Shown: positions 1 to 64,000 of the stretch, one piece after another
How the letters are laid out: each line of letters opens with the position of its first letter
How positions within the stretch are numbered: position 1 is the first letter of the stretch
Source: Glycocaulis sp.
GTDB taxonomy: Bacteria > Pseudomonadota > Alphaproteobacteria > Caulobacterales > Maricaulaceae
Reading direction: 5' to 3'
Assembly: GCF_051859565.1 (NCBI RefSeq)
Contig: NZ_JBHYFK010000004.1
Location: 271,099 to 335,098, forward strand
DNA length: 64,000 nucleotides
Translations under genes and position numbers: made by a program
The notes under the pieces: generated by a model
Database searches by the model: none
What the model was told of the DNA's origin: nothing
Seen by the model: only the letters and a program-made list of their open reading frames with translations

Positions 1-795
1 GTCGATCACGGGTCGGCTGGCGCAGGTGAACCCGCCCATCGCCCCACCCAGCGCCTTGCCGAGCGTGCCGGTGACGATATCGACCCGGCCCAGCACGCCG
101 CAATGCTCCACGCTGCCCCTGCCCTTCGCGCCCATGAAGCCGTGCGCGTGGCAGTCATCGACCATGGTGATGGCGTCATACTTGTCGGCCAGATCGCAGA
201 TCTCTTTCAGCCTGGCGATATAGCCATCCATGGAGAACACGCCGTCCGTGGCGATGAGGATGTAGCGGGCACCGCTCGCGCGCGCTTCCTTCAGCTTGGC
301 CTCCAGATCGTCCATGTCCGAATTGGCGTAGCGATAGCGTTTCGCCTTGCACAGGCGGATTCCATCAATGATGGAGGCGTGGTTGAGCGCATCGGAGATG
401 ATGGCGTCATTCTCGTCCAGCAATGGCTCAAAGAGCCCGCCATTGGCGTCAAACGCCGCAGCGTAAAGGATCGCGTCCTCATGGCCGGTGAAAGCGGCCA
501 GCGCCTTTTCCAGCTCGCGGTGAACGCTTTGCGTGCCACAGATGAAGCGCACCGAAGCCACGCCATAGCCATAGCGGTCCAGCGCGTCCTTGGCGGCGCT
601 GATCAGCTCAGGCCGGTTGGCGAGGCCCAGATAATTATTGGCGCAGAAATTGATGACATGGCTTTCGCCGCCATTCTTCGCGACATCGATCTCGGAGAAT
701 TGTTGAGAGGTGATGACCCGCTCGCGCTTGTAGAGCCCCTCGGCCTCGATCTCCTGCAAGGTGCTGGCAAGGTGGGCGTAAAAGCTGTTGGCCAT
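1..795 (-). CDS. kbl: 2-amino-3-ketobutyrate CoA ligase (glycine C-acetyltransferase), C-terminus cut by window edge
   Basis: Own minus-strand translation from the ATG at 795 gives [116 protein letters not shown]. This is essentially colinear with E. coli Kbl as I recall it. It is absent from the ORF track because no stop lies inside the window. Confidence 0.9.
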
Positions 796-870
796 GGCGG
801 GTGTCTCCGGTGTTTGCGTGCAAGCAACCGGGATAGGCCAAGCGGCTTTGCAGGGCAATGCGGCGGGCCT

Positions 871-973
871 CCCTCGTGCTTCGAGACGCAGCTAGCGCTG
901 CTCCTCAGCATGAGGGAGCCAGATGGTTTTTGCCCTCATCCTTGCGGACGCAGTGGCGCTCGAAGGACGAGGG
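871..973. repeat. about 100-bp nested inverted-repeat element (MITE/REP-like), copy 1
   Basis: The left half is ccctcgtgcttcgagacg..ctcctcagcatgaggg. The right half is ccctcatccttgcgg..gctcgaaggacgaggg. The same arms recur at 22243..22348. It sits between the kbl start and the clpA stop. Confidence 0.6.
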
Positions 974-1033
974 CAAAGTCTGCCGTGGGTCCCGGCTCTC
1001 CCTGCGGTCGGCCGGGAGTTCAGGCAGTGGGGC

Positions 1034-3361
1034 CTACCGCACCGGCTCCGGTTTACGCTTTGCGCCGGACTTGCCCTTGCCCTGCGGCTTGATGCGGTCG
1101 CCGGGGATGATCTCGAAATCGAGCCGGTCCTCGTCGGCGGCATCAACATCGACCTTCACCACACCGCCCTTGCGCAGCTGGCCAAAGAGAATCTCGTCTG
1201 CCAGAGGCTTCTTGATGTGCTCCTGGATCACGCGCCCCAGCGGACGCGCACCGAACTTCTCGTCATAGCCACGCACCGCCAGCCAGGCTTTCGCAGGCTC
1301 GGTCAGCTCGAAGGTGACGCCCCGGTCGGACAGCTGGGCTTCCAGCTCCAGAACGAACTTCTCCACCACGCGGGCAACGACATCCTGCTTCAGGCCGGCA
1401 AAGCCGATCACGGCATCGAGCCGGTTGCGGAATTCGGGCGTGAACAGCTTTTCAATCGCCGCCGTATCCTCGCCCTCGCGCTTGCCGCGGCCAAAGCCGA
1501 TGGCTTCCTTGGCGGCGTCAGACGCGCCCGCATTCGTGGTCATTATCAGGACCACATTGCGGAAATCGATCTTCTTGCCGTTGGCGTCGGTCAGCTCGCC
1601 ATTATCCATGACCTGCAGGAGGATGTTGAAGATATCCGGGTGCGCCTTCTCGATCTCGTCCATCAGGAGGACCGAGTGCGGATGCTGGTCGACCGCATCG
1701 GAAAGCTGGCCGCCCTGATCATAGCCAACATAGCCTGGAGGCGCGCCAAGCAGGCGGCTCACCGTATGGCGCTCCATGTATTCGCTCATGTCAAAGCGCA
1801 GAAGCTCCACGCCCAGCACGGAAGCCAGCTGACGGGCAACTTCGGTCTTGCCGACGCCGGTGGGGCCGGAGAAGAGATAGCAGCCAATCGGCTTTCTCGG
1901 CTCGCGCAGGCCCGCACGGGCGAGCTTGATCGCGCTGGAGAGTTTCGAGATAGCCTCGTCCTGGCCGAACACCACTCGTTTGAGCGAGACATCGAGATCT
2001 TTCAGCACCCGCTCGTCGGACTTCGATACCGATTTCGGGGGGATGCGAGCCATCTTGGCGACGACCGTCTCCACTTCCTTCACACCAATGGTTTTCTTGC
2101 GCTTGGACGCAGGCACAAGACGCATGGAGGCACCAGCCTCGTCGATCACGTCGATGGCCTTGTCCGGCAGTTTGCGGTCGCCGATATAGCGGTCGGCCAG
2201 CTCCACCGCGCTTTTCAGCGCTTCATTGGTGAAGCGCACATCGTGGAAGTCCTCGAAATAGGGTTTGAGCCCCTGCAGGATCTTGATGGAGTCCGGCACG
2301 GACGGCTCGACCACATCGATCTTCTGGAAGCGGCGGGCAAGCGCCCGGTCCTTCTCGAAGTGCTGGCGGTATTCCTTGTAGGTCGTTGAACCCATGCAGC
2401 GCAGCGAACCCGACTGCAGGGCGGGCTTTAGCAGGTTGGAGGCATCCATCGCCCCGCCGGACGTGGCGCCCGCACCAATGACGGTGTGAATTTCGTCGAT
2501 GAACAGCACGGCGTTGGGCCGGGCTTCCAGCGCCTTGACCACCTGCTTGACGCGCTCCTCGAAATCGCCGCGATAGCGCGTGCCAGCCAGCAGCGCGCCC
2601 ATATCAAGCGAGTAGATCGTCGCCTCTTCAAGCACTTCGGGCACATTGCCTTCCACGATCAGGCGGGCAAGGCCTTCGGCGATGGCCGTCTTGCCGACGC
2701 CCGGATCACCCACCAGAAGCGGGTTATTCTTGCGGCGGCGGCAGAGAATCTGCACGCAGCGCTCCACCTCTGCCGCGCGCCCGATCAGCGGATCAACACT
2801 GCCCGCCTTGGCCTTGGCGTTCAGATCAACGCAATAGGCGGCCAGCGCATCATCCTTGTCCTCGGCCGCGTCCTCATCGGCCTCGTCAGCGCCCATGGGG
2901 CGGCGGCTCTCGTCCGCGCCCGGCTTCTTGGCGATGCCGTGGGAGATGAAATTGACCGCGTCATAGCGGGTCATGTCGCGCTCAGCCAGGAAGTAGGCCG
3001 CGTGGCTCTCGCGCTCGGCAAAGAGCGCGACCAGCACGTTCGCGCCGGTCACTTCCTCGCGCCCTGAATTCTGGACGTGAATCACCGCACGCTGGATGAC
3101 GCGCTGGAAACCGGCCGTGGGCTTTGCATCATCGTCATTATCGACGATCAGGCTCGCCAGCTCGTTATCGACATAATCGCCGAGCGTGGCGCGCAGCTCT
3201 TCCACATCGACGTCGCAGGCGCGCATTACCGCAGCAGCGTCCTCGTCATCGCAGAGGGCCAGCAGCAGATGCTCCAGCGTCGCGAACTCATGCCGGCGCT
3301 CATTGGCCGCCGTCAGCGCGATATGCAGGCTTTGCTCAAGGGCAGGCGAAAATGATGGCAC
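1034..3361 (-). CDS. clpA: ATP-dependent Clp protease ATP-binding subunit ClpA
   Basis: 775-aa ORF with a Clp N-domain ([29 protein letters not shown]). Two AAA+ modules carry Walker A motifs [13 protein letters not shown] and [13 protein letters not shown]. It lies directly downstream of clpS. Confidence 0.97.
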
Positions 3362-3365
3362 GGGA

Positions 3366-3755
3366 CTAGTCCTTTTCCATGGTGCACTGGAGAGGATGCT
3401 GTGCCCGGCGTGCCGCGTCCATAACCTGCGCCACCTTGGTCTCAGCTACCTCGTAGGTAAAAACGCCGCAAACCCCCACCCCATTCTGGTGAACATGCAG
3501 CATGATGCGAGTCGCGTCTTCCTGGTCCTTGTGAAATATGACCATCAGAACCTGAATGACGAATTCCATGGGCGTAAAGTCGTCATTGAGCAGCAAGACC
3601 TTGTACATGGACGGGCGCTCGGTACGCGGGCGCGTTTTCACGGTAATGCCCGTCTGGCGCTCCGTGTCGCCGGGTCCAGGTGCCGATGGCCCCTTTGGTC
3701 CCGATGGTTTGCGCGGGTCCGTCATGCCCATTCGCTGGTCCGCCTCGCTTCGCAT
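3366..3755 (-). CDS. clpS: ATP-dependent Clp protease adaptor ClpS
   Basis: The C-terminal core is [58 protein letters not shown], a canonical ClpS. It ends 4 nt upstream of clpA. The true start may be one of the internal Met codons (MGMTDP..). Confidence 0.93.
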
Positions 3756-3888
3756 GCGTCTCCGGGCGAATTGCCGCCCGTCCGGAGAATTAAATAGGCA
3801 TGCGGGGGCCAGTGAGAAGCCCCCCAGAGCGGCTTGTTAACAGTCCGCGCTGGCAGCGGGCGGCTGGAAACACGTTTTTGAAGGGGCT

Positions 3889-3964
3889 TGGTGAGCCGGC
3901 CGGGGCTCGAACCCGGGACCTACTGATTAAAAGTCAGTTGCTCTACCAGCTGAGCTACCGGCTC
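3889..3964 (-). tRNA. tRNA-Lys (anticodon UUU)
   Basis: The reverse complement reads GAGCCGGTAGCTCAGCTGGTAGAGCAACTGACTTTTAATCAGTAGGTCCCGGGTTCGAGCCCCGGCCGGCTCACCA. It has a 7-bp acceptor stem, D and T arms, anticodon loop CTTTTAA and an encoded CCA. Confidence 0.9.
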
Positions 3965-4107
3965 TCATCAAGAGTGCGCGTATCTATAGAGGCCCGCCGC
4001 GCCGGTCAAGGCGCTCAAGTGCGTCACGATTGCGCGTTTCACCATCATGTTTGCCATGGCTTTGCCATCATGGACAGACACTCTGCTCCGGCAGGAGGAC
4101 GGGCTTG

Positions 4108-4725
4108 ATGAATTTTGCGCGTATGGCGGTGATATGTAGCGTGTCGGCGCTGGCGGTTTCCGCCTGCACGACATCGCGCGAAACCTTTGACGAAGCAGCC
4201 GGGCGCACCATGCCGGCCGCCTATGATGCGCTGGGCGCGCCGCGCGAGCGTCCGGGCGCCGTGATGGTGGAGGAAGGCGAGCGCACCGTCCCCACACCCT
4301 ATGGCGGCTCTGGCGCGCGCCGGGTCTGCTCCACTGTGGCGACCGACATTGCGCGCCTGACAGCCGTGCTCGGCCCCGATCGCGAGCAGCCCCCTGCCCG
4401 TGACGAAACAGCCGAGGAGGCCCGCGAGCGCTCCATCTGGGATAGCGGGCAGGACTTGCTGTCACGCGCGCCGGATGCCGCTCAGGACGCAGCCGTGGAC
4501 GCCTATTATTCGGCCATTGTGGGCCTGAACCCTGTCAGGCCCGTTGCCCGCTTTGTGCAGAATTCGGCGCGTATCGAGGCAGAGGCCCGCGCCCAGCGCG
4601 AAATGGCCGACCGCCGGCGCGCCTATTTGCGCGGCCTGTTTGACGGGTATGGCTGCAACCGGCGCATCCTGGAGCAGACCTTCATCCGCTATGGCCTTGC
4701 TGATGATGCATCATCAGCGCAATAG
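4108..4725 (+). CDS. hypothetical lipoprotein
   Basis: Internal ATG at 4108 preceded by aggagga. The N-terminus MNFARMAVICSVSALAVSAC has a lipobox. No family recognised. Confidence 0.55.
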   Translation: MNFARMAVICSVSALAVSACTTSRETFDEAAGRTMPAAYDALGAPRERPGAVMVEEGERTVPTPYGGSGARRVCSTVATDIARLTAVLGPDREQPPARDETAEEARERSIWDSGQDLLSRAPDAAQDAAVDAYYSAIVGLNPVRPVARFVQNSARIEAEARAQREMADRRRAYLRGLFDGYGCNRRILEQTFIRYGLADDASSAQ

Positions 4726-4865
4726 TGCCGCCGCTCTGCAATCAGGGTGCGTGGGGCGCATTGCGCCTGCGGGTCTCGCACGTTATCAGCATGGTTAACG
4801 CGGCAGCGCACGAGTCCTTGCTGCCCGGCGATCCAGACATTTTCGATTGAAAGCAGGCCAGACTG

Positions 4866-5258
4866 ATGGGTGACGATATTGCCTTCGAGCTCTCACACGA
4901 GCGCAGGCTGATAATCGTTACCTACCCTGAGCACGCCGGTGCCAGCGCCATCCGCAAGCTGATATCGGTCGCAGGTGAAGGCGTCATGCCCAGCGGTTTC
5001 AACGCCCTGCTGGATTTCTCCGCCACACTCTCACTCGACTTTCCCGTCGAAGCGATGATCGAGCTGTCCATGGTACGGCGACGTCACCTGCCTTACCGGC
5101 CAAGTGAAGTCCGAAAGACCGCCTATCTGCGCGCGCGGCCCGCGCTACGCGATGTGCTCGATGCGTGGGAGAGCTTCTTCTACGAAGATCCGCCCGCCCT
5201 CATCTTCCGCCATTTCGATGATCGCGAGGCGGCGCTTGAGTGGCTGACCGAGCCCTAA
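4866..5258 (+). CDS. hypothetical protein (130 aa)
   Basis: Isolated ORF with protein-like composition. No motif recognised. Confidence 0.45.
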   Translation: MGDDIAFELSHERRLIIVTYPEHAGASAIRKLISVAGEGVMPSGFNALLDFSATLSLDFPVEAMIELSMVRRRHLPYRPSEVRKTAYLRARPALRDVLDAWESFFYEDPPALIFRHFDDREAALEWLTEP

Positions 5259-5355
5259 CCACCCTCGATGTCGGGAACCTGCGCGCAGAGTTAACCGTTT
5301 CTCTCATGTTGAGCTGCCCGGAGACCCCGTGGCGGATCAGAAGGGAGAGGCAACG

Positions 5356-5907
5356 ATGAAACGCATTCTTGTGACGACAGTCGTCATCGCGTCCTTCGCG
5401 GGCGCTGCCCACGCCCAGCTGCCTGATCTGACCGGTCAGGTAACCGGCACGGTCAACCAGACCACCGATGCCCGGCTGGGCCTGCTCGGCAGCGAAGCAA
5501 TGATCGACCAGCGTACAGGTCTGGGGATCGATACCCGCCTGACCGGCCAGCTGGACCGCGCCTTGCCACGCCATGACCGCATGGCAGCCAACGCGGCTTT
5601 GCGCACCCAGCTGGAAACCGAGTCGCACGCCTACGTGCGCGCCAGTGCGCCGCCCCCGCGCGCAAGAGCCAGCGCCCGTGTCGAATATGCTCCGGTTCGG
5701 GTCTATACCCGCGACGGCTATTATGTCGGCCACGTGCACCGCACGCGCCGGTCCTCGGGCCAGTACTATGTGGTGATCCGCCCGCAGGGTGCCTCGCGCA
5801 CACACGCGGTGCTGGCCAGCCACGCGGCCTTTGATGCCAGCGCCAATGCGGTCGTACTGGCAGCCACGCAGGCCGAGCTGAACTCACAGCTGAACATCCA
5901 CCGCTAG
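5356..5907 (+). CDS. hypothetical secreted protein
   Basis: ATG at 5356 follows gggagag. Signal peptide MKRILVTTVVIASFAGAAHA-Q. A hairpin with a T-run follows the gene. Confidence 0.55.
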   Translation: MKRILVTTVVIASFAGAAHAQLPDLTGQVTGTVNQTTDARLGLLGSEAMIDQRTGLGIDTRLTGQLDRALPRHDRMAANAALRTQLETESHAYVRASAPPPRARASARVEYAPVRVYTRDGYYVGHVHRTRRSSGQYYVVIRPQGASRTHAVLASHAAFDASANAVVLAATQAELNSQLNIHR

Positions 5908-5933
5908 GCTCGCAGCCAGTGGCAGAACCTTAT

Positions 5934-5963
5934 GCGGCCTTCCTTTAGCGGAGGCCGCTTTTT
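5934..5963 (+). terminator. intrinsic terminator candidate
   Basis: gcggcct..aggccgc stem followed by ttttt, 27 nt after the stop at 5907. Confidence 0.5.
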
Positions 5964-7092
5964 ATGCGCGCTTGCCCGTGCCCTCTTCCCAGCGGGCAAG
6001 GAACTCGTTGCGGAACGCCTCGAACCTGCCTGCAGCAATGCTCGCGCGCATACGCGCCATCAGATCCTCGTAATAGGCGACATTGTGCCAGGAGAGGATC
6101 ATGGAGCCGAGATACTCGCCCGCGCGCACCAGATGATGCAGATAGGCCTTCGAGTAGTCGCGGCTCGCCGGGCAGTTCACCGCCTCGTTGAGCGGGCTTT
6201 CATCCTCGGCATATTGCGCGTTCTTCAAATTGAACGGGCCATAATCCGACCAGGCCTGCCCATGGCGCCCCGAACGGGTCGGCATCACGCAGTCGAACAT
6301 ATCGATCCCGCGCGCCACCGCCTCCACAAGGTCAATCGGGCGGCCGACACCCATCAGATAACGCGGGCGATCCTGCGGCAGGTGCGGCGTTGTCACGTCC
6401 AGCACGTTGCACATCATCTCGAACCCCTCACCGACCGCGAGCCCGCCGACCGCATAGCCATCAAAGCCTGTCTCGATCAGGGCTTCAGCCGATTGCTGGC
6501 GCAAATCCGGATAGACCGAGCCCTGCACGATGCCAAAGAGGTTCTGGGTCGCACGATCCCCGAATGCCTCTTTCGAGCGCCGCCCCCAGCGGATGGAAAG
6601 TTCCATGGATTTCGCCGCCGCATCGCGCTCGCAAGGGAAAGGCGTGCATTCATCGAGCTGCATGGAGATATCGGCGCCCAGAAGGTCTGCCTGAATCTCG
6701 ATAGAGCGCTCCGGGGTGAGCATGTGCTTGGAGCCATCGATATGGCTTTTGAAGGCGACGCCCTCCTCGCTCATCTTGCGAAGGCCCGCCAGCGACCAGA
6801 CCTGAAACCCGCCGGAATCGGTCAGGATCGGGCCGTCCCAGCGCATGAAATGGTGCAGGCCGCCGAGGCGCTTCACCCGCTCCGCACCGGGGCGCAGCAT
6901 GAGGTGGTAGGTATTGCCCAGAAGAATGTCCGCGCCTGCCTGCCTTACCTGATCGGGATAGAGCGCTTTCACCGTCGCTGCCGTCCCCACCGGCATGAAG
7001 GCAGGCGTGCGGATATCCCCGCGTGATGTTTTCAGCGTGCCGGTGCGCGCCTGGCCATCGACGGCGGCGATCTCAAAGGGAAAACTGGCCAT
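5962..7092 (-). CDS. tgt: queuine tRNA-ribosyltransferase
   Basis: [80 protein letters not shown] are Tgt signatures. The start is trimmed to Met26 of the track ORF. Confidence 0.95.
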
Positions 7093-7123
7093 GTGAGTCG
7101 GATGTCCTGATGCGGCGGGGAAA

Positions 7124-8680
7124 GTGGAACGGATGAGCTGGAAAGACGAAATTGACGAGTTGCGCAAGCGTCAGGCGCTGACACGCGCCATGGGCGGGCC
7201 GGAAAAACTGGAGCGCCAGCGCGCCGCAGGACGGCTGAATGTGCGCGAGCGCATCGCCCTTCTATCCGATGAGGGCAGTTTTCGCGAGATCGGCTCCATC
7301 GCAGGCACAGCGAGCTATGATGAGAATGGAAACCTTACCGGCCTGATGCCGGCCAATTGCGTCTTTGGCCGAGCGAAACTGCGCGGCCGCGACGTGGTGC
7401 TGGTGGCTGATGATTTCACCGTGCGCGGCGGGGCGGCAGACGCCGCCATCGTGGAGAAACAGATTCAGGCCGAAGCCATGGCGCGGGACTTGCGCCTTCC
7501 TATCGTGCGCCTGATCGAAGGAACGGGCGGCGGCGGCTCGGTCAAATCCATCCTCGACATGGGCGCGACCTACGTCCCCTTCAATCCGGCCTGGGATCTG
7601 GTGGTGGAGAACCTCGAGACCGTGCCTGTGGTCTCGCTGCTGCTGGGCCCCGTGGCGGGCCTCGGTGCCGCCCGCGCTGTCTCCAGCCATTATTCGGTGA
7701 TGGTGCACGGCCAGGCGCAGATGTTCGTCGCCGGGCCGCCCGTGGTCGCTGGCATTGGCGAGCACGTCACCAAGGAGGAGCTCGGCGGCGCGGACATCCA
7801 GCTTGCCGCCGGCGCGGTCGACGATGCCTTTGCTAGCGAGGCCGAAGCGATGGAGGCGGCACGCTGGTTCCTCTCCTATCTGCCAAACTCCATCCACGAA
7901 CTGCCTGCGCGCACCGCGCCTAAGGACGATCCGGCCCGCACCGATCCCGCGCTCTCGTCAATCGTGCCGCGCGACAAGCGCTACGCCTATGACATGCATG
8001 CCATTCTCGCCTCGACGATGGATAAGGGCAGCGTGTTCGAGATGGGCCGCAATTTCGGCCAGTCCGTCATCACCGCCTTTGCGCGCCTTGATGGATGGCC
8101 GGTGGCGGTGATCGCCTCCAACCCCAAAGTCTATGGCGGCGGGTGGACGGCAGAAGCCGCGCAGAAGGTGACGCGCTTTATTGATCTGGCCGAAACCTTC
8201 CGCCTGCCGATTGTCCATTTCGTCGATATTCCGGGCTTCGTCATCGGCACGCGCGCCGAACGCGCCGGCACGATCCGCCATGGCGCGCGGGCGCTCGCCG
8301 CACTCTATCAGGCCAGCGTTCCCATGTGCGCGATCATCGTTCGCAAAGCCTTTGGCGTCGCCGGTGCGGCGATGATGAACCATACCGGTTTCCGCTATCG
8401 CTATGCCTGGCCGTCGGGCGACTGGGGCTCCTTGCCACTCGAAGGCGGGGTGGAGGCGGCGTTCAAGGCGGCGCTCGAAACGGCAGAAGACCCGGCCGCG
8501 ATGAAGGCGGAGCTCTCCCGCCAGATGCGCGCCTTCTCCTCCCCCTTCAAGACAGCCGAACGCTTCTGGGTGGAGGAGATCATCGATCCGGCCGAGACAC
8601 GGCTCCTGCTGACCGAATTTGCGAGGCTTTCTGCGCCTTTACGCGAACGAGGCGATAAAAAGCCGCGTTATCGGCCTTAG
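7124..8680 (+). CDS. acyl-CoA carboxylase carboxyltransferase (beta) subunit family protein
   Basis: 518 aa with the two-lobed carboxyl-transferase layout (..[22 protein letters not shown].., ..[34 protein letters not shown]..). No biotin carboxylase gene is adjacent, so the substrate is unknown. Confidence 0.88.
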
Positions 8681-8699
8681 GAGGCGCACCGCTTCTCCA

Positions 8700-9030
8700 A
8701 ACTCCCAACACTGTCATCCTCGGGCCGAGCGCAAGCGAGGTCCCGGGGACCTATGCCTGCAACGAACCCGCTAGCTCCAAGCTCTCAGGCATGGATCACC
8801 CGCATGCGCGGGTGATGACAGCTTTTGGGATGGCCATTGACCTGTCCACCGGGGTCCCCCGCCTCGACGGGGGACCCAGATATCAACGCTGGGTTCCCGC
8901 CTGCGCGGGAACGACGAAGGAGATAAGCAGGCCGCCGGAGATTGATGCCTCCTCACGTGCGTTTCACCGGCAAAAGCCGGTGCCAAAAAAATGGATCCCG
9001 GGTCAAGCCCGGGAACCCGGTTGAGATTAT
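8700..9030. repeat. cluster of short GC-rich palindromic (REP-like) hairpins
   Basis: The palindromes are gtcccggggac (8740-8750), tcacccgcatgcgcgggtga (8796-8815), ttcccgcctgcgcgggaa (8894-8911), caccggcaaaagccggtg (8965-8982) and cccgggtcaagcccggg (8997-9013). Both track ORFs here read straight through these palindromes. Confidence 0.55.
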
Positions 9031-9173
9031 AAAGCAAACCGGCAACCTCAATAATCCGAAAAAAAAAACCAAAACCTTACGAACCTTACCAGCTTCGTCA
9101 GATGCAACACGGCACGCTTTGAGGGACGGTCCCTTCCGTTAGCTCCTTTGGGGGAGTGAGAAGGAGACCTGAG

Positions 9174-9671
9174 ATGAAACGCATCCTGTTTGCCGGGCTG
9201 GCGATGGCCGCCCTTTCCACGCCCGCCATTGCCCAGCAAGGTCAGGTGATCCGCATGGGCGACAGTGCGCTGTCCTGCCGCGAGATCGTGCTGGAAGCCA
9301 ATGCCGCGTCCGAAGTCCTCGGCGGCGCGCCCGAAGGCGGCATTTTCGACAGCACCTACGCCACCGAAGCCGCAACCGGCATCGCCCAGCACGCCGCCCT
9401 TATGAGCGGCGCGGGCCGGGCCATTCCCGGCATCGGCGCGGTTGGCGGCATGATGCGCCAGCGGGCGCAACAGCGCGAAGCCGAACTGGCCGCCCAGCGC
9501 GCGATCGCCGAGAAGCGCTGGTACTGGCTGTCGGGCCTCTATGAAGGCGGGCAGTGCGACAGCGTGCTGCGGGCCGAAGCGCAAGCGGCTGCAGCGGCAG
9601 CAGCTCAACCGCAGTCAGATGAGCCGGTCTATCAAATGGGCGATCCGGCAGACGCAAGCGGCGGACAGTAA
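9174..9671 (+). CDS. hypothetical secreted protein
   Basis: ATG at 9174 follows aaggag. Signal peptide MKRILFAGLAMAALSTPAIA-Q. Ala/Gln-rich C-terminus. Confidence 0.55.
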   Translation: MKRILFAGLAMAALSTPAIAQQGQVIRMGDSALSCREIVLEANAASEVLGGAPEGGIFDSTYATEAATGIAQHAALMSGAGRAIPGIGAVGGMMRQRAQQREAELAAQRAIAEKRWYWLSGLYEGGQCDSVLRAEAQAAAAAAAQPQSDEPVYQMGDPADASGGQ

Positions 9672-9707
9672 GTCCCTCCTGTTCCCGCCAAGCAGGCGCG
9701 CTGCTAT

Positions 9708-10808
9708 TCAGCCCGGACCTCCCCGGTTGCGGCGATAAGCGGCGCGCAGCGCGTTCATGGCCTCGCGTGACAGGGTGACATTCATGCCCGTCTCGCGGCT
9801 CTCATAGGCGTCCCAGCCGCTGGGCCAGCGCCACGCCGCCCAGTTCGCGCCAGCGCTTTCCAGCGCGGCGATGCGGGTCTGGAAATACCGGCCCAGATCC
9901 GGCGCGTGCAGCGCCGCACCAAACTCCAGACAGGCCCAGCGCGGATAGCCCGCCATCGCCTGTGCCAGGTGATTGCCATCATCATTGAGGCGCACACCGG
10001 CCCGCGCGCCCTGATGGGTATATTCCCACGGGGCATAGTCATGCACATTGATGACTGTGTGCGCAGATGCGCTCTGCATGGCGCCCAGCGCCTCTGCCCG
10101 CGCCCAGCGGTCGGGGCTTAGGATCAGCGGCACGCCAGGGGCTTGCGGCCAGTTGCGGTCAATCGCGGCAGCGATTGCCGGCCAGACAGAAGGGTGGCCC
10201 AGATCACTGCCATTGGGTTCGACCATCGCCAGAATGCCCGCCAGAGCCGGATGCGAACCAAATCTGCGCGCCGCATGCAGGCACATGGCCACCCAGGCGG
10301 CCTGTGCCTCCTCATCGTGCCACAGCGAGTTGTTCAGGAGGCGGCGCGGATACCAGTCATCATCGGGATGGAAGGCAAAGGCGCTGCGCCCCGGCCCGGT
10401 GCGAAAGCCGATGACGGTGTAGAGGCCGGCGCGCTGACACATATCCAGCCAGCGCCCGATATGGTCCTCAATCGCCGGATCAACGCCAAAGTTGCCCGTT
10501 TCGGCGAACATGCCAGCGCCAGACCAGACGGCCAGATTAGCCCCTGCCTCGGCCAGCGAATCCAGCGCCGCCTGGGAGACAGGCGCGCCCAGCGGTCCCG
10601 GCCCCAGAAACGTTGTGCCATCTAGCTCAGGATAGACGCGCCGCTGGGCAAAGACGGCCCCGCGCAAGTGCGGGCCGGTGCCATTGTCCCACAAGGCCAT
10701 CCGGCCAGACGGCGATGGATCGTAGGACGCAAGCCGCAGCCCCGGCGGGGCGAAGGCAGAACTGGCCAGAGCCCCGCCAGCGGCCAGCAGATTGCGCCGG
10801 GTTGTCAT
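9708..10808 (-). CDS. Tat-exported glycoside hydrolase, GH5-like
   Basis: Twin-arginine leader MTTRRNLLAAGGALASSAFA. The VHDYAPWEYTHQG motif resembles the GH5 H-x-Y-x-P-x-x-F-T-H-Q signature. It overlaps the upstream CelD-like gene by 4 nt. Confidence 0.55.
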   Translation of the reverse strand: MTTRRNLLAAGGALASSAFAPPGLRLASYDPSPSGRMALWDNGTGPHLRGAVFAQRRVYPELDGTTFLGPGPLGAPVSQAALDSLAEAGANLAVWSGAGMFAETGNFGVDPAIEDHIGRWLDMCQRAGLYTVIGFRTGPGRSAFAFHPDDDWYPRRLLNNSLWHDEEAQAAWVAMCLHAARRFGSHPALAGILAMVEPNGSDLGHPSVWPAIAAAIDRNWPQAPGVPLILSPDRWARAEALGAMQSASAHTVINVHDYAPWEYTHQGARAGVRLNDDGNHLAQAMAGYPRWACLEFGAALHAPDLGRYFQTRIAALESAGANWAAWRWPSGWDAYESRETGMNVTLSREAMNALRAAYRRNRGGPG

Positions 10809-11887
10809 GCGGCCCGGAAGGCAGCGTAGCGGTCGATACGCCGGAAGGCCCGGCCCGGAAGGGTGGAGACCGGCCCCAGCGGCAGGCTCTCGGCGACATT
10901 TTCGATCCGGTCGGCGATTCTCCGCGCTGCACCAGCCAGCGATGGCGCGGTTGCATAGCCCGATGCTAGCGGAAACTGCCAGCTGGCCAATTCCCGCTTG
11001 AAGTCATACTCACCCGGGCCGAGATGGATTTCGCGCAGACCCTCAGCCGATAGTTCACGCGCAATCTGCATGAGCAGGTTCAGCCCCGGTCCCAGCTTTG
11101 AAAATTCCGGGTCATACACCGGGAACCAGTAGTGCAGGACGGTGTCCGAACGCATGCCCACATGAGCGGCGGCAAGCTGGCCGTTGATTTCAAGGCTCGA
11201 GACCAGCCCTGACGCATTGTCGAGCCCGCTGCCAAGCAGCACGTCGATCAGCTTGCGCGTCCAGCCCACCGAGAACACGTCGAAATGGCCCGTTCGCCGG
11301 TACTGGGCCGACTTCCATTCCAGCGCTTTTGCCAGCACTTCCGGGCGATTATCGTCTACACGGAACTGGAATCTGGAGGTCTCTTCCTCCAGCTTGCGCC
11401 GCCGGGCGCGCAGATTGCGGAAGGCCTTCGGCTCGACACCGCTGCGCGTGTCGAGCCACGTCTCATAACCACCCGACAGGTCAATCACCCAGGAGCCGTC
11501 CACCTCCTGCGCGTGCTCACGGAATGCCGCCTGCGTACCCAGCGCGCCGAAGAAGTCGAAAACCTTGAGCCCCGCCTTGCGCAGGACCGTGTGAAGATCG
11601 AAGACAGCGCCGGGGGCAGCGATAAAGCCATGGTGATCGCTCAAAGGCCCGCCCAGCGGCCGCGCATAGCCCATCGCGCCCCTGTGAAAGGGAAGAAAGC
11701 CCCTGATCGCTCCCGCCTCGCGGATCACCAGCACACGCGTATCGCGCCGCACGGCGGCCATTGCATCGAGAAATCCGAGCGAGAAATAGGGACTCGCCAG
11801 CGCAGGGTCAGCGTTCTGAAAACTGCGCCATGCATCACGTTCCGCCTGGCCAAGCGACGGGGCGCGGCATGTCTCGACTTCAATCAT
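10805..11887 (-). CDS. CelD/BcsL-like GNAT acyltransferase (HfsK-like candidate)
   Basis: About 360 aa. The N-terminal ..WRSFQNADPALASPYFSLGFLDAMA.. and the overall length are typical of the cellulose-biosynthesis CelD-like (Acetyltransf_6) family. The start is trimmed to MIEVE. Confidence 0.65.
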   Translation of the reverse strand: MIEVETCRAPSLGQAERDAWRSFQNADPALASPYFSLGFLDAMAAVRRDTRVLVIREAGAIRGFLPFHRGAMGYARPLGGPLSDHHGFIAAPGAVFDLHTVLRKAGLKVFDFFGALGTQAAFREHAQEVDGSWVIDLSGGYETWLDTRSGVEPKAFRNLRARRRKLEEETSRFQFRVDDNRPEVLAKALEWKSAQYRRTGHFDVFSVGWTRKLIDVLLGSGLDNASGLVSSLEINGQLAAAHVGMRSDTVLHYWFPVYDPEFSKLGPGLNLLMQIARELSAEGLREIHLGPGEYDFKRELASWQFPLASGYATAPSLAGAARRIADRIENVAESLPLGPVSTLPGRAFRRIDRYAAFRAA

Positions 11888-12062
11888 TCGCACGGCCCCG
11901 CTTTCCCGCTTCCGCTGCACCTGCCCCATACCGGGACGGTTTTTATCCGTCCGGTGCGGTTAAGGCGGTTCTTAAGGCTTGTTATGCATGCTGCGTTCCG
12001 CTGCGGCTCCGGCATCGGGCTTGCTAGCAGACAGACGATGTAGCGCACCGGAACGCCTGATA

Positions 12063-13517
12063 ATGCTGAACCGCCATCTGCTGACCTATCTGCCGGTCTA
12101 TGCCGCGCAAATCCTTGTCGGATTTGGCAGCGTGGTGGTGTTCACGCGAGTCCTGTCACCCGAAGACTATGGGCGCTACACACTGGTACTCGCCGGCGCC
12201 CTGCTCACGCAGACACTGGTATTTACCTGGCTGGACGCCGCCGTCGCGCGCCATCACGCGCGCGCCACTGCCAGAGGACGCCTTGGCGGGCACCTCGCTA
12301 CAGCGTTTTCCCTCTACGGCGCGCTGGCCGTTCTGAGTCTCGTGGTCTTTGGCGGCGCCATCGCGCTGGCGCCCATCAGCACCGAGCTAAAAACCGTCTG
12401 CGCCTTCGCACTGGTGTCTCAAGTCTTGCGCTCGGCCATCATGATCGCGCTCGAAACCCGCCGGGCGGAGGGCGAGGCAGTGCGCTTCGCGCTGCTGGAA
12501 AGCTTCATCCTTGGCTCCGGCTTTGGCCTGGGCGTCGTCTTCATCATGGCAGGCGGAATGGGGCCCGCTGGTCCGTTTGCGGGCATGGCGCTGGCCTGTC
12601 TGGTGGCCATCCTCATCGACATTCCGGTCCTGCTGTCCAAAGCCAAGCGTGACCGCGCCGGGCCGCGCCGGGCTTTGCGCTTCTTTGCCTATGGTGCGCC
12701 GGTGGCGGTATCGTTGGTGTTTGAGCACCTGCTCTCCACCGGAGACCGCTTCGTCATTGCGGCCCTGATGGGCGAGGCTGCGACGGGTGCCTATGCCGCC
12801 GGGTACGGCATTACGGACCGCTCGCTGAACATCATCTTCATCTGGCTGGGCATGACGGCCGGCCCGCTGGCCATCAAGGCGTTCGAGCATGAAGGGGCCG
12901 AGGCCGCGCGCGCCGTGCTGCGCCAGGCCGCCGGCCTGATGGGTCTGATCGCCATCCCCGCCGCGACCGGCATCGCATTGCTCTCCGAACCCTTTGCCCG
13001 GCTTCTCATCGCCGAAAGCCTGGCCGGTGCAGCAGCGCCCATCATGCCGCTGATCGCGCTGGGCGCGATGCTGAACGGCTTCATGACCTATGTCTTCCAT
13101 GAGAGCTTCGTGATCGGGCGCAGGCCGAAAGTCATGGCCGGGCTGATGGCGGGCAGTGCGGCCCTGAACCTGGCGCTGAATCTTGCCCTGATCCCGATGC
13201 TGGGCCTGATCGGCGCGGCGCTGGCCACCGTCCTCTCCTACGCCATCGCACTCGTCGCGTGCGTGGTCATGGGCCGGGGTATTTTCCGGCTCTCTTTGCC
13301 TCTGGATGACTGGGTGAAGGCCGCGACCGCCAGCGTCATCATGGCGGCTGCGCTGATGGCGTTGCCGGTGCCGGAAGCGGCCTTCGCGCATCTGGCATTC
13401 CACGTGCCGGTGGGCGTGCTGGTCTACGCGGTTGTGGCCCTTACGCTGGACGTTGCCGGGTGCCGCAGCGTGTTCGTCATGCCCGCCATGCGCCGCCTGC
13501 AATGGAGGGGCGCATGA
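12063..13517 (+). CDS. polysaccharide flippase (Wzx/PST family; hfsF-like position)
   Basis: Multi-pass membrane protein of about 484 aa starting MLNRHLLTYLPVYAAQILVGFGSVVVFTRVLSPEDYGRY, a typical Wzx N-terminus. Its stop overlaps the next start (ATGA). Confidence 0.8.
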   Translation: MLNRHLLTYLPVYAAQILVGFGSVVVFTRVLSPEDYGRYTLVLAGALLTQTLVFTWLDAAVARHHARATARGRLGGHLATAFSLYGALAVLSLVVFGGAIALAPISTELKTVCAFALVSQVLRSAIMIALETRRAEGEAVRFALLESFILGSGFGLGVVFIMAGGMGPAGPFAGMALACLVAILIDIPVLLSKAKRDRAGPRRALRFFAYGAPVAVSLVFEHLLSTGDRFVIAALMGEAATGAYAAGYGITDRSLNIIFIWLGMTAGPLAIKAFEHEGAEAARAVLRQAAGLMGLIAIPAATGIALLSEPFARLLIAESLAGAAAPIMPLIALGAMLNGFMTYVFHESFVIGRRPKVMAGLMAGSAALNLALNLALIPMLGLIGAALATVLSYAIALVACVVMGRGIFRLSLPLDDWVKAATASVIMAAALMALPVPEAAFAHLAFHVPVGVLVYAVVALTLDVAGCRSVFVMPAMRRLQWRGA

Positions 13518-14407
13518 GCGCGCCCTCCCTCTCCGTCCTGATCCCGTTTCACGGCGATGACCCGTCTGCCCTGCTGGACGCTCTGCTGGCTCAGGCCGGA
13601 GCGGACATGGAAATCGTCCTCTTCGACGACGGATCACCCGCCGCAGATGTCTTCGAGCGCCTCTCCGCGCATCCCGATGTCCTGGACGGGGCGGTGCGTA
13701 TCCTGCGCTCCGATACCAATATCCAGCGCTCCGGCGCGCGCAATGCGCTGGCCAGTGCGGCCAGTGGCGAATGGCTGCTCTTTCTGGACGCAGACATGGA
13801 ACTGCCTGAGGGCTTTCTTGCCCGCTGGAAAGAGTTGCTCGAAAGCGCGGAGTTTGACGCCGCCTATGGCGGCTATCTCGTGCCAGAGACCAAGGCAGGC
13901 CAGTTCGCCGTTCATGCCGCCCTCGCCCGCGCCGGTGACGTAAACAATGCCGAGGCCCGCGCCAAACGCGGGGCATCGGCCTTTGCAGGCTCCAACATGG
14001 CGGTCAGATCGTCACTGATGGCCAACACACCGTTTGACGAATCCTATCGCGGCTGGGGCTGGGAGGATGTGGACTGGGCCGTACGCGCCGCCAAGGCCGG
14101 ACGCCTCGCCCATGTCGACAATCCGGCAGGCCATGGCGGGCTGCAGAGCGTTGACCGGCTGATCACAAAATTCGCCGAAGGCGGCATCAATTATGCCCGC
14201 TTCCTCGCCCGCCATCCCGACCAGGCAAGCCTTCCCGGCGCGCGTCTTGCACGCCTGCTTGCACAGTGGCGGCTGTCTGGCCCTGTGCAGGCGCTGGCAC
14301 CGGCATTGTCGCGCACGCAGGCTCTGCCGACCCGCGCGCGCGTACTGGCGCTGAAAGCCTACAAGGCCGCGTGCGCGGCAGCAGCCCTGAAGGAGGTGAC
14401 GCCATGA
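13514..14407 (+). CDS. family 2 glycosyltransferase (hfsG-like position)
   Basis: MSAPSLSVLIPFHGDD..VLFDDGS..FLDADM are GT2 signatures. ATGA overlaps at both ends. Confidence 0.85.
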   Translation: MSAPSLSVLIPFHGDDPSALLDALLAQAGADMEIVLFDDGSPAADVFERLSAHPDVLDGAVRILRSDTNIQRSGARNALASAASGEWLLFLDADMELPEGFLARWKELLESAEFDAAYGGYLVPETKAGQFAVHAALARAGDVNNAEARAKRGASAFAGSNMAVRSSLMANTPFDESYRGWGWEDVDWAVRAAKAGRLAHVDNPAGHGGLQSVDRLITKFAEGGINYARFLARHPDQASLPGARLARLLAQWRLSGPVQALAPALSRTQALPTRARVLALKAYKAACAAAALKEVTP

Positions 14408-15186
14408 GCGATATCTACCAGCCCGCAGGCGGTCTGTTTGGCAAGGTGCGCCGTGTGGCTGCGCGCGCGGGCGTAAGGCGGCCGATCGATGTGGCCATCA
14501 CCGAGCCCATCGTCTCCTTCACCTTTGATGATTTCCCACGTTCGGCTGCGCTGATTGGCGCGCCCATGCTGGAAAGGCGTGGCTGGCGCGGCACCTACTA
14601 CACCGCGATGGGTTTCCTCGGCACAACGACGCATCTGGGCGAGATGATGCAGCGCGCCGACATCGAGGCGCTGCATGCGCGCGGCCACGAGATTGCCTGT
14701 CATACCTACGCCCATCTCGACGCCAGTCATTGCGAGGCGGACGTTTTCGCAGACGATTGCGAACGCAATTGCGCCGAGCTGATGGAACTGGGCATTTTGC
14801 GCCCGCGCACCAGCTTTGCCTTTCCCTATGGAGAGGCCAGCCCTGCCATCAAACGCGCCCTGCAGCCGCGCTATGGCGCGCTGCGCGGGGTGCGTCATGG
14901 CATCAACCGCAAGGGCGATGATCTGAACCTGCTAAAAGCCGTCGCGCTGGATGGCGGAAAAGCCGGTCTGGACAAGGCCTTGCGGGCTATCCATGAGGTG
15001 AAGCGCGAACCGGGCTGGCTGATCTTCTATGGCCATGATGTCCGCGAAAACCCGTCCGAATGGGGCTGCACACCGGACTTTCTGGCGACCATCTGCGCGG
15101 AAGTGAACGCGCAGGACCTGCCCGTGCTGACGGTCGGCGAGACCCTGTCCATGCTGTCAGGCGCACCTGCCCGGATACCGGCATGA
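14404..15186 (+). CDS. polysaccharide deacetylase (NodB homology; hfsH-like position)
   Basis: ..VSFTFDDFPRSAA..GHEIACHTYAHLD.. are NodB motif 1 (TFDD) and motif 2 (H-x-x-x-H). ATGA overlaps at both ends. Confidence 0.85.
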   Translation: MSDIYQPAGGLFGKVRRVAARAGVRRPIDVAITEPIVSFTFDDFPRSAALIGAPMLERRGWRGTYYTAMGFLGTTTHLGEMMQRADIEALHARGHEIACHTYAHLDASHCEADVFADDCERNCAELMELGILRPRTSFAFPYGEASPAIKRALQPRYGALRGVRHGINRKGDDLNLLKAVALDGGKAGLDKALRAIHEVKREPGWLIFYGHDVRENPSEWGCTPDFLATICAEVNAQDLPVLTVGETLSMLSGAPARIPA

Positions 15187-16112
15187 GCGAAGACGCCTCT
15201 GTCAGCGTGCTGATCCCCACTTTCCGCAGGGCCGAAGGGCTCTCGCGGGCCGTGGCGAGCGTACTGGCGCAGACCCGCCTGCCTGATGAAATCGTGATCG
15301 TGGACAATGATCCGGCAGCAAGCGCGCGCGATATGGCGAGCCAGCTGACCAAGAGTTCGCCGGTTGCTATCCGCTACGTTCATGAGCCGCGCCCCGGCGT
15401 CGCGAATGCGCGCAATACCGGGTTTGCCACGGCCACGGGACGCTTCATCGCTCAGCTCGACGATGACGAGGCGGCCAGGCCGCAATGGCTGGAAAGCCTG
15501 CTGGCTACACGCGAAGCCATGGACTGTCCCATCGTGTTCGGTCCGGTCACACCGCTGGCATTGGACGCGAGCCCGACCGCGCGGGCCTTTCTGGAACGCC
15601 TCTATGCGCGCACCGGCCCGCAAGAAGACGCATTGCGTAGCCGGGATTGGGGCTGCGGCAATTCCCTGATCGACCGGGCCGCGGTGTCCCTGCCCGATCC
15701 GCCATTTGATGTGCGCACCAATGAAATGGGTGGGGAGGATGATCTTCTGTTCGTAGGGCTACAAAGCGCGGGCGTGCGTTTTGCCTGGTCAGCGAAAGCC
15801 GAAGTGATCGAGCATGTGGAGGGAAAGCGCGCGCGCTGGCCGCACATGCTGGCGCGCAGCTTCGCCTATGGTCAGGGTGCCAGCCAGAACTGCATTCATG
15901 GCTCGAAAGTCGATTATCCCGGCCTGCTGGGCTGGATGGTGGTCGGTCTGGGGCAGGCAATGGTGTTTGGACTGATCGCCTTGCCTGCGCGCCTGGCTGC
16001 CGGGCCTGAGGCTGGCGCAGCCTGCCTGGACAAGGCCGTGCAAGGCTTTGGCAAGCTGTTCTGGATGGAACGTCTTGCGCCGCGCTTTTACGGCGCTGCC
16101 TCGCGCGGCTGA
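15183..16112 (+). CDS. family 2 glycosyltransferase
   Basis: MSEDASVSVLIPTFRRAEGL..IVIVDNDP..QLDDDE are GT2 signatures, and the C-terminus has transmembrane segments. Confidence 0.85.
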   Translation: MSEDASVSVLIPTFRRAEGLSRAVASVLAQTRLPDEIVIVDNDPAASARDMASQLTKSSPVAIRYVHEPRPGVANARNTGFATATGRFIAQLDDDEAARPQWLESLLATREAMDCPIVFGPVTPLALDASPTARAFLERLYARTGPQEDALRSRDWGCGNSLIDRAAVSLPDPPFDVRTNEMGGEDDLLFVGLQSAGVRFAWSAKAEVIEHVEGKRARWPHMLARSFAYGQGASQNCIHGSKVDYPGLLGWMVVGLGQAMVFGLIALPARLAAGPEAGAACLDKAVQGFGKLFWMERLAPRFYGAASRG

Positions 16113-17344
16113 GCCAGCTTGGCCGCCGTTGCGGTGAACATCACCCACATGAGCGAGTTCTGCTCGGCCAGATTACTCTCCGAAAAACTGATAAGCCCCC
16201 ACATGACGAGGAAGGGCAGCGCCCAGTACGTCTCATTGCCCCGGAACAGGCGCATGGCCGCGCTGCCGAGCGCGCCCGCATAGGCGATCAGGGCAATGCC
16301 TACCCCGACCAACCCGGTGGCGAGCGCGGTCTCTATCCAGCCATTATGCGCGGTCGGCACAGGCCAGCTTGTTTCCAGCCGCACCCAGTGCGCCGGCCCC
16401 AGCTCCACCTGCCAGAACACACCATAGCCAAAGCCCAGCAGCGGGCGCTCACGGATCTGGCGAAACAGCGCCTCCCATATGTCTGTCCGGCCGGTGAAGG
16501 TCGCATCGCGGCCCAGCGCTTCGAGCAGCACGCCGGGGCCGATTACGAGCACCAGAATGCCTAGCGACACCCCCACCACGCCGGCCATGACGGCGATTGC
16601 GGACGAGGCCGCATCCCGGCGCGCCATCGCGATCATGCCCGGCCCGGCAATGGCGATGAAGCTTGCCAGCAGCGCCGTGCGCGAGGTGGAGAGCAGGACC
16701 AGAGCCAGCGCCGGGATCACGAGGGCCAGCCAGAGCATGCGGCGCTTTGCATCGAACGCCGCCGCGCCCACAAAGGCCAGCACAGCCCAGCCCATCATCG
16801 CGCCCAGCGTGTTCTTCTCCCACCACAGGCCGCGCCATGCGCCGGGGTGGATTTGCTGCATCACGCCAAAACCCGGCACCAATGCCCCGGCAATCGCGCT
16901 GCCCATCATCAAAATGGCAAAGCTGACAGCCAGAATGGTCAGGAGAGATTTCCAGTCGAAGCGCGATGCCAGCCACAGGCCGAACAGGGTCGTCATGGCC
17001 AGTGCCAGCGCGCGGCGCGAGGTGATGTCAGGATCGATCGACCAGAAGGTGGACAATCCGGCCAGCACCGCCAGCAGCACAAGCGGCCAGGCCCTGAACG
17101 CCGTCTCCAGGAAGGCCAGAGGCCGCATGGCAATCAGGATCAGCGTCACGCCATAGACCGGCAGCCAGACCAGACGCAGCGCTTCGGCCGCATCCGGCTT
17201 TAGCGGATCGACCAGTAAGGGCCCCAGCAAGGCCTGCGAGAACAACAAGATGGCCAGAACAGCCAGCGCCGCTTCCAGCAAGGGCAGGAAGGTCAGGCGG
17301 GGAAACGCCGAGCGCCAGATATCCGCCCGGTGGAGCGCGTTCAT
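16088..17344 (-). CDS. O-antigen ligase/polymerase family membrane protein (Wzy-like; hfsC-like position)
   Basis: 418 aa, polytopic, with a Wzy_C-like central loop region. 4-nt overlap with the upstream gene. Confidence 0.75.
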   Translation of the reverse strand: MNALHRADIWRSAFPRLTFLPLLEAALAVLAILLFSQALLGPLLVDPLKPDAAEALRLVWLPVYGVTLILIAMRPLAFLETAFRAWPLVLLAVLAGLSTFWSIDPDITSRRALALAMTTLFGLWLASRFDWKSLLTILAVSFAILMMGSAIAGALVPGFGVMQQIHPGAWRGLWWEKNTLGAMMGWAVLAFVGAAAFDAKRRMLWLALVIPALALVLLSTSRTALLASFIAIAGPGMIAMARRDAASSAIAVMAGVVGVSLGILVLVIGPGVLLEALGRDATFTGRTDIWEALFRQIRERPLLGFGYGVFWQVELGPAHWVRLETSWPVPTAHNGWIETALATGLVGVGIALIAYAGALGSAAMRLFRGNETYWALPFLVMWGLISFSESNLAEQNSLMWVMFTATAAKLAQPREAAP

Positions 17345-18030
17345 TGCGCGGCTCCCCTCGCCTCACCCTGCCAGTCATGGGCGCGGTTCACGATCACGCC
17401 CAGCACTTTTGCGCCCAGCTTTTCGATATGAGCGGCAAGGCGTTCGGCATCGGCGCGCTTGTCGCGCCGTGCATTGGCCACAAGGATCACGCCGTCAAGA
17501 TCAGGCGCGACCGCGGCTATGGCCGGTGAGCCATGCGGCACATCTACCACGCTAAGCGGTGCCATGGCGCGCAATTGCTGCCAGTAGCCCGGCGCGCGCT
17601 TGTAGACGAGGCGCTCCATCTCACCCGGCTTGTGCTGGAAACGCGTGACCAGCACATAGGCCGCTTCCAGCTTGCGCAGTACCAGACGCCCCGTTCCGGC
17701 CGGTTCCGCCGTCCAGAACGGTTCGGCTCCGATTTCGGTGGAATAGGCCGAGCCATTGAGCCGCGCGCGGCTGGCTTGCGGATTATTGGCAAAATCGAGA
17801 TCCACGAGCCAGACCGGCCCGCCGGTTTCTACCGCAGCGGCGCGCGCCAGCCCGGCGGCGACGCTGGACGTACCGGCCTTGGCGGTGATGCCAAGCATCA
17901 TGACAACTTTGCCCGGCGCACCGGGAGGCGCCAGCCGGCGTGCCAGATCGGCAAGTTCTGTGGCGAACGGATTCACGCCGTCTGTCTCCGCTAGCGGCTG
18001 CGCGGGCAGCTCATGCCGGGGCCCGGTCAT
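17341..18030 (-). CDS. ParA/BY-kinase-like protein with degenerate P-loop (hfsB-like position)
   Basis: ..VVMMLGITAKAGTSSVAAGLARAAA..VWLVDLDF.. has the layout of a CpsD/MinD-type ATPase, but the Walker A GK[ST] is replaced by AKAGTS. Overlaps of 4 nt at each end. Confidence 0.5.
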   Translation of the reverse strand: MTGPRHELPAQPLAETDGVNPFATELADLARRLAPPGAPGKVVMMLGITAKAGTSSVAAGLARAAAVETGGPVWLVDLDFANNPQASRARLNGSAYSTEIGAEPFWTAEPAGTGRLVLRKLEAAYVLVTRFQHKPGEMERLVYKRAPGYWQQLRAMAPLSVVDVPHGSPAIAAVAPDLDGVILVANARRDKRADAERLAAHIEKLGAKVLGVIVNRAHDWQGEARGAAQ

Positions 18031-19613
18031 GCGTGCCCTGACCCGTGCATGGCGCCCGGATCAAAATCCCGCACGCGGGCCAGCACCGCAAGGGGTCTTG
18101 CAGCAGGTTCAACATGCGCGGCGCGCTGACCGCCTTGCGTGCGCGGCGCCGGGGCTGTGCTGGCCGCCTGCCGGTAGGGCGCTGGCGCCGGCTCGACATG
18201 GGCATCGGCCAGATCATCCTGCTCACGCCGCGATACCGGACGAAGGGCGCGCGGGTCGCGCGTGGCAACGAAATAGCCTTTCAGCAGCCCCAGCAGAACG
18301 GCCGCACCGAGCGCCAGTATGCCCGCTGCCCCGATGGCCGCAGTGCGCAAGGAGCGCGCCTGCGCCGGCGGGGTCGCCCGTTCGACGATACGCACCGAGT
18401 CAGCAATGCCGGAGGCACCGCCCCGGCGCGATGAAGCCGCGGCAAACTGGAGGGCGAGACGCCCCGCCGCCTCTCCGCGTGAGGATGCCTCGCGGCTCAG
18501 CCGGTCATACTGGCTTGCCAGCCCCGCAAGCCGGTCAGCCTGGGACCGCGCCGCATCAAGCTGGGCACGCAATGTGGCCGCAAGGCGCGCCTGCGCAGCA
18601 GCCTCCGCCTCCCGTTGCAGCCGGGCCGTATCCAGTTCCTGATAGACCGGATTGGCGCCCGTGCGCCGCTGCCCGGCCCCATCGGCTCCGCCAGACTGCA
18701 CGAGCTCACGCAAGGCCCGTATCTCGCGGTCCAGCGCCTGCACGGGCGGAGCGTCATCCTGATAACGTGAGCTCAGCTCACGGCGGCGTACGTCCAACGC
18801 CAGAAGCTGCCCGGTGACGTCATTTTCAACATAAAGTTCAATGGACTGCGGCATGTCCTGCAGGCGCTGCGAAAGGGCTGCAGCGCCCCCACGGGCAGAC
18901 TGCGTGGCCGCCTCCGCAGCCAGAAGAGAGTTTTCCAGCTCCGTCATGCGGGTAACCAGCGCCAGTCGCTCGGCTTGGAAATCGACAATGGCGTTTTCGG
19001 TCAGGAACGTGCGCAGATTGGTCTCGGCTATGGCGGCGGCAATCTCGGCAGCGGCCAGACGTTGGCCCAGCGCATCAGCGCCGTCTTCGACCAGCACTTC
19101 ACGGCGATAGGCCAGATAGGCATCCACGATGGCATTGAGCACATTGGCTGCCGATTGCGGTGTCTCCCCGCCATAGCTGGCATGCAGCACGCTGGCATGC
19201 GGAGCCCGCTCGACCTTGAAGCTGGTACGCATTTCCCGCAGCACCGAAGGCTGCGGCGAACCGCCCTGACGCTCGATGGCGAGGCGGCGAACCGTCTCGG
19301 AGTTGAGAATTTCAGCCTCAGACTGAAGCACCTGATCAAGTGTGAACGCGCCGCCGGATCCTGCCGCGCCCGGTGCCTGATCTTCCTGATCTAGCAGCAC
19401 GAGCAGCCGTGACTGGGCAACGTATTCGGGCTTCAGCACAAACCAGGCTGCAGCCGCCATCGGCACGAAAAGAAGAACGAAAACGATGACGATCAGCAGT
19501 TTCTGCGACCATGCCAGAGCCAGCAGGTCAAACAGGTCCAGCTCCCGGCGGGCATGTCCCGCCGGGCCAGAATTTCCTGTGCCCGATCCACGTGTTGATT
19601 CCATGACGCACAT
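18027..19613 (-). CDS. polysaccharide co-polymerase / chain-length determinant (GumC/Wzz-like; hfsA-like position)
   Basis: N-terminal TM plus Wzz motif (LLIVIVFVLLFVPMAAAAWFVLKPEYVAQSRLLV), a long coiled-coil periplasmic region and a second TM near the C-terminus. Confidence 0.8.
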   Translation of the reverse strand: MCVMESTRGSGTGNSGPAGHARRELDLFDLLALAWSQKLLIVIVFVLLFVPMAAAAWFVLKPEYVAQSRLLVLLDQEDQAPGAAGSGGAFTLDQVLQSEAEILNSETVRRLAIERQGGSPQPSVLREMRTSFKVERAPHASVLHASYGGETPQSAANVLNAIVDAYLAYRREVLVEDGADALGQRLAAAEIAAAIAETNLRTFLTENAIVDFQAERLALVTRMTELENSLLAAEAATQSARGGAAALSQRLQDMPQSIELYVENDVTGQLLALDVRRRELSSRYQDDAPPVQALDREIRALRELVQSGGADGAGQRRTGANPVYQELDTARLQREAEAAAQARLAATLRAQLDAARSQADRLAGLASQYDRLSREASSRGEAAGRLALQFAAASSRRGGASGIADSVRIVERATPPAQARSLRTAAIGAAGILALGAAVLLGLLKGYFVATRDPRALRPVSRREQDDLADAHVEPAPAPYRQAASTAPAPRTQGGQRAAHVEPAARPLAVLARVRDFDPGAMHGSGHA

Positions 19614-19700
19614 CTGGCGGGGGTGCGCTTAATTTTTTCTTAGCCCGGCTCGCAGAAGGCTACACTTTATCAAGTACAAGCGACTCGAAGGTGGCAGCCC

Positions 19701-20438
19701 ATGGCCGAATTTGACTGGACCCGGCGCAACGCGCTCGCAGCCCTGCTGGCTGGCAGTGCAGCAATCGGCCTTTCCGCCTGCGGCGGGCGGGCACGCCAGA
19801 CCGCCAGCTTCGAGCCCTCGCGCTTCCAGACCTGGAGCGGCGGCGATCCGGTTTACCGGCTCTATCCCGGCGATGCGATCGAGGTAACGGTCCACACGGC
19901 GCCGGAATTGTCGCGCGAAGTGGAAATCGGCCCGGACGGGCGCGCCAGCCTGCCGCTGGTTGGCGGCGTGATGGTGTCGCAGAAGACGGCGCCAGAGGCC
20001 GCACGGGCCATCGCAGACGGCTATGCGCGCGTGCTGCGTGATCCGATTATCGAAGTCCGCCCGCTGAGCTTTGGCTCTCAGCGCATTCTGGTGGGCGGCG
20101 AAGTAAACGCACCCGGCCCCTACCCGCTGCCGGATGGCCGGACAGGCGTGCTGGAAGCCATCATGTTTGCGGGCGGCTTTCAGACCACCGCTCGGCGTAA
20201 TTCCGTGGTCGTGCTGCGGCGCGCGCCTGATGGCGGCGCGATGATGCGCACGGTCGATGTCAGGGCCGCACTGCGCGGCCAGCCCGCCGACATGATCCCT
20301 CTTGCCCGCCACGATGTCGTATTCGTGCCGCGCTCAGGCATCGCCGAGGTCAATGTCTTCGTCGACCAGTATATCCGCGGCATCCTGCCCCTGGATTCCG
20401 GGTTCAATTACCTGCTGTTCGAGGCCACCCGGAACTGA
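19701..20438 (+). CDS. polysaccharide export outer-membrane lipoprotein (Wza/GumB-like; hfsD-like position)
   Basis: Lipobox ..AAIGLSAC. Poly_export motif YRLYPGDAIEVTVHTAPELSREVEIGPDGRASLPLVGGVMV followed by an SLBB-like region. Confidence 0.85.
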   Translation: MAEFDWTRRNALAALLAGSAAIGLSACGGRARQTASFEPSRFQTWSGGDPVYRLYPGDAIEVTVHTAPELSREVEIGPDGRASLPLVGGVMVSQKTAPEAARAIADGYARVLRDPIIEVRPLSFGSQRILVGGEVNAPGPYPLPDGRTGVLEAIMFAGGFQTTARRNSVVVLRRAPDGGAMMRTVDVRAALRGQPADMIPLARHDVVFVPRSGIAEVNVFVDQYIRGILPLDSGFNYLLFEATRN

Positions 20439-20452
20439 TCGGACAGATCGGC

Positions 20453-20725
20453 CTAGTGACGGGTGGAAAGCCACTCGCGCGCAGCACGCTGTGCCGCCGC
20501 AATGTCTTCGGTGCCCATCTCGCTCGACACTTCCTTGCGGTAGTGCTTGGCAGGCTCAGAGCCCATCAGCGCGGCCAGATTGAACCATTTGTGCGCCTCG
20601 ACATAGTCGATGACACCGCCCTGGCCCGTCGAGTAGAGCAGGCCGAGCTTGCAAAGGTCCTCGCCGGTCGGATCGGTATTGATCGCGTCGTGAACCTGAC
20701 GGGTTTCCACATCAGTGAAAGCCAT
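20453..20725 (-). CDS. Sel1-repeat protein (about 90 aa)
   Basis: ..LCKLGLLYSTGQGGVIDYVEAHKWFNLAALMGSEPAKHY.. is a Sel1/TPR-like repeat. The start is trimmed to MAFTDVE. Confidence 0.65.
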   Translation of the reverse strand: MAFTDVETRQVHDAINTDPTGEDLCKLGLLYSTGQGGVIDYVEAHKWFNLAALMGSEPAKHYRKEVSSEMGTEDIAAAQRAAREWLSTRH

Positions 20726-20899
20726 TTGTCTTCCCCATTCCATTTGGGTTCTGCGGGGCTTTGCCCTCGTCTCGAACCCGTGATTGACACCCCACCACCC
20801 ACGCAATGTTTCGCGTTTGTGTGAGAGCATAATCGCGGGGAATGGTATCCACAGGGTTAAGGCAAACTAAGAATAATGCATTTTAAGCATTTATTTTCG

Positions 20900-22198
20900 T
20901 TAGGTTTTCCTACCAAGAAGTAACTCACGCATTGCAATATCGATGCGCTGGCCGAGGCCCGCCCGCCCGGTGACGCGCACACTGAACGCGGACACTAGCG
21001 CAGCCAGCACAATGCCAAAGGCCAGCGCCGCAAACACGCCCGCGAGCACAAATCGCTCCCATGCCTCAGCGGTGATGCGCGAACCGGCCTGCTCGCCACG
21101 GTCCAGCGCCAGCGCATCGCGTCCATGGAAATGCGCCAGTGCCAGCGTACGCGGTCCCGCCTCCAGCGACAGGCGGCGCAGGCGCGCAGCGTCCTGGGGC
21201 GTTTCCAGCAGGGCAGTCAGCCGGATGGCATCAATGTTCGACGTGTAGCGCGCCACCGCGCCCAGCTCACTGGCCATGGCGCGAAGCGTGTCCCCGTCCA
21301 GGGCCCGAAGGCTGGCAGCAAACGCCTCACCGGCATGCCCTGTCAGCAGGGCCGCGCGCAGAATACGCGCGCCCTGTCCTGCGCCGGTATCGCGGCCGAC
21401 ACGCGCCAAGGCACACGCCAGCGCCTGTTCGCCGGAACAATCTGCCTGAAGCACGGCGCCGTCAGACGCGAGCCACATTTCACCTGCCCCGGACGACAGC
21501 CCCGGCAGCAGGGCAAGATTGAGGGCGCCCTCCTCGTGGCCTGCAAAAAACGCGGCCTGTGACAGCTCCAGAGCGTCGTACAGGCGCGAGGCACGGTCGA
21601 TGCGGGCTCTTACCGCCGCGGGCGCCATCACACTGGCGATCTGAGTGTCCAGCTGCGGCGCCCGGCTGGCCCAGGCCGTCTCCAGTTCGCGGGTCCTGAC
21701 CCAGACCGGCAAGGCCCGAAGAACGGCTTCGGCCTCGCGCGGTGGCCGGGCATGCAGTTCGGCCCACAACATGCTGGAGAACCGTTCACGGCCAGCAATG
21801 GGCTCAAATGCGGCCAGGAGGCTCGCTGCCAGCGCATTGTCAGGCGGCAGACCGGCACGCGGCTGCATGGCCACCTCCAGCTCACGGCTCCAGAGACTGG
21901 CCGCTGCGGCCGCATCGGGCGCCAGCGATACAAAGGCATCATTCACCCGTCCGGCGCGGGTTGTGGCATCTGCGGCAGGATTTAAATGGCGCAGCCCATC
22001 GAAAACCCAGAAACCGGCAAGGGACACGAGCAAGACGAAAACCGCTGGCCTGACGCTGGACGCCGCCAGCTGCCAGCTCCGCCACAGGACACGGCGTCCC
22101 AGCCCTGCTTCACGCAGGGTTCGTACGCGCCGCGCGCGCGCCTCAATCCTGCGAAGACTGTATTTCGATCCCCGTGCCACGCTTTCCCCCTTGCGCAC
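20900..22198 (-). CDS. hypothetical membrane protein (432 aa)
   Basis: Long ORF with an N-terminal TM (PAVFVLLVSLAGFWVF) and a C-terminal TM (FVLAGVFAALAFGIVLAALV). No family recognised. Confidence 0.5.
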   Translation of the reverse strand: MRKGESVARGSKYSLRRIEARARRVRTLREAGLGRRVLWRSWQLAASSVRPAVFVLLVSLAGFWVFDGLRHLNPAADATTRAGRVNDAFVSLAPDAAAAASLWSRELEVAMQPRAGLPPDNALAASLLAAFEPIAGRERFSSMLWAELHARPPREAEAVLRALPVWVRTRELETAWASRAPQLDTQIASVMAPAAVRARIDRASRLYDALELSQAAFFAGHEEGALNLALLPGLSSGAGEMWLASDGAVLQADCSGEQALACALARVGRDTGAGQGARILRAALLTGHAGEAFAASLRALDGDTLRAMASELGAVARYTSNIDAIRLTALLETPQDAARLRRLSLEAGPRTLALAHFHGRDALALDRGEQAGSRITAEAWERFVLAGVFAALAFGIVLAALVSAFSVRVTGRAGLGQRIDIAMRELLLGRKT

Positions 22199-22242
22199 GC
22201 CCTATCCAAGCATGACGGGCGGGATGGGGGAAGGTCAGATCG

Positions 22243-22348
22243 CCCTCGTCCTTCGAGACGGCCTTTGGCCTCCTCAGGATGAGGGCTTCGGGTTTGCTTT
22301 TCCCCTCATCCTGAGGGTGAGCGAAGCGAACGTCTCGAAGGACGAGGG
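22243..22348. repeat. about 100-bp nested inverted-repeat element, copy 2
   Basis: ccctcgtccttcgagacg..ctcctcaggatgaggg // ccctcatcctgaggg..gtctcgaaggacgaggg. The architecture matches 871..973. Confidence 0.6.
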
Positions 22349-22356
22349 AAAAGCAA

Positions 22357-23079
22357 TCAAAGCGCCTTCTGGCCGAAGAGGATCGCGCGGGCCTTTTTGG
22401 CTTCCTCTGAATCCTCGGCGAGGTTGGAGCGCAGCTCCTTGCCCGCATCGCGGCCCCGGCGCAGGGCCGGGCGCTGCTTCAGCCGCTCCACCCAGGCTTT
22501 CAGATTGGGGAAGTCGTCAAGGTTCTGCCCCTGCCCCTCGGGCAATATCCACGGCCAGGCGGCCATGTCGGCGATGGAATAGGCGCCCGCCAGATACTCC
22601 CTGTCCGCCAGCCGCCGGTCCATCACGCCGTAGAGCCGGTTCACCTCATTGGTGTAGCGGTTCGCGCCGTATTCAAGCTTCGTCTCATCCGGCTCGATTT
22701 TCTTGGCGTAGGAGCGGAAATGGTGCGCCTGGCCTGCCATCGGCCCCAGCCCGCCCATCTGCCAGTGCAGCCACTGGTCCACTTCGGCCTGCTCGCGCGC
22801 GTTCGCGCCATAGAATTTGCCGGTCTTGCGGGCGAGATATTGCAGGATCGCGCCGCTTTCGAAGACGGAGATCGGCTTGCCGTCCGGGCCTTGCGGGTCG
22901 GTGATGGCGGGCATGCGGTTATTCGGGCTGATGGCGAGAAACTCCGGCCTGAACTGCTCTCCGGTGCCGATATTCACCGGCCGGATCACGTAAGGCAGCC
23001 CCATCTCCTCCAGCGCGATCGATATCTTCCACCCGTTCGGCGTGGGCCAGTAGAACAGCTCGATGGGGGCTTGCGCCAT
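22357..23079 (-). CDS. Nu-class glutathione S-transferase (YfcG/YghU-like)
   Basis: ..IELFYWPTPNGWKISIALEEMGLPY..GEQFRPEFLAISPNNRMPAI..VFESGAILQYLARKTG..WLHWQMGGLGPMAGQAHHF.. is colinear with E. coli YfcG as I recall it. Confidence 0.88.
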   Translation of the reverse strand: MAQAPIELFYWPTPNGWKISIALEEMGLPYVIRPVNIGTGEQFRPEFLAISPNNRMPAITDPQGPDGKPISVFESGAILQYLARKTGKFYGANAREQAEVDQWLHWQMGGLGPMAGQAHHFRSYAKKIEPDETKLEYGANRYTNEVNRLYGVMDRRLADREYLAGAYSIADMAAWPWILPEGQGQNLDDFPNLKAWVERLKQRPALRRGRDAGKELRSNLAEDSEEAKKARAILFGQKAL

Positions 23080-23228
23080 GATGGGCTCCTTTGGAAGCGA
23101 GGGTGCGGCAATGCTCGCGCTAGCAAGTCGGCCTCGCCTGCTGCATCGTCAAGGGCGAGCACACTTCATCTCTGCCAATAGACGCGCTAAATCCCCTGCC
23201 CCGCTATTCAGCTTTCCAAGGCCCCGCC

Positions 23229-24176
23229 ATGACCGCCATCCTGCAAGACCTGATAAAGCCCGTCTCCTTCGCTCAGGCTGCGCGCGACCCGCAGGGCTTT
23301 GCCGATGCGCTGTGCGGCTCATTCCGCGAGTTCGGCTTTGCAGTGGTGTCCGACCACATCATCGATCAGGGCGTGATCGACCGGGCGGTTGCCGAGACCA
23401 AGGCCTTCTTCGCCCTGCCCGATGCGACCAAGCGGCAATATCACCAGCCCGGCGGCGGCGGCCAGCGCGGCTACACCCCGTTCGGTGTGGAAGCGGCCAA
23501 GGGCGCTGCGGCTGTGGACCTGAAGGAGTTCTGGCACCGGGGCCGCGACCTGCCGCAAGGCCATCGCTTCTCTGACGTGATGCCCGCCAATGTATCGGTG
23601 GACGCGGTCGCCGGGTTTGATGAAGCCACCAGAGACCTGTTCGATGCACTGGACGCGATGGGACGCGTGCTCCTCAAAGCCATCGCGCGCCATCTGGACC
23701 TGCCGGAAAACTGGTTCGAGGCGCGCGTCGCCGAAGGCAACTCCATCCTGCGCCTCCTGCACTACCCGCCAATAAAGGGCGAGCCCGACGGCGTGCGCGC
23801 CGGTGCGCATGAGGACATCAATGTCATCACGCTGCTTCTGGGCGCGGAGGAAGCGGGTCTGCAGGTGAAAACCCGCTCTGGCGAGTGGCTGGCCATCAAC
23901 CCGCCGCCGGGAGCTCTGGTGGTCAATGTGGGCGACATGCTGCAGCGCCTGACCAACCATGTCCTGCCCTCCACCACCCACCGCGTGGTGAACCCCAGCG
24001 CGGAGCGCATGGCCTTCTCGCGCTACTCCACGCCCTACTTCCTGCACTTTGCGCCGGACGTGGAGATCAAGACCCTGCCGCAATGCGTCAGCGTGGATAA
24101 TCCGGACCGCTATTTGCAGCCCATCACCGCTCATGAGTATCTTATGGAGCGGCTGCGCGAGATTCGGCTCGCCTAG
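23229..24176 (+). CDS. 2OG-Fe(II) oxygenase (isopenicillin N synthase-like family)
   Basis: ..LRLLHYPP..GAHEDINVITLLL..LQV..GEWL..VVNVGDMLQRLTNHVLPSTTHRV.. carries the H-x-D...H facial triad and the R-x-S context. Confidence 0.85.
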   Translation: MTAILQDLIKPVSFAQAARDPQGFADALCGSFREFGFAVVSDHIIDQGVIDRAVAETKAFFALPDATKRQYHQPGGGGQRGYTPFGVEAAKGAAAVDLKEFWHRGRDLPQGHRFSDVMPANVSVDAVAGFDEATRDLFDALDAMGRVLLKAIARHLDLPENWFEARVAEGNSILRLLHYPPIKGEPDGVRAGAHEDINVITLLLGAEEAGLQVKTRSGEWLAINPPPGALVVNVGDMLQRLTNHVLPSTTHRVVNPSAERMAFSRYSTPYFLHFAPDVEIKTLPQCVSVDNPDRYLQPITAHEYLMERLREIRLA

Positions 24177-24216
24177 AGCATTTCGCGCCCTGCCACCGCC
24201 GACGGGGAGGAAGGGC

Positions 24217-24669
24217 ATGTCAGGGCAAAAAAGTCCCGAAGACAGCGTACAGACCATCCGTCTGATGACGCGCCTTAACGGCATTGCCGTTATCGCCTGG
24301 CAAGGCGGCGAAGCGCTCACCCTGATTGGCGGCGCCGGCCTGGGTGCCGGTTATCTTGCCTCCGGCATCGGCTTTGGCGTCTGGCTGGTTACCTTGATCT
24401 TGTGGGTCTGGATCGTCATCTTCGCCCGCCAGCGCTGGAAACTGGACGTTCTGGGCGATGCAACGGCTCGTCAGGTTTTCATCCGTACCGGGCGGACCAC
24501 CCTGCCGGTTCTGGTCGTCTGCATCGTCATCGGCGGCAGCGTGACGATGCTCACCGCTGTCTCGGGTGAGATCATTCTGCGCATTTCCATTGCCGCCATC
24601 GCCGGAACAGCCCTGTTGAGCGCTGCAGCCAGTGACCGGGCCCTACGGCCTGCAACTGCCGCGCAATAG
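24217..24669 (+). CDS. hypothetical membrane protein (150 aa)
   Basis: ATG at 24217 follows ggggaggaaggg. Three to four hydrophobic helices. Confidence 0.5.
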   Translation: MSGQKSPEDSVQTIRLMTRLNGIAVIAWQGGEALTLIGGAGLGAGYLASGIGFGVWLVTLILWVWIVIFARQRWKLDVLGDATARQVFIRTGRTTLPVLVVCIVIGGSVTMLTAVSGEIILRISIAAIAGTALLSAAASDRALRPATAAQ

Positions 24670-24774
24670 ACGCAGGCAATCGGCGCCAGCAAAATTATTT
24701 ATTTTGTTGATTGCCTGCTGGCGCGTATTGTGATGTCAGGCTCAGTTCCTGACTGACCAACCTGTAACTCTTCC

Positions 24775-24810
24775 AGCGCTCCTGTTCCCCGGCAGGAGCG
24801 CTTTCTTATT
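24775..24810 (+). terminator. intrinsic terminator candidate
   Basis: 10-bp stem agcgctcctg / caggagcgct followed by ttcttatt. Confidence 0.55.
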
Positions 24811-24961
24811 GGGTCATACCCGCCTCTTCTCACTAGTTTGTCACACGAATTCCTGCGGTACGGCGTTGTATCGCCGGGATCGAGTCCCTAGCTTACACGT
24901 TACCCATATATATCTGTTCACAAGCAGGCTTGCGCGAGGGCGCGCGGGCCCAGGAGGATTC

Positions 24962-25516
24962 ATGACCCCATCAAAACGTCCTTACCGTCACAATCGCGAA
25001 CCGCGTCTCGATATTGCCCGTGTGGGCGAGGCTGGCACCATTCTGGCGCTTGCTGCTCCGGGCTTCTCCGTGCCTGACCTGAATGCTGCGGCCAGCGCTG
25101 CCGAGCGCTCCGGCTACAAGCTCAAAGTCGCATCCAGCGCCCGCGCGCTGGTGTCCGGGCGCACGGAAACCGGCGAGGAGATGAACTTCGTCGTCGATAC
25201 GGGCTTTGAGGATGTCTCGGCTGATGAGGGCGCGGGGCTGGTACTTCCCGGTGGCCGGCGCGCGGTCGACGCGTTGAACGATTCCAATGCTGCGCTGCGC
25301 CTTCTCCAGGACATGTTTGCCAGCGGCCGCCCGATCTTCGCTGCGGGCGAGTCACTCGCCATGCTGGCCGAAGTCTCCGGCAAGGAAGTCGGTGACGCAG
25401 ATGCCGCCCTTGCCCTGAACGGCGAAGTGTTTGCCGCCAGCGGCGAAACCGCCCGTGATGATGTCGCCAAGGTGTTTGCCGAGTCGCTGCAGACCCAGGC
25501 GTCTGAAGCCGCCTAG
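24962..25516 (+). CDS. DJ-1/PfpI-like domain protein (nucleophile Cys not evident)
   Basis: ATG follows caggagg. ..GAGLVLPGGRRAVDALNDSNAALRLLQDMFASGRPIFAAGESLAMLAE.. resembles the class-I glutamine amidotransferase-like fold, but the C-H-G elbow is replaced by A-G-E. Confidence 0.45.
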   Translation: MTPSKRPYRHNREPRLDIARVGEAGTILALAAPGFSVPDLNAAASAAERSGYKLKVASSARALVSGRTETGEEMNFVVDTGFEDVSADEGAGLVLPGGRRAVDALNDSNAALRLLQDMFASGRPIFAAGESLAMLAEVSGKEVGDADAALALNGEVFAASGETARDDVAKVFAESLQTQASEAA

Positions 25517-25536
25517 CGCACGCACGCCGCAACATG

Positions 25537-25572
25537 AAAAAGCCCCGGAGCGCGCTGCTCCGGGGCTTTTTC
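25537..25572. terminator. bidirectional intrinsic terminator
   Basis: aaaaagccccggagcgcgctgctccggggctttttc lies between convergent genes, with an A-run and a T-run flanking a GC-rich stem. Confidence 0.75.
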
Positions 25573-25591
25573 TTGACGCGAACGGCAGGGA

Positions 25592-26920
25592 CTATCCCTC
25601 CCAGTTCCTCGGCAGCCAGCGCGCCGCAAGGAACATGAAGCCTGCGGCCACCAGATAGAGGCATGAACCGATCAGGATGGAGTAGCGCAGCGATTCATCG
25701 CCAAAAGTTGGCATCAGCATGGTCGACAACTCGCCCAGCACGTAGATGCCGACGCCGATCCCCAGCAGATTGTTGATCAGCAGGAAGATGGAGGAGGCCA
25801 CGGTGCGCATCGACGCAGGCACAAGGTTCTGGAAGGCAGACAGCACCGGACCCAGCCAGGCCAGCGCCAGCGCATTGGGGATGATGAAGACGAAGAAGGC
25901 GATGGTGGCATTCGGCGCCAGCACGCCCACTGCATAGAAGGGCATGGTGAACAGGAAGGCGATGCCCGGAACCAGCGCATACCAGGCCTTGGACTTCTTG
26001 CCGACCCAGTCGGAGATGAAACCGCCAAGGATGATCCCGGCTGCGCCGCCGATAATGAGGAGACCGCCAAACATCCAGCCCGTGGTGACCAGGTCCAGCC
26101 CGTAGGAACGCGCCAGGAAGCTTGGCACCCAGAAGAACACGCCGTACCCCATCATGGATGAGCACGCCGCCCCGAAGGTGAGGAACCAGAAGGCGGGCTT
26201 TTTCAGCAGGACCCGGATAACGGCAAAGAAGCTGGGCTTGGCCGCCTTGGCATCCATCTTCACCGTATCAAGCTGTCCGCGCGCTGGCTCGCGCACCGTC
26301 AGGCGGAAAATCGGCGCCAAAGCAATGCCCGCAACGCCTACGATGATGAACGCCCAGCGCCAGTCCAGCCCCTCGCCGATATTGCCGCTGGCGATCTGTG
26401 CGCCTGCGATGACGCCAAACGCGCTGCCCAGCGGAATCCCAAGCGAATAGAAGGCCAGCGCGCGTGCGCGCGCCTGCGGCGGGAAATAGTCCGCGATGAG
26501 GGAGTAGGACGGGGCAACACCGCCCGCCTCACCAACGCCTACGCCGACACGGGCACCGAAGAGTTGCCAGAAATTCTGTGCCATGCCGCAAAGGGCTGTG
26601 AAGCCGCTCCAGACCCCCAGCGAGATGGTGATGATCCAGACCCGGTTGGTGCGGTCGGCCAGCCACGCGATCGGCACGCCCAGCACCGAATAGAGCAGCG
26701 CAAACGCGATACCGCCCAGAAGGCCAAGCTGGCGGTCATCCAGCCCCAGCTCCTCACGGATCGGGATGGCGAGGATGGAAATGATCTGCCGGTCGAGGAA
26801 GTTGAACGCATAGACCAGAAACAGCATGACCATCACATACCCGCGATACAGGTTGGATGGCGGTTTTGGCACGGTGGTGGCAGCGGCCACACCCGGCGCG
26901 CCCGGCAGCGTCTCACTCAT
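25592..26920 (-). CDS. MFS transporter (Spinster-like)
   Basis: 442 aa with about 12 TM segments and the MFS motif ..GWLADRTNRVWII.. between TM2 and TM3. Confidence 0.88.
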   Translation of the reverse strand: MSETLPGAPGVAAATTVPKPPSNLYRGYVMVMLFLVYAFNFLDRQIISILAIPIREELGLDDRQLGLLGGIAFALLYSVLGVPIAWLADRTNRVWIITISLGVWSGFTALCGMAQNFWQLFGARVGVGVGEAGGVAPSYSLIADYFPPQARARALAFYSLGIPLGSAFGVIAGAQIASGNIGEGLDWRWAFIIVGVAGIALAPIFRLTVREPARGQLDTVKMDAKAAKPSFFAVIRVLLKKPAFWFLTFGAACSSMMGYGVFFWVPSFLARSYGLDLVTTGWMFGGLLIIGGAAGIILGGFISDWVGKKSKAWYALVPGIAFLFTMPFYAVGVLAPNATIAFFVFIIPNALALAWLGPVLSAFQNLVPASMRTVASSIFLLINNLLGIGVGIYVLGELSTMLMPTFGDESLRYSILIGSCLYLVAAGFMFLAARWLPRNWEG

Positions 26921-27004
26921 GGATATCTCCCCTTGCAGTCAGGTTTGCCCGTGCTGGTCTCGCCAACATCTCTTTGGTGTATTTTGACGGGCTGATGGCA
27001 GGGC

Positions 27005-27048
27005 GCAAAAGAAAAACGCCGCCGGAGCTGCAAAGCATCCGGCGGCGT
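27005..27048 (-). terminator. intrinsic terminator of the TonB-dependent receptor gene
   Basis: On the minus strand: acgccgccggatgctttgcagctccggcggcgt followed by ttttctttt. Confidence 0.7.
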
Positions 27049-27080
27049 CATTCCAGCCGTCCCCCGGCCTGTATTCCGTC

Positions 27081-29339
27081 CTAGTAGCGTGCGGTGAAAA
27101 CCAGACGCCAGGTACGCGGCGCACCATAGTAGACGGTGCGGATATTGCCCACTGAGGAGAAGTCCTGGCCGTCAGTGCGATAGACTTCATCGGCGAGGTT
27201 GCGGCCATAAAGACCGACAGAGTAATTGCCGTTCCGGTTAGTCCAGACCGCATTGGCGTCATAGAGCCAGTAGGCATCCTGGAACAGGCCCTCGATCTCG
27301 ACATTCGAGTTTACCGGGGTGTTGTCCACCGCCAGCGCCATGCGCGAGCGATAGCGAGCCGAACCGGCAAGGCGCAGCGTGCCATGCTCGGCAAGGTCGA
27401 AATCGTAGGCCGCACCCAGGCGCGTCGTCCATTCCGGCGAGAAGGCCGGGGTCTGGAAAGCGCGGCTGCCACCGAAATTGGTGAAGCGGGCGTCTTCGAA
27501 TTCACCGTACTCCGCATTCAGATAGCCGATCTGGGCGTCCAGCATCAGTTCAGGCACCGGGCTCCAGGCCAGCTCTACTTCAAAGCCGGAAATCTCGAGG
27601 CTACCGGCATTGAGCACCGTCAGCTGCGGCACCGGCAGGCCGGTCCCCGGATCGGTCACGAGGCCCGACACACGCGCCTGGAAGTCTTCATAATCGTTGT
27701 AGAAGACGGTGAAGTTGGCGCGCAGCGTGTTGTCGAGCCAGTCGGTTTTGACGCCCAGCTCATAGGAGGTGACGGTTTCCGGATTATACGGAGCCTGTTC
27801 GCCCGGATTGTTCGCACGGCCATTGAAACCGCCGGACTTGAAGCCCTGGGACACGCGGCCATAGAGCAGCACATTGTCGGACGCGCGATAGTCCAGCGAC
27901 ACCATCGGCGAGGTGTTGGTCCAGCTATCGCGGATCGTGAAGGCCAGAGCCGGGTCGACCGTGAGACCCGGGAAATTCGAGAAGGTCGAAGTGGTGCGGA
28001 AATAATCCTTCTGCTCGTCGGTATAACGCACACCGGCGGTCACGGAGAGACGGTCCGTCAGCGCATAGGTGGCATTCACGTAGAACGCCCAGCTGCGGGT
28101 CTCCAGATCATCGTCGATGGTGCGCAGGAAGGTAAAGCCGCCCGGCCCGGTCAGCAGGTCATCGGCAAACGCTTCCTGGTGCGAGGTGATGTTTTCCAGC
28201 ATGTAGAACAGGCCGCTGACCACCGTCAGGCGCTCTGTTTCGTAGTTCAGCTGGAATTCCTGGCTGACCTGGTCCTGGTCTACCGCAACAAGCACATCGC
28301 CGGTTTCGAGCGCGGTCGCGTCGATGTCGATGTAATCTTCGTACTCCAGCTCACGGTAAGCCGTGATCGAGCGAAGCGTCAGATTGTCCGACAACTCCCA
28401 GTTCATGGTGAGCGCGGTACCCCAATGGGTCATTTCCGTGGAGTTCGGCAGGCCCGGCGTAGCCACACCCGTAAAGTCATACGCGGGAACCTGGGCCGGC
28501 ACCGGGAAGATCGGCACGCCGAACAGTGTCGTCAGCGTATTGATCGGCTGGCCCATAACCAGCGCGTTGTTCTCGCGCGACCAGTCGGCATTCCAGTCGA
28601 CGGTGAAGTTCGGGGCCGCATCCCAGGCCAGCGCCACACGTGCCGCCGAGGCGTTGCGGTCATTATACTCTTCGCCAGTGACGGGATTGGTGACGAAACC
28701 GTCACGGCCCGTACCAAACAGGGCGACGCTGCCGGCCAGGTTTTCGGCAAGGCCGCCGGAGACCGAAGCGCGTGCTTCCCAGAGCGAGTAATTACCAAGA
28801 CCAACCTGGAACTGGCCGCGCGTCTCCTGGCTGGGACGGCGGGTGATGACGCGAAGGGCACCACCAATGGTGTTCTTGCCATAGAGCGTGCCCTGCGGGC
28901 CGCGCAGAACCTCGATGCGTTCAATGTCGAACAGGTCCAGCTGCGTGCCACGGATACGCGAGAAGTAAACATCATCGACGTAGAAGCCGACCGCCGGATC
29001 AAAGGTCTGCAGCGCATCAGGCTGGCCTACGCCGCGGATATAGATGTTAGTGGCGTTCGACGAGCCGCGCCCCTGAACGATGTTCAGGTTCGGGACCGCG
29101 CCTTGCAGGCCACTGGGGTCCGTAACGTCGATACGCTCCAGCGCGGCTTCAGAGAACGCAGACACCGCACCGGGAACGTCCTGGAGGCTTTCCTCGGTCC
29201 GGCGCGCCGTGACCACGATCACTTCGCGGTTGGCGCTGGCGCCTTGCTCCTGGGCAAAAGCCGCAGGCGTCATGAAAGCAAGCGGTGACACGCTGGCCAG
29301 TACGGCCGCAGCACCGAATGTGCGCAGTTTCGTTTTCAT
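27081..29339 (-). CDS. TonB-dependent receptor
   Basis: Signal peptide MKTKLRTFGAAAVLASVSPLAFMTPAAFA-Q. Plug motifs (IVVTARR, VLRGPQGTLYGKNTIGG). C-terminus ..RTWRLVFTARY. The start is trimmed to the Met preceded by gggagga. Confidence 0.93.
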   Translation of the reverse strand: MKTKLRTFGAAAVLASVSPLAFMTPAAFAQEQGASANREVIVVTARRTEESLQDVPGAVSAFSEAALERIDVTDPSGLQGAVPNLNIVQGRGSSNATNIYIRGVGQPDALQTFDPAVGFYVDDVYFSRIRGTQLDLFDIERIEVLRGPQGTLYGKNTIGGALRVITRRPSQETRGQFQVGLGNYSLWEARASVSGGLAENLAGSVALFGTGRDGFVTNPVTGEEYNDRNASAARVALAWDAAPNFTVDWNADWSRENNALVMGQPINTLTTLFGVPIFPVPAQVPAYDFTGVATPGLPNSTEMTHWGTALTMNWELSDNLTLRSITAYRELEYEDYIDIDATALETGDVLVAVDQDQVSQEFQLNYETERLTVVSGLFYMLENITSHQEAFADDLLTGPGGFTFLRTIDDDLETRSWAFYVNATYALTDRLSVTAGVRYTDEQKDYFRTTSTFSNFPGLTVDPALAFTIRDSWTNTSPMVSLDYRASDNVLLYGRVSQGFKSGGFNGRANNPGEQAPYNPETVTSYELGVKTDWLDNTLRANFTVFYNDYEDFQARVSGLVTDPGTGLPVPQLTVLNAGSLEISGFEVELAWSPVPELMLDAQIGYLNAEYGEFEDARFTNFGGSRAFQTPAFSPEWTTRLGAAYDFDLAEHGTLRLAGSARYRSRMALAVDNTPVNSNVEIEGLFQDAYWLYDANAVWTNRNGNYSVGLYGRNLADEVYRTDGQDFSSVGNIRTVYYGAPRTWRLVFTARY

Positions 29340-29403
29340 GGTGATCCTCCCAATCGAATCATCTGGCGCCTGATCCCTGCCAAGCGTCTCACGGCGAATT
29401 ACT

Positions 29404-29415
29404 TTCAACGTTGAA
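29404..29415. promoter_or_regulatory. candidate TetR operator (12-bp perfect palindrome)
   Basis: ttcaacgttgaa lies in the divergent TBDR/TetR intergenic region. Confidence 0.3.
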
Positions 29416-29470
29416 TGAAATGTCAATTGGTATCACACTCGGCGCAATCCATCTGCTGAGGAGTGAGGCT

Positions 29471-30229
29471 ATGCGGCAACAGATTGCCATCGACGCGCGC
29501 GGCGAACCGGCTAAAAGTCGGGCCATGGCAACCCGTACCAGAACCCGCCCGCAGAACCGCCGCGGCGAAAAGACCCGCGCGGCCCTGCTGGACGCCGCAG
29601 AATCGCTCTTCGCCGAGACCGGCTTTCACGCCGTGACCGTGCGCGAAATTGCGCGCAAGGCAGGCGCCGATCCCGCGCTGGTGACGTATTATTTCGGCGG
29701 CAAGCGCGAGCTGTTCGACGAGGTGCTGCTGCGGCGCGCCACCGAGCTGAACGCCATCCGCCTGAAAGAACTCGAAGAGCTGGAGGCCAAGGCAGGCCCT
29801 GATGGCCCGACGGTGGAGGAGATCATCAACGCGTTCACTCATCCCCTGCTGGACCGCACCGCCAATGGCGGGCCAGGCTGGAAGAGCTATTTTGCGCTGA
29901 TCGGCCAGATCACCAACACGCCCGAATGGGGCGCGGCGGTGATGAACAAGTATTTCGATCCCATCGTGATCCGGTTTCTCGAAGCGCTGCGTCCGAAAAT
30001 CCCGGACTGCACGGAGGAAGACCTGTTCTGGAGCTATCATTTCCTGTCGGGCGTGCTGGTGCTCACCTTCGCGCAGACGGGCCGGATAGATGTGCTGTCG
30101 AAGGGCCTTTGCAAGTCATCGGACATCGCCAGCGTGCACGAGCGCATGCCCGGCTTCATCGCCGCTGGCATCTTGTACCTGCAGGAGCGCTCACGGGCGC
30201 AAAAGAATGGCGGAACTGACAACACATGA
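29471..30229 (+). CDS. TetR/AcrR family transcriptional regulator
   Basis: ..TRAALLDAAESLFAETGFHAVTVREIARKAGADPALVTYYFGGKRELF.. is a canonical TetR HTH. Confidence 0.9.
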   Translation: MRQQIAIDARGEPAKSRAMATRTRTRPQNRRGEKTRAALLDAAESLFAETGFHAVTVREIARKAGADPALVTYYFGGKRELFDEVLLRRATELNAIRLKELEELEAKAGPDGPTVEEIINAFTHPLLDRTANGGPGWKSYFALIGQITNTPEWGAAVMNKYFDPIVIRFLEALRPKIPDCTEEDLFWSYHFLSGVLVLTFAQTGRIDVLSKGLCKSSDIASVHERMPGFIAAGILYLQERSRAQKNGGTDNT

Positions 30230-31098
30230 GCGGGTTTACGCAGCACTTCCATACGGCGCCTGATGGCATCAAGACCGCCTTTCGTCACTATGAGCCTGAC
30301 CAGCCCAGCGGCGCCCTGCCGGTGGTCTGCCTGCACGGCCTGACCCGCAACAGCAAGGACTTCGAGGATGTCGCGCCGCGCATAGCGGCATCAGGACGCC
30401 GCGTCATTGCCATAGACGTGCGCGGGCGTGGTCTGTCAGACCGGGGCACGCCACCCGAAAGCTATAGCCCGCAGGTCTATGTCGAGGATCTGTTTGGCCT
30501 GCTCGATCAGGAAGGCATTGAGCGCTTCGTTGCCGTCGGCACCTCAATGGGCGGCATCATGACCATGATTGCGGCAGCCATGCGCCCGGACATGCTGGCA
30601 GGTGCGGTACTGAACGATATCGGGCCTGAGCTGGACCCGGCAGGCCTCAACCGCATTGCCGGTTATGTCGGGCGGGCCAAGGGGCCGATGGATAGCTGGC
30701 AGGAAGCTGCCGCAGCCGTGCGCGCCGTCAATGGCGAGGCCTTCCCCGACGAAACAGGCGAGGAATTCTGGCTGGCCTTCGCCCGGCGCACGTGCCGAGA
30801 GCTGCCGAACGGGCGCGTGGAACTCGATTACGATCCGCAAATCGCCGCACCGTTCCGCGAACCGGAAGGCGCCGCGCCGCCGGACATGTGGCCTCTGTTC
30901 GACGCTCTGTCGCTGGTGCCGGTATTGGGGATACGCGGCGAAATCAGCGATTTGCTGTCACGCGAGGTCCTGACCCGGATGGCGGATCGTCATCCGCGTT
31001 TTACCGCCGTCGAGGTGCCGCGCGTCGGTCACGCGCCGCTGCTCACCGAAGCCCCCGCCCGCGACGCGATTGACGCGTTTTTGAGAGATATCGACTGA
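30226..31098 (+). CDS. alpha/beta hydrolase
   Basis: ..VVCLHGLTRNSKDF..AVGTSMGG.. gives the HG oxyanion motif and the G-x-S-x-G nucleophile elbow. C-terminal ..GHAPLL. Confidence 0.85.
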   Translation: MSGFTQHFHTAPDGIKTAFRHYEPDQPSGALPVVCLHGLTRNSKDFEDVAPRIAASGRRVIAIDVRGRGLSDRGTPPESYSPQVYVEDLFGLLDQEGIERFVAVGTSMGGIMTMIAAAMRPDMLAGAVLNDIGPELDPAGLNRIAGYVGRAKGPMDSWQEAAAAVRAVNGEAFPDETGEEFWLAFARRTCRELPNGRVELDYDPQIAAPFREPEGAAPPDMWPLFDALSLVPVLGIRGEISDLLSREVLTRMADRHPRFTAVEVPRVGHAPLLTEAPARDAIDAFLRDID

Positions 31099-32033
31099 TG
31101 CGCAACGCTCTTCTCACCATTCTCGGCATACTCCTCCTGCTTGGCGTTGCCGCCATCGCGCTCTTCGCGTGGCTGACCCGCACGCCCGAACCGGCCGAGC
31201 CCCCTGCCCCATCTGCCGGCGAACGCACGGTGGAGGCCGCAGGCATGAGCTGGCGGGTACGCGAGGACGGCCCTGCAGCCGCGCCTGCCATCGTCCTGAT
31301 CCACGGCTTTTCGCACTCTCTGGAAAGCTTTGACGGCTGGGCCGAGGCGCTGTCCGATGACTACCGGATCATACGTTTCGACCTGCCGGGCCACGGCGTC
31401 ACCGGCCCGCATCCTGATGGCGCCTATTCCAACGGGGACACGGCTGCGCAGGTCGCCGAGCTTCTGGACGCGCTGGAGCTGGACCGCTTTGTCATTGGCG
31501 GCAGCTCGCTCGGCGGCCTCGTCTCATGGCGCTACGCGGCGGCCCACCCTGAGCGCGTGGCAGGCCTCGTTCTGGTTAGCCCCGGTGGCTATTCGATCAA
31601 TAATGTCGGCGACGAGCCGGTAGAGGTACCTGTCCCGGTTCAGCTGTATCTGCGCCTCGCCCCGGATGCCGGTATCCGCATGGCCACGCAGACATTATAC
31701 GGCGATCCGTCACGTCTGACCGAGGACCGTATCGCCCAGATCGGCCAGATGATGCGCCAGCCCGGCATCGGTGAAGCCCTCATCGCCCGGCTGCAGCAAT
31801 TCACCCTGCCAGACCCGGAACCCCTGCTGGCCAGCATTGAGGCCCCTGCCCTCATATTATGGGGCACTGCTGACACCGTTGTTCCGGTGAGCCATGCCCC
31901 GCGCTTTGAAAGCGTCATGCCCCATGCCCGCCTTGTCACCTATGACGGCGCTGGCCACGCGCTGATGGAGGAATACCCGGTCGAGACGTCAGCCGATGTG
32001 CGGGCGTTTCTTGAGGATATTGGCTGGCAGTAA
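31098..32033 (+). CDS. alpha/beta hydrolase (membrane-anchored)
   Basis: N-terminal TM. ..IVLIHGFSHS..IGGSSLGG..GHALMEE. Confidence 0.85.
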   Translation: MRNALLTILGILLLLGVAAIALFAWLTRTPEPAEPPAPSAGERTVEAAGMSWRVREDGPAAAPAIVLIHGFSHSLESFDGWAEALSDDYRIIRFDLPGHGVTGPHPDGAYSNGDTAAQVAELLDALELDRFVIGGSSLGGLVSWRYAAAHPERVAGLVLVSPGGYSINNVGDEPVEVPVPVQLYLRLAPDAGIRMATQTLYGDPSRLTEDRIAQIGQMMRQPGIGEALIARLQQFTLPDPEPLLASIEAPALILWGTADTVVPVSHAPRFESVMPHARLVTYDGAGHALMEEYPVETSADVRAFLEDIGWQ

Positions 32034-32037
32034 GCCT

Positions 32038-33114
32038 TCAGTCCTCGAACACGATCTCTGGCGCCGGGCGGTTCGCCGTCCGCGCCGTCTCCAGCATGGC
32101 GCTGGCGGCGCGCTCGAACGCTCCGGCCAGCGGCCCGTCTTCCAGCGCCACCAGCCGGCCTTCATCGCTGGCAACCCGCAAGGACGGGTGAAGCGGTATC
32201 TCGCCCAGAAACGGAACGCCCATCATCTCCGCCTCTGCGCGCACGCCGCCGCGCCCGAAAATCTCGCTTCCCTCTCCGCAATGCGGACACAGGAAGAAGC
32301 TCATATTCTCGATCATGCCGAGCACCGGGATCTCGGTACGCTCAAACAGCGCCATCGCCTTGCGCGCATCGTCCAGCGCCACGGTCTGCGGCGTGGAGAC
32401 GATCACGGCGCCGCTGATTGGCACGCCTTGCGCGATGGCAAGCTGGGCATCGCCAGTGCCGGGCGGCATGTCGACGATGAGAACGTCCAGAGGGCCGTCA
32501 CCGCCATCCCAGTCCACTTCGGTCAGGAACTGACGGATTGCGCCCGTCACCATCGGGCCGCGCCAGACGACCGGCTCGCGGCTCCCCACCAGAAACCCCG
32601 TCGAGACCAGCTTCACGCCGTGGGCCTGCAGAGGCTCGATACCGGCATCTGTCTTACGCAGGCCTGGCGCATCAGTGAGGCCGAAAAGGCGCGGCGCGCT
32701 GGGTCCGAACACATCGGCGTCCACCAGCCCGGTGCGCAGTCCCAGCCTGACGCATGCACCGGCCAGATTGGCCGCCACGGTGGACTTGCCGACCCCGCCC
32801 TTGCCCGAGCCAACGGCGATAATCAGCCCGGCGGGCGCTTTCGCAGGAGCAGGAGCACTGCGTTTGGTAGCAGCCGCAGGCTGGCGTTCGGTTTCCACGA
32901 TGATCCTCACGCGCTCAATGCCATCCAGTGCCAGCAGAGCCGTCTCGACACGGCTGCGTACACCCGCATCATCGTCGCCGTCAGCATGCACGGGCGGAGA
33001 AAGGATGATGGTGGCTATGCCTGAGCGCACATCGAGCGCGGAAACGCGTGCGTTCACCTCGGGAAACTGCGTTTCGAGGGTCTGGCGGAGAATACGGGCT
33101 GAATCGTCCTGCAT
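32038..33114 (-). CDS. apbC: Fe-S cluster carrier ATPase Mrp/ApbC
   Basis: ..IAVGSGKGGVGKSTVAANLA.. is a deviant Walker A. The C-P-H-C-G motif (FLCPHCGEGSEIFG) and an N-terminal DUF59-like domain are present. Confidence 0.93.
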   Translation of the reverse strand: MQDDSARILRQTLETQFPEVNARVSALDVRSGIATIILSPPVHADGDDDAGVRSRVETALLALDGIERVRIIVETERQPAAATKRSAPAPAKAPAGLIIAVGSGKGGVGKSTVAANLAGACVRLGLRTGLVDADVFGPSAPRLFGLTDAPGLRKTDAGIEPLQAHGVKLVSTGFLVGSREPVVWRGPMVTGAIRQFLTEVDWDGGDGPLDVLIVDMPPGTGDAQLAIAQGVPISGAVIVSTPQTVALDDARKAMALFERTEIPVLGMIENMSFFLCPHCGEGSEIFGRGGVRAEAEMMGVPFLGEIPLHPSLRVASDEGRLVALEDGPLAGAFERAASAMLETARTANRPAPEIVFED

Positions 33115-33317
33115 GGCCTGCTCATAAACCAGCCAGGCTCACGCTTCCACCGGAAGTGGCCGCTGTCATTAAGGTTAATTTTTCGGGATCAATTGCAACG
33201 CTCGTGCGTTTCCCCTTTCGGACCGCTGCCCGCACAGGTATGGTTAACAGCTAGTTACCGTGTGCGGGCTGAGGGGAAACGCCAGCTACGGTGTTCGGGA
33301 GGGGAGTGCGAATCAAC

Positions 33318-35072
33318 ATGTCGAGGGAGGGTGAATCCCGATATTCGCGGCGGCAGGACGACCCGGTCAGTCCTATGGTCGTGCTGTTGTCGGTCATCGT
33401 CCTGCTCGTCATCATCCTGATCGCGGGCTATGTGATGTGGCCCTGCAGCGACCGGCCGGGCAGTTTCAAGCCGTGCCAGATCGACCGTTTCCTGCTGCGC
33501 ACGGCAGTCGCTGACGCGTGTTTGCGCGAGGGCCAGAGCCGCTTTGTGGACACCTCGCCGATCCGTGTCCCTTCACGCTACCGCGACCGCCGGGGCAACG
33601 CGGCGGCATTTTCCTCCCTGGGCCCAGGCACGCTGGACCGCCTCCCCCCTCACGCCGCAACGATTGTGAATGGCCGTGCGCTGCGCCAGCGCGAGATCGG
33701 CGACATTAACTGCCCCGCCGTCACTGACACCCTTATTCCAGTGGGCGCTGACAGGTTCTCCACCGCGCGCGGCATGCTTCAACCCGAAGCCGAGCTGGTG
33801 CTCTACAGGCTTCTGGTTGTGGAACGCCGCCCGATGAGCCTGCGCGACACCTACCCCTTCCTGCCTCAGCGCGACACAGCGACGATCGAGCGCATCATCC
33901 AGCTGAACACTACGTTCGGCTCGTCGCGCGGCGGCACCTACCCGCCCCGGCCCTGGTATGTGCGCTGGGATTTATGCGGCTATGACGACAATGATGATCG
34001 CCGCCCCCGCGCGGCACTGTTCATCGATCCCGAGCGGGATTCCTTCGAGTGCATGTCACGCGAGAACGCCGCACGGCTGTATGCCGAAGGCGCGCGCTAC
34101 TGGCTCCTTCTGGGCGATGCAGAACTGGCCCGCAGCGATGTCCAGTGCGTCTGGGACGCCGAATTTGACGGGTTCTGCCCGGGCGGCTACCGCGACGGCT
34201 ATACCTATCTGCGCCATGGGAGTTTCGAGCCGGCGCCTACCGCGCTCGATCTTGCAATGCAGAACTGGCGCCGCGCTTCTGACTGGGGCCGTATCTTCGG
34301 GGCGCAGGCCTCCCTGATGGCCCAGCGGCGGCTGCAGGCGCACACCGTGCAGTGCCAGAGTTCGCTGGACGGATCGAGCCTGCGCCGCATTTCACGCTTC
34401 GGACCGGACGGTATTGGCGAGGTTATCCGCCTGTCCTTGCGCCAGCGCGCGCTGGCTTCGCTCGGCTACCATTCAGGCGCGGTTGACGGCTATTATGGCC
34501 CGGAAACGCGCGAGGCGGTTCGCGGCTTCCAGCGCGAGCTGGGCTTTGACGAGACCGGCGCGCTCACCCCGCGCCAGACCACGCTTCTGATCTGCCATGC
34601 TGCCCAGACTGCAAGGGAAGCCAGCGTGCAGAACACGCTTGGCATCATGTATGCGACGGGTCTGGGCGTAGAGCAGAACACCGATCTGGCGCTGGAATGG
34701 CTCGAGACCGCGGCCCGGCGCAATGACCCGGATGCGTATTTCAACCTCGCCATCATCTATGGGACGGGCGCCGTACTCGGCAGCTACAATCTGTGCGGCA
34801 TTATCGAGAATTTCGAGCGCGCCGAGTCCTACCTGGCCGAGGCGGCCCGGCTGGGCCATCCGGTTGCGCGCCGCTGGCGGGCGAGCCCGGAATACAACCG
34901 CCTGCCCTCCCCCCGCGCGCGCTGGCAAACCATCTCCGAGCGCATCCGCTCGGCCGCCATCGAGGGCGGAGGGTTTTTCTATCTCGAATGGGAAGACCGC
35001 AATGTACGTCTTCCCGACATTGATCTTCTACCGCCCGGCTGCCTTGAGGCCGAGCGCTTCCAGGGGGGCTGA
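33318..35072 (+). CDS. peptidoglycan-binding domain plus Sel1-repeat protein, membrane-anchored
   Basis: N-terminal TM (MVVLLSVIVLLVIILIAGYVMW). PG_binding_1 motif (LGYHSGAVDGYYGPETREAVRGFQRELGF). Sel1 repeats (LGIMYATGLGVEQNTDLALEWLETAA; YFNLAIIYGTG). Confidence 0.75.
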   Translation: MSREGESRYSRRQDDPVSPMVVLLSVIVLLVIILIAGYVMWPCSDRPGSFKPCQIDRFLLRTAVADACLREGQSRFVDTSPIRVPSRYRDRRGNAAAFSSLGPGTLDRLPPHAATIVNGRALRQREIGDINCPAVTDTLIPVGADRFSTARGMLQPEAELVLYRLLVVERRPMSLRDTYPFLPQRDTATIERIIQLNTTFGSSRGGTYPPRPWYVRWDLCGYDDNDDRRPRAALFIDPERDSFECMSRENAARLYAEGARYWLLLGDAELARSDVQCVWDAEFDGFCPGGYRDGYTYLRHGSFEPAPTALDLAMQNWRRASDWGRIFGAQASLMAQRRLQAHTVQCQSSLDGSSLRRISRFGPDGIGEVIRLSLRQRALASLGYHSGAVDGYYGPETREAVRGFQRELGFDETGALTPRQTTLLICHAAQTAREASVQNTLGIMYATGLGVEQNTDLALEWLETAARRNDPDAYFNLAIIYGTGAVLGSYNLCGIIENFERAESYLAEAARLGHPVARRWRASPEYNRLPSPRARWQTISERIRSAAIEGGGFFYLEWEDRNVRLPDIDLLPPGCLEAERFQGG

Positions 35073-35124
35073 CGATGGCTTCGCAATCACTGCCGGGGCC
35101 TTTGCGCCAAACACAAGTTGAAGG

Positions 35125-35820
35125 ATGTACGCCATGAGCCTGGTCCGGATTTCAGCCTCTCTCGTGAGCTTGTCACTGCTGGCCGCCTGCGCTGCGCCTC
35201 AGCAATCGGTCCCGGCGCGCGATATTCATGCGCTCGAAACCGCGGAGCGCATCTGCAATATCGGCAGCCTGACGCAGGAGTATAACCGCCTGCGCAACGA
35301 GGCGCGCACCGTGGTGACGCCCTCGCACTGGACGTCGAACTGGATACTCGCCCCCTGGCCGGGAAGCTATGTCGACAGCCACTCCAGCCAGTCCTCAAGC
35401 CGCACCGAGGACGTGAGTATCCGACCGCCTTTCGGCCCCTCTACGCCGACCATTGATCTGGTACGCACGTTCGAGGTCGATCTGGACGCGTCCTACCGGG
35501 CGTCCACCTCCTCCTGCCAGGCCTATGCCGCCTGCATGTATCAGAACCGCTATAATGAAGGTTATTGCCAGCGCTCGGCCGCCGACTGGCAGATCGCGCA
35601 GGAACGGTTCCAGAGCCTCTCCTACCGCCTCGCTGACGTGCGTGTGCAGATGGCCCAGATCTGCCCGGACTGCCCGCCCGCCATCATCATTCCCCGCCAT
35701 CGCCATTACGGGTATGGACATGGCTATCCGCCCCGTCACTACGCGCCCTACAGGCGCGCCCGTGATTGCGAGGATTATATCGGCGGGGTGTTTACCACCA
35801 GCTCCTGCAGGCGCTACTAG
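35125..35820 (+). CDS. hypothetical lipoprotein
   Basis: ..SLVSLSLLAAC lipobox. Cys- and Tyr-rich C-terminus. No family recognised. Confidence 0.5.
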   Translation: MYAMSLVRISASLVSLSLLAACAAPQQSVPARDIHALETAERICNIGSLTQEYNRLRNEARTVVTPSHWTSNWILAPWPGSYVDSHSSQSSSRTEDVSIRPPFGPSTPTIDLVRTFEVDLDASYRASTSSCQAYAACMYQNRYNEGYCQRSAADWQIAQERFQSLSYRLADVRVQMAQICPDCPPAIIIPRHRHYGYGHGYPPRHYAPYRRARDCEDYIGGVFTTSSCRRY

Positions 35821-35946
35821 CCGCCCTGCCGGGCCGTAAGGGTTGAGGGTCAGGCAGGGTACTGCACAGGTCTTGCCGGCGCTTTGACAGCCACGGCAGA
35901 TATATAGGCTTGATCGCGCTTTGCCTTAGCGGCTAAACCGGCCAGT

Positions 35947-36037
35947 GGAGAGGTGGCCGAGTGGTCGAAGGCGCTCCCCTGCTAAGGGAGTATACGCCAA
36001 AAGCGTATCGAGGGTTCGAATCCCTTCCTCTCCGCCA
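35947..36037 (+). tRNA. tRNA-Ser (anticodon GCU)
   Basis: GGAGAGGTGGCCGAGTGGTCGAAGGCGCTCCCCTGCTAAGGGAGTATACGCCAAAAGCGTATCGAGGGTTCGAATCCCTTCCTCTCCGCCA. It has a long variable arm, anticodon loop CTGCTAA and an encoded CCA. Confidence 0.92.
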
Positions 36038-36165
36038 GATTTCCGGACGCGCCGCACCTACAAATCGTTGATTATAATCATAATTTACAGAGATTAACTT
36101 TTCTGCTCGATCTCTGACGCCTCGATGTGCTACACATTTTGCTGCACATTTAGCGGGGCACAGCG

Positions 36166-37431
36166 ATGAATATCACCCGGCGTGGGAGCACGTTTTATCT
36201 CGTCCGGCGGGTGCCGAGACGCTATCAGCGGGTGGAAAAGCGCGCCACGATCTGGATCAGCCTGCACACCGATTCCGAAAGCGAGGCGCAGCGCAAGGCT
36301 CCGGCCGCCTGGAGCCTGATGGAAGCGGCATGGGAAGCGCGGCTCGCCGGGGATAGCGACGATGCCGAGCGCCGCTATGAGGCAGCCCGCGATCTCGCAG
36401 CCATGCGCGGCTTTCAGTATCTGCCAGCGCAGAAGGTGGCAGCCCTGCCCCGTGAGGAACGCCTGCAGCGTATGGAAGCAGTCCTGCGCGATGGCGAGCC
36501 GGACCGGGTTGAAGCATCGGCCCTGCTTGGCGGCGTTGAACAGCCTGCCATCACGGTCAGCCGGGCGCTGGAGATGTTCTGGACGCTCGCAAGGGACCGC
36601 ACCCTTGGAAAGAGCGAGGATCAGCTGCGCCGCTGGAAGAACCCGCGCATCAAGGCGGTCCGCAATTTTCTTCACGTGGTGGGCGACAAGGCGATCAGCG
36701 AGATCACGCCTGATGACGTGCTGGAATTCCGGCAATGGTGGATCGACCGGGTGGAGGCCGAAGGGCTGACCGCCAACAGCGCCAACAAGGATTTCACGCA
36801 TCTGGCTGATATGCTGAAAACCGTGAACCGGATGAAGCGGCTGGGTCTGGTGCTGCCCTTTACCGATGTCGCCCTGAAAGAGGGCGAGAAGCGCACGCGC
36901 CCGCCCTTCTCGGTGGACTGGATCAGAACGCGGCTAATGGCTCCCGGCGCGCTGGACGGGCTCAACACGCAGGCGCGTTGCCTCGTGCTGGGCATGATCA
37001 ACACCGGCTACCGGCCAAGCGAGGCCGCCGGGCTCTTACCTGAGCATATCCGGCTCGATACCGATATTCCCCATATCTCGATCGAGCCGGCCGGGCGTCA
37101 GCTGAAGAACGCCACCAGCAAGCGCGTCATTCCGCTGGCCGGGATTTCGCTGGAGGCATTCCGGGCCTGCCCTGACGGATTTCCGGCCTATCGCGGCAAG
37201 GACAAGATCAGCGCAACCGTGAACAAATATCTGCGCGAGAATGGCCTTCTGGAAACGCCCGCGCACAGTCTTTACGGCCTGCGTCACAGTTTCGAGGACC
37301 GGATGATCGCCGCGCACGTGGATGAGCGCGTGCGGCGTGACCTTTTCGGGCATGCCTATAACCGCGAACGCTATGGCAAGGGGGCTGATCTGAAGCATCT
37401 TCACGATGTCGTTTCCAGCGTCGCCCTATAG
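36166..37431 (+). CDS. tyrosine-type site-specific integrase
   Basis: 421 aa. The catalytic region ..GYRPSEAAGL.. ..HSLYGLRHSFEDRMIAA..DLFGHAYNRERYGKG fits the R..H-x-x-R..Y pattern, and it is adjacent to a tRNA. Confidence 0.92.
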   Translation: MNITRRGSTFYLVRRVPRRYQRVEKRATIWISLHTDSESEAQRKAPAAWSLMEAAWEARLAGDSDDAERRYEAARDLAAMRGFQYLPAQKVAALPREERLQRMEAVLRDGEPDRVEASALLGGVEQPAITVSRALEMFWTLARDRTLGKSEDQLRRWKNPRIKAVRNFLHVVGDKAISEITPDDVLEFRQWWIDRVEAEGLTANSANKDFTHLADMLKTVNRMKRLGLVLPFTDVALKEGEKRTRPPFSVDWIRTRLMAPGALDGLNTQARCLVLGMINTGYRPSEAAGLLPEHIRLDTDIPHISIEPAGRQLKNATSKRVIPLAGISLEAFRACPDGFPAYRGKDKISATVNKYLRENGLLETPAHSLYGLRHSFEDRMIAAHVDERVRRDLFGHAYNRERYGKGADLKHLHDVVSSVAL

Positions 37432-37664
37432 GCGCGCTCAAGTGCCTCCAGCTCCTCAATATCCCGCTCAAAGGCGCGGAATATCGGCAGATAGACCGGA
37501 TCCTCGTGCACCAGCTTTGCTGCCGCGATATGGGCGCGTTTCACACGGGCAAGCTCGCTCAAACCCTGCGCCGGTAAAGCTCCTCGTCCACTACTAGCCT
37601 GGCCGGAGTGTTGCGGCGCCGAACAGACAGGCTTGGCCCCTGGCGGGGCGCAAGTGCGGTTCAT
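37401..37664 (-). CDS. hypothetical protein (87 aa)
   Basis: ATGA overlap with the upstream gene. The helical C-terminus (KRAHIAAAKLVHEDPVYLPIFRAFERDIEELEALERAY) looks protein-like. It overlaps the integrase 3' end by 31 nt. Confidence 0.4.
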   Translation of the reverse strand: MNRTCAPPGAKPVCSAPQHSGQASSGRGALPAQGLSELARVKRAHIAAAKLVHEDPVYLPIFRAFERDIEELEALERAYRATLETTS

Positions 37665-38029
37665 ATCCCGCCCTCCGGCCAGACCCTTTTTCCCGCGAGG
37701 CGCGCTCGCAATTCGAGAGGGTTTTGAGGGCCGGAGCCGATGCGTTCAGCGGGCATGCGCACACGGGTTCTGTCAGGGCGGACGAGGGCACATTCGCGGG
37801 TTGAGCCGAGCGCAGTATTCACCCGCGCCATGCTGACGGCGATCCAGTTGTGCGGGTCCATCGGATCAGCGCGCTGGGTGATCAGACAGAAGACTGTGCC
37901 CATGGCCGTGACGGCGCAGAGCACGGCCATGGGGCGGAGAATCTGGCGCGGCATGCGCGCTGTGCGGCTGAAAACCTGGCCGCCGCGAAGCCCTGAAAAA
38001 TGGCCAGAAGAGATGTCGTGACGGCTCAT
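37661..38029 (-). CDS. hypothetical membrane protein (about 122 aa)
   Basis: The start MSRHDISS overlaps the upstream stop (TAATG). One TM (ILRPMAVLCAVTAMGTVFCLI). Confidence 0.45.
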   Translation of the reverse strand: MSRHDISSGHFSGLRGGQVFSRTARMPRQILRPMAVLCAVTAMGTVFCLITQRADPMDPHNWIAVSMARVNTALGSTRECALVRPDRTRVRMPAERIGSGPQNPLELRARLAGKRVWPEGGI

Positions 38030-38394
38030 TATGCGCCCTCCCCGTCGATCCATTTTTCAGGATTGAGGGCGCTGATCGCGGTACACAATTCGAGCGGCGT
38101 GAGGACGTTATCGGCGCCCATTCTCACGGCCGCCTGAACCACATCTTTCTTGTGAGAATAGGGCCAGTTTTCGACTTGGGCGACGATAAGTGCGAAGCTC
38201 AGCCAGCGCAAGGTTTTGAGCATTTCCCGGCGTTCGGACGCGCCATTTAGATGCTCTCGAATAGCGGTTCGGATCAGCTCTGGCCGGGAAGTGGCCAGCC
38301 CTGACAGAACCCCATAATCAAGCTGCTGAAGAAGATCGGGATCGATACGAAAGCGCACTCTGGGCGCGCTATCAAGGTCGGGGAGATAAGTCAT
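38029..38394 (-). CDS. ribbon-helix-helix (CopG-like) domain protein
   Basis: ..RVRFRIDPDLLQQLDYGVLSGLATSRPELIRTAIREHL.. fits the RHH pattern (beta strand, helix, G-x-S-R-x-E-L-I-R-x-A-I). Confidence 0.55.
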   Translation of the reverse strand: MTYLPDLDSAPRVRFRIDPDLLQQLDYGVLSGLATSRPELIRTAIREHLNGASERREMLKTLRWLSFALIVAQVENWPYSHKKDVVQAAVRMGADNVLTPLELCTAISALNPEKWIDGEGA

Positions 38395-39744
38395 ATTGCC
38401 ACCCTTACTGGTTATGTAAGGACAGCGGGACTTGAGACGACTTCATTCAAGCATAGGGATTGCCGGGGCGCAACTCATGGAGAAGTGAGGCTTTGACCAA
38501 GAGACGGGGGCCGCAAGCGGCCCTAGGGGTGGCCGGGACCGGCCCAAGGGTGGGCGATAAGCGGCCCACCATAACTCATTGATATAAAAGACGTTCAGAC
38601 AATCGGCCAATTCGGGCCAAATGGCGTTGTCGCTTGGGCCCAGATGTCCCACCGCGTCTATGCCATTGTAATTGCGAGTATAATTCGTCTTGCGCAGCCA
38701 GACGGCACGGTGTGCATACTGTGTGATAAAAAACCAATGCGCTGATGCGCGGGCGGCAAAGCCGCCCGTACCGGCTAACAGTCGCAAAGGGGAAACAGGG
38801 CCAATTCGTCTGAACCGTTGTCACGATACTGCCAGTCGCGAAGAGTGGATCGGTACGCATAGCGACCAACCTCTCCGCCTGGACGGGCAGCTCGAAATGA
38901 CTGGACGTGGCGGGAAAGTGATCGAGAGCCGGAAGAGGCTGCGTTGTCGCGCTCGACAAACCGAAAACCCGTGACAGAAAAAATGGGCCGGAACAGGCAC
39001 CAGAAAGCCCCACGCTTCGCGCGAGAAACGTAGAGGCGAAAGCGCTCGGTCATATCGCAAAAAATAGCCCGGCATGGCCGGGTTTGCAGGATAAATGGAT
39101 AGAGGAAACGGGGACGGAGAAGACCGCGAAAGTGGGTGCGAGCGGCGCGAAAAGGATCGTCACCCGCATGGGCCAAGACCCGGCAGGGCCGCGGCTTGGT
39201 GGAGCGTAGCGGAATAGGGCCTGGCCGGTCGTCAGGCCGGTTCGCCCAATTCCTAATTCATCTGTAAATCACACCAGTTTCCAGCAAGCTCGACGGCTCA
39301 ATCGGCTATCGGATCGTGCTCACAATCGGTGGGTAAGAGATCCATCATGCTTGCCGGATTCCGACACCGTAAGCCGCAAGCGACCGGCGATAATCTGCGC
39401 ACACAAGCTCCGATGGCGCTGCACCGGCATACGAGATCAATGCGGACAAGCGAGGAGGCAAGCGGACTTACAGGGGCATCATACGGCCCTGCCCTTCCCT
39501 TGACGACGACACGGAATACAGTCAGCCGGAATTACGCGGGTTGCCACCCAAAAGCGGGAACCGGGAGCATGGCCACAGGCGGCGGTCACGCATGATGCGC
39601 GATGGTAGGCCACCAAATGGAACGGATCGGGATTTCGGGGCGGTCTCGAACGGGCGTAGCCATTGCGAGAATGACCATCCCGGCCCGAAACCCAGAAAAG
39701 AGATACATTTTCGAAGTGCATGGAGGCGTCGTGCGTTGTCACGC

Positions 39745-40299
39745 TCAGCCAGAGCGGCCGAGAGCGAGACAGGTATCCATCCAGTCGGGTTTGAGAGAGA
39801 GGGCGTTGTCGTCCCAGCTGCAGCATTCCAGCAGGAACCAGGGACAGAACTCCCAGTCGAACGAGTCATCATAGCCATTGCCGCCCTTATGGGCAGCGAT
39901 CCAGCCGATATGGCAAGCGCGGGCAATCGCGCCTACCCGATCGCGAACATAGGCCGTGCCATTTATGGAGCGGACAGAATCGGCATGGACCGCGAGACGG
40001 GAGGCAGGTTCGGCTGTGCAGATCGCTTCCCAGAGGCTCATGGCAGAGTCGGTCAGGAGCTCTTCGGAGATCTCACCACAGGCGCGGGCGATATCTTCAT
40101 CGGCCACGTTGTCGATATGGACGGCATGGCCATCAGAGCTAAGCATATAGATGCCCCAGAAATGGGGCGGGATGCCGTCAGGTGGCAGGCCGATACGGCC
40201 TCTGGTTTCGCCTGCGGCCGGCGCGTATTCAAAGCGCGGGCCATATTCGAGCGTGATGTGATCGCGAGACGATACGGGAATGGTGACGGACTAATCCAT
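39745..40299 (-). pseudogene. possible disrupted gene: ATG-GAT-TAG followed by 181 open codons (faint ArdB/KlcA-like resemblance); competes with antisense ORF 39541..40395
   Basis: An SD-like aagga lies 8 nt before the ATG at 40299, and codon 3 is TAG (40293-40291). The frame then stays open to 39745, and the first ATG/GTG/TTG is at 40146. Codon third-position GC is high in the 3' third of this frame. See the findings for the competing plus-strand reading. Confidence 0.35.
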
Positions 40300-40454
40300 G
40301 ACGGGAATCCTTGTTGCTGGAGAAGCATCGCCACGGGTGCGCGCATGGCGGCGCGCCCGTGCGAGCGGGTTCACAAAAGGCTGGGGATGGGATAGATTGA
40401 GGGAGTGGGGATCGAGCTTTCGCCCGACCCCCTAGTCTCTAGAACGTAATGAGA

Positions 40455-40496
40455 GAGACCCGGATCCGAACTCGCCAGCTCGTCCGGGTCTTTTTC
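40455..40496 (+). terminator. intrinsic terminator candidate (plus strand)
   Basis: gagacccgga..tccgggtctc-like stem of 9-10 bp followed by ttttt, 60 nt after the plus-strand ORF stop at 40395. Confidence 0.5.
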
Positions 40497-41131
40497 ACGT
40501 CCAGAGAGAAGCTAAACGGTAAAAGCCACATCAGCTTCACTCCCTTCAGCAGGGAAGGCGTATCGCCGACTGCCTTTCGATCATCAGGTTCAACTTTATC
40601 CCGTCATTTCTCGGCGCTGAGGTCGGAATGGGCCGTCAGTACGGAATGCGGATCCGGGTTGGCATCTGACGCGATGGAGACTCGATAATTCGAATTGGGG
40701 TTTACGGTTTTGAGGCAGAGGTTTTGGTGGGTGCGGCTTTAATGTCTCCGTTTGGGTTTTCAGCTTTGCTGAAAGCACGGCAGGTGCCTCTCCCTCGCAC
40801 TTAGTGCGAGGGAGAAGGGGCTGGTGCAGATATGGCAGGGGAATTAGGCCAGTTGGCCGACTTGCTTAGCTCGGTGTCATAAGAACAATCCGATTTTTCT
40901 TGGATATCATTCCAACTGATCTGATGAGCCACGACATTTGCTTGTTCTACATCACGCTGGAGAACCGCAGGCATCGCCCCTTGCCGTGCATCGGCATCGG
41001 GTTTGATCTTGATCGACACTGGCTCCTACAAGAAACGCAGTGCTGAAATTTCGAACTGAGACCCTACCCCTGATCTGTGTTGCCTGCCTGAAATCGGAAG
41101 GTAGGGTAGACGGGACTACAGGGGGTAGCGG

Positions 41132-42208
41132 ATGGGCGACGTACTTCATCCGAGGTTGATCGGACAGATTGCCTCAATTCTTGGCACGATCAGAACGCAC
41201 GGGCTGTTGAGCGAGCGATGGCTGGAGGCGCAGCTCCATGAGGCTATAACCATAAGACGGGCGCGCTTGCCCAACGAGGACCGGGAGGTCGGCGCCCGGC
41301 GCAACTGGCTATCGCGCCTGGTGAGAAAACCCCTTAATGATCGTGGCCATGCGAAGCGCTGTGCCGAAGTCCTCCTGCTCAAGGGTGACGTTTCGTCCGA
41401 TCAGATACGCCGCCACCTGACCGGAAAGCTGGAAAGCAGGACCGCGATCTACGCTATCCGGGACTATCTGATGCGCCACGGCCTCGCATCGCTCGCAGCG
41501 CCACTCGACGCGCTTGGCGATGAAGCCTTCGCCAATCTCATTGATGCCAGCGTTTACCGGTTTGCCTATGGCCGGTTTGGCGAGGTGGAGTTTGATCAGC
41601 AGCTGATATTCGGACAGACGAGCGGCGCGTATGTGATCTACCTTAAAGCGTCGGGCTCAGGTGTTCTGGAGCGTCGGCTGTTGGCCTTCCGCAGTGACCC
41701 GCTCGTCAGCGGTGTTCGGGCCGTCGAGCTTTACAGGGAGAACGGGAAGCTGCGGATGAGGACAGGGCTCATTGCTCCGCGGATCGGCGTTCATTCCGTT
41801 CTCCTGTCAGACGAAATCAGTCCGGCGCTCACCAGAGACCTGCTCAATTCGTTTTCTTCCGATGCCGCCGACAGCTCCATGATCGACGGCGTCCTCGCAG
41901 AGGCCATGCAGAGCCAGGACGGCCGGTCATGGCTGGAAATGCACAGTCTCGCCTTCTACAGTCTGCGCAGCGATAGCTCGAACCGGATCAGTGGGGCTTT
42001 TCTCGATGGAGACAAGTTTGGCGCGATGGTCGGGCGGCGTGTCGAAGGAGACAGGATCACTGGCGGAGAAATCGAAAAGCTGGCCCCTTTGGGGCGAAGC
42101 AGCGAAGCGGATCTGGACCGGGCCGACCGCATACTGATCGACGAGATGCCACGCCTGTCGGTGGATGAGCTGATGCGTGAAGTGGCCACCAGGATAGAAG
42201 CTAGTTGA
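41132..42208 (+). CDS. hypothetical protein (358 aa), no recognisable family
   Basis: Clean ORF with balanced composition, predicted soluble. First gene of a co-directional pair. Confidence 0.6.
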   Translation: MGDVLHPRLIGQIASILGTIRTHGLLSERWLEAQLHEAITIRRARLPNEDREVGARRNWLSRLVRKPLNDRGHAKRCAEVLLLKGDVSSDQIRRHLTGKLESRTAIYAIRDYLMRHGLASLAAPLDALGDEAFANLIDASVYRFAYGRFGEVEFDQQLIFGQTSGAYVIYLKASGSGVLERRLLAFRSDPLVSGVRAVELYRENGKLRMRTGLIAPRIGVHSVLLSDEISPALTRDLLNSFSSDAADSSMIDGVLAEAMQSQDGRSWLEMHSLAFYSLRSDSSNRISGAFLDGDKFGAMVGRRVEGDRITGGEIEKLAPLGRSSEADLDRADRILIDEMPRLSVDELMREVATRIEAS

Positions 42209-42315
42209 TGTTGAAGGACACGGAGGCCCCATCATACCGTCCAGTTCTGAAGCACTCATTTTGAGCGTTTGCTGCCTGCAAGCGGCCGTCGGCAACCGAA
42301 CAGAGGAGAGAAACG

Positions 42316-43707
42316 ATGCGTGCAGTTCGGTGGTTAGCTACGACGCTCGTTGCTCTTGTCGGTTTATGTGCTGGCGCAATTCAGTTGATCGATTTTGCGT
42401 GCCCAAGGTTCGGGGTGGCGTGTTCTCTGTCGAGTAATCCTCCCAGTGTCGAGCGTGTGATCGGCCCGAACGCTCGAAGTGTTGACATACGCCTGACGCG
42501 GGAGCCCGAAACCTTTGCCGGGCTACGTTACCGGATCGCGTCCGGCCTGTTTGGTGGTGAACGCGTTGAGGTGCTTGCCGTATTCGATGACGCCGAATTC
42601 ATCGTTCATTCTGACTCTTTGGACGAACGCCGGTTTGTGCCGGGAGATTCCGACAGTCTTCGAGCCGTAAGCGGAGCGCTTGTGGCAGAACGGGAGGCAG
42701 ATCGCTCGTCGGTAGGCATTCCCGCCCGAATTTTGCTCGTTCTTGCAGATGAGCTGATTGTTCGCCGGCATTTCCTCGTTGAGTTCGCACCCGGCTTACC
42801 TTCGCAGGAAAGTTTCGACATCACCAATGTCAGCTTCTCGGTGGCCGGCCGGCGCCTTTCATTCGACTTGTCGGCCACTGCGCCATCGGTGTTCATTCAG
42901 GGGCGAGAGGTGAGCTTGCAACAGAGCTCCCGAGTCAGTTCAGGCGCGCGATGGGCCGATCGGGTCCAGATCACCCTTACCGACGGGTTCGAGGTCGAAA
43001 GTGTTCAGACAGCGGCGGGCCTCGATCTAATCGCCGAAATTGAGAGCCGTAGCCAACAGTACACAACGTGCCGGGAGGAGAAGCCCGAGCTGTTCCGTGC
43101 CAGCTTCCCAGATTTTGATCGGGGTTTCGTGACATGCTGGAGCTGGGAGCGGTTCTTTCGGACTGATGTCGAGTCTGGTTTTACTGCTCCGGGAACTATT
43201 GTTTACAGTGTTCTCGACGTCCGCCCGGTCCGGGCGGACGTCATGGTTCACCGGGATCACGGCGTTGGTCTAGAGCACACCGGGATATGTTTGGCGAACA
43301 TGGATAGTGACGTGGTGATTGCCACGGGCGCCTCAGGGCAATGGGTAGTCCATGGTTGCCGTTTCGAACGGCAGGCCCGTGCCTCTGAGCGTCAGCCGTA
43401 TACGACGTCAGGCTACAATGTGCATTTCTACTTCCAGAGAGCCGAGTGGGCCGACCCCGTACGACACACCATAACATGTGACTGCAGCACCCTCTGGCTC
43501 AGAGAATTTGTGTTCGACGAAGAGCGGCATGAGCTGCGGTTTTTGGCAGATACAAATGGGACAGAACTGGAAATTGACGGGACGTTGCAAACTACTGGCG
43601 TCACGCCTGCCATGGACGGCAGCAGCGTCGAGGCCCGGATCGAGATCGTCCTGCGCTACGACGGCGCTGGTGTGCGCGATCGGGCCATGATCCGGGCAGG
43701 CGGTTGA
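42316..43707 (+). CDS. hypothetical membrane-anchored protein (463 aa), no recognisable family
   Basis: N-terminal TM (WLATTLVALVGLCAGAIQLI) followed by a beta-rich region of about 430 aa that contains several Cys residues. aggagag lies before the ATG. Confidence 0.6.
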   Translation: MRAVRWLATTLVALVGLCAGAIQLIDFACPRFGVACSLSSNPPSVERVIGPNARSVDIRLTREPETFAGLRYRIASGLFGGERVEVLAVFDDAEFIVHSDSLDERRFVPGDSDSLRAVSGALVAEREADRSSVGIPARILLVLADELIVRRHFLVEFAPGLPSQESFDITNVSFSVAGRRLSFDLSATAPSVFIQGREVSLQQSSRVSSGARWADRVQITLTDGFEVESVQTAAGLDLIAEIESRSQQYTTCREEKPELFRASFPDFDRGFVTCWSWERFFRTDVESGFTAPGTIVYSVLDVRPVRADVMVHRDHGVGLEHTGICLANMDSDVVIATGASGQWVVHGCRFERQARASERQPYTTSGYNVHFYFQRAEWADPVRHTITCDCSTLWLREFVFDEERHELRFLADTNGTELEIDGTLQTTGVTPAMDGSSVEARIEIVLRYDGAGVRDRAMIRAGG

Positions 43708-44006
43708 GGTCTGCAGTGAGGCCGACTTTCGTCCGATGATCTGCCAGCCGCCGTAATAACAGTGCTGAGCTGAGCCTGTCGTACCCCTCATCCATTTTAG
43801 GATGGCTTTGCCTTTTCACGGGGCCTGCGGCAAGCGCCAAAGAGCGCCTACCCTATCGTCCAGTAATTCTAGTATTTTTAGATTTGCGTTCATGTTCAAC
43901 GTCAAACCGCTAGTGCCAAACATTTCAGATAATTGGTTTCTATCTCGAAAATTTCTAGTACAGATTGCGAATTCGGGGTATACTTATATGAATTGGGGAG
44001 GGCAAA

Positions 44007-45038
44007 ATGAACATACAAATAATTTCAAGCATTTCCTTGGCCCTGGCTCTGTCTCTAACAGGCTGTGCGCAAAGGGCAGGCGATCTGGACGATCAGCGGC
44101 AGCGAGATGCGGACCTCGCATCGCCTAGCTCTACCGCAAGGGCGTCACTTTCATCTGATCTTGTTGGGTCATTTTCCCGCGGCCCCCATGAACTCCATTT
44201 CAGCGGATTGACGTGCGACGATCATCTGCCCTACGGCGCGCCAGGGGAAGTCTCCGCCCCCGAAGGGGACCGGGTAACGGTGTGCCAGTGGTCCGGTGAC
44301 GGCCAACAGGCCTTTTTCGTCTCGCGCTATGACCGCAGCCGCGTCTCGGCAGACTGGACCGCTTACACCCTGACACGGGACATGATGCTGGCGGTTGCCC
44401 GGAGCGAAATTGTCCGCCGGGAACATGGCGTGGATTTCCAGCCAGACCCGCAGATCGAGACCGAAGCCTTCCGCTCACCCGGGCATCGGAGCTTTACCGG
44501 GATCGGCAATCTCACGCCAGCCCATGACCGTGGTCATCTGGCTGCGGCCGAGCCGTTCAAATGGAGCCTTGAGGGTTATCAGCGCACTTTCATGGTTTCG
44601 AACATCGCAATCCAAGCAGGCTGGTTCAATCAGCAGCTCTGGCAGGATGTCGAGGCGCAGGTGCAGGGCTGGGCCTGCGATCTCGGGACCGTTCATGTCG
44701 TAACCGGGGTGGTGCATGGCCAGGAGCCGCAAACCTTCCCGCTCCGCCAGCGCAATGATGCGAGCCACATACCGGAATATTTCTACATGGCCGTATACAC
44801 ACCGCACGAAGGTGGTCATGCCGTCGGCATACACTTCCCCAATGCCGTTCCGCCAGCTGATGAACGCGATATCCGTCCGGAAGCGGGGGCGATCACCATC
44901 GTTGAACTTGAGGCGTTAACTGGTCTGAACTTCCACCCCCATATGGATCCAGAGCATCAGTTGGCCGTAGAAGCCCTCCCCGTAGCGGAGTCCATTTGGA
45001 GATTTGACTATCCGCGCAACTTCCAGTGCCGCGAATGA
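44007..45038 (+). CDS. DNA/RNA non-specific endonuclease (NucA/Serratia-type beta-beta-alpha-Me), lipoprotein
   Basis: Lipobox ..LALSLTGC. The catalytic motif ..TPAHDRGHLAAAE.. (DRGH) is followed by ..FMVSNIAIQAGWFNQQLWQDVE.. (Asn metal ligand context). ggggaggg precedes the ATG. Confidence 0.87.
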   Translation: MNIQIISSISLALALSLTGCAQRAGDLDDQRQRDADLASPSSTARASLSSDLVGSFSRGPHELHFSGLTCDDHLPYGAPGEVSAPEGDRVTVCQWSGDGQQAFFVSRYDRSRVSADWTAYTLTRDMMLAVARSEIVRREHGVDFQPDPQIETEAFRSPGHRSFTGIGNLTPAHDRGHLAAAEPFKWSLEGYQRTFMVSNIAIQAGWFNQQLWQDVEAQVQGWACDLGTVHVVTGVVHGQEPQTFPLRQRNDASHIPEYFYMAVYTPHEGGHAVGIHFPNAVPPADERDIRPEAGAITIVELEALTGLNFHPHMDPEHQLAVEALPVAESIWRFDYPRNFQCRE

Positions 45039-45095
45039 GGTGAGAGCCGCGACATTTCAGCGGCGAGGCGGCAATAGCCGCCACCGGATGCGTCC

Positions 45096-45236
45096 TCACA
45101 GAATCCACCGGATCACCGCCACTAGCAACAGAACGATGGCCGCGCCTCCATAGAGCAGGGCGCCGGGCAACCATGAGGGCATCTCCCTGCCGGTTGGCTT
45201 GGGCTGCTGATGGTTGCCTTCACCCCAGTAATTCAC
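45096..45236 (-). CDS. candidate small membrane protein (46 aa), below ORF-track cutoff
   Basis: Own translation gives (GTG)NYWGEGNHQQPKPTGREMPSWLPGALLYGGAAIVLLLVAVIRWIL*. gagggga lies about 9 nt before the GTG. It is co-directional with the upstream 103-aa gene. Confidence 0.3.
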   Translation of the reverse strand: MNYWGEGNHQQPKPTGREMPSWLPGALLYGGAAIVLLLVAVIRWIL

Positions 45237-45298
45237 TGCGTCTTCCCCTCATTTCATGACGCTGGAAGCGGGGCCCGCCCCTGCCAGCTCAGGTGACG

Positions 45299-45610
45299 TC
45301 ACGGGCGACGCGACTGTCTGAAGCGCTGCACTTCCGCGTCACTGACGTCCGAGGCAAAGCACTTCGGAGATGCGCCGCCCGGTCTCGAATAGGCGCTCCG
45401 CCCCCCGCACCGCCGGCCAGCCCTGTCAGGGTTGTACGGACAGGGGCAGTTGCCAGAGTAACTTGCGATGCTTTGCCGGATTATCGCCTGACGGATCTGC
45501 TCGTCCGTCATGTTCGCAGGACTGGGTGGTGACGATGGCTGCTGGTTGCCGAATGAAGGCGCCGCAGACACCAGCAGAAGGCTGGTGAAAAGCAGTATCA
45601 CAAAGCGCAT
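45299..45610 (-). CDS. small secreted Cys-rich protein
   Basis: Signal peptide MRFVILLFTSLLLVSAAPSFG. The conserved-looking block YSGNCPCPYNPDRAGRRCGGRSAYSRPGG is one I recall from hypothetical proteins of other proteobacteria. Confidence 0.6.
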   Translation of the reverse strand: MRFVILLFTSLLLVSAAPSFGNQQPSSPPSPANMTDEQIRQAIIRQSIASYSGNCPCPYNPDRAGRRCGGRSAYSRPGGASPKCFASDVSDAEVQRFRQSRRP

Positions 45611-45755
45611 GAGGCAATCCCCGCTGCAAACCCTCTCCATCAGGTCATCGGAGAAGCGGGGAGTCCATCGAAATCTGGTCGCCGCCCGGTCGGCTTATCG
45701 CCCCGGGCCAATCAGCTAGAGCCAATCTGGAGCTGGCTGTGCTGGCTGCGAGGGC

Positions 45756-46661
45756 CTAGCCTGGCCACCGGACGTCCACCGCAATCGGACAATGATCCGA
45801 CGGGTGGCGCTCGCGGGGGCCAGAAAAAGTCGTTTCGAAGAACGAGCCATCGACCTTGAAACGGGCAGCCTCTTCGTTGAGCACCAGAAAATCGATGAAC
45901 TCGGCATAGCGCGGATTGCATCGAGGGCTGATCCCGGCGCCGGCAAGGCGCAGCGGTGCGGGGTCGCCGTCATTGAGATCGAGCCAGACGCTATCTCCTT
46001 CGACCTCCAGGCGCCTGTTGAAGTCACCGCCCACGATAACGCCACGGCCAGCGGCGCTGCGTTCATCAATCCAGCTTTCGAGAACCGGGACTTGATCGAA
46101 GAAGACCGGGCAGGCAGATGCGGCATCGCCGCTGAAGCAGCCTGATTTGAGGTGCACGCTCATCAGGTCGAGCGGCGCTTCTCCCGTCAGCGTGATGGCA
46201 ACACCCCAGCGTAGCCGGTCCTGACCTTCGACATCGAGTTCGGTAAGGGCTGGGAGGACAACATGGTCGATCCCGCGGCGCACTGCGATAGCGGTGGACT
46301 GCATGGTCAGGCGCGTGCCGTCGTCGCGGCCCCGGCACAGCGGGTAGTCATCCTGTTCGCCAGCCGGGCGGGCTTCGACGTGAAAAGTCCACTGGGAAGG
46401 ATCGAAGACACGCGCGAGTGCCGCCTCGTTCTCGATCTCCTGCAGGAGCCATATATCAGCGCCGACCTCATCGATAATGGCCGTCACGCGCTGATACCCG
46501 GCATCGTCGCGCGGCGCACACCCCATGCCGTTTTCAGCAGCAAGGTGCTCGATATTCCATGCCGCGATGCGTAGCCCGCCGGGTACAGGGGCCGGCGCAG
46601 ACGACCTCTCGCACGCGGTTACCAGAGCAAGCGCACCCAGCGCCGGAATCATCCATTTCAT
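45756..46661 (-). CDS. endonuclease/exonuclease/phosphatase (EEP) family lipoprotein
   Basis: MKWMIPALGALALVTAC lipobox. EEP motifs WNIEHL, LLQEI, GGDFN and PSDHCP. ggagg precedes the ATG. Confidence 0.87.
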   Translation of the reverse strand: MKWMIPALGALALVTACERSSAPAPVPGGLRIAAWNIEHLAAENGMGCAPRDDAGYQRVTAIIDEVGADIWLLQEIENEAALARVFDPSQWTFHVEARPAGEQDDYPLCRGRDDGTRLTMQSTAIAVRRGIDHVVLPALTELDVEGQDRLRWGVAITLTGEAPLDLMSVHLKSGCFSGDAASACPVFFDQVPVLESWIDERSAAGRGVIVGGDFNRRLEVEGDSVWLDLNDGDPAPLRLAGAGISPRCNPRYAEFIDFLVLNEEAARFKVDGSFFETTFSGPRERHPSDHCPIAVDVRWPG

Positions 46662-46977
46662 CGCGGGGACCTCCATTGATAGTGCAAGTATCGCGTGATC
46701 ACGTCAGGCCCGCTAGGCGCCATCAGCGATAATATGACGTTGCTATCCAGGTTACGGGGGCCTGTTCGCCGGATCTGTTCAATAGGCGTTCTAAACAGGG
46801 GGAGTATGGTCTTGGCCGCTCGCTCCCCCATGAGCGCTAATGTGTTGCCCGCGGACGATGGCGAACTCGGGTGCCGGATGGCGCAGCGCCCACTTACGTA
46901 TCGATCAGAGTGGTGATCGGTCCCAATATTCGCGGTTGCTGCGTGACTACTGCCCTCTGCCTGTTCGAGGACACTGG

Positions 46978-47343
46978 CTAGTATTTCCTGACACCGACCG
47001 GGACCAAAGCCTTGAGCAGGCCCGCCGTAGCATCAAGATGGCGGCGCATGGCGCTGACCAATTTGACATCAGCGGTATATTCGGTGGCAGCCATTTCCGC
47101 CACTTGCACGAACATCGACAACTGAGAAGCCACAGGCTGAACGGGCGGGCGGCGGACTTTTAGAAAAACGATCTTGGTCATGATCTTGTGCAGGACCGCC
47201 TCGGCATCATCCGCGATCGCCAGATAGGCCGCCTTCTCGAGCGGCGTGGCCCCCTTGGACACATCCTGATGCGCCAAGACCCTTAGCTCGACGAGCCGGT
47301 CACGTTCTTCCTCGAGCAGACGGATAGCATCATCTACATCCAT
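46978..47343 (-). CDS. hypothetical helical protein (121 aa)
   Basis: ORF with helical, charged composition. No family recognised. Confidence 0.45.
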   Translation of the reverse strand: MDVDDAIRLLEEERDRLVELRVLAHQDVSKGATPLEKAAYLAIADDAEAVLHKIMTKIVFLKVRRPPVQPVASQLSMFVQVAEMAATEYTADVKLVSAMRRHLDATAGLLKALVPVGVRKY

Positions 47344-47542
47344 AACCGGTTCCTTGGCTTAACGAGCATGATAACTGCGATCAATTGGCCGCCGGGTTCT
47401 ACAAAGGCTGCCTATAACCGAGGGTCGGATGAGTGCCAACAGATTTGCTAGAACTGCGGGGAAGAGATCCGCGATATGCACACCAGCGAAAGGCGCCGCC
47501 GCGTAAACCTGACGGCCTCCCGTCCGGCATCACCTTCCCGGC

Positions 47543-47962
47543 CTATTTTCCTTTTGCCGGCGCCTCACCCAGAGAGCCAGCCAGTTGCAACAGGTGGCGG
47601 CGGATTTTGCGGTCTTCGATACGATTGAAGGCTTGGGCGAGTTGCACCCCTTCCCGGCTTCCGACGAAGTTTGAGATTGCCGCTGCTTCATCCTCGTTGC
47701 GCTTCAGGGTATCTACCGCCTGGTCAACGTCCTCGTAAAAATAGCCAACGGGCACCTCCAAGGCACGAGCCAGCTCATAAAGCCGACCTGCGCCGATCCG
47801 GTTGACCCCGTTCTCGTATTTCTGAAGCTGCTGGAAGGTAATCCCAACCTTGGCCGCGAGCGCCTGCTGGGAGATCTGCATGACTCGGCGGCGCAGGCGG
47901 ATGCGGATCCCGACATGCCGGTCGATAAGGTTAGGCGTTCGTGGACTGTCTTTAGACGCCAT
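47543..47962 (-). CDS. XRE-family HTH transcriptional regulator (PraR/PhrR-like)
   Basis: ..IRIRLRRRVMQISQQALAAKVGITFQQLQKYENGVNRIGAGRLYELARALEVPVGYFY.. is a canonical HTH_3 domain. Confidence 0.88.
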   Translation of the reverse strand: MASKDSPRTPNLIDRHVGIRIRLRRRVMQISQQALAAKVGITFQQLQKYENGVNRIGAGRLYELARALEVPVGYFYEDVDQAVDTLKRNEDEAAAISNFVGSREGVQLAQAFNRIEDRKIRRHLLQLAGSLGEAPAKGK

Positions 47963-47980
47963 GGCTTTTGTATCCGGTTT

Positions 47981-48424
47981 CTAGACCCGCTCCCGGTCAC
48001 CGTTTTCGATGGCTGGATCACAGGCCGCCAGCTCACCGGTCTGCCGGTGCCTGACGATTATCTGATAGCGGTATGACTTCATGATCTCGCACGCATCTTC
48101 AAGTACGACACTTCTGCGTTCTGGATCACCGAAGCTTACCTCGAAATCATCCGATTGCGGAAATATGGCGATTCCAGGCCAGATTTTCCCGTCCAGCTCG
48201 AACTCGTGGAACTCCCACTCCTCAGCCGCCAGTGCGAAAATGAGCCGTGTCGGATAGGTGATCTGGAAGTCGCCGGAACTGGCTCCGACATAGACTTTAT
48301 GGGCGGTCTGTGCGGCGCCGCCGGCTACTTCCTGATAGGGATAGACCCTTACCAGGATGTGCAGGACGTTGGGGCCTTCATGACCAGCGCCGGTAAAGAT
48401 ATCGGTATCGTTCCTAGCCTTCAT
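47981..48424 (-). CDS. hypothetical soluble protein (147 aa)
   Basis: Its start lies inside the upstream stop region (aATGAAGGCTAG). Beta-rich composition. The C-terminal ..ACDPAIENG.. is reminiscent of small D-P-x-I-x-N proteins, but this is not assignable by eye. Confidence 0.55.
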   Translation of the reverse strand: MKARNDTDIFTGAGHEGPNVLHILVRVYPYQEVAGGAAQTAHKVYVGASSGDFQITYPTRLIFALAAEEWEFHEFELDGKIWPGIAIFPQSDDFEVSFGDPERRSVVLEDACEIMKSYRYQIIVRHRQTGELAACDPAIENGDRERV

Positions 48425-50420
48425 TGTCTGTCCCTTCGGTATTTAGGTTCGACGCGGTCTCTGGAGCCTCGGGACGCGCCCAGAAACTCAGATAGTCGGG
48501 GCGCGCATAGCCCGCTTCTTCAAGCTCTGAGCGGATCGTCATCGCCTGATCACGCTCGCCTGCGAGCCAGTAAACGCGCGATGCCAGATCATTCATGCGC
48601 AGGTCGCCAATCAGATCGACATCGCCGATCAGCGCCATGGCTTCACGCAATACACGCTGCGTCTCAGGCCTTCCCAGCGCGATGAAGGCATCATGGCGTA
48701 GAAGCTGAGCCCTCAGGGCAAGCAGGCGCGCATTGGCGCGGCCCGCTTCCAGCTCGGATGTCAGACCGGCAAGTGCATTGGCCGCGCTGACAGCCGCCTC
48801 ATCATAAGCACCGGCCGCAAGCGCGACCTGACCGGAGAGAATGTCGAAACTGGCATTCTCCAGCACACGGCCGTCATAGCTGCCTTGCGGATCACGGCTT
48901 GCCCGCAGCCGCCGCGCCCGGTCGATCAGCAGCTGGGCGCGGATCAGCGCCGTATCGAATAGCGCCAGTTCGGCCCGGTCACGCTGCACAACCAGTAGCA
49001 GGCGCAGATAGCGCGCATTCTCAGGATCGCGTGCGGTGAGATCTTCCAGAAGCGATGCGGCCTGCTCCAGCGCCGCCGCGGCGCTGGCGGTGTCACCGGT
49101 GTCCACCCTTAGCGCGGCTTCGCCATGCACGGCGCTGGCCAGCCTGAATGCGGTGAGAAGATTGGCCGGTTCCTCGGCCAGCTGTCTGGCAAAAATTTCC
49201 CCCTCATCCCGGCGCGCATCGGCAGCTTCTGCCAGCTGGCCAGCGGCCCTGTAGGCGTCCGCTGTCCAGCCCAGCGCATTTGCCAGCTCGCCTGCATACT
49301 CACCGAACTCACCTTGCAGCGCCTCATAGCCAGCTCTCGCTACGCGAAGATCGTCGAGCGCCAGACCGGCCTCGCCACTCTCCAAGGCCATGACCGCCGC
49401 GTTCAGATGGGCGCTGGCTGCGCGCTGGCGTGCATCACGATTGTCCGGGGTGAGCGCCAGGAGCGCATCGGCATATTCCCGGCTTGTATCGAGCATTGCA
49501 CGCGCTCTTGCCATATCGCCGGCGCGATAGGCAGACACACCGGCTGATGATGTCAGTTCGGCAAAAGCCAGCAGGCTGCCAGCATCTGCCCGCAGGCCGG
49601 GCCCGCCCTCGCCTAGCGCCAGTGCCATTGAAAAGGCCTGCGCAGCACCTGACCGATCACCGGCAAGATCACGCGCCTCGGCAAGCCAGGTCAGCAGCCG
49701 CATTCGTCTGGCCACGTCATCGGGCGTTGGCGCAGGCGGCATGCCGCGTTCAAGGACGGCCTCTCCGGCTGCAATCATCACGCTCTGGCGGGCACTCGCC
49801 TGCAAGGGGGAAGCGATCTCGATCAGCTGGCTGTCCGCAAAGCGGATGGCTTCGGCCTCGGCAGCACGGCTGAGTTGCAGCTCGTTGCCCAGGTGGACGT
49901 TGAAAATTCCAAGCGCCAGGCAGATCGCCACGGCAGCCGTCAGTGCGATAAAAGAGCTGCGCAGATAAAGCCCGCGCCGTGTCCGGGGCACATTTGTGCC
50001 AGCCAAATCCAGAATCTTTTTGCCCACCGCATTGATATCGGCCGGCTCCCGGTCAGGGTAGATGGACCCCGCAAGAAATGGCGGCGGCAGAGACACGAGA
50101 AGCCCGTCCGGTCCGCGGTCGCAGGCGAGAACTGGCGGCAAGGCCGGCTCTTCGCTGCTGCCGCCAAGCTCTACGCGTACCAGGCGTTCGCGCGGCGCGC
50201 TCCGGAGAAATCCGGCAACAGCGCGGCTGACCGCAAGGTCTTCGACAGTCGCTTCCGAATAGCATACGACGAGCCAGCCGGGCACAGGATCGGTCTCCGC
50301 TTTCCAGCCAACGACGACCGGACTGCCCTGGCGCATCAGCCAGGCTGCAAGCCCCCACACGCGGGCACGGTCGCCGTCCGAACAGATCAGCGCGATGACA
50401 GCGGCGTTATTCATGGCCAC
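48414..50420 (-). CDS. single-pass membrane protein: TIR-like/flavodoxin-fold N-domain, TM, about 490-aa TPR-like helical-repeat domain
   Basis: The N-terminal AVIALICSDGDRARVWGLAAWLMRQGSPVVVGW..WLVVCYSE has a beta-alpha-beta pattern like TIR_2-type domains. RTRRG is followed by a TM (SSFIALTAAVAICLALGIFNV, residues about 156-175). An Ala/Leu/Arg-rich repeat region follows. Confidence 0.65.
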   Translation of the reverse strand: MAMNNAAVIALICSDGDRARVWGLAAWLMRQGSPVVVGWKAETDPVPGWLVVCYSEATVEDLAVSRAVAGFLRSAPRERLVRVELGGSSEEPALPPVLACDRGPDGLLVSLPPPFLAGSIYPDREPADINAVGKKILDLAGTNVPRTRRGLYLRSSFIALTAAVAICLALGIFNVHLGNELQLSRAAEAEAIRFADSQLIEIASPLQASARQSVMIAAGEAVLERGMPPAPTPDDVARRMRLLTWLAEARDLAGDRSGAAQAFSMALALGEGGPGLRADAGSLLAFAELTSSAGVSAYRAGDMARARAMLDTSREYADALLALTPDNRDARQRAASAHLNAAVMALESGEAGLALDDLRVARAGYEALQGEFGEYAGELANALGWTADAYRAAGQLAEAADARRDEGEIFARQLAEEPANLLTAFRLASAVHGEAALRVDTGDTASAAAALEQAASLLEDLTARDPENARYLRLLLVVQRDRAELALFDTALIRAQLLIDRARRLRASRDPQGSYDGRVLENASFDILSGQVALAAGAYDEAAVSAANALAGLTSELEAGRANARLLALRAQLLRHDAFIALGRPETQRVLREAMALIGDVDLIGDLRMNDLASRVYWLAGERDQAMTIRSELEEAGYARPDYLSFWARPEAPETASNLNTEGTDNEG

Positions 50421-51093
50421 CCCCTCCGTTGAGAGGGGCTGGTTGCAAGACCGGTTCAGCAGTTACAGCTTTCAACCCGCCTGTGAGCAATTCCCCGGCC
50501 AGATCCGTCAGATGAGAGGCCAGGGCCGATCGTTGCCCGGCTGAAAGCGGCGCTGCAGCGTACAGCAACTCAGCATAAGCAATATCGAGCTCACGAATGG
50601 AGCCAGGGTCAACCGGCACAAATGAGGTGATCGGCACACTCAAAATGCGCGCAATCTCCACCGCTTCAGGAAAGCTCGGATCGGCGCCATCATAAATCTG
50701 CATGAGGCGGGCAAGTCCCAGAAACTCAATCAGCTCCTGCTCCGCAGCGAGACCGCGATGGGATGCAATAAGCTGAATGCTCGCCCCGAAACTGGGTAAC
50801 GAGAATTTTCTGGTCGCCTCGTCGCCCCCTCCGGCCAAATCCCCAACCCGGTCAGCTGCCCCTAGAGAATCAATCATTTGTAGTAATTCACTTTTTACGC
50901 AACCCCCTACTGCCGCAATGCTACTTATACGTATAATTTCTGCGCTTACAACTACCGCGTAAATCGCATTACGGCGTCGATTGCAAACTCCTGCCAACAC
51001 CACTGCTCGGGGCTCACGGATAGCAGCCAAAGTGGCGCACTCGATGACAACCATTGAGGTCGGCCAGCGATAATTGCGTGATAACATCAGCAC
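50407..51093 (-). CDS. HTH (XRE-like) domain protein; true start probably Met73 (50877)
   Basis: ..IQLIASHRGLAAEQELIEFLGLARLMQIYDGADPSFPEAVEIARILSVPITSFV.. fits the HTH_3 pattern. The first 72 codons lie in the AT-rich cassette and look non-coding. The stop overlaps the next gene's start. Confidence 0.55.
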   Translation of the reverse strand: MLMLSRNYRWPTSMVVIECATLAAIREPRAVVLAGVCNRRRNAIYAVVVSAEIIRISSIAAVGGCVKSELLQMIDSLGAADRVGDLAGGGDEATRKFSLPSFGASIQLIASHRGLAAEQELIEFLGLARLMQIYDGADPSFPEAVEIARILSVPITSFVPVDPGSIRELDIAYAELLYAAAPLSAGQRSALASHLTDLAGELLTGGLKAVTAEPVLQPAPLNGGGGHE

Positions 51094-51143
51094 TCCGACA
51101 GTGGATGACCATTAAATCACTGCGCGCCTTACAGTATTTTATA

Positions 51144-51665
51144 TCAATTTACTAAAAGGACCGAAAATATAACCGCCACTAAATTTGACCCGAAGTGCAT
51201 AATGCTTAAACAAAAAATACTTTCTAAAAAATTATATTGAACCCGGTAATGCAAATAACACAAGGCGTACAAACCAAATGCCATGGCCGCTGATGTTGAG
51301 TGCACGAACCCATCGTGCATCAGGAACGCCACACACGGAACAACTATAATCGCAGCAAAAATGCGAAGGGCCTTATTAAATCTAAAAATTTCAATAATTA
51401 GTATTATAGCAGCCGACTCAACAATTGGGGCAAAAACCAATACAACAAATAGGCCGCCGCCGCCCCAAAGAAACGCCGAAAAATTAAATTGTATCAAAAA
51501 CTGTATTGCTGGTGCGAACAAAAACAACGATATAGCTGTTGTTAAAAGCTTTATTGCCGCGCCCAGAGAAATTATCTTCACCACAAAAAGTAGAAAACTT
51601 TTTTCTCTACGCAGAATAGAAGATGCCACTAACGTGGCATCTTCTGAACGGTCAAACCTAAGCAC
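51144..51665 (-). CDS. CPBP (CAAX/Abi)-like intramembrane protease family protein; candidate immunity protein
   Basis: Polytopic and AT-rich. The motifs are APIVES..EIFR (degenerate EExxxR), FLMH (FxxH; the classical second motif is FxxxH) and MHFGSNL (HxxxN). It lies immediately downstream of the double-glycine (GG) leader peptide gene. Confidence 0.5.
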   Translation of the reverse strand: MLRFDRSEDATLVASSILRREKSFLLFVVKIISLGAAIKLLTTAISLFLFAPAIQFLIQFNFSAFLWGGGGLFVVLVFAPIVESAAIILIIEIFRFNKALRIFAAIIVVPCVAFLMHDGFVHSTSAAMAFGLYALCYLHYRVQYNFLESIFCLSIMHFGSNLVAVIFSVLLVN

Positions 51666-51858
51666 TTCGAAGAGCCCTATCCTCAGACACGGACAGCTGT
51701 GGCCCTGCGTCCACTTGCCTGTTCATCCAATCGATAATTTCTCCGAGTTTCGAAGTGAAAGGAAGGTTCGCTTCATTACCAAAATCTTGCCAATTTTCGA
51801 ACCATGGGAATGCTCCACCGGAAACCAGAGCGACTTCATCAGCTTGAAGGGTTTTCAT
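51658..51858 (-). CDS. double-glycine-leader peptide precursor (bacteriocin/microcin- or pheromone-type), 66 aa
   Basis: The leader MKTLQADEVALVSGG has M(-15), L(-12), E(-8), V(-7), V(-4) and GG(-2,-1), matching the LSxxELxxIxGG consensus. ggaga lies about 8 nt before the ATG. A C39-ABC exporter and HlyD are encoded nearby. Confidence 0.7.
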   Translation of the reverse strand: MKTLQADEVALVSGGAFPWFENWQDFGNEANLPFTSKLGEIIDWMNRQVDAGPQLSVSEDRALRSA

Positions 51859-52020
51859 TACCTACTTCTCCAAAAATTGCTACTTGTTTGATCGCATTTG
51901 CAACCTCATGCACCCTACACACAACCGAAACGAGAGCAACTTTTTCAATTTTTGTTTCTTGTTTTAGTTGTGGAGAGATGTCTTTCTATCTTTTAGTGCA
52001 GCATGTTAAATGGAGCTTCG

Positions 52021-53250
52021 TCACGCACGCACCGCCATCACTGGATCGATAAACCATCGCCATAACGGGCGCCGGTCCACGATCACGTCGGCCATCACGG
52101 TCATACCGGCTTGCAAAGGGCGCTCGTCGCCATAGGCCGCCAATGCCTGTTGCCCAAGCTCCACCCGGAGCCGATATACCGGCTGGCTTACCGGAATAGG
52201 GCCGGCAACTTCGATTGGTGACAAGGCCGATGTCGAAATCTCGATCACATGCCCGCTCAGCGTACCAAAGCGCTGATAGTTGAAGGCATCGACGCGCAAG
52301 CGCACGTCCTGGCCGTTGGCGATGAAGCCCGCAGCACTCGTCGGCACCAGAAGATAGCCCTGGAGGACCTGGCCTTCGGGGAGTATGGCGGCTAGGGGTT
52401 GGTCCGGGCGCACCGTAGCACCCAGTTGGGCCTGTATGGCTGTGATCTGCCCGCTCACCGGAGCGCTGAGCACATAGCCGGCGGCGCGGTCCAACTCCTG
52501 GCGAGCCTGTGAGAGGGCAGCCGCTTCACTACGCAGCCGCGACAGAGCGATATCATGGTCCAAAGGAAGTTGTTCGAGGGCATGCTGGACTTCGCGCCGT
52601 TCGCTGCGCCGCTGGATGGTCAGCGCGTCGATATCCTCTTTCGATGTAAGCGCCGCCAAATAGCCCTGCCTGCGTTGATCGACATCAGCGCGCGGAGCAA
52701 AGCCGCGATCAGCGAGATCTCGCCAGCGGGCAAGCTGCGCCTCGGCGACTTCAACACTCTCGCTTGCAAGGGCGGCGCGGACCGTAAGACGGTCCAGTTC
52801 CGAGGCGAGTGAAATCAGACGCGCTTGCAGCCTTTCTTGCTGCTGGCTGAATTGTTGTGTCTGGGCTTCACGCTGCAACCGCAGTTCGCTGATCCGGCTT
52901 TCAATCTCAGCGCGCTGAGACGACGCTGAGCCACCCTCGGCCCCGAAAAGCTCGGTGCTCAGCCGGATGACCGGATCACCCGCCGAAACCGTTTGGCCTT
53001 CCTCGACGAATAGCTCTGCCACCACACCGCCGCCAACAGGGGTGATCGTAGCAATACCGCCCTCGGGCGCCAGATAGCCAACAACCGTTTCCTTGCGGGA
53101 GAACTCTGCAAAAATCACAAAGATTGCCACGCCGAACGTGATGGCGCTAAAGGCTAGCGTCATCACAGCCAGTATCCGTGGCTGCACAATCACCGCCTCG
53201 CCCATGCCTGTGTCGGATCTGGCTTCAAGAACTTCCCGCCGAAAAAGCAT
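52021..53250 (-). CDS. HlyD/CvaA-family membrane fusion (secretion) protein
   Basis: MLFRREVLEARSDTGMGEAVIVQP.. is followed by a TM, a lipoyl-like hairpin (GGVVAELFVEEGQTVSAGDPVIRL) and a long coiled coil. Confidence 0.9.
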   Translation of the reverse strand: MLFRREVLEARSDTGMGEAVIVQPRILAVMTLAFSAITFGVAIFVIFAEFSRKETVVGYLAPEGGIATITPVGGGVVAELFVEEGQTVSAGDPVIRLSTELFGAEGGSASSQRAEIESRISELRLQREAQTQQFSQQQERLQARLISLASELDRLTVRAALASESVEVAEAQLARWRDLADRGFAPRADVDQRRQGYLAALTSKEDIDALTIQRRSERREVQHALEQLPLDHDIALSRLRSEAAALSQARQELDRAAGYVLSAPVSGQITAIQAQLGATVRPDQPLAAILPEGQVLQGYLLVPTSAAGFIANGQDVRLRVDAFNYQRFGTLSGHVIEISTSALSPIEVAGPIPVSQPVYRLRVELGQQALAAYGDERPLQAGMTVMADVIVDRRPLWRWFIDPVMAVRA

Positions 53251-53333
53251 GCGGCCCGGCTCCCCTGTATTGACCCTGCACCTTCAGGATGTAGCAATCC
53301 AATAACCGGGGCAACGGCGGAAACCAATTATCC

Positions 53334-55445
53334 ATGATTGAAGAACTGTTCCATCGCGGACGGATACCAACGATTCTCCAGTCGGAAGCCTCTGAATGCG
53401 GGCTGGCCTGCCTGGCCATGGTGGCATCCCGGCATGGGCGCAGGACTAATCTTGCAGAACTGCGGGCAAAACTATCGCTGTCGTTAAAGGGCATGACGCT
53501 GCAGGGGCTCATGCAGGCAGCAGACGGTATGGGGTTCTCCTGCAGGGCCGTGCGGTGCGAGCTGGAGGAACTCGGTCAGCTCCGTCTGCCAGCGATCCTT
53601 CACTGGGATATGAACCATTTTGTGGTGCTGGCCTCGGTAAAGCGCGGACAGGCGGTTATCCATGACCCGGCACGGGGCCAGCGCGAGCTCTCTCTTGCTG
53701 AAGTGTCAAAGAGCTTTACCGGCGTTGCCCTGGAGCTGACCCCAACGCCGTTTTTCGAAACCAAGCGTACCGTTGCCACGCTCAAGCTGGGCGATTTCTG
53801 GTCACGCATCCGCGGGCTTTCGGGCAGTCTCTGGCAGCTCTTTTTCCTGTCACTCTTGCTTCAGCTCTTCGTGATCGTGGGGCCGCTGGTCAATCAGATC
53901 GTCGTCGATGAAGCGATTACCAAAGCCGATCTTGATCTTCTCAATACCGTGATCATCGGCTTCCTGATCCTAACACTCCTGCAGGTAGCCATAACGGCCA
54001 TACGCGGCTTTGTTGCCATGTATCTGGGCAATCTTATGACCTTCCAGATGCAGGCCAATCTGCTGCGGCATCTCATGCGCCTGCCGGCTGACTTTTTCGA
54101 AAAGCGCCATGTGGGCGCCATCGTTACACGCTTCCGCTCCATCGAGCCGATCCAGAACCTGATCACATCGGGAGTCATCGGGGCGGCGCTCGACGGGTTG
54201 ATGGCCATTGGCACGCTCATCTTCATGTTCTTCTATGCGCCAACGCTCACCCTAGTCGTGCTGGGTTTTCTCGCGCTGTACTTCATCGCGCGCTTTGCAA
54301 GCTTTCCCTATGTGCGACGTATGACTGAGGAACAGATCCAGACCTCGGCAGACGTTCAGTCGCATTTTCTGGAAACAATCCGCTCGATCCGCCCGGTCAA
54401 ACTCTTCGGCCGGGAAGAGCAACGCCATAATCGATGGCAGAACCTGTTTGCCACCAACCTGAACATCGGCATCCGGCTGGAACGGTTTGGAATCTGGTCC
54501 GGCTCCGGTCATGCGTTGTTATCAGGTGCGCAGACACTTATCGTTCTTTATCTCGGAGCACGCGCGGTCATCGCCGGAGACATGACACTCGGCATGCTGT
54601 TCGCATTCCAGTCCTACAGATCGTCGTTTACTGGCGCTGCGATCGGACTGGTGAACACGCTCTTTTCATGGCGGCTTGTCGGCCTCCATCTTGAACGCCT
54701 GGCCGACATTGCGCAGACCGAACCCGAAGAGCCGCAGGAAAAGCTTCCCTCCCTGCCCCAGAAGCTTCAAGGAGCAATCAGCGTACAAAATCTGCGTTTC
54801 CGGTATGGCGACCATGAGCCGTGGGTTATCGACGGTATCAACCTTGATATTGCGCCAGGTGAGAAGGTCGCCATCGTGGGCCGGTCGGGTGGGGGCAAGT
54901 CCACTCTGATGAAACTGCTTCTTGGTCTATATACCGCGCAAGAGGGCAGCATCGGCTACGATGGCCGCAATCTTGTTCATCTGGGACGGCGTGCGGTGCG
55001 CGCACAAATTGGTGTGGTGATGCAGGATGACCGCCTGCTCTCGGGTACGTTAGCGGAGAACATTTCCTTTTTCGACACAGCATTGGATATGCGCCATGTA
55101 GAGTGGTGCGCAAAGGCTGCAGCCATTCACGATGAGATCACCGCCATGCCCATGGGCTATCTCAGCCTTGTAGGCGATATGGGCTCGGCGCTGTCAGGCG
55201 GGCAGATACAGCGTATCCTCCTAGCCCGCGCGCTCTATAACAGGCCTTCGATCCTCATGCTGGATGAAGGCACGGCCAATCTCGACAAGCAGAGCGAGGA
55301 ACGGATTACACAGGCCCTTGCGCGAATCCCCGTCACGCAAATCATCATTGCCCATCGGCCACAGGCGATAGCGTATGTCGATCGGGTAATGGAGATGTCT
55401 GATGGACAACTTCGAGCGTCGGGCTCAGAGCAAACGGCCCAATAA
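53334..55445 (+). CDS. peptidase C39 domain-containing ABC transporter (bacteriocin/microcin exporter, CvaB/ComA-like)
   Basis: N-terminal ..IPTILQSEASECGLACLAMVASRHG.. is the C39 catalytic Cys context. Six TM segments. Walker A GRSGGGKST, signature LSGGQIQR and Walker B ILMLDEGT. Confidence 0.95.
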   Translation: MIEELFHRGRIPTILQSEASECGLACLAMVASRHGRRTNLAELRAKLSLSLKGMTLQGLMQAADGMGFSCRAVRCELEELGQLRLPAILHWDMNHFVVLASVKRGQAVIHDPARGQRELSLAEVSKSFTGVALELTPTPFFETKRTVATLKLGDFWSRIRGLSGSLWQLFFLSLLLQLFVIVGPLVNQIVVDEAITKADLDLLNTVIIGFLILTLLQVAITAIRGFVAMYLGNLMTFQMQANLLRHLMRLPADFFEKRHVGAIVTRFRSIEPIQNLITSGVIGAALDGLMAIGTLIFMFFYAPTLTLVVLGFLALYFIARFASFPYVRRMTEEQIQTSADVQSHFLETIRSIRPVKLFGREEQRHNRWQNLFATNLNIGIRLERFGIWSGSGHALLSGAQTLIVLYLGARAVIAGDMTLGMLFAFQSYRSSFTGAAIGLVNTLFSWRLVGLHLERLADIAQTEPEEPQEKLPSLPQKLQGAISVQNLRFRYGDHEPWVIDGINLDIAPGEKVAIVGRSGGGKSTLMKLLLGLYTAQEGSIGYDGRNLVHLGRRAVRAQIGVVMQDDRLLSGTLAENISFFDTALDMRHVEWCAKAAAIHDEITAMPMGYLSLVGDMGSALSGGQIQRILLARALYNRPSILMLDEGTANLDKQSEERITQALARIPVTQIIIAHRPQAIAYVDRVMEMSDGQLRASGSEQTAQ

Positions 55446-55474
55446 TTGAGGACCCGGAGGGTTCCAGACCATAG

Positions 55475-55504
55475 GCAGAAAGCCGGAAGTTAGAGTTTTC
55501 CGGC
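55475..55504 (-). terminator. intrinsic terminator candidate (minus strand)
   Basis: On the minus strand: gccggaaaactctaacttccggc followed by tttct, 23 nt after the 60-codon ORF. Confidence 0.4.
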
Positions 55505-55526
55505 GGTGATCAGGGGGGCGAGCTAA

Positions 55527-55709
55527 TTATACAAAGTTGCCAAGAGGTTGCACCCAATCGCGCTGTGGCATCTGCTCTAGTTGTAGTCTATACGCCAAGT
55601 CTCCAGCTTTTCGCAGGCGCCGGTAAGGCTCATGAACCAATTTGCGGGCACGCGGATTAAGTTCGCTGCCACGAACCGTACTCCGATTCAGCGATCTCCT
55701 CATTGTCAC
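55527..55709 (-). pseudogene. 60-codon ORF in the position of the RES-domain toxin; too short to be intact
   Basis: ATGA overlap with the upstream DUF2384 antitoxin gene, but only 263 nt separate that gene from the converging ABC gene. RES domains need about 150 aa or more. Confidence 0.35.
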
Positions 55710-56116
55710 CGACCTCCGCTCTCAGCATCCAGGTATTCGCGTATGCGGACGACAGAGGCGATATCGCCCTGCTTCATTATCTCGACAGGTGTGAAGCCAC
55801 CCAAAACCTGATTTGGCTTTTTGACCCAAGCATATCCGCGCCAGGGATCCGTAAAGAGGTGGCGAAGCCGTTTTTGGATGCCCAAGAGCAAAGAGAGCCG
55901 CATAGCTAGTCCATAATCGATATGTTCAAGCTTGCCCTGTTTCCAGCGCGCGAAGGTGCTTGATGACAGACCGCCGAGTATTGCACAGGCCTCATCGTCG
56001 GTAAGCGTCCATTTTTCAAACAACCGGACGGCAGTGCGTGCCAATGCAGCCGCTTCGGCTTCGGTTATGAGAGGCTCATCGGGTGCCGCCTTGGTGCGTG
56101 AGCTGTCTTCGCCCAT
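55706..56116 (-). CDS. MbcA/ParS/Xre-type antitoxin (DUF2384)
   Basis: ..ACAILGGLSSSTFARWKQGKLEHIDYGLAMRLSLLLGIQKRLRHLFTDPWRGYAWVKKPNQVLGGFTPVEIM..VVRIREYLDA is the typical DUF2384 pattern. Confidence 0.8.
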   Translation of the reverse strand: MGEDSSRTKAAPDEPLITEAEAAALARTAVRLFEKWTLTDDEACAILGGLSSSTFARWKQGKLEHIDYGLAMRLSLLLGIQKRLRHLFTDPWRGYAWVKKPNQVLGGFTPVEIMKQGDIASVVRIREYLDAESGGR

Positions 56117-56269
56117 GCCCAGGTCCTCCTCAATGCGTCAGTTCAATATCCGCCAGTTGGCAAGATGATCGTTGATGGTGCCAGATCATCGTTCGACCCG
56201 ACGCGCCCCACCGCGCCATAGAGCGCTCAGACTGGTTCTCCGGGCGTGTTTTCCGGCACTCAAGCACCT

Positions 56270-58504
56270 CTAGCCGGAATAATAGCTGCGGTAATTCTTG
56301 TAGTAGTAGGACGAGCCTTCGTAGCCATAACGGGCCTGCGCATCCATATCGACCTGCGCGAGTGTGACCCCCAGGACATTAGCTCTCACATCGCCCAGAA
56401 TATCGAGCGCGCTCCTGGCAGCTTCACGCGGGGTGGTCTTCCATTTGACGTTCATGATGACCGCATCGGCGCGCGCGGCGATGACGCGGGTATCGGTCAC
56501 GGCCAGAACAGGCGCTGTATCGATTAGCACCAGATCATAACGCTTCCGCAGACTGGCGAGGAGCGATCTGAAGGCATCGGAGCTGAAAACATCGCGCGGT
56601 GTGTACTGCGACTCCACGACGGGGAGAATATGCAGACCACGCTCGGCGTCCTCGGTCAGGACGTCCTCCAGCGAACACTCCCCGGCAAGCACCTCCAGCA
56701 GGCCTCTGGATGCGCCTGGCACGGCCGCCTTGGTCAGCAGGCGCCGGCGCAAATCACAATCGAGGATGATCGTAGTGGAGCCTGCCATGGCCGATATCCG
56801 GCCCAGCGAATAGGTCGTGGTCGTTTTGCCCTCGCCGGGCAGAGCCGAGGTGATGGCCACCACTTTATGGACCTCATCGATATTGGACAGGAGTATGGCC
56901 GAGCGGATGACACGGAACGCTTCAGCGATCCCTGACAACGGGTTCTCGCGAATATAGTCGAAAGGCTGGCTGCCGGCCGGCAATTTGCCTTGTCCGAAGC
57001 GCCCGCGTGCGAGCATCGGGACAGAGGCGATATGCCCGGTGCCCAGTTCGCGTTCGACATCGGCTTCAGTACGCACGCCGTTATCAAAGGTCTCGAGCAG
57101 GAAGACGGCCCCTACCCCCATCATGCCGCCCAGGACCAGGCCAAGGGCCAGATTGAGCAGCCAGTTGGGCGAACTGGCTTCCAGGGGTATGGCGGCGCGC
57201 GCGACGATGCGGGCATCGGCCGTTGCCAGCTCGTCCTGCTCGCTGGTCTGACGGAAGCGGTTGAGGAAGGACTCAAAGAGTGTGCGTGAGGCCTGGGCCT
57301 CACGCTCCAGTTCACGCAGGCGCACCAGAGCCCGGTTATTGGTAATCAGCTCGGTCCTGAACCCGGAGAGCGTGTTCTGCAAGGACGCCACGCGCTGGCG
57401 CGCGACATTCACCTCGGTTTCCAGCCCTGCGATAATGCGCTGTATCTCCCGGTCAATCTGCTCTTCCAGATCAGCCACTTCACGTTCGACGGCCAGGAAT
57501 TCGGGGTGGCGCGGGCCATAGCGCGAGGAAAGATCGCTCCGGCGCCGGCTGGTCTCGGTCTGCTGGGCGCGCAAGGCCCGGATCGTTTGCGAGCGCAGCA
57601 CCTCCCCGATCGTATCAAGCGATGCGCCGCGCTGGAGCTGGGTCTGGACACTGCGCAGGGAGGATTCCGCTGCCGACAGCTCGGCGCGCTGAATGGCCAG
57701 CTGGGCATTGAGATCCGCGATCTGCTGCTCGGTCAGATTACTCCCGCCCGCATCGAGAAGGCCCTGTTCGGCGCGATACATTTCCACGGCCTGCTCGGCG
57801 GTACGGACCTCTTCGCGCAGGACTTCCAGGCGCTGATTGAGCCAGGTATTGGCCCGCTCGGTCGCATCGAACCTGGCTTCAAGCTGGGAGAGCAGATAGA
57901 GGTCAGCAAAGGCATTGGCGATGCGCGCTGCCTTCGCCGGATCTTCAGAGGCAAAACTGATACCAATGACGTAAGTCAGCCCCGACCGGCGCGCCGTCAG
58001 CCGGCCAATGACCGTATCGGTTACCCGTTCAAGAGCCGGGTCTTCATCACTGCCATCGCCGGCGGGGACGATCTGAGAGGGCAAAAGTGCCGTGACAAAG
58101 CCTCGCACACCCGCGATCACACCGCCCAGGCCAGAGGGCTCACGAAGCGCGCTATTGAACTCAGGATCGGAGACAAGATCGAGGGAACGCACAACACTCT
58201 GGGTCAGGGACCGGCTCTGAATGAGCTGAACCTCGGTATCGATGGCCGCCGCGTCCGATCCCACCCCGCTCAGGACCGCTTCCATATCGATAATCTGTGA
58301 ACGGCGCTGATCGATGATGACGCTCGCGGTGGCGGTATATTGCGGCGTCATCTGCATGGTGACGATGATGACCAGCGCAAAGACGGCAAAGGCCACTGCG
58401 ATGAGCACCGGCAATCGCCGGCGGAAAATGCGGGCCAGATGACGCAGATCGATCAGATCGTCACTGCCTGCCGCTTTACCCCTGCCAGGATCTGCCTGCA
58501 CCAT
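56270..58504 (-). CDS. polysaccharide biosynthesis tyrosine autokinase (Wzc/ExoP-like)
   Basis: GumC/Wzz N-domain with two TM segments and a coiled coil. C-terminal kinase with Walker A SALPGEGKTTTT. Tyr-cluster tail YGYEGSSYYYKNYRSYYSG. Confidence 0.92.
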   Translation of the reverse strand: MVQADPGRGKAAGSDDLIDLRHLARIFRRRLPVLIAVAFAVFALVIIVTMQMTPQYTATASVIIDQRRSQIIDMEAVLSGVGSDAAAIDTEVQLIQSRSLTQSVVRSLDLVSDPEFNSALREPSGLGGVIAGVRGFVTALLPSQIVPAGDGSDEDPALERVTDTVIGRLTARRSGLTYVIGISFASEDPAKAARIANAFADLYLLSQLEARFDATERANTWLNQRLEVLREEVRTAEQAVEMYRAEQGLLDAGGSNLTEQQIADLNAQLAIQRAELSAAESSLRSVQTQLQRGASLDTIGEVLRSQTIRALRAQQTETSRRRSDLSSRYGPRHPEFLAVEREVADLEEQIDREIQRIIAGLETEVNVARQRVASLQNTLSGFRTELITNNRALVRLRELEREAQASRTLFESFLNRFRQTSEQDELATADARIVARAAIPLEASSPNWLLNLALGLVLGGMMGVGAVFLLETFDNGVRTEADVERELGTGHIASVPMLARGRFGQGKLPAGSQPFDYIRENPLSGIAEAFRVIRSAILLSNIDEVHKVVAITSALPGEGKTTTTYSLGRISAMAGSTTIILDCDLRRRLLTKAAVPGASRGLLEVLAGECSLEDVLTEDAERGLHILPVVESQYTPRDVFSSDAFRSLLASLRKRYDLVLIDTAPVLAVTDTRVIAARADAVIMNVKWKTTPREAARSALDILGDVRANVLGVTLAQVDMDAQARYGYEGSSYYYKNYRSYYSG

Positions 58505-58643
58505 ATCCGTCTCTACCTCTTAAAATACCTGACGCGCCCGGCTGGCACCCGCCCATGATAAACCGCTACAGGCTCCTATTATAAAAAGGAGCCTGTCCGC
58601 GATAGCCAGAGCTTGCAAAAGGGGACCCAGAGCCATTCAGCGC

Positions 58644-59954
58644 CTAGTATTGCAGCACCAGGCCCAGCGTGAAGCGATTGACGGTGAAATCCCGGTTGGC
58701 CGCTGCGCCTGACGAGGTCTGCTCGAAATGGCTGTAGGATGCGCGCAAGCCCATATTGCGGTTCATCAGATAGGTCGCCTGGGCGGTCGCGCCCCAGCGC
58801 TCATCTTCCCGGTCAATGCCCTGATAATCATCACTGCCATAATCGAGGCGGCCGGTGAGGATGACATTGCGGCGAAGCTCATGATCAAGCTGCGCCGAGG
58901 CCGCAGTACCGACATAGCCTGCTGCGGCGGCAATGCCGGAATCTTCGATACTGCGCTGGGCCGTGAAGGTCAGCGTGGTAAGCTGGGTGGGGAACCACTC
59001 GATCAGGCCGTCAATGCTGAAACCGTTAACATTGGCAAAGCCCGGACTGTCATAGTCCTGCTTCATATAGCCAAGGCCGAGCTCGCCGCGGGCAAGTCCG
59101 CCCAGATCAAACTCGACGCCCGCATCGACGGTGTATCCGTTTGAATCGCGGTTGAGCGGCACGGCGGGCGGCGAGAGGCGATGGTCGCGTTCATTATGGC
59201 GATAGCGCACAAACAGCGCGGTATCCGGGCTGATCGCATAGTCTGCGCGCAGCGTGTAACGGTGCAGATCACGATCCCGGAACCCTTGCGAGGCGACACC
59301 CCCGCCAATCAGGGCAGCATCGTCATAATCGCTGCGCGAGAAGTCATAGCCGCCGCGCAGGCGCAGACGGTTGAACACATGATCGCCGCCAAGGGCAAAG
59401 CTCGTCGTGTCAAACCGGATCGGCTCGGCCGCAGAGCCTGCTGCGCCAGCAGAGGTGCGCGGTTCAGTGGCACGGCTGTGGGAGGCAGAGAGGTTCACAG
59501 CTGTGCCGCGCGCGACATCAAGCCGGCCCGCTGCCCCGAATGTGTAGTCGGTCGTGCTCTCCGACCCGAAATCGGCATACTCCCGGGCCACGACATTGGC
59601 AAAGGCATTGAAGGCGTGATTGGACCAGGTTGTATCCATGGTGATCGAGGGGTTGATCACGAAAATGGTGTCGGACTGTTCTGCTGTAGCCGTGGCAAAG
59701 ATGTTGTCGTTGAACTCGACACCCAGATCAGCGCGGGGCCGGAAGATGAAGGCGCCAGCGCGCACGCCCAGCGCGTCATATTCAGGCCGTGGGCGCTGCA
59801 TGACCGAGATATTCCGGTCGCGGTCCCACAACCATTGGGCGGAGGCTTCGCCGCTGATGATCACGCCTGACCCGGCAGCAGAGATCAGCATTATCGCCGT
59901 CAGACCTGCGCCCGTTACCCGCTTGTCATTCCTGCCCGCCATTGCGGCCCCCAA
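58644..59954 (-). CDS. outer-membrane beta-barrel protein (EPS-locus associated)
   Basis: Signal peptide ..GVIISGEASA-Q. Alternating beta-strand pattern. Terminal ..FTLGLVLQY. Confidence 0.7.
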   Translation of the reverse strand: MGAAMAGRNDKRVTGAGLTAIMLISAAGSGVIISGEASAQWLWDRDRNISVMQRPRPEYDALGVRAGAFIFRPRADLGVEFNDNIFATATAEQSDTIFVINPSITMDTTWSNHAFNAFANVVAREYADFGSESTTDYTFGAAGRLDVARGTAVNLSASHSRATEPRTSAGAAGSAAEPIRFDTTSFALGGDHVFNRLRLRGGYDFSRSDYDDAALIGGGVASQGFRDRDLHRYTLRADYAISPDTALFVRYRHNERDHRLSPPAVPLNRDSNGYTVDAGVEFDLGGLARGELGLGYMKQDYDSPGFANVNGFSIDGLIEWFPTQLTTLTFTAQRSIEDSGIAAAAGYVGTAASAQLDHELRRNVILTGRLDYGSDDYQGIDREDERWGATAQATYLMNRNMGLRASYSHFEQTSSGAAANRDFTVNRFTLGLVLQY

Positions 59955-60047
59955 TTGTGATGCAGACCCATGCCCCGCCCGATACGGAGCACGTCATTCG
60001 GTGTCAGCCCTGGCGCGCTTTGGGCGCTACCCGGCCAATCGGTGCTC

Positions 60048-60482
60048 TTAGTAGTCAGAACCACCGCGCCCGCCGGGAGGAGGCGGAGGAGGGGGCACAG
60101 GCGCACCGCTAGCCGGACCGCCCGGAACACCGGCCACACTGGATGTGCTCAGCTGCCCGGAAACGCTCTGACTGGCCGCCTGAGCGGCAGGGCTTGCCAT
60201 CACCGGATTTGACGCTGCGATCGCGAGGGCCGCGGCTGCCGTAGCGCTGTCAGCACCCGAAGCAACAATCGCTGCGATGATTGCCGCTTCAATTTCGTCA
60301 GCGCTAGCATCGGGGCCAACGGCCGCGACTGCCGCGACAATAGCGTCAGCGACTTCCTGCGCCCTTGGCGCTTCCTGGAGGAATGCAATGGCGTGCGCCG
60401 AAACACCCAGGCCCAAAGCCGGCAAAGACCCCAGCGCTACCGCGCTCAGCGCGGCTTTCGGCAGTTTCCAATCGAGTTTCAT
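60048..60482 (-). CDS. secreted Ala-rich protein with polyproline/Gly-Arg tail
   Basis: Signal peptide MKLDWKLPKAALSAVALGSLPALGLGVSAHA. Ala-rich repeats. Tail ..APVPPPPPPPGGRGGSDY. Confidence 0.5.
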   Translation of the reverse strand: MKLDWKLPKAALSAVALGSLPALGLGVSAHAIAFLQEAPRAQEVADAIVAAVAAVGPDASADEIEAAIIAAIVASGADSATAAAALAIAASNPVMASPAAQAASQSVSGQLSTSSVAGVPGGPASGAPVPPPPPPPGGRGGSDY

Positions 60483-61161
60483 GGCGGAATCCCTCATCCT
60501 AAAGTTTAATTATCATACCAGATACACCGGCCCCTCGCTAGCGCCGCAAAGGTGTTTTCGAGACGAAACGGCCCCAACACCCCGCCAACCACCATGTTTT
60601 GATGCGGTGCAGCGTAAATGTCACATGCGAAGCCACTGGCCGGTGAGTGTCGCACAGAGGGCACGGGTGATCATATCAAGGCGAATCGTGATCTGTTGTC
60701 CAAGTATTGGCGTTAACCAACAAAAGTTCGCGCCGGTTATGAGATCGTTAGGCTTCGATAGGGCAGAGTTTCGGCGTCTTTAGTCTTGCAGGAGCAAGAA
60801 TGATGCGTGCAGAAAAGCGCAAATTGCCTGATCAGGAGACTCGTACGCCGTGTCCGGTCTCTGAGAAACCGGTAAGCCTTGCCGCCGCCACAGAGGCCAC
60901 GCTGGATGTCGGCCCTTCGCCGGCACGTGCGCTCCAGCAGCAGCTTGCCGCTGGCTTGGCACTCGGCAGCGATATCGGTTTGGACATCGGGGAACGCTGG
61001 TCCAGGCGCCGCTCACTGGCCGTCCTGCTTGTCAGCAATGGCCTGTTCTGGGTTTGCGCGGCATGGGGCCTTTCACAACTGCTCTAGCCAGTGCGCAATT
61101 GCAAGGCAGGCCGGACGCCAACGCCGCTTCCACCTTCAATCCGGTACACCACCCAAATCTA

Positions 61162-63063
61162 TCACAACGATCCGCCCAGCAGCTCTTCCAATGCCGCACG
61201 CATGTCGGCAGGCGCATCTTCGCCAAAGTTCTGGAGCCAACGCCGGTCGGCGCGGCGCCCGACGAGCACCAAAGCCTGGGACAGAGCTTGGCGGCGTATA
61301 CCCTCATCAAGCTCAGCCCAGGCCAAAGCCGTAATCTGAAGACGCCAGCGCATGATGTCGCGTGCGCCATAAGGGCTGAGGTAAAAACTTTGCGCGAGCG
61401 CCTCCTGGCCATCTGGCGTCAACCGCCCGTGCCGTGCCATGTCGATATAGACGAGCCGGTTCCAGGCCGTGACGAGGCGGGGCTCGCGTTCAAGTGCCCC
61501 GCGGGTGGCACGTTCAGCAAAATCCAGATCATGAATATCCGCCTCAATGGCACGCGAAGCGATAGCTTCGCGCCAATAGGCGGACGGGGCAAGCGCGTCT
61601 CTTGCTGCAATCTGGGCGATGGCCTCCGGACCAAGACGGTAGGCGGCATTAGCCTCAAGGCGCAGCTGGCCCTGCCATCCCAATGCGCCTGCCAATCCTA
61701 ATGCCAGAACCGACAGCCCGGCCCTTGGCGCCCACCGGGCAAGCAAGCCGAGCTGCGCGCGCCGCCTGACATCCCCCTGGCGGGCTGCCCGCCCCCCTGC
61801 CCCGACCGCGCAGCCAAGACCCAACACCCAGGCCCACCACCACATAAAGCCCGGCACTTCGAGAGCGTAGTCGGTAAGCGCATGCAGCAGGACAAGGATG
61901 GAGATACAGATCACGGCGCGCAGATATACCTGCTCTTTGCGGCGGCGGCGCAGACCGCGCATAACGGCCATGACGAGCGCGGCAATGACCGCTGCCATGG
62001 CAAGAGTGCCGGCCCAGCCCATCTGCAAGAGCCATTGCAGGTAAACATTATGCGCCGCGCCCTGGTTACCGAGTATCGCGGCATTGCGGCTGGTGGCGAT
62101 GAGGTCGTTGACGAAGCCAAAACTGCCAAGGCCGTGGCCCCATAAGGGCGCAAGCGGCACGGCTTGCCAGTACGCAGCAAAAAGCGTCTGGCGGGAGGTA
62201 TCATCAAAGACCCGGTCAAACCGGCTGGCGGCGAGCTCGCCTGATACGGTCCAGACAAGGCCAGCCAGTACCAGGAACGCCGCGCCGCTGCCCACGGCGA
62301 GGCCAAGGCTGCGGTGCGCTGCATTGCTCTGGCGCGACCAGGCGTAGATCTGCCAACCAGTCAGCAATAGTGCAGCAAACCCTGTGAACGCGATGCCGGC
62401 GCGCGAGGCGGTCAGGACAAGGCAGGTGGCAGGCAGGAGGGTGGCGACAAGGGCAAGGGAAAGCGCAATAGCGTGCCGGGACACGCCCTGGTCTCTGGTA
62501 CTGGCCCGCCGGATCCAGGCAAGCAGCTCGGTCAGGCCCATCAGGCTGATCAGGCCAAAATAAGTTGCAGCGGTATTCGCAGAGAGAAATCCGCCCGACA
62601 GCCTGTCGCGGTGGTAAGGCCGTTCGACCCCCCACAGATGGTCCGGCGACAGGGTGAAGTCTAGAAACGACCAGATCGCGATGATGACACCGGCGGCCAG
62701 GCTGGCGCGCCAGACCCATACTGCGCCGCCTGAGATGCGCGCACTATTACGGGCGACAAGCCAAAGTGCGCCAGCCGCAGCAATTGCTCCGAAATCGGGA
62801 CCGCCTGTATCAACATGTCCGCGCGCTACGAGCAAAATGGCGAGCGCCCCCAGTCCGGCCACGCCAATCCAGATACCAGGCGTCGGCCGCTGGGTGTCCA
62901 GACACAGAACACCAAGAGCCGCGACCAATAAGATCGCGCTCGAAAAATAGGCTTTGGCTGCCGGTATGTCGGCGCCAAAAAACACCGCCGCTGCCCCAAT
63001 CAGCGCAAGAAGCAATCCCGCAGGAAACAGGAGCTGCAATCCTGTGTGGGTATCCTGGTGCAT
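61162..63063 (-). CDS. O-antigen ligase/polymerase family protein with about 200-aa soluble helical C-terminal extension
   Basis: About 10 or more TM segments with a Wzy_C-like loop, followed by a helical-repeat C-terminus. The start is trimmed to MHQDTH to avoid overlap with the upstream gene. Confidence 0.75.
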   Translation of the reverse strand: MHQDTHTGLQLLFPAGLLLALIGAAAVFFGADIPAAKAYFSSAILLVAALGVLCLDTQRPTPGIWIGVAGLGALAILLVARGHVDTGGPDFGAIAAAGALWLVARNSARISGGAVWVWRASLAAGVIIAIWSFLDFTLSPDHLWGVERPYHRDRLSGGFLSANTAATYFGLISLMGLTELLAWIRRASTRDQGVSRHAIALSLALVATLLPATCLVLTASRAGIAFTGFAALLLTGWQIYAWSRQSNAAHRSLGLAVGSGAAFLVLAGLVWTVSGELAASRFDRVFDDTSRQTLFAAYWQAVPLAPLWGHGLGSFGFVNDLIATSRNAAILGNQGAAHNVYLQWLLQMGWAGTLAMAAVIAALVMAVMRGLRRRRKEQVYLRAVICISILVLLHALTDYALEVPGFMWWWAWVLGLGCAVGAGGRAARQGDVRRRAQLGLLARWAPRAGLSVLALGLAGALGWQGQLRLEANAAYRLGPEAIAQIAARDALAPSAYWREAIASRAIEADIHDLDFAERATRGALEREPRLVTAWNRLVYIDMARHGRLTPDGQEALAQSFYLSPYGARDIMRWRLQITALAWAELDEGIRRQALSQALVLVGRRADRRWLQNFGEDAPADMRAALEELLGGSL

Positions 63064-63124
63064 GTCGATAACCGATCCGACGCGGTGAATATTTTTTGGT
63101 GGCTGTCCGGAACCGAGCCCAAAC

Positions 63125-63703
63125 CTAGAAGAAGCGCTCGCCAATTCGGATCGTATCACCAGGCTGGACGGGCGTGCTCACCGTCAGGGGAAACTCTTCC
63201 TCCTGCGCCGCGCCGGCGCGCTTGATGAAAACGCGCCGTGTGTTCGCCCGGTAAGAAAACCCGCCAGCGGTGGCCACGGCATTCACAACCGTAAGGCCGG
63301 AGGTAAAGGGATATTCTCCGGGCTCACGCACTTCGCCCATTATATAATAGGGCCTGAAATTCATGACCTCGGCGCTGACACGCGGATCATTGAGATAGCC
63401 TTCGCTGAGGGAGGATTCTGCCGCTCTTTGAAACTCGCGAAGGGTTAGCCCGCCAGCTCGCACCTCGCCGATGAGCGGCAAGGACACAGCCCCGCTGCCA
63501 TCAACAGTATACTCGCCTGACAAGGCGTCCTCACCAAAGACGATCACGCGAAGCCGGTCACCGGAGCCGAGGCGATACTCGCTGACTTCACGCAGTTCCT
63601 GGGACGCCGGCGCAAGATCTACGCTTACCTCGCTGGTCGTACCTGTGCTGACGCAACCGATTATGAAGAGCCCAGCAGCCAAAGCGGCAATCATGCGCAC
63701 CAT
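63125..63703 (-). CDS. polysaccharide export protein (Wza/GumB-like)
   Basis: MVRMIAALAAGLFIIGC lipobox. YRLGSGDRLRVIVFGEDALSGEYTVDGSGAVSLPLIGEV (Poly_export) plus an SLBB region. The start is chosen after gagggga. Confidence 0.8.
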   Translation of the reverse strand: MVRMIAALAAGLFIIGCVSTGTTSEVSVDLAPASQELREVSEYRLGSGDRLRVIVFGEDALSGEYTVDGSGAVSLPLIGEVRAGGLTLREFQRAAESSLSEGYLNDPRVSAEVMNFRPYYIMGEVREPGEYPFTSGLTVVNAVATAGGFSYRANTRRVFIKRAGAAQEEEFPLTVSTPVQPGDTIRIGERFF

Positions 63704-63870
63704 ATAATATCCCCTCATCTTTCTGACTTCCGCAAAACCAGCGCCTGCAGGTTCGTTTAAGGTCAGCTTCATGGATCGTCAGCCGATCTGCAAGCAGTAG
63801 GCCCGAGCCTTGGCACGCAGTTTTACCGCTCAAACCAGATCACCAGGACGAAGGCGAGGCGCCAGGCCGG

Positions 63871-64000
63871 TTATTGAGAGGCCACGCCCCATCTGGACGC
63901 ATGAAACCGCCAGGCATCGGCGACGATCTGTTCAGCGCTCGAAAGGGTTGGCGTGAACCCGAGGAGGCTGTGCGCTCTTGCCGTATCGGCCACCAACCGG
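63871..64000 (-). CDS. galE: UDP-glucose 4-epimerase-like protein, C-terminal 42 codons only
   Basis: Own translation ..RLVADTARAHSLLGFTPTLSSAEQIVADAWRFHASRWGVASQ* matches the typical GalE C-terminus pattern (A-D-x-x-K-A-x-x-x-L-G-W-x-P...I-x-D-A-W-x-W). Confidence 0.55.
   Translation of the reverse strand, partial: RLVADTARAHSLLGFTPTLSSAEQIVADAWRFHASRWGVASQ

Follow-up and report, generated by a model that had tools for sequence, protein, structure and literature searches.

Described relatives of the cassette

SO1698 of Shewanella oneidensis (DUF1888; Pfam DP-EP, PF08985) is represented in the PDB by entry 3N55 and the mutant series 3NJF-3NJN. It is a small, self-cleaving, stand-alone β-sandwich with an Asp-Pro pair, Asp116-Pro117, about ten residues from its C-terminus, and the mutations listed in the PDB titles put its cleavage site at residues 114-118. 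After cleavage, the C-terminal fragment reportedly remains bound to the protein. We know of no described TM-TPR partner and no known biological role for SO1698. A published clan listing assigns DP-EP to the cupredoxin-like clan (PMC9038741).

Bacterial TIR proteins (Pfam TIR_2), among them Brucella BtpA/TcpB, Thoeris ThsB and TIR-STING, have a β-α-β fold, with a glutamate after strand C in the TIR NADases. Membrane-bound one-component regulators of the ToxR/CadC type comprise a cytoplasmic N-terminal domain, in these proteins an OmpR-type winged helix, followed by a single transmembrane (TM) helix and a large extracytoplasmic sensor. In the RRNPP regulators (Rap, NprR, PlcR and PrgX), an XRE helix-turn-helix (HTH) domain is fused to a cytoplasmic TPR receptor for a short secreted pro-peptide.

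In a 64-kb window of a Glycocaulis sp. genome, the window being the whole stretch of DNA analyzed, we characterized a rare four-gene cassette of marine alphaproteobacteria that comprises a membrane protein, a small β-sandwich protein and two DNA-binding-type regulators. The small protein shares with SO1698 its clan, its stand-alone β-sandwich and an Asp-Pro pair some ten residues from the C-terminus; however, it is about 20 aa longer, and the similarity falls below the Pfam threshold. The membrane protein has a predicted layout like that of ToxR and CadC, and in a variant of it an HTH-like domain is fused directly to the TM-TPR body. Unlike in those systems, the HTH-like protein of the window, a putative DNA binder with an XRE-like fold, is encoded by a separate gene, its place on the membrane protein being taken by a TIR-like domain, and a DP-EP-like partner is present. 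With the RRNPP systems, the cassette shares an XRE-type HTH, TPR-like repeats and a small co-encoded protein that could in principle yield a peptide. Here, however, different proteins carry the HTH and the TPR-like parts, the latter being anchored in the membrane and predicted to lie in the periplasm, and the small protein is a folded 147-aa β-sandwich with no secretion signal; family and profile searches detected no sequence similarity of the cassette proteins to RRNPP families. An earlier reading of the window, the first-pass annotation, knew of no described system with these parts together, and searches of PADLOC, Pfam, NCBIfam and PHROGs returned none; apart from the matches given below, these searches and those of plasmid, phage and viral collections gave no further match for the cassette.

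Organization of the cassette

The four open reading frames lie on the minus strand where the first-pass annotation had placed them. The large gene (48414..50414) encodes 666 aa when read from ATG 50414, which is the length of an identical (100%) hypothetical protein of Glycocaulis sp. at NCBI (P0001), whereas GTG 50420 would give 668 aa. Its start follows a GGAGG and is overlapped by the TAA stop of gene 1, by 8 nt (ATGAATAA) from the ATG or 14 nt from the GTG. Its TAG stop in turn overlaps the ATG of the small gene (47981..48424; 147 aa) by 11 nt, and 18 nt separate the stop of the small gene from the ATG of gene 4 (47543..47962). These overlaps and gaps, read directly from the sequence, bear out the operon structure proposed earlier.

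The boundary of gene 1 had to be revised. It had been given as the maximal open reading frame of 228 aa, reaching to GTG 51093, which we reject, as its 5′ extension is probably non-coding. Gene 1 homologues measure 126-169 aa, with the shared region aligning from about residue 100 of the longer frame. GC3 is 0.43 in the extension, compared with 0.55 in the gene 1 core and 0.55-0.67 across the four genes, and DNA conservation among three Glycocaulis species extends up to ATG 50877. Gene 1 therefore likely spans 50407..50877 and encodes 156 aa. Some 30-40 nt ending at this ATG (GGGTTGCGTaAAaAgTgAaTTACTACAAATG) are conserved between the window, G. albus and G. alkaliphilus, with divergence farther upstream. 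From this pattern, we regard the segment directly before the ATG (50878..50925, minus strand) as a candidate promoter or leader of the cassette; a sigma-70 consensus scan found no promoter in it, and no operator-like palindrome was seen upstream of the cassette.

Relative to two other Glycocaulis species, dN/dS is 0.07-0.10 for the small gene, the most conserved of the cassette, 0.13-0.19 for gene 4, 0.15-0.17 for the large gene and 0.23-0.29 for gene 1, indicating that all four genes (0.07-0.29) are under purifying selection. Together with a gene order repeated in about nine divergent lineages and a hydrophobic segment at a constant position in the large protein, these values place the arrangement far beyond chance.

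A predicted bitopic protein with a TIR-like domain

Full-length relatives of the large protein are few, only 10 among 5.8 billion clusters. Residues 1 to ~100 (50115..50414, minus strand), predicted to be cytoplasmic, form a domain that models as a TIR/flavodoxin-like β-α-β fold (AlphaFold2, mean pLDDT 71, core 79-89). Its top Foldseek matches in the PDB are the TIR domains of TIRAP, TcpB/BtpA, TIR-STING and RPS4/RRS1 (E 1e-3 to 1e-2, TM 0.5-0.67), with receiver and flavodoxin domains interspersed among them and scoring nearly as well, such that the TIR assignment holds at the level of fold only. The domain also shows a TIR_2-like pattern, namely a hydrophobic strand A followed by x-x-D, a strand C reading h-h-V-L-C-S, and P-x-L after strand D. 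Sub-threshold TIR_2 matches occur in three of eight divergent relatives (best E 0.005), although no family member reaches the Pfam threshold. In contrast to the NADases, no conserved acidic residue follows strand C at the position of the catalytic glutamate, as judged from alignment patterns; residue E60 is replaced by Q in one relative (P0010), and the segment reads VSRA. The domain further differs from described bacterial TIR proteins in being joined to a TM helix and, beyond it, a TPR-like solenoid of predicted periplasmic location, and PADLOC identified no ThsA, STING, SAVED or other TIR-system partner in the cassette.

A single TM helix is predicted at 49896..49952 (minus strand; FIALTAAVAICLALGIFNV), with a Kyte-Doolittle maximum of 2.41 over 19 residues, and an equivalent single hydrophobic segment lies at the matching position in all seven family members examined. 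Lysine and arginine counts on its N-terminal and C-terminal sides are 4/1, 2/3, 4/3, 4/2, 3/0, 2/0 and 2/1; the excess on the N-terminal side in six of the seven, the exception being L002 (2 versus 3), fits the predicted N-in/C-out topology. The helical TPR-like region that follows (48417..49862, minus strand; ~480 aa) is predicted to be periplasmic, going only by this topology, and is closed by a conserved GY-x-R-x-D/E-F-x-x-FW motif. The window protein has no above-threshold Pfam match here; its relatives match TPR_2 (5e-6), TPR_6 and TPR_16, and the large protein itself weakly matches the TPR arrays of two Trans_reg_C/STAND proteins (P0011 and P0012). The structural matches, the weak TIR_2 and TPR matches in relatives and the conserved TM helix thus agree with the TIR-like/TM/TPR-like architecture previously read from the translation, and the structure prediction recovered the expected TIR/flavodoxin-like fold.

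The small protein resembles SO1698

The 147-aa protein, modelled by AlphaFold2 with a pLDDT of 80.8, is a cupredoxin-like β-sandwich. SO1698 entries account for all of its best 12 Foldseek matches in the PDB (E 3e-5 to 4e-4, TMt 0.55-0.66); the next match has an E of 0.05. The window protein itself has no DP-EP match in Pfam; a protein 80% identical to it (P0015) matches PF08985 with an E of 0.0077, residues 50-141 aligning to 29-118 of the 120 profile positions, a collinear but sub-threshold match of 17 bits against a cutoff of 25. The family is small, and a search of 1.84 billion representatives gave only 25 clusters, two being spurious; its profile found no protein outside the family at E ≤ 1e-3 among these representatives, and a scan of its nine weakest matches gave no DP-EP match.

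Residues Asp136 and Pro137 (codons at 48014..48019, minus strand, checked by translation) lie ten residues from the C-terminus. In an 18-sequence family alignment, the proline is invariant and the aspartate at least 90% conserved. In a wider alignment of the window protein with 20 representatives, the pair reads D-P in 17 of 21 rows and G-P or R-P in three others, the aspartate being substituted in 3 of the 20 distant representatives. By analogy with Asp116-Pro117 of SO1698, the pair is a candidate autoproteolytic site, whose cleavage would release the last 11 residues (PAIENGDRERV) as a C-terminal tail. The tail is variable between lineages and conserved within them; in many distant relatives, it is Gly/Pro-rich and of low complexity. 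What had been described as a small beta-rich partner can thus be specified as a cupredoxin-like β-sandwich with SO1698/DP-EP as its sole significant structural relative and a conserved Asp-Pro pair.

Two regulators of unequal clarity

The 139-aa product of gene 4 is an XRE-family regulator that bears a helical extension at its C-terminus and, as first described, a canonical HTH (Pfam HTH_3, 4.9e-12, 46 bits; cutoff 23). In every four-gene locus, gene 4 directly follows the small gene. The gene 1 product combines a divergent XRE-like HTH core with a conserved C-terminal helical extension. It has no match in Pfam, NCBIfam, PADLOC or PHROGs and does not contain the XRE-family recognition-helix motif; its PDB profile matches are to XRE HTH domains only (C.BclI and ComR, E 0.4-1.3), and hhalign aligns it in register with the gene 4 family at 23-52% probability. 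Its designation as an XRE-like HTH protein therefore stands in a weak form, for a shorter protein than originally stated.

A conserved gene pair within the cassette

The full set of four genes is collinear in about nine lineages, with identities to the window as low as 37% (gene 1), 24% (large gene), 42% (small gene) and 33% (gene 4). The four genes had been presented as one unit, and they do recur together; the invariant core, however, is the pair of large and small genes. The former lies directly upstream of the latter in 23 of 23 loci, with coding regions that either share 4-14 nt or abut wherever the locus was read. The HTH genes, although recurrent, are accessory, and both are missing together from Oceanicaulis and from one lineage of metagenome-assembled genomes (L009). 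These pair-only forms sit directly beside tRNA genes, and many Oceanicaulis genomes carry the pair as a fixed part of the chromosome, with no recognizable mobile genes around it. In L009-L011, an N-terminal domain homologous to gene 1 replaces the TIR-like domain on the TM-TPR protein (hhalign 84%, E 7.5e-6). This swap creates an HTH-like/TM/sensor layout and connects gene 1 with the large protein on its cytoplasmic side.

Genomic setting

As previously noted, the cassette lies within a tRNA-Ser/integrase island (~20 kb) of lower GC. Elsewhere, its mobile contexts include an integrase with AlpA and a primase, serine recombinases, IS21, IS fragments and HigBA, and each lineage has different mobile genes next to the cassette. 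A ParB_N protein adjoins the cassette in some loci, and one locus (L017) has an extra XRE gene. Both the window and G. albus encode a C39-ABC exporter and an HlyD protein near the cassette; most loci lack ABC/HlyD genes. PADLOC gave no match to genes 1-3, only generic HTH matches to gene 4 and nothing in nine other island open reading frames scanned. No annotated or recognizable defense gene was found in any of about ten neighborhoods, and searches of plasmid, phage and IMG/VR collections found no relative of the small protein.

Possible functions

We tentatively favor, as a quite possible reading, a membrane-anchored sensing and regulation module in which the bitopic protein and its small partner form the obligatory core. 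The TPR-like solenoid would take in an envelope or extracellular cue, and the TIR-like domain would serve as a docking or oligomerization platform and not as an NADase. The gene 1 protein could be a cytoplasmic client of this platform, its release or capture altering transcription jointly with the canonical XRE regulator. Oceanicaulis, which has no gene 1, retains the TIR-like domain; hence, docking the gene 1 protein cannot be the sole purpose of the domain. The small protein would be a cytoplasmic partner, translationally coupled to the bitopic protein, and its Asp-Pro pair may self-cleave as in SO1698, providing a maturation step or switch. In favor of this reading are the strict gene pair, the recurrent HTH genes, the domain swap, a TIR-like fold that lacks a catalytic signature, the conserved TM segment with its charge bias, the likeness of the small protein to SO1698 and the scarcity of any pointer to phage or defense. 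Counting against such a module, the small protein has, as read from its sequence, no signal peptide, yet the TM and TPR parts common to all variants are predicted to be largely periplasmic. The weak HTH assignment of gene 1, a TIR assignment limited to the fold, the substituted aspartates and the negative search for an operator-like palindrome likewise speak against it.

Defense, which the first-pass annotation had proposed beside sensing, fared poorly. If the cassette were a new anti-phage or abortive-infection system, infection would be sensed by the TPR-like region or the small protein and the TIR-like domain would oligomerize as an effector, through NAD+ depletion, a signaling nucleotide or membrane damage, while the XRE proteins repress the system until needed. 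The variable, mobile contexts, including the island of the window, and the rare, patchy distribution are in keeping with this, as are the structural matches of the TIR-like domain, which include TIR-STING, SPARTA and BtpA, and the XRE genes, since XRE regulators commonly control defense cassettes. We nevertheless consider it unlikely given the PADLOC results, the neighborhoods free of annotated defense genes, the lack of a conserved acidic residue at the expected TIR catalytic position and the replacement of the TIR-like by an HTH-like domain in one lineage. In addition, the Oceanicaulis pair is fixed in the chromosome and is not island cargo, and a periplasmic sensor would be an odd fit for intracellular phage components.

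Whereas the sensing module treats Asp-Pro cleavage as a possible switch, the small protein might instead self-cleave at Asp136-Pro137 and supply an exported 11-residue peptide that the TPR-like receptor detects in the periplasm, the HTH proteins providing the output. This would amount to a Gram-negative, membrane-receptor counterpart of peptide quorum sensing. The SO1698-like fold with its conserved Asp-Pro pair, the lineage-specific tails and the exporter genes near the cassette in the window and in G. albus would suit such a scheme, as would the TPR-like region, since TPR domains typically bind peptides. It is improbable, however, because there is neither a signal peptide nor a conserved exporter, the cleaved fragment of SO1698 is said to stay protein-bound, low-complexity tails are frequent in distant relatives, and no other part of the cassette is as constrained as the β-sandwich, which would be unusual in a protein that only carries a pro-peptide.

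We give equally little credence to the idea that the cassette maintains or regulates a mobile element, for instance as an addiction or exclusion module or as a switch that governs excision or transfer of the island, the two HTH proteins forming a repressor/antirepressor pair: recombinases, transposases and the ParB_N protein repeatedly adjoin the cassette, two HTH genes (with a further XRE in L017) are present and the two-gene forms lie at tRNA genes, which are classic integration sites, but searches of the plasmid, phage and IMG/VR collections found no relatives, the Oceanicaulis pair persists with no recognizable mobile genes nearby, and the change of mobile neighbors from lineage to lineage marks the cassette as cargo and not as part of one element's core.

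Organization of the four-gene cassette

The four minus-strand reading frames proposed in the first-pass annotation are all present in the window. In order of transcription they are gene 1 (within 50407-51093), the large gene (48414-50414), which encodes a TIR-like/TM/TPR-like membrane protein, the small gene (47981-48424), which encodes 147 residues, and gene 4 (47543-47962), an XRE regulator. Their tight spacing is likewise as described there: gene 1 and the large gene overlap by 14 nt from a GTG start at 50420 and by 8 nt from the ATG at 50414, the large-gene stop overlaps the small-gene ATG by 11 nt, and the XRE start lies 18 nt past the small-gene stop. The ATG at 50414 gives a product of 666 residues, the length of an identical NCBI protein from Glycocaulis sp. 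(P0001). For gene 1, the frame at 50407-51093 exists, but its 228 codons are only the maximal reading frame. We rejected this longer form because its homologues are shorter, at 126-169 residues, with a common region whose alignment begins near residue 100 of the 228-aa frame; because GC3 in the 5' extension is 0.43, against 0.55-0.67 in the four genes; and because DNA conservation among three Glycocaulis species reaches the ATG at 50877 and decays upstream. On this comparison gene 1 likely spans 50407-50877 (minus strand) and encodes 156 residues.

When the window was compared with G. alkaliphilus and G. albus, dN/dS was 0.23-0.29 for gene 1, 0.15-0.17 for the large gene, 0.07-0.10 for the small gene and 0.13-0.19 for the XRE gene; purifying selection thus acts on all four, which marks them as real genes. 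Inside the cassette no promoter of sigma-70 consensus type and no terminator stood out, and no operator-like inverted repeat was found either before gene 1 or past the XRE gene.

The large and small genes form an obligatory pair

The family is very small. Full-length relatives of the large protein number 10 among 5.8 billion clusters, and for the small protein the count is 17; when the small-protein profile was run exhaustively with HMMER against 1.84 billion representatives, 25 clusters came back, reduced to about 23 after a Pfam scan led us to judge two multi-domain matches spurious (a 3281-aa cadherin-repeat protein and a 369-aa repeat protein). We compared 24 loci with the four window proteins by tblastn. 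The co-occurrence suggested for checking was borne out most strictly for the large and small genes: in 23 of the 23 loci where that sequence exists, the small gene comes immediately after the large one, and at each locus that was read the two frames either abut or share 4-14 nt. The complete four-gene set is collinear in Glycocaulis (the window and loci L001, L003-L006 and L022), in Robiginitomaculum (L007 and L008) and in metagenomic lineages without taxonomic placement (L002, L013/14, L017 and L019), and loci cut by contig ends (L018, L020/21 and L024) are consistent with this order. The lowest identities to the window are 37% (gene 1), 24% (large gene), 42% (small gene) and 33% (XRE gene). 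In L017 a second XRE-family gene comes straight after the usual one (3780-4229 and 4298-4702), and a small resolvase gene lies upstream of the four genes.

Two lineages carry the pair without the HTH genes. The Oceanicaulis form (L012, 3565-6453; L015, 3553-6450; L016, 1800-4697) occupies a fixed site between tRNA-Leu(CAA) and convergent cydDC-like ABC and cytochrome bd oxidase genes; its small protein, WP_022700344.1, carries a multispecies Oceanicaulis name and occurs on over 100 contigs, a pattern suggestive of vertical inheritance. In the second lineage, known from metagenome-assembled genomes (L009-L011), the pair adjoins tRNA-Gly and is followed by a radical-SAM gene. Since the pair is present in all loci where its sequence exists and the HTH genes are missing from these two lineages, the obligatory unit is the large and small genes, and the two HTH genes are a frequent accessory, gained or lost together. 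The flanks differ in each lineage (integrase/AlpA/primase, ParB_N with a serine recombinase, IS21, IS fragments, HigBA, resolvase), marking the four-gene form as movable cargo. All taxonomically placed members come from marine alphaproteobacteria of Maricaulales type (Glycocaulis, Oceanicaulis and Robiginitomaculum).

Setting of the cassette in a genomic island

In the window, a tRNA-Ser gene (35947-36037, plus strand) is followed by a tyrosine integrase of the DUF6538/Phage_integrase type (36166-37431, plus strand), and GC content falls from about 63-66% to 55-60% over roughly 38-56 kb, with a trough of 42% at 51-52 kb. The core genome appears to resume with a polysaccharide biosynthesis and export cluster (56270-63772), whose products are a Wzz/GNVR tyrosine-kinase-type protein, a BBP2_2 porin, Wzy_C and a Poly_export/SLBB Wza-like protein. 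Together these features place the cassette within an island of about 20 kb, in keeping with the island context first proposed. Also encoded in this island are a bacteriocin-type export cluster and two predicted lipoproteins of nuclease/phosphatase type, both described below. No att-like direct repeat was found at its far end. A PADLOC scan of nine other island ORFs detected no defence gene, and three sizeable ORFs (39541-40395, 41132-42208 and 42316-43707) had no Pfam or PADLOC match. No relatives turned up when the region was compared with plasmids by megablast, when the small protein was searched by tblastn in plasmids and phages, or in an IMG/VR scan and a BFVD fold search; the idea of phage or plasmid cargo was therefore dropped.

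Predicted architecture of the large protein

The N-terminal domain of the large protein (residues 1 to ~100) was modelled alone with AF2 from nine sequences, giving a pLDDT of 71, with 79-89 in the core. The model is a β-α-β sandwich with strands at residues 9-13, 35-37, 49-54 and 80-84 and helices at residues 15-30 and 62-74. In a Foldseek search of the PDB the best four matches were TIR entries of TIRAP and TcpB, with BtpA, TIR-STING and RPS4/RRS1 below them; TIR matches had E-values of 1e-3 to 1e-2 and TM-scores of 0.5-0.67, and receiver and flavodoxin domains scored only slightly worse. The TIR-like domain claimed in the first-pass annotation thus agrees with the model, a flavodoxin-like β-α fold with TIR topology that matches TIR domains best. 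In Pfam the window protein has no TIR_2 (PF13676) match, three of eight divergent N-terminal domains match TIR_2 below threshold (E at least 0.005), and a profile search of PDB sequences retrieved no TIR. By reading, the domain seems to follow a pattern typical of TIR_2, with strand A followed by x-x-D, a strand C of h-h-V-L-C-S and a P-x-L after strand D.

TIR NADases have a conserved catalytic glutamate, whereas in the corresponding region, from strand C to strand D, the family alignments show no acidic position that is invariant. Residue E60 is a glutamine in P0010, a large-protein relative, and the motif after it is V-S-R-A; E78, in the sequence APRE, is not retained in the wider family. 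From this lack of a conserved acidic residue we infer that the domain is probably a non-enzymatic scaffold.

Further downstream is a single hydrophobic segment, residues 155-173, found at the equivalent position in each of the seven members examined and preceded by an excess of lysine and arginine in six of them; together, segment and charge bias predict an N-in/C-out topology. The C-terminal ~480 residues form a putative TPR-like region. TPR matches of the window protein in Pfam are all below threshold (Fis1_TPR_C, E 0.08), and other family members match TPR_2 (5e-6), TPR_6, TPR_16 and TPR_1. Two Trans_reg_C proteins, P0011 and P0012, match the TPR region only, and weakly; a full-length alignment profile found nothing significant among PDB sequences.

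A variant of the large protein is encoded in the metagenomic lineage (L009, 261-2147; also L010 and L011). Here a domain homologous to gene 1 (hhalign 84%, E 7.5e-6) replaces the TIR-like domain, resulting in an HTH-like/TM/TPR arrangement, and the small gene again overlaps. Through this fusion, gene 1 is connected in function with the membrane protein's cytoplasmic side.

The small protein resembles SO1698

The AF2 model of the small protein, from 18 sequences, is an all-β sandwich with a pLDDT of 80.8. By Foldseek against the PDB, its top 12 matches are all SO1698 of Shewanella oneidensis (E 3.4e-5 to 3.7e-4, TMt 0.55-0.66), with the next match at E 0.05. The β-rich partner anticipated from sequence is thus upheld by the model and can be specified further, the predicted structure having an SO1698-type β-sandwich fold. 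SO1698 belongs to Pfam family DP-EP (PF08985), formerly named DUF1888, and its PDB depositors label it an aspartic peptidase. A reference quoted in PMC11655445 gives it as the structurally characterised DUF1888 protein, and DP-EP is placed in the cupredoxin-like clan (PMC9038741). The small protein conserves no His/Cys/His/Met ligand set, and a copper-binding cupredoxin was for that reason rejected.

At the sequence level the small protein falls outside DP-EP: the window protein has no match to PF08985 even at E ≤ 10, and profile searches of PDB sequences did not retrieve SO1698. P0015, a homologue 80% identical to it, scores 17 bits against a cutoff of 25, with residues 50-141 collinear with positions 29-118 of the 120-position profile. 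We conclude that the small protein resembles SO1698 and belongs to the DP-EP superfamily as a remote member.

SO1698 reportedly cleaves itself between Asp116 and Pro117 (Osipiuk et al., 2012), and the titles of its PDB mutants (S114A, P115A, D116A, P117A and Q118A) agree with this site. In the small protein an Asp136-Pro137 pair occurs 10 residues from the C-terminal end; in the 18 sequences Pro137 is invariant and Asp136 at least 90% conserved, and a D-P pair is found in 17 of 21 rows of a wider alignment, the window included. Judged from the collinear Pfam alignment, Asp136-Pro137 may be the structural equivalent of Asp116-Pro117, and by analogy self-cleavage at this bond would be plausible. 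No signal peptide was seen.

The HTH proteins and comparison with described systems

Scans of the four proteins against Pfam, NCBIfam, PADLOC and PHROGs matched only the XRE regulator. Gene 4 is, as first annotated, a canonical XRE protein, with an HTH_3 (PF01381) score of 46.1 bits against a cutoff of 23 (E 4.9e-12) and concordant regulator matches in NCBIfam and PHROGs. Gene 1, called XRE-like, fared less well: XRE HTH domains were indeed the sole matches of its profile in the PDB (C.BclI and ComR), but at E 0.4-1.3, and hhalign placed its HTH in register with the gene-4 family at 23-52% probability, so the assignment is weak. In PADLOC-DB v2, genes 1-3 had no match and the XRE protein had generic HTH matches only (RmrA, HTH_VI and capH); a full-text literature search for the combination of parts found nothing. 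These results accord with the earlier claim that no described system combines them.

The nearest described arrangements differ in identifiable ways. RRNPP regulators fuse an HTH to TPRs in a cytoplasmic receptor that responds to a secreted short pro-peptide; in the cassette, the HTH and TPR-like parts are on separate proteins, the TPR-like region follows a TM helix, and the small protein is a folded 147-aa β-sandwich without signal peptide. ToxR and CadC join a DNA-binding domain, a TM helix and a periplasmic sensor in one polypeptide, a layout approached only by the HTH-like/TM/TPR variant of L009-L011; the window protein has a TIR-like domain instead. By analogy, the cassette would work most like a split ToxR/CadC-type membrane-bound regulator with unusual parts, the TIR-like domain and the DP-EP-like partner.

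A putative sensing module and its alternatives

Building on the observed gene order, constraint, folds, domain swap and context, we tentatively prefer to read the cassette as a membrane-anchored sensing and regulation module. With the topology predicted here, the TPR-like solenoid would receive a signal from outside the cytoplasm, and the TIR-like domain would serve, through contacts with its partners, as a platform for docking or oligomerisation. Transcriptional output on presumed targets would come from the HTH-like product of gene 1 and from the XRE regulator, and the SO1698-like protein would be an obligatory partner, possibly with a self-cleaving maturation step or switch. Two observations fit poorly: the small protein looks cytoplasmic, whereas the only region common to all large-protein variants is predicted to be largely periplasmic, and Oceanicaulis has the TIR-like domain without gene 1.

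To our knowledge, the natural role of the self-cleaving DP-EP/SO1698 fold has never been explained. If the sensing-module reading holds, the cassette, which is coherent, strongly conserved and testable, gives this orphan fold its first genomic and functional context, in which a DP-EP-type protein has dedicated regulators and a membrane partner that is both obligatory and translationally coupled. A TIR-like domain in bacteria that is probably scaffolding on a transmembrane sensor would also bear on uses of TIR domains that preceded NADase immunity or lay outside it. The cassette is small enough to clone as two or four genes, and the natural swap of TIR-like for HTH-like domains makes its wiring testable; the reach of the finding is limited by a very rare family from marine alphaproteobacteria.

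An undescribed anti-phage system is a possible but doubtful alternative. The mobile context, TIR-like fold and rarity of the cassette would suit such a role, but neither PADLOC nor the neighbourhoods support it, no catalytic signature is present, the TIR-like domain is replaceable, and the Oceanicaulis locus is fixed and chromosomal. Nor does the cassette qualify as Thoeris or any other known defence system. An unlikely possibility, by analogy with SO1698, is that the small protein acts as a protease-free Asp-Pro switch whose cleavage state, or ~11-residue C-terminal tail, would be read by the TIR-like/TM/TPR protein. Were this true, it would be a new signalling or immune trigger, coupling a cue to TIR-like assembly and HTH output through autoproteolysis of a cupredoxin-like protein, with autoproteolysis replacing a kinase, protease or nucleotide second messenger as the signalling step. 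We consider it improbable that the tail is instead an autoprocessed signalling peptide: the conserved Asp-Pro and lineage-specific tail would suit one, but there is no export route, and the cleaved fragment of SO1698 reportedly stays bound. A role in maintaining or switching a mobile element, to which the recurring recombinases and two HTH genes might point, carries similarly little weight, as the adjoining mobile genes differ each time and Oceanicaulis has none.

Neighbouring genes

Immediately upstream of the cassette is a bacteriocin-type export cluster. A 66-aa peptide (51658-51858, minus strand) has a textbook double-glycine leader (MKTLQADEVALVSGG) followed by AFPWF..., and next to it a 173-aa multi-TM protein (51144-51665, minus strand), immunity-protein-like and with no family match, lies within the 42% GC patch. 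An AprE/HlyD-type adaptor (52021-53250, minus strand) takes its family from the G. albus counterpart (L003), which has Beta-barrel_AprE and BSH Pfam matches; a bacteriocin-type ABC exporter (53334-55445, plus strand) was likewise read from its counterpart, which carries Peptidase_C39, ABC_membrane and ABC_tran domains. The same exporter pair is found near the G. albus cassette and is missing at most other loci. Because the bacteriocin genes are absent from most loci, we rejected them as part of the cassette.

Just downstream are genes for two predicted exported lipoproteins, an Endonuclease_NS nuclease (44007-45038, plus strand; lipobox LTGC) and an Exo_endo_phos enzyme (45756-46676, minus strand; lipobox VTAC). 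At L017, which is an unrelated locus, the cassette is again followed by an Endonuclease_NS gene (4699-5685, minus strand), and the Exo_endo_phos gene recurs in G. albus (L003, 11995-12897, minus strand); these neighbours may reflect a loose association or coincidence. Lastly, a 121-aa ORF with no family match (46978-47343, minus strand) lies on the same strand as the XRE gene and ~200 nt beyond it, with a coding-like GC3 of 0.69, and a different ORF, of 176 aa, occupies the equivalent place in G. albus.

Follow-up and report, generated by a model that had tools for sequence, protein, structure and literature searches.

Four neighbouring genes in a genome of Glycocaulis sp. raise the question of what their exporter carries out of the cell and what purpose this cargo serves. 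The initial annotation of the surrounding DNA (a stretch of 64,000 nucleotides, hereafter the window) ascribed to these genes the content of a class II bacteriocin or class II microcin locus, and regarded such loci as essentially uncharacterised in marine or stalked Alphaproteobacteria. The exporter, the adaptor, the leader peptide and the pattern of the peptide cassette bear out the first of these claims, while its CPBP label for a membrane protein is weak and the claim of novelty is overstated. Class II microcins have been reported to be widespread among Gram-negative bacteria (PMC12219008), cdzABCDI of the stalked alphaproteobacterium Caulobacter crescentus is a system of this kind that has been characterised (PMC5380434), and about half of 80 homologous exporter loci fetched from other Proteobacteria carry peptides with a double-glycine (GG) leader. 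Immunity to class II microcins is provided by small membrane proteins whose genes adjoin that of the microcin (PMC12219008); Cdz proteins carry glycine zippers, and Cdz-like systems found bioinformatically in other bacteria are often flanked by transposases (PMC5380434). In this study, we propose with moderate confidence that this locus of a Glycocaulis-like marine alphaproteobacterium is of the class II microcin type, encoding an unmodified double-glycine bacteriocin together with an immunity cassette.

Results

Organization of the locus

All four ORFs of the initial annotation are present, with the positions and strands given in Table 1. The short region between the divergent adaptor and ABC genes presumably holds the promoters of both; a sigma-70 consensus scan found nothing, and no useful promoter or terminator signal was recovered. 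The region around the locus is low in GC and follows a tRNA-Ser gene and an integrase gene; when an att-type repeat of the 3' end of tRNA-Ser was sought as a mark of the right end of the island, none was found. No modification enzymes were detected among the neighbours scanned, no histidine kinase or response regulator adjoins the locus among these neighbours, the downstream proteins of 228, 668 and 147 aa match no Pfam or NCBIfam family, and PADLOC returned no match. The window ORFs scanned gave no match to the TolC-type family PF02321 (for part of the scan among the 25 best families listed, where a weak match could be hidden), in agreement with the earlier statement that no TolC-like partner is encoded here.

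Table 1 Features of the putative bacteriocin locus, with positions counted from the first nucleotide of the window
Feature	Position	Strand	Details
C39-ABC exporter gene	53334..55445	+	703 aa; Pfam/NCBIfam profiles
C39 double-glycine peptidase domain	53364..53747	+	residues 11-138; Q16, C22, H95, D111
Divergent intergenic region between HlyD and ABC genes	53251..53333	.	83 nt
HlyD/CvaA-type adaptor gene	52021..53250	-	409 aa; periplasmic membrane fusion protein
Putative exchangeable cargo cassette	51006..52090	-	identity to Tara contig L001, GC profile
Precursor peptide gene	51658..51858	-	66 aa; ORF and Shine-Dalgarno
Double-glycine leader of the precursor	51814..51858	-	15 residues, MKTLQADEVALVSGG
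Predicted core peptide	51661..51813	-	51 aa, AFPWFENW...ALRSA
Polytopic membrane protein gene, candidate immunity	51144..51665	-	173 aa; GTG start

The exporter and its adaptor

As the initial annotation had supposed, the ABC protein carries the domains Peptidase_C39 (PF03412, 5.4e-38), ABC_membrane (PF00664, 1.3e-46) and ABC_tran (PF00005, 3.5e-30), and Walker A (GRSGGGKST), signature (LSGGQ), Walker B (ILMLDE) and H-loop (IAHR) motifs can be read in its translation. In a phmmer search against the PDB, the C39 domain matched LahT150 (6mpz, 3.4e-24) and PCAT1 (4ry2, 8.9e-15), with Q16, C22, H95 and D111 aligned with the catalytic residues of both; C22 falls on the Cys that is Ala in PCAT1 entry 7n87, and the His and Asp motifs have their counterparts in NHFVV and IHDPA. 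The Cys/His/Asp triad, whose loss had been named as an argument against the annotation, is thus in place, and together with the oxyanion Gln, the transmembrane domain and the motifs of the nucleotide-binding domain it is that of a peptidase-containing ABC transporter (PCAT/AMS-type). ComA, a competence-factor transporter, is also among the PDB matches. The whole protein is 96% identical to its counterpart in Glycocaulis albus, which bears out the marine or stalked alphaproteobacterial host supposed in the initial annotation. An HlyB-type exporter of RTX proteins was rejected, since the C39-like domain of HlyB has Tyr where the ABC protein keeps its catalytic Cys.

The top NCBIfam models for the ABC protein, TIGR03796 (522 vs 853 bits) and TIGR01846 (461 vs 726), all score under their cut-offs. 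The models of NHLP/Nif11 export (TIGR03796/TIGR03794) are the best for this protein (2e-156) and also match the adaptor (3e-20), but because all scores stay below the cut-offs (522 vs 853; 72.5 vs 156 bits) this assignment was rejected; NHLP/Nif11 leaders are long domains, unlike the short 15-residue leader found here. The adaptor matches PF13437 HlyD_3 (8e-16), PF16576 (2.6e-09) and TIGR01843 (2.2e-47), the last with 162 bits, below the subfamily cut-off of 208.65, and shows in translation the N-terminal hydrophobic segment of HlyD/CvaA membrane fusion proteins, so that its annotation as a CvaA/HlyD-type protein stands. At the DNA level its gene is 91% identical to that of G. albus.

The precursor peptide

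The precursor consists of the leader MKTLQADEVALVSGG followed by AFPW..., and the leader has every element of the double-glycine pattern (a length of 15-18 residues, positions -4, -7 and -12 hydrophobic, position -8 acidic, Gly followed by Gly, Ala or Ser at -2/-1) in the form of L-12, E-8, V-7, V-4, G-2 and G-1, in keeping with its earlier description as a textbook leader. A GGAG Shine-Dalgarno sequence ends 9 nt before the ATG. When the leader pattern was searched as a regular expression across the six frames of the window, the precursor was the sole match, located 162 nt downstream of the adaptor stop codon, compared with 0-2 matches (mean 0.2) in each of 20 shuffles; thus the leader is beyond what chance would yield. 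The precursor ORF overlaps the following 173-aa ORF by 8 nt. An antisense ORF of 202 aa also overlaps the precursor ORF.

The predicted core has 51 residues (5855 Da, pI 4.3, net charge -4, no Cys, GRAVY -0.55), contains 3 Gly without a GxxxG run, and ends in ...SVSEDRALRSA. With a core below 10 kDa encoded beside a PCAT and an adaptor, the peptide has the size and context of class II (class IIa) microcins. A class IIb (siderophore) microcin was rejected, as the C-terminus is not Ser-rich and no glycosyltransferase or esterase genes lie nearby, and so was a Cdz-like glycine-zipper bacteriocin, as the core lacks the zipper, though its length and leader agree with that class. The precursor matches no Pfam or NCBIfam family, and an AF2 model of the peptide alone was uninformative (pLDDT 56).

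Homologue searches with the precursor recovered one relative, 98% identical and present on 13 marine contigs, and a metagenome scan with the peptide alignment added one further Tara contig only. Relative to a Tara contig of 91-93% identity, the precursor gene shows 4 synonymous changes and 1 non-synonymous change, and of the 37 differences seen in the 173-aa gene, 26 affect the third position of a codon. Coding constraint is therefore evident, and the absence of conservation that would have spoken against the small ORF was not observed; judged from these substitutions, both small ORFs evolve as coding sequence, with the peptide gene under purifying selection. The core resembles the peptide of G. 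albus weakly, in PF[ST]..G.IIDW and DRA.R.

A putative exchangeable peptide cassette

The peptide and membrane-protein genes lie in a mosaic segment that comprises the last ~70 nt of the adaptor gene, an AT-rich spacer, the two genes and ~140 nt of 3' flank, with a GC content of 0.38-0.45 compared with 0.62-0.66 for the genome. From 52090 to 51011 its identity to Tara contig L001 is 83-100% per 60-nt block, compared with 71-80% immediately upstream (52270-52091) and about 82-83% for the flanking genes. For the cassette against its Tara copy the identity is 90-100%, and for the flanks about 82%. Between the same flanks, G. albus has a different insert of 3.2 kb, with a different GG peptide followed by a homologous membrane protein of 135 aa. 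The cassette of Alkalicaulis satelles likewise differs from that of the window. Two cassettes are found on Tara contig L001, each behind an IS3-truncated adaptor 3' end: the first is of the window type, and the second (1054..1473) encodes a Cdz-like glycine-zipper GG peptide and a 97-aa membrane protein. A small membrane protein thus follows each peptide in G. albus and on the Tara contig, and in a Maricaulis MAG a further, different GG peptide occupies the position downstream of the exporter. In the Tara relatives the contig carries no ABC gene, and with the adaptor gene truncated by an IS in that population, the cassette persists even where its exporter is missing.

The peptide gene and the likely immunity gene thus appear to form a swappable cassette, one with almost no relatives in public data. 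Since GG peptides that vary in sequence, paired with membrane proteins, occupy the same site in relatives, which is the pattern expected of toxin-immunity cargo, the comparative data support a putative bacteriocin-plus-immunity cargo.

The membrane protein and its relation to CPBP proteins

The initial annotation placed a polytopic CPBP/Abi-like protein immediately downstream of the peptide gene; the position and the overlap, with a GTG start inside the peptide ORF, are confirmed, and the CPBP label finds less support. The protein matches no Pfam or NCBIfam family, and the search with PF02517 proposed in that annotation gave no match even at E<=10. Word-indexed and exhaustive homologue searches recovered near-identical Tara/JGI copies and four remote membrane-protein relatives only. 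Two of these relatives match PF02517 below threshold (P0003, 0.0028, 18.4 bits vs a gathering cut-off of 22.4; P0005, 0.19). The G. albus homologue (25% identity, E=1e-5) has a UniRef name that points to CPBP.

In an alignment of the small family around the 173-aa protein (family A2), P80, E83, F130, Y137, R141, H157 and N161 are invariant, and degenerate CPBP-type motifs can be recognised at APIVES (E83), H117 and HFGSN (H157, N161). Instead of EExxxR, motif 1 reads PIVE[ST] across the family, with no Arg at +5 and only the first Glu (E83) invariant; motif 2 is FLMH, with FxxH spacing rather than the expected FxxxH; motif 3, HxxxN/D, is matched by HFGSN, in which H157 and N161 are both invariant. 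Aligned by hhalign with five genuine CPBP proteins, the family gave E=7e-4 and 26% probability with the three motifs in register. The AF2 model (six-sequence alignment) has seven helices and a pLDDT of 75; a Foldseek search of this pLDDT 75 model against the PDB, run with no positive control, gave a best E of 3.3 and did not list Rce1, and a PDB search with the sequence profile of the membrane-protein family gave no matches at E<=10. Taken together, the motifs and the profile alignment weakly suggest a degenerate CPBP-like protein, for which protease activity is not favoured, as motif 1 has E-S and lacks the Arg.

Genuine PF02517 proteins do occur in such settings: among the GG-peptide loci of the Proteobacteria surveyed, they lie beside the peptide genes in 5, directly after the peptide in 3. 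P0003, P0005 and P0006 are not beside GG peptides or exporters, which implies that the wider membrane-protein family is not specific to bacteriocin loci.

Discussion

The peptide is probably a bacteriocin, as judged from its sequence and gene context. In the mechanism that we favour, the C39 domain of the ABC exporter would recognise the precursor by its 15-residue leader, the Cys22/His95/Asp111 triad would cut after Gly15, and the ABC-HlyD complex, joined to a TolC-like channel whose gene lies elsewhere, would carry the anionic, Trp-rich core out of the cell. The core may then target close relatives that do not carry the cassette, the producer being protected putatively by the co-translated 173-aa polytopic membrane protein, a degenerate relative of CPBP/Abi proteins. 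Lineages would swap the pair of peptide and immunity genes through recombination where the adaptor gene ends (3').

Such a locus resembles that of microcin V (colicin V; CvaA, CvaB, CvaC, Cvi and an unlinked TolC), the class IIa paradigm, with which it shares a C39-ABC exporter with an HlyD-type adaptor (PMC12219008), a double-glycine leader of ~15 residues, a precursor below 10 kDa, the lack of modification genes, a membrane (here candidate) immunity gene adjoining the toxin gene and an outer-membrane channel (here predicted) outside the cluster. It differs in that the ABC gene is divergent from the adaptor, peptide and immunity genes, in its unrelated core, which is hydrophilic, anionic and free of Cys, in the 173-aa polytopic CPBP-like candidate immunity protein, and in its host, a marine alphaproteobacterium. 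With cdzABCDI of C. crescentus (PMC5380434) it has in common a stalked alphaproteobacterial host, a type I secretion ABC protein and adaptor, an arrangement in two divergent transcription units, small proteins whose leader ends in G[G/A/S], a small transmembrane (here candidate) immunity protein and a cluster without TolC (here among the ORFs scanned), but it has a single peptide without a glycine zipper, and its candidate immunity protein is not reported as CdzI-related.

The gene order, in which a polytopic membrane protein with CPBP-type motifs comes directly after a double-glycine peptide, also recalls Gram-positive loci with PF02517 proteins (PlnI, SkkI); the window protein differs in failing the Pfam model, in a motif 1 without its second Glu and its Arg, and in having no Rce1 match by Foldseek. 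Abi/CPBP (PF02517) proteins such as PlnI and SkkI reportedly act as immunity proteins in Gram-positive class II bacteriocin loci, as described by Kjos et al. in 2010 (reference 74 of PMC8692603).

Several features count against a bacteriocin. The core is hydrophilic and anionic, neither Gly-rich nor Cys-containing, and so departs from classical class II microcins, several of which are glycine-rich and hydrophobic, and from Cdz. The 173-aa protein matches no curated family and its relatives P0003, P0005 and P0006 are found away from GG peptides, the adaptor is IS-truncated in the Tara population, and the window ORFs scanned include no TolC-type gene. The first of these features would also suit an exported signal or other extracellular peptide, for instance a pheromone of the ComA type, with the 173-aa protein acting in maturation or sensing. 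We regard this as unlikely. Some CPBP/Abi proteins, e.g. MroQ of S. aureus, act in the maturation of peptide pheromones. ComA is among the PDB matches, and quorum-sensing peptides are also exported by PCATs (PMC10986499). However, CPBP motif 1 is degraded to E-S and lacks the Arg, the neighbours scanned include neither a histidine kinase nor a response regulator next to the locus, and the cassette is hypervariable among close relatives and moves as a pair of peptide and membrane-protein genes, which fits toxin and immunity better than signalling.

It is very unlikely that the locus is a silent or decaying remnant of horizontal acquisition, its genes intact and yet unexpressed or no longer functional. 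Its low-GC setting downstream of tRNA-Ser and integrase, the Tara relatives with a truncated adaptor and without the ABC gene on the contig, and the failure of the scan to find a consensus promoter are what such a history would leave; on the other hand, none of the four ORFs of the locus is shortened, the catalytic motifs are intact, most substitutions affect the third position of a codon, and G. albus retains an intact exporter at 91% DNA identity. That the 66-aa ORF arose by chance, with the substrate of the exporter encoded elsewhere, is hardly credible: the peptide has no curated family match and an antisense ORF overlaps it, but it gives the only leader match of the window, where 0.2 would be expected, a Shine-Dalgarno sequence precedes it, its protein is 98% conserved and 4 of the 5 changes in its gene are synonymous, and a divergent homologue stands at the same position in G. 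albus.

Under the bacteriocin reading, it is possible, if rather doubtful, that the core and the related G. albus peptide are the first members of a new microcin family in marine prosthecate Alphaproteobacteria, with peptides that are unmodified, hydrophilic, anionic and rich in Trp, whose uptake route or target would be unlike those of the known pore-forming class II microcins, whose immunity would derive from a catalytically degenerate CPBP protein, and whose cassettes would spread by recombination at the adaptor 3' end. As it shares its architecture and proposed mechanism with class II microcin and Cdz-type systems, the locus extends the catalogue of such systems and opens no new question. 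If the peptide is active, it would represent a sequence-novel pair of bacteriocin and immunity protein from a poorly studied marine group, the Maricaulaceae, and a clear case from nature of cargo cassettes being exchanged behind an exporter that is conserved.

Exporter, adaptor and precursor peptide

All four genes of the double-glycine (GG) peptide export locus proposed in the initial annotation at 51144-55445 are present in the ORF table, and the exporter and adaptor carry the domains claimed for them. In Pfam, the 703-aa ABC protein matched Peptidase_C39 (5.4e-38), ABC_membrane (1.3e-46) and ABC_tran (3.5e-30), and the 409-aa adaptor matched HlyD_3, HlyD_D23 and Biotin_lipoyl_2. NCBIfam was in agreement (TIGR03796, TIGR01846 and TIGR01193 on the ABC protein, TIGR01843 on the adaptor), and since all of these scores fell under equivalog or subfamily cut-offs, both proteins are regarded as generic members and not as named orthologues. 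The C39 domain aligned in phmmer with LahT150 (6mpz, 3.4e-24) and PCAT1 (4ry2, 8.9e-15), whose conserved catalytic positions are matched by Gln16, Cys22, His95 and Asp111 of the ABC protein, so that the Cys/His/Asp triad expected of such a peptidase is in place. The residue aligning with Cys22 is Ala in PCAT1 entry 7n87 and Tyr in HlyB, which has only a C39-like domain. With the catalytic Cys present where HlyB has Tyr, the exporter is therefore assigned to the cleaving type, and an RTX-type exporter was ruled out.

Features of the locus and its surroundings (window coordinates)
Feature	Position	Strand	Remarks
tRNA-Ser(GCT)	35947..36037		start of lower-GC region
Integrase gene (DUF6538/phage-integrase)	36166..37431		directly after tRNA-Ser(GCT)
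Endonuclease_NS protein gene	44007..45038		in lower-GC stretch
Exo_endo_phos protein gene	45756..46676		in lower-GC stretch
147-aa, 668-aa and 228-aa (169 aa in relatives) genes	47981..51093	-	directly downstream of cassette
Membrane-protein ORF, 173 aa	51144..51665	-	GTG start, 8-nt overlap with peptide ORF
Antisense ORF, 202 aa	51283..51891	+	overlaps peptide and membrane-protein genes
Precursor peptide ORF, 66 aa	51658..51858	-	ORF table
Adaptor ORF, 409 aa	52021..53250	-	divergent from ABC gene; ORF table and Pfam
ABC exporter ORF, 703 aa	53334..55445	+	ORF table and Pfam
Xre/ParS-type antitoxin gene	55527..56116	-	PF09722 and PF20432
Exopolysaccharide export/assembly cluster	56270..63772		Wzz/GNVR/AAA_31 tyrosine-kinase-type, BBP2_2 beta-barrel porin (7e-112), Wzy_C and Poly_export/SLBB proteins

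The 66-aa peptide begins with MKTLQADEVALVSGG, a leader with Leu at -12, Glu at -8, Val at -7 and -4 and Gly-Gly at -2/-1, and the 3' end of a GGAG Shine-Dalgarno lies 9 nt before its ATG. A regular expression for such leaders, run in six frames over the 64-kb window, matched this ORF alone (mean 0.2 matches in 20 shuffles), 162 nt from the adaptor stop codon. The small ORF is also conserved: a 98% identical peptide occurs on 13 marine contigs (Tara, JGI, Logan), and 4 of the 5 nucleotide changes relative to Tara contig ERZ2772601 NODE_47 (L001) are synonymous. The predicted core (51 aa, 5855 Da, pI 4.3, net charge -4, Cys-free, GRAVY -0.55) is hydrophilic and anionic, and is of neither the glycine-zipper nor an obviously pore-forming type; an AF2 run on the peptide was uninformative. 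The antisense ORF is open in L001 too, and is most likely a shadow ORF, because substitutions, with 26 of 37 differences in the 173-aa gene at third codon positions, favour the minus-strand genes.

The 173-aa membrane protein

The CPBP-like label given to the 173-aa protein in the initial annotation applies only in a loose sense. A Pfam scan gave zero matches even at E<=10, a PDB search with the family profile found nothing, and a Foldseek search of its AF2 model (seven helices, pLDDT 75) reached E=3.3 at best, with Rce1 absent from the list; moreover, motif 1 of the family is PIVE[ST], not EExxxR. On the other side, E83, a His near 117 and H157..N161 are kept in CPBP order across the small family (the window protein and homologues P0001 and P0003-P0006), two of the remote relatives have full-length but sub-threshold PF02517 matches (P0003, 0.0028; P0005, 0.19), and hhalign against five genuine CPBP proteins placed all three motifs in register (E=7e-4, 26% probability). 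The homologue in Glycocaulis albus is named CPBP family intramembrane protease in UniRef. The protein is thus probably a degenerate derivative of the CPBP fold, short of demonstrated membership. Neither GG peptides nor exporters adjoin the genes of the remote relatives (P0003, P0005 and P0006), so that the wider family is not one dedicated to bacteriocin immunity.

Variable cassettes behind a conserved exporter

The ABC protein is 96% identical in G. albus, 92% in Alkalicaulis satelles and 72% in a Maricaulis MAG, the next relatives (Pseudoalteromonas, Microvirga, Shewanella, Berkiella and others) standing at about 48%; on this basis the window belongs to a Glycocaulis-like member of the Maricaulaceae. 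At the DNA level, G. albus shares 91% identity with the window in the adaptor and ABC genes and 82% in the three genes that follow the cassette. The segment between these flanks differs: it encodes a peptide of 89 aa, which has a textbook leader of its own (MRKLSSAEMEIVCGG), and a membrane protein of 135-140 aa, and it contains an IS3 remnant and a HigBA pair, in a region likewise of low GC. The membrane proteins of the two cassettes are homologues (25% identity, E=1e-5), and the two cores have scattered residues in common (F..E.W..F, PF[ST], G.IIDW, DRA.R; E=0.018).

In L001 the adaptor gene is cut by IS3, and an 891-nt unit (IS3 fragment and adaptor 3' end) occurs in copies that are 99.4% identical (1..5400), each of them followed by a different GG-peptide and membrane-protein cassette. 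One cassette is of the window type; in the other, MRELSLKELCLVTGG precedes a glycine-zipper core (the Cdz-like peptide at 1054..1473), and an overlapping gene encodes a 97-aa membrane protein. The array, bordered by IS3 copies and a HigBA pair, could be an artefact of metagenome assembly or represent orphan cassettes lacking an exporter. In the Maricaulis MAG, a distinct GG peptide (2970..3260), whose core is rich in Pro, Asp and Gly and contains three Cys, is encoded on the strand opposite the adaptor gene, adjoining an IS66-like transposase and a 304-aa protein with no Pfam match.

Identity between the window and L001 is 71-80% within the adaptor gene as far as 52091 and about 82-83% in the flanking genes; between 52090 and 51011, each 60-nt block is 83-100% identical. 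The cassette exceeds its flanks in identity and has therefore been exchanged among lineages at a later time than the DNA around it, one junction lying within the final ~70 nt of the adaptor gene; these comparisons point to variable cargo behind a conserved exporter.

Of 80 loci retrieved using the ABC protein as query, about half contain, close to the exporter, at least one ORF whose leader ends in GG, GA or GS; a small number of the regular-expression matches are clearly false. The pairing of GG peptide and CPBP protein envisaged in the initial annotation does exist in this family: a genuine PF02517 Rce1-like/CPBP protein (1e-16 to 2e-22) stands beside GG-peptide genes in five loci (L058, L068, L065, L078, L077), directly after the peptide gene in the last three. 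In two Pseudoalteromonas loci (L018, 12650..13630; L022, 12690..14520), short and nearly identical ORFs, five to eight in tandem, lie downstream of the ABC gene, each with a GA-type leader and a core some 21 residues long (e.g. GSFSVKYTKGDESLEITYQW). Two short GG peptides containing Cys and Pro also occur there. With their multiple copies, these precursors look different from classical microcins.

Genomic setting

The locus lies in a lower-GC region (0.51-0.60 vs 0.62-0.66), whose minimum (0.38-0.45) coincides with the peptide and membrane-protein genes. GC is 0.57-0.60 from the integrase to about 47000, and the 284-, 358- and 463-aa proteins beyond the integrase gave no Pfam or PADLOC matches. 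The region from 35947 to about 47000 looks like a genomic island whose right end is not fixed; no att repeat of the tRNA-Ser 3' end was found. The three genes at the downstream flank are about 82% conserved in G. albus and L001, even where the exporter is destroyed, and their products had no match in Pfam, NCBIfam or PADLOC. On the other side, homology to G. albus stops at 55412, just before the Xre/ParS-type antitoxin gene. Next to that gene, a 60-aa ORF with no family match occupies the expected site of a RES-type toxin; a toxin-antitoxin pair may have been truncated here, at an insertion junction. The neighbouring exopolysaccharide cluster is unrelated to the peptide locus.

Proposed mechanism and relation to known systems

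The domains, the catalytic residues, the leader, the constraint on the coding sequences and the behaviour of the cassette are observed here, and from them we infer cleavage, export, toxicity and immunity. In the best-supported model, the leader would dock onto the C39 domain of the exporter, the precursor would be cut after Gly15, and ATP-driven export would proceed via the complex of ABC protein and adaptor and via a TolC-type channel encoded elsewhere; the freed 51-aa core would then target close relatives without the cassette, self-protection coming from the translationally coupled 173-aa membrane protein.

In its architecture the locus matches class II microcin systems, which have been argued to be common and widely distributed in Gram-negative bacteria, with small membrane proteins encoded beside the microcin as their immunity proteins (Parker et al. 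2025, PMC12219008). The reading as a bacteriocin locus was largely right, apart from its weak CPBP label and its claim to novelty in stalked Alphaproteobacteria. The latter was overstated, since cdzABCDI of the stalked alphaproteobacterium Caulobacter crescentus is already characterised: its ABC protein and adaptor are of the type I secretion kind, its genes form two divergent operons, its small proteins have G[G/A/S] leaders, its immunity protein is transmembrane and TolC is encoded elsewhere; Cdz-like clusters are reported to be often flanked by transposases (PMC5380434). The glycine zipper that defines Cdz-like proteins is absent from the window peptide, but present in that of the L001 sister cassette. 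What is new here is the cargo sequence and the host group, not the kind of system.

Follow-up and report, generated by a model that had tools for sequence, protein, structure and literature searches.

A candidate class II microcin-like peptide in a swapped cassette next to a peptidase-containing ABC transporter in Glycocaulis sp.

We analysed a 64-kb stretch of DNA from Glycocaulis sp. (hereafter the window) and found that a small open reading frame adjoining export genes is a real gene under purifying selection. Its product is very probably exported by the adjoining transporter as cargo with a double-glycine (GG) leader, and on balance we favour the reading that it would be a bacteriocin of the class II microcin-like kind, paired with its own immunity protein in the membrane. 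The cassette that carries both genes is swapped between relatives and the peptide co-varies with the membrane protein. The features of the locus, in the coordinates of the window, are as follows.

51658..51858, minus strand: precursor peptide gene with ATG start and TAG stop, 66 aa (open reading frame list and translation)
51814..51858, minus strand: double-glycine leader MKTLQADEVALVSGG, 15 aa, matching the LSxxELxxIxGG-type consensus
51661..51813, minus strand: predicted mature core AFPWFENWQDFGNEANLPFTSKLGEIIDWMNRQVDAGPQLSVSEDRALRSA (AFPWFENW...ALRSA), 51 aa, the sequence past the GG
51865..51871, minus strand: Shine-Dalgarno-like GGAGAAG, read from the sequence
51618..51645, minus strand: hairpin with a perfect 12-bp stem and a 4-nt loop, beginning 13 nt past the peptide stop
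51590..51610, minus strand: second hairpin, A/U-rich, 8 bp, followed by TTTTT (RNA fold), possibly terminator-like or attenuator-like
51144..51665, minus strand: small polytopic membrane protein, putative immunity protein, longest open reading frame 173 aa
50962..52038, no strand assigned: variable low-GC cassette of about 1.1 kb (spacer, peptide gene, membrane gene) between conserved flanks
52021..53250, minus strand: HlyD-family membrane fusion protein, 409 aa (Pfam HlyD_3 and HlyD_D23; TIGR01843, 2e-47)
53334..55445, plus strand: peptidase-containing ABC transporter (PCAT), 703 aa (Pfam Peptidase_C39, 5e-38; ABC_membrane; ABC_tran)

The translation of the precursor gene is MKTLQADEVALVSGG followed directly by AFPWFENWQDFGNEANLPFTSKLGEIIDWMNRQVDAGPQLSVSEDRALRSA. 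Nine nucleotides separate the end of the GGAG sequence from the ATG, and since this ATG is the earliest start available past the upstream stop, the leader can only be 15 residues long. The 162-nt spacer upstream of the gene gave no match to a sigma-70-like promoter. Marine metagenomes, Tara Oceans included, carry the gene intact on at least 11 contigs as an allele with 98% identity at the peptide level (V57E). Of the 201 nt, 5 differ between the two alleles, and 4 of these are at third codon positions, which corresponds to four synonymous differences and one non-synonymous difference. The Nei-Gojobori dN/dS between the window and the metagenome allele is 0.07 for the peptide gene, as compared to 0.17 for the downstream membrane gene and 0.16 for hlyD at its 3' end. 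The value for the peptide gene indicates that its frame is under purifying selection. The peptide gene is also the best-conserved segment of the cassette, with 97.5% identity between alleles as compared to 93% for the downstream gene, 90% for the upstream spacer and 83.5% for the 3' end of hlyD. The first-pass annotation had considered that the frame might be broken in homologous loci, or that the conserved element might lie on the other strand or be a regulatory RNA. The frame is conserved as described above; an overlapping antisense open reading frame of 202 aa has a dN/dS of 0.37 and lacks its start codon in the other allele, and the peptide-cassette region has no family match in Rfam.

Double-glycine leaders are N-terminal stretches of 15-18 aa that end in G-[GAS], are acidic at position -8 and have conserved hydrophobic residues at -4, -7 and -12. 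The positions of the peptide leader that fit the double-glycine consensus are L-12, E-8, V-7, V-4, G-2 and G-1, and the leader also satisfies the published regular expression [KEQI]x[IL]x9G[GAS] (PMC12219008). The only GG in the precursor is formed by residues 14-15. The strict leader pattern matches once in the six frames of the window, in the peptide gene itself, and not at all in 40 composition-preserving block shuffles of the window.

The gene for the HlyD-family protein lies on the same strand, 162 nt upstream of the peptide gene, and is divergent from the PCAT gene. The N-terminal domain of the transporter aligns with the peptidase domains of LahT150 (6MPZ, E 3e-24) and PCAT1 (4RY2). Its catalytic Cys (C22, in 'SECGLAC') and His (in 'NHFVV...IHDP') are retained, which makes it a true processing exporter rather than one with a HlyB-type C39-like domain. 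Identity of the exporter to its counterparts is 96% in Glycocaulis albus, 92% in Alkalicaulis satelles and 72% in a Maricaulis MAG, and its scores with the NHLP exporter models are under their cut-offs. Genes for modifying enzymes, histidine kinases, response regulators and Rgg/PlcR-type receptors are all absent from the neighbourhood. A ribosomally made, post-translationally modified peptide with a GG leader (lanthipeptide, NHLP/Nif11), which would have modifying enzymes in its cluster and a core rich in Cys, Ser or Thr, was rejected because modifying enzymes are absent among the neighbours and the core has no Cys.

The open reading frame and the core composition given in the first-pass annotation (51 aa with 8 acidic and 4 basic residues, 3 Trp, 4 Phe and no Cys) were correct on recomputation. 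The net charge of the core is -4.2 at pH 7 and its pI is 4.3; it contains 3 Gly (6%), no Tyr and no GxxxG motif, and it ends in RALRSA. Its GRAVY is -0.55 and its average mass is 5855.4 Da. Hydrophobic residues make up 47% of the core by one published definition, as against an average of about 61% cited in a microcin review, where the definition may be a different one (PMC10233263). The best 19-residue Kyte-Doolittle score of the core is only -0.12, so the core has no transmembrane segment. AlphaFold2 modelling of the precursor gave helices at residues 18-30, 34-51 and 57-65 with low confidence (pLDDT 59). The core is truly unusual in its hydrophilicity, in its low Gly content and in the absence of a membrane-spanning segment. 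A peptide of this kind would not be expected to act as pore-forming microcins do and would require a receptor-mediated or enzymatic target.

Negative charge and absence of Cys, which the first-pass annotation had taken as atypical of GG-leader peptides, turn out to be common. From 80 loci of other Proteobacteria whose exporters are homologous to that of the window we obtained 55 candidate GG peptides, among which 23 have a charge of -2 or lower, 38 have no Cys and 15 have a GRAVY below -0.3; anionic cores without Cys are thus frequent beside related exporters. In five of these loci the gene for a genuine Rce1-like/CPBP protein comes directly after that for an anionic GG peptide, in the same order as in the window. 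Microcins in general are neutral or anionic in most cases and need no positive charge because their entry is receptor-based (PMC10233263). Class II microcins are abundant and extremely diverse in sequence, with many clusters unvalidated (PMC12219008).

The core falls outside every described family, as the first-pass annotation had suspected: Pfam, NCBIfam, PADLOC, PDB sequences and Foldseek against the PDB all returned nothing for the peptide. A word-indexed search through 5.8 billion proteins recovered the 98%-identical allele and nothing else, and HMMER run in full on 1.84 billion representatives returned this allele together with four extra matches, which are long repeat proteins with scores summed over many weak stretches and were discarded as spurious. 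The exact peptide of the window is absent from a collection of 15 billion proteins. Scanning by peptide patterns gave nothing in the genome collection and the same allele again in the metagenomes. The best tblastn match in plasmids (E = 1) lies in an 802-aa open reading frame of Paraburkholderia, directly downstream of a VgrG-like open reading frame, and was dismissed as chance; the VgrG-like frame is probably T6SS-associated. An HMM of the core alone matched nothing among 19,062 small open reading frames of related loci, so the resemblance seen in Alteromonadales peptides ('AAESVIEWW / SEVDW') is not demonstrable homology. The one exception to this absence of homologues is a weakly similar peptide at the same position in G. 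albus, described below.

The cassette has a GC content of 38-48% as compared to 62% for the whole window. Nucleotide homology to G. albus extends through the exporter genes, ends at 52039 and restarts at 50961, and the 1.08 kb in between is replaced. At the same site G. albus carries a cassette encoding an 89-aa GG-leader peptide (P0008; leader MRKLSSAEMEIVCGG, core net charge -9), a membrane protein pair (35 aa and 135/140 aa), IS3 remnants and a HigBA pair. The window and G. albus peptides share the pattern PW..F..G....PF(T/S)..G(E/A)IIDW(M/L), although their similarity is weak (pairwise E 0.018 with the leader included; shuffle p 0.012 for the core alone). In the low-confidence AlphaFold2 fold the shared PW...IIDW residues would probably pack together as the aromatic core of a hairpin of helices. 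A third cassette type, strongly acidic (-15), is present at the locus in the Maricaulis MAG. As far as sequence comparison reaches, the peptide is lineage-restricted, with two sequence types that both belong to Glycocaulis, and comparative power is weak with two types only.

Between strains, the cassette is 91-93% identical as compared to 83% for the flanking chromosome, which is consistent with recent lateral exchange. On all Tara contigs that reach far enough upstream (L001, L005, L008 and L010) the cassette is joined only to a truncated hlyD, the remnant of which comprises residues 315-409 (the final 95 codons), and export is therefore doubtful on those contigs. On L005, which has low coverage, a 13-nt insertion splits the membrane open reading frame. 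On L001 the window-type module is flanked by inverted IS3 sequence, and upstream of it a second module, likewise preceded by an hlyD remnant, encodes a GG-leader peptide with the leader MRELSLKELCLVTGG and then a 97-aa membrane protein. The core of this second peptide is 96 aa long, with 20 Gly and a long Gly/Ala-rich hydrophobic stretch. From its composition and gene order, the Gly-rich module is predicted to be a canonical microcin-like toxin/immunity pair, and the window-type module on L001 occupies the corresponding position in a row of displaced cassettes. Judged by eye, the Gly-rich peptide has a Trp-rich acidic N-terminus similar to the core of the window, but this likeness was dropped as not significant (p 0.15-0.6).

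The likely true start of the membrane protein is a GTG at 51584 or 51581, past the hairpins, which gives a protein of about 146 aa. It contains about 4-5 hydrophobic helices and its AlphaFold2 model is of mediocre confidence (pLDDT 69). Between the two alleles of its gene, 26 of 37 differences are at third positions. The protein is homologous to P0007 of G. albus (pairwise E 2e-5; shuffle p < 0.0005; 25% identity), and residues E83, H117, H157 and N161 are invariant between the two, in the spacing P-x-x-E, 34 residues to H and 40 residues to HxxxN. In the CPBP/Rce1-like family the catalytic residues are a Glu (motif 1), a His (motif 2) and HxxxN/D (motif 3), placed in successive transmembrane helices. 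The P-x-x-E and the 34-residue distance from E to H equal those of PF02517 alignment A5, and motif 1 (EExxxR) of the window protein lacks its second Glu and its Arg. Neither Pfam nor NCBIfam, PF02517 included, gave a match to it even at E <= 10, and hhalign against six genuine PF02517 proteins of related loci gave a probability of 0.6% (E 0.1). A PDB sequence search returned no match, and Foldseek of the mediocre model against the PDB returned nothing below E = 2. The homologue search found only the metagenome allele and the G. albus protein, and a local HMM run against 4,285 open reading frames from 80 related loci added nothing further. The name of the G. albus homologue in UniRef, 'CPBP family intramembrane metalloprotease', is a label and not a test. 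We therefore call the membrane protein CPBP-like, a description of its residue pattern, and do not assign it to the CPBP/Rce1-like family. PADLOC defence models matched none of the cassette genes.

The putative immunity gene has the expected size, position and topology and co-varies with the peptide. Verified microcin immunity genes are adjacent, encode at most 216 aa and have transmembrane helices (PMC12219008), and immunity to bacteriocins conferred by CAAX/Abi proteins has been reported (PMC9298176). The region between the two genes is itself structured. RNA folding of 51590-51665 gave -27.8 kcal/mol (z = -5.0), and the 82 nt from 51607 to 51688, comprising the stop codon and the hairpin, are free of substitutions in a comparison of alleles that otherwise diverge by 7%. 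In G. albus an unrelated 18-bp hairpin occupies the same place directly past the peptide stop. The hairpins would probably serve to uncouple high expression of the peptide from low expression of the immunity gene.

In the mechanism that we propose, the peptide would be ribosomally made, would remain unmodified and would carry its double-glycine leader to the export machinery. The PCAT, together with the HlyD-type adaptor and an outer-membrane channel encoded elsewhere, would recognise the 15-aa leader, cut past Gly15 and export the 51-aa anionic, largely helical core in a single step by type I secretion. Once mature, the peptide would most likely be a class II microcin-like bacteriocin of narrow spectrum that targets related Maricaulaceae. 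As the core has no membrane-inserting segment, a receptor-mediated periplasmic or cytoplasmic target appears likelier than pore formation. The producer may be shielded by the downstream polytopic protein, with its E...H...HxxxN pattern as in CPBP/Abi proteins, and the strong hairpins past the peptide stop would keep the expression of the peptide high and that of the immunity gene low. The peptide and membrane genes together form a low-GC module of about 1.1 kb that is swapped whole at the 3' end of hlyD, with IS3 elements adjoining the module in relatives. Several observations weigh against the bacteriocin reading: the core is devoid of hydrophobic or Gly-rich segments, the membrane protein did not pass the CPBP comparisons described above, the upstream spacer shows no sigma-70-like promoter, the longer Tara contigs have only truncated hlyD, and comparative power is weak with two sequence types.

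Other readings of the locus need to be weighed against this one. The exported peptide might be non-toxic, serving as a signal or pheromone or as a structural or biofilm factor, with the membrane protein as a CPBP-type maturation protease or sensor partner. We consider this unlikely, yet several observations speak for it. The core is hydrophilic, anionic, probably folded and devoid of a membrane-active segment; GG-leader biofilm proteins are documented in cyanobacteria (PMC4997328); microcins of A. baumannii promote biofilm (PMC13188072); and the CAAX protease SilX of a Streptococcus anginosus bacteriocin locus processes a signal peptide rather than conferring immunity (PMC9298176). Co-variation of a peptide with its membrane partner is likewise seen in pherotype systems. 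However, sensor genes (histidine kinase, response regulator, Rgg/PlcR-type receptor) are absent beside the locus, 51 aa is long for a pheromone, a module of the same type stands in tandem with a canonical Gly-rich bacteriocin-like module on L001, and the cassette is low in GC, IS-associated and variable between strains, like toxin/immunity pairs. The genetic context, as we read it, favours an antimicrobial over a signalling role. A related possibility, which we hold to be quite improbable, is that the Glycocaulis peptides of both types represent a new class of PCAT cargo, namely hydrophilic, acidic, Trp-rich mini-proteins with a helical-hairpin fold organised around the conserved PW...PF...G-x-IIDW residues that do not act on membranes, whose partner would be a degenerate CPBP-like intramembrane protease that either matures them or cleaves and thereby inactivates them. 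If true, marine stalked bacteria would possess a peptide/protease pair for signalling specific to the strain, or else a novel mechanism of immunity.

Retention of the peptide on the cell surface as a contact-dependent bacteriocin, as in the Cdz system of Caulobacter crescentus, is suggested by the related stalked alphaproteobacterial host and by the same set of genes: PCAT, HlyD, small peptide and small membrane immunity protein (PMC5380434). It is nevertheless very unlikely, because that system requires two aggregation-prone glycine-zipper proteins where the window has one peptide with 3 Gly and a GRAVY of -0.55, and searches of protein libraries detected no similarity to sequences outside Glycocaulis. 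Equally improbable is a decaying remnant, that is, an orphan cassette borne by insertion sequences, or a chance open reading frame over a real element that is antisense or an RNA. The longer Tara contigs with only truncated hlyD, the 13-nt insertion that breaks the membrane frame on L005 and the 202-aa antisense frame that overlaps the region would fit such a reading. Against it, the cassette of the window is attached to intact hlyD and PCAT genes, dN/dS is far lower in the peptide frame (0.07) than in the antisense frame (0.37), the antisense start is lost in the other allele, Rfam gave no match, and no other segment of the cassette is as well conserved as the peptide gene.

The microcin-like reading, which we prefer, places the locus closest to the class II microcins MccV, MccL and MccN (PMC12219008), with which it shares a precursor of less than 10 kDa and a GG leader of 15-18 aa that fits the published regular expression. 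Class II microcins are exported by a PCAT, a membrane fusion protein and TolC; the window holds PCAT and membrane fusion protein genes in a Gram-negative host, with a precursor well below about 150 aa. Further shared points are an adjoining small membrane gene (putative immunity in the window), a frequently anionic character and very low sequence conservation. The differences are in the core and in the host. Verified class II microcins are hydrophobic and Gly-rich, often with Cys pairs or a Ser/Gly-rich C-terminus, whereas the core of the window is hydrophilic, with 6% Gly and no Cys, and has no sequence similarity to any known member. The host of the window is a marine alphaproteobacterium of the Maricaulaceae.

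Class II bacteriocin loci of Gram-positive bacteria in which Abi/CPBP (CAAX-protease-like) proteins confer immunity, such as PlnI, SkkI and Blp-locus proteins, were reportedly described by Kjos et al. in 2010. The order of a GG-peptide gene followed by a small polytopic protein with Glu, His and HxxxN is common to these loci and the window, but the protein of the window, at about 146-173 aa, has no score with the Rce1-like Pfam or CPBP profiles. With CdzAB-CdzC/D-CdzI of Caulobacter crescentus (PMC5380434) the locus of the window has in common an alphaproteobacterial type I secretion system (PCAT and HlyD), a small GG-type cargo and a small membrane protein; it differs in having a single cargo, no glycine zipper and a composition that is not aggregation-prone. 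The GG signalling peptides ComC/CSP, BlpC and SilCR share the leader type, the kind of exporter and allelic variation between strains. However, their cores are about 17-30 aa long and lie beside a two-component sensor, in contrast to a 51-aa core with no sensor adjoining in the window. Polymorphic toxin arrays (CDI, Rhs; PMC3482391) also consist of stacked modules swapped by recombination, each formed by a 3' fragment of the upstream gene, a toxin gene and an immunity gene, and the two modules of hlyD remnant, peptide gene and membrane gene on L001 are parallel to them. The handle for exchange in CDI and Rhs arrays is the toxin gene itself, whereas in Glycocaulis it is the 3' end of hlyD, with IS3 copies involved.

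Taken together, the peptide is most likely a novel sequence type of a well-known class of bacteriocin, the class II microcin-like peptide with an immunity gene, and not a new kind of system; the locus as it stands is an orphan gene of the expected type in the expected context. To our knowledge, almost all verified class II microcin-like bacteriocins come from Enterobacteriaceae. If active, the peptide would be a marine alphaproteobacterial, hydrophilic and anionic addition to them, for which a receptor-dependent mode of action without pore formation would be indicated. The locus also shows IS3-aided swapping of a peptide/putative immunity module at the 3' end of hlyD, a signature that should be useful for mining cargo genes that are invisible to homology searches.

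A tRNA gene is directly followed in the window by a tyrosine integrase gene, and this pair (35947-37431) probably marks the border of an integrated genomic island. Features of this region outside the peptide cassette and its exporter genes include the following.

35947-36034, + strand, tRNA gene
36166..37431, tyrosine integrase (DUF6538 and Phage_integrase)
44007..45038, Endonuclease_NS nuclease, putative island cargo
45756..46676, EEP nuclease, putative island cargo
47543-50420, - strand, XRE HTH gene (139 aa), 147-aa orphan and 668-aa orphan, adjoining the cassette
55706..56116, Xre/ParS-type antitoxin, putative island cargo
from 56270 onward, EPS genes

The cargo of this putative island would include the nucleases, an XRE regulator, the Xre/ParS-type antitoxin and the locus of the peptidase-containing ABC transporter (PCAT). 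The block of three genes at 47543-50420 is conserved and was also found in G. albus and on the Tara metagenome contig L001. Neither the 147-aa nor the 668-aa orphan has any match in Pfam, NCBIfam or PADLOC; the N-terminus of the latter is TIR-like, as judged by eye only, and its body consists of Ala/Leu-rich repeats. The block may represent an undescribed defence or regulatory module.

Contig L001, which carries a cassette of the window type, contains a second module (1054-1763) anchored by a truncated 3' hlyD remnant and encoding a GG-leader peptide and a 97-aa membrane protein. The leader of this peptide is MRELSLKELCLVTGG and its core begins with DKDAAAGNDPWW...; the N-terminus is acidic and Trp-rich and is followed by a long, hydrophobic Gly/Ala-rich domain (20 Gly in 96 aa). 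The modules on L001 are framed by direct repeats (1-300 = 2255-2554) and also by inverted IS3 arms (1922-2370 and 4948-5396). On another, low-coverage Tara contig with the window-type cassette (L005, 987-1521), a 13-nt insertion breaks the putative immunity ORF into pieces of 64 and 112 aa; the contig is either misassembled at this point or carries a copy in decay.

A third cassette type is present at the equivalent locus of a Maricaulis MAG (L013, 2970-4216), where an IS transposase is followed by the gene for a GG-leader peptide (81-aa core, net charge -15, Pro/Asp/Gly-rich, 2 Cys) and then by a 304-aa ORF.

Other GG-type peptides are encoded near PCAT genes. In Microvirga and relatives (L019, L030, L033, L035, L040, L060 and L062), the PCAT gene is followed, at a distance of ~150-650 nt, by long-leader GG peptides, and their predicted core of just 6-9 residues is conserved between species (...ELSEKELAxVAGG / RRIIVY(Q/S...), the slash separating leader and core). 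The exported product would seem to be a very small peptide that might serve as a signal. In two Pseudoalteromonas loci (L018, 8670-9631; L022, 8695-10523), near-identical peptides of 35-36 aa that have a Gly-Ala leader (example core, GSFSVKYTKGDESLEITYQW) are encoded in tandem, 4-8 to an array, and adjoin a short Cys peptide, GREYDDPCDP..FF.

At five further PCAT loci, from Alteromonadales and other gammaproteobacteria (L065, 1755-2675; L078, 5031-5951; L077, 5110-5922; L058; L068), an anionic GG-leader peptide is directly followed by a true Rce1-like/CPBP protein (PF02517). To our knowledge, peptide-CPBP pairing in Gram-negatives has not been studied experimentally; these five loci suggest that it is recurrent there.
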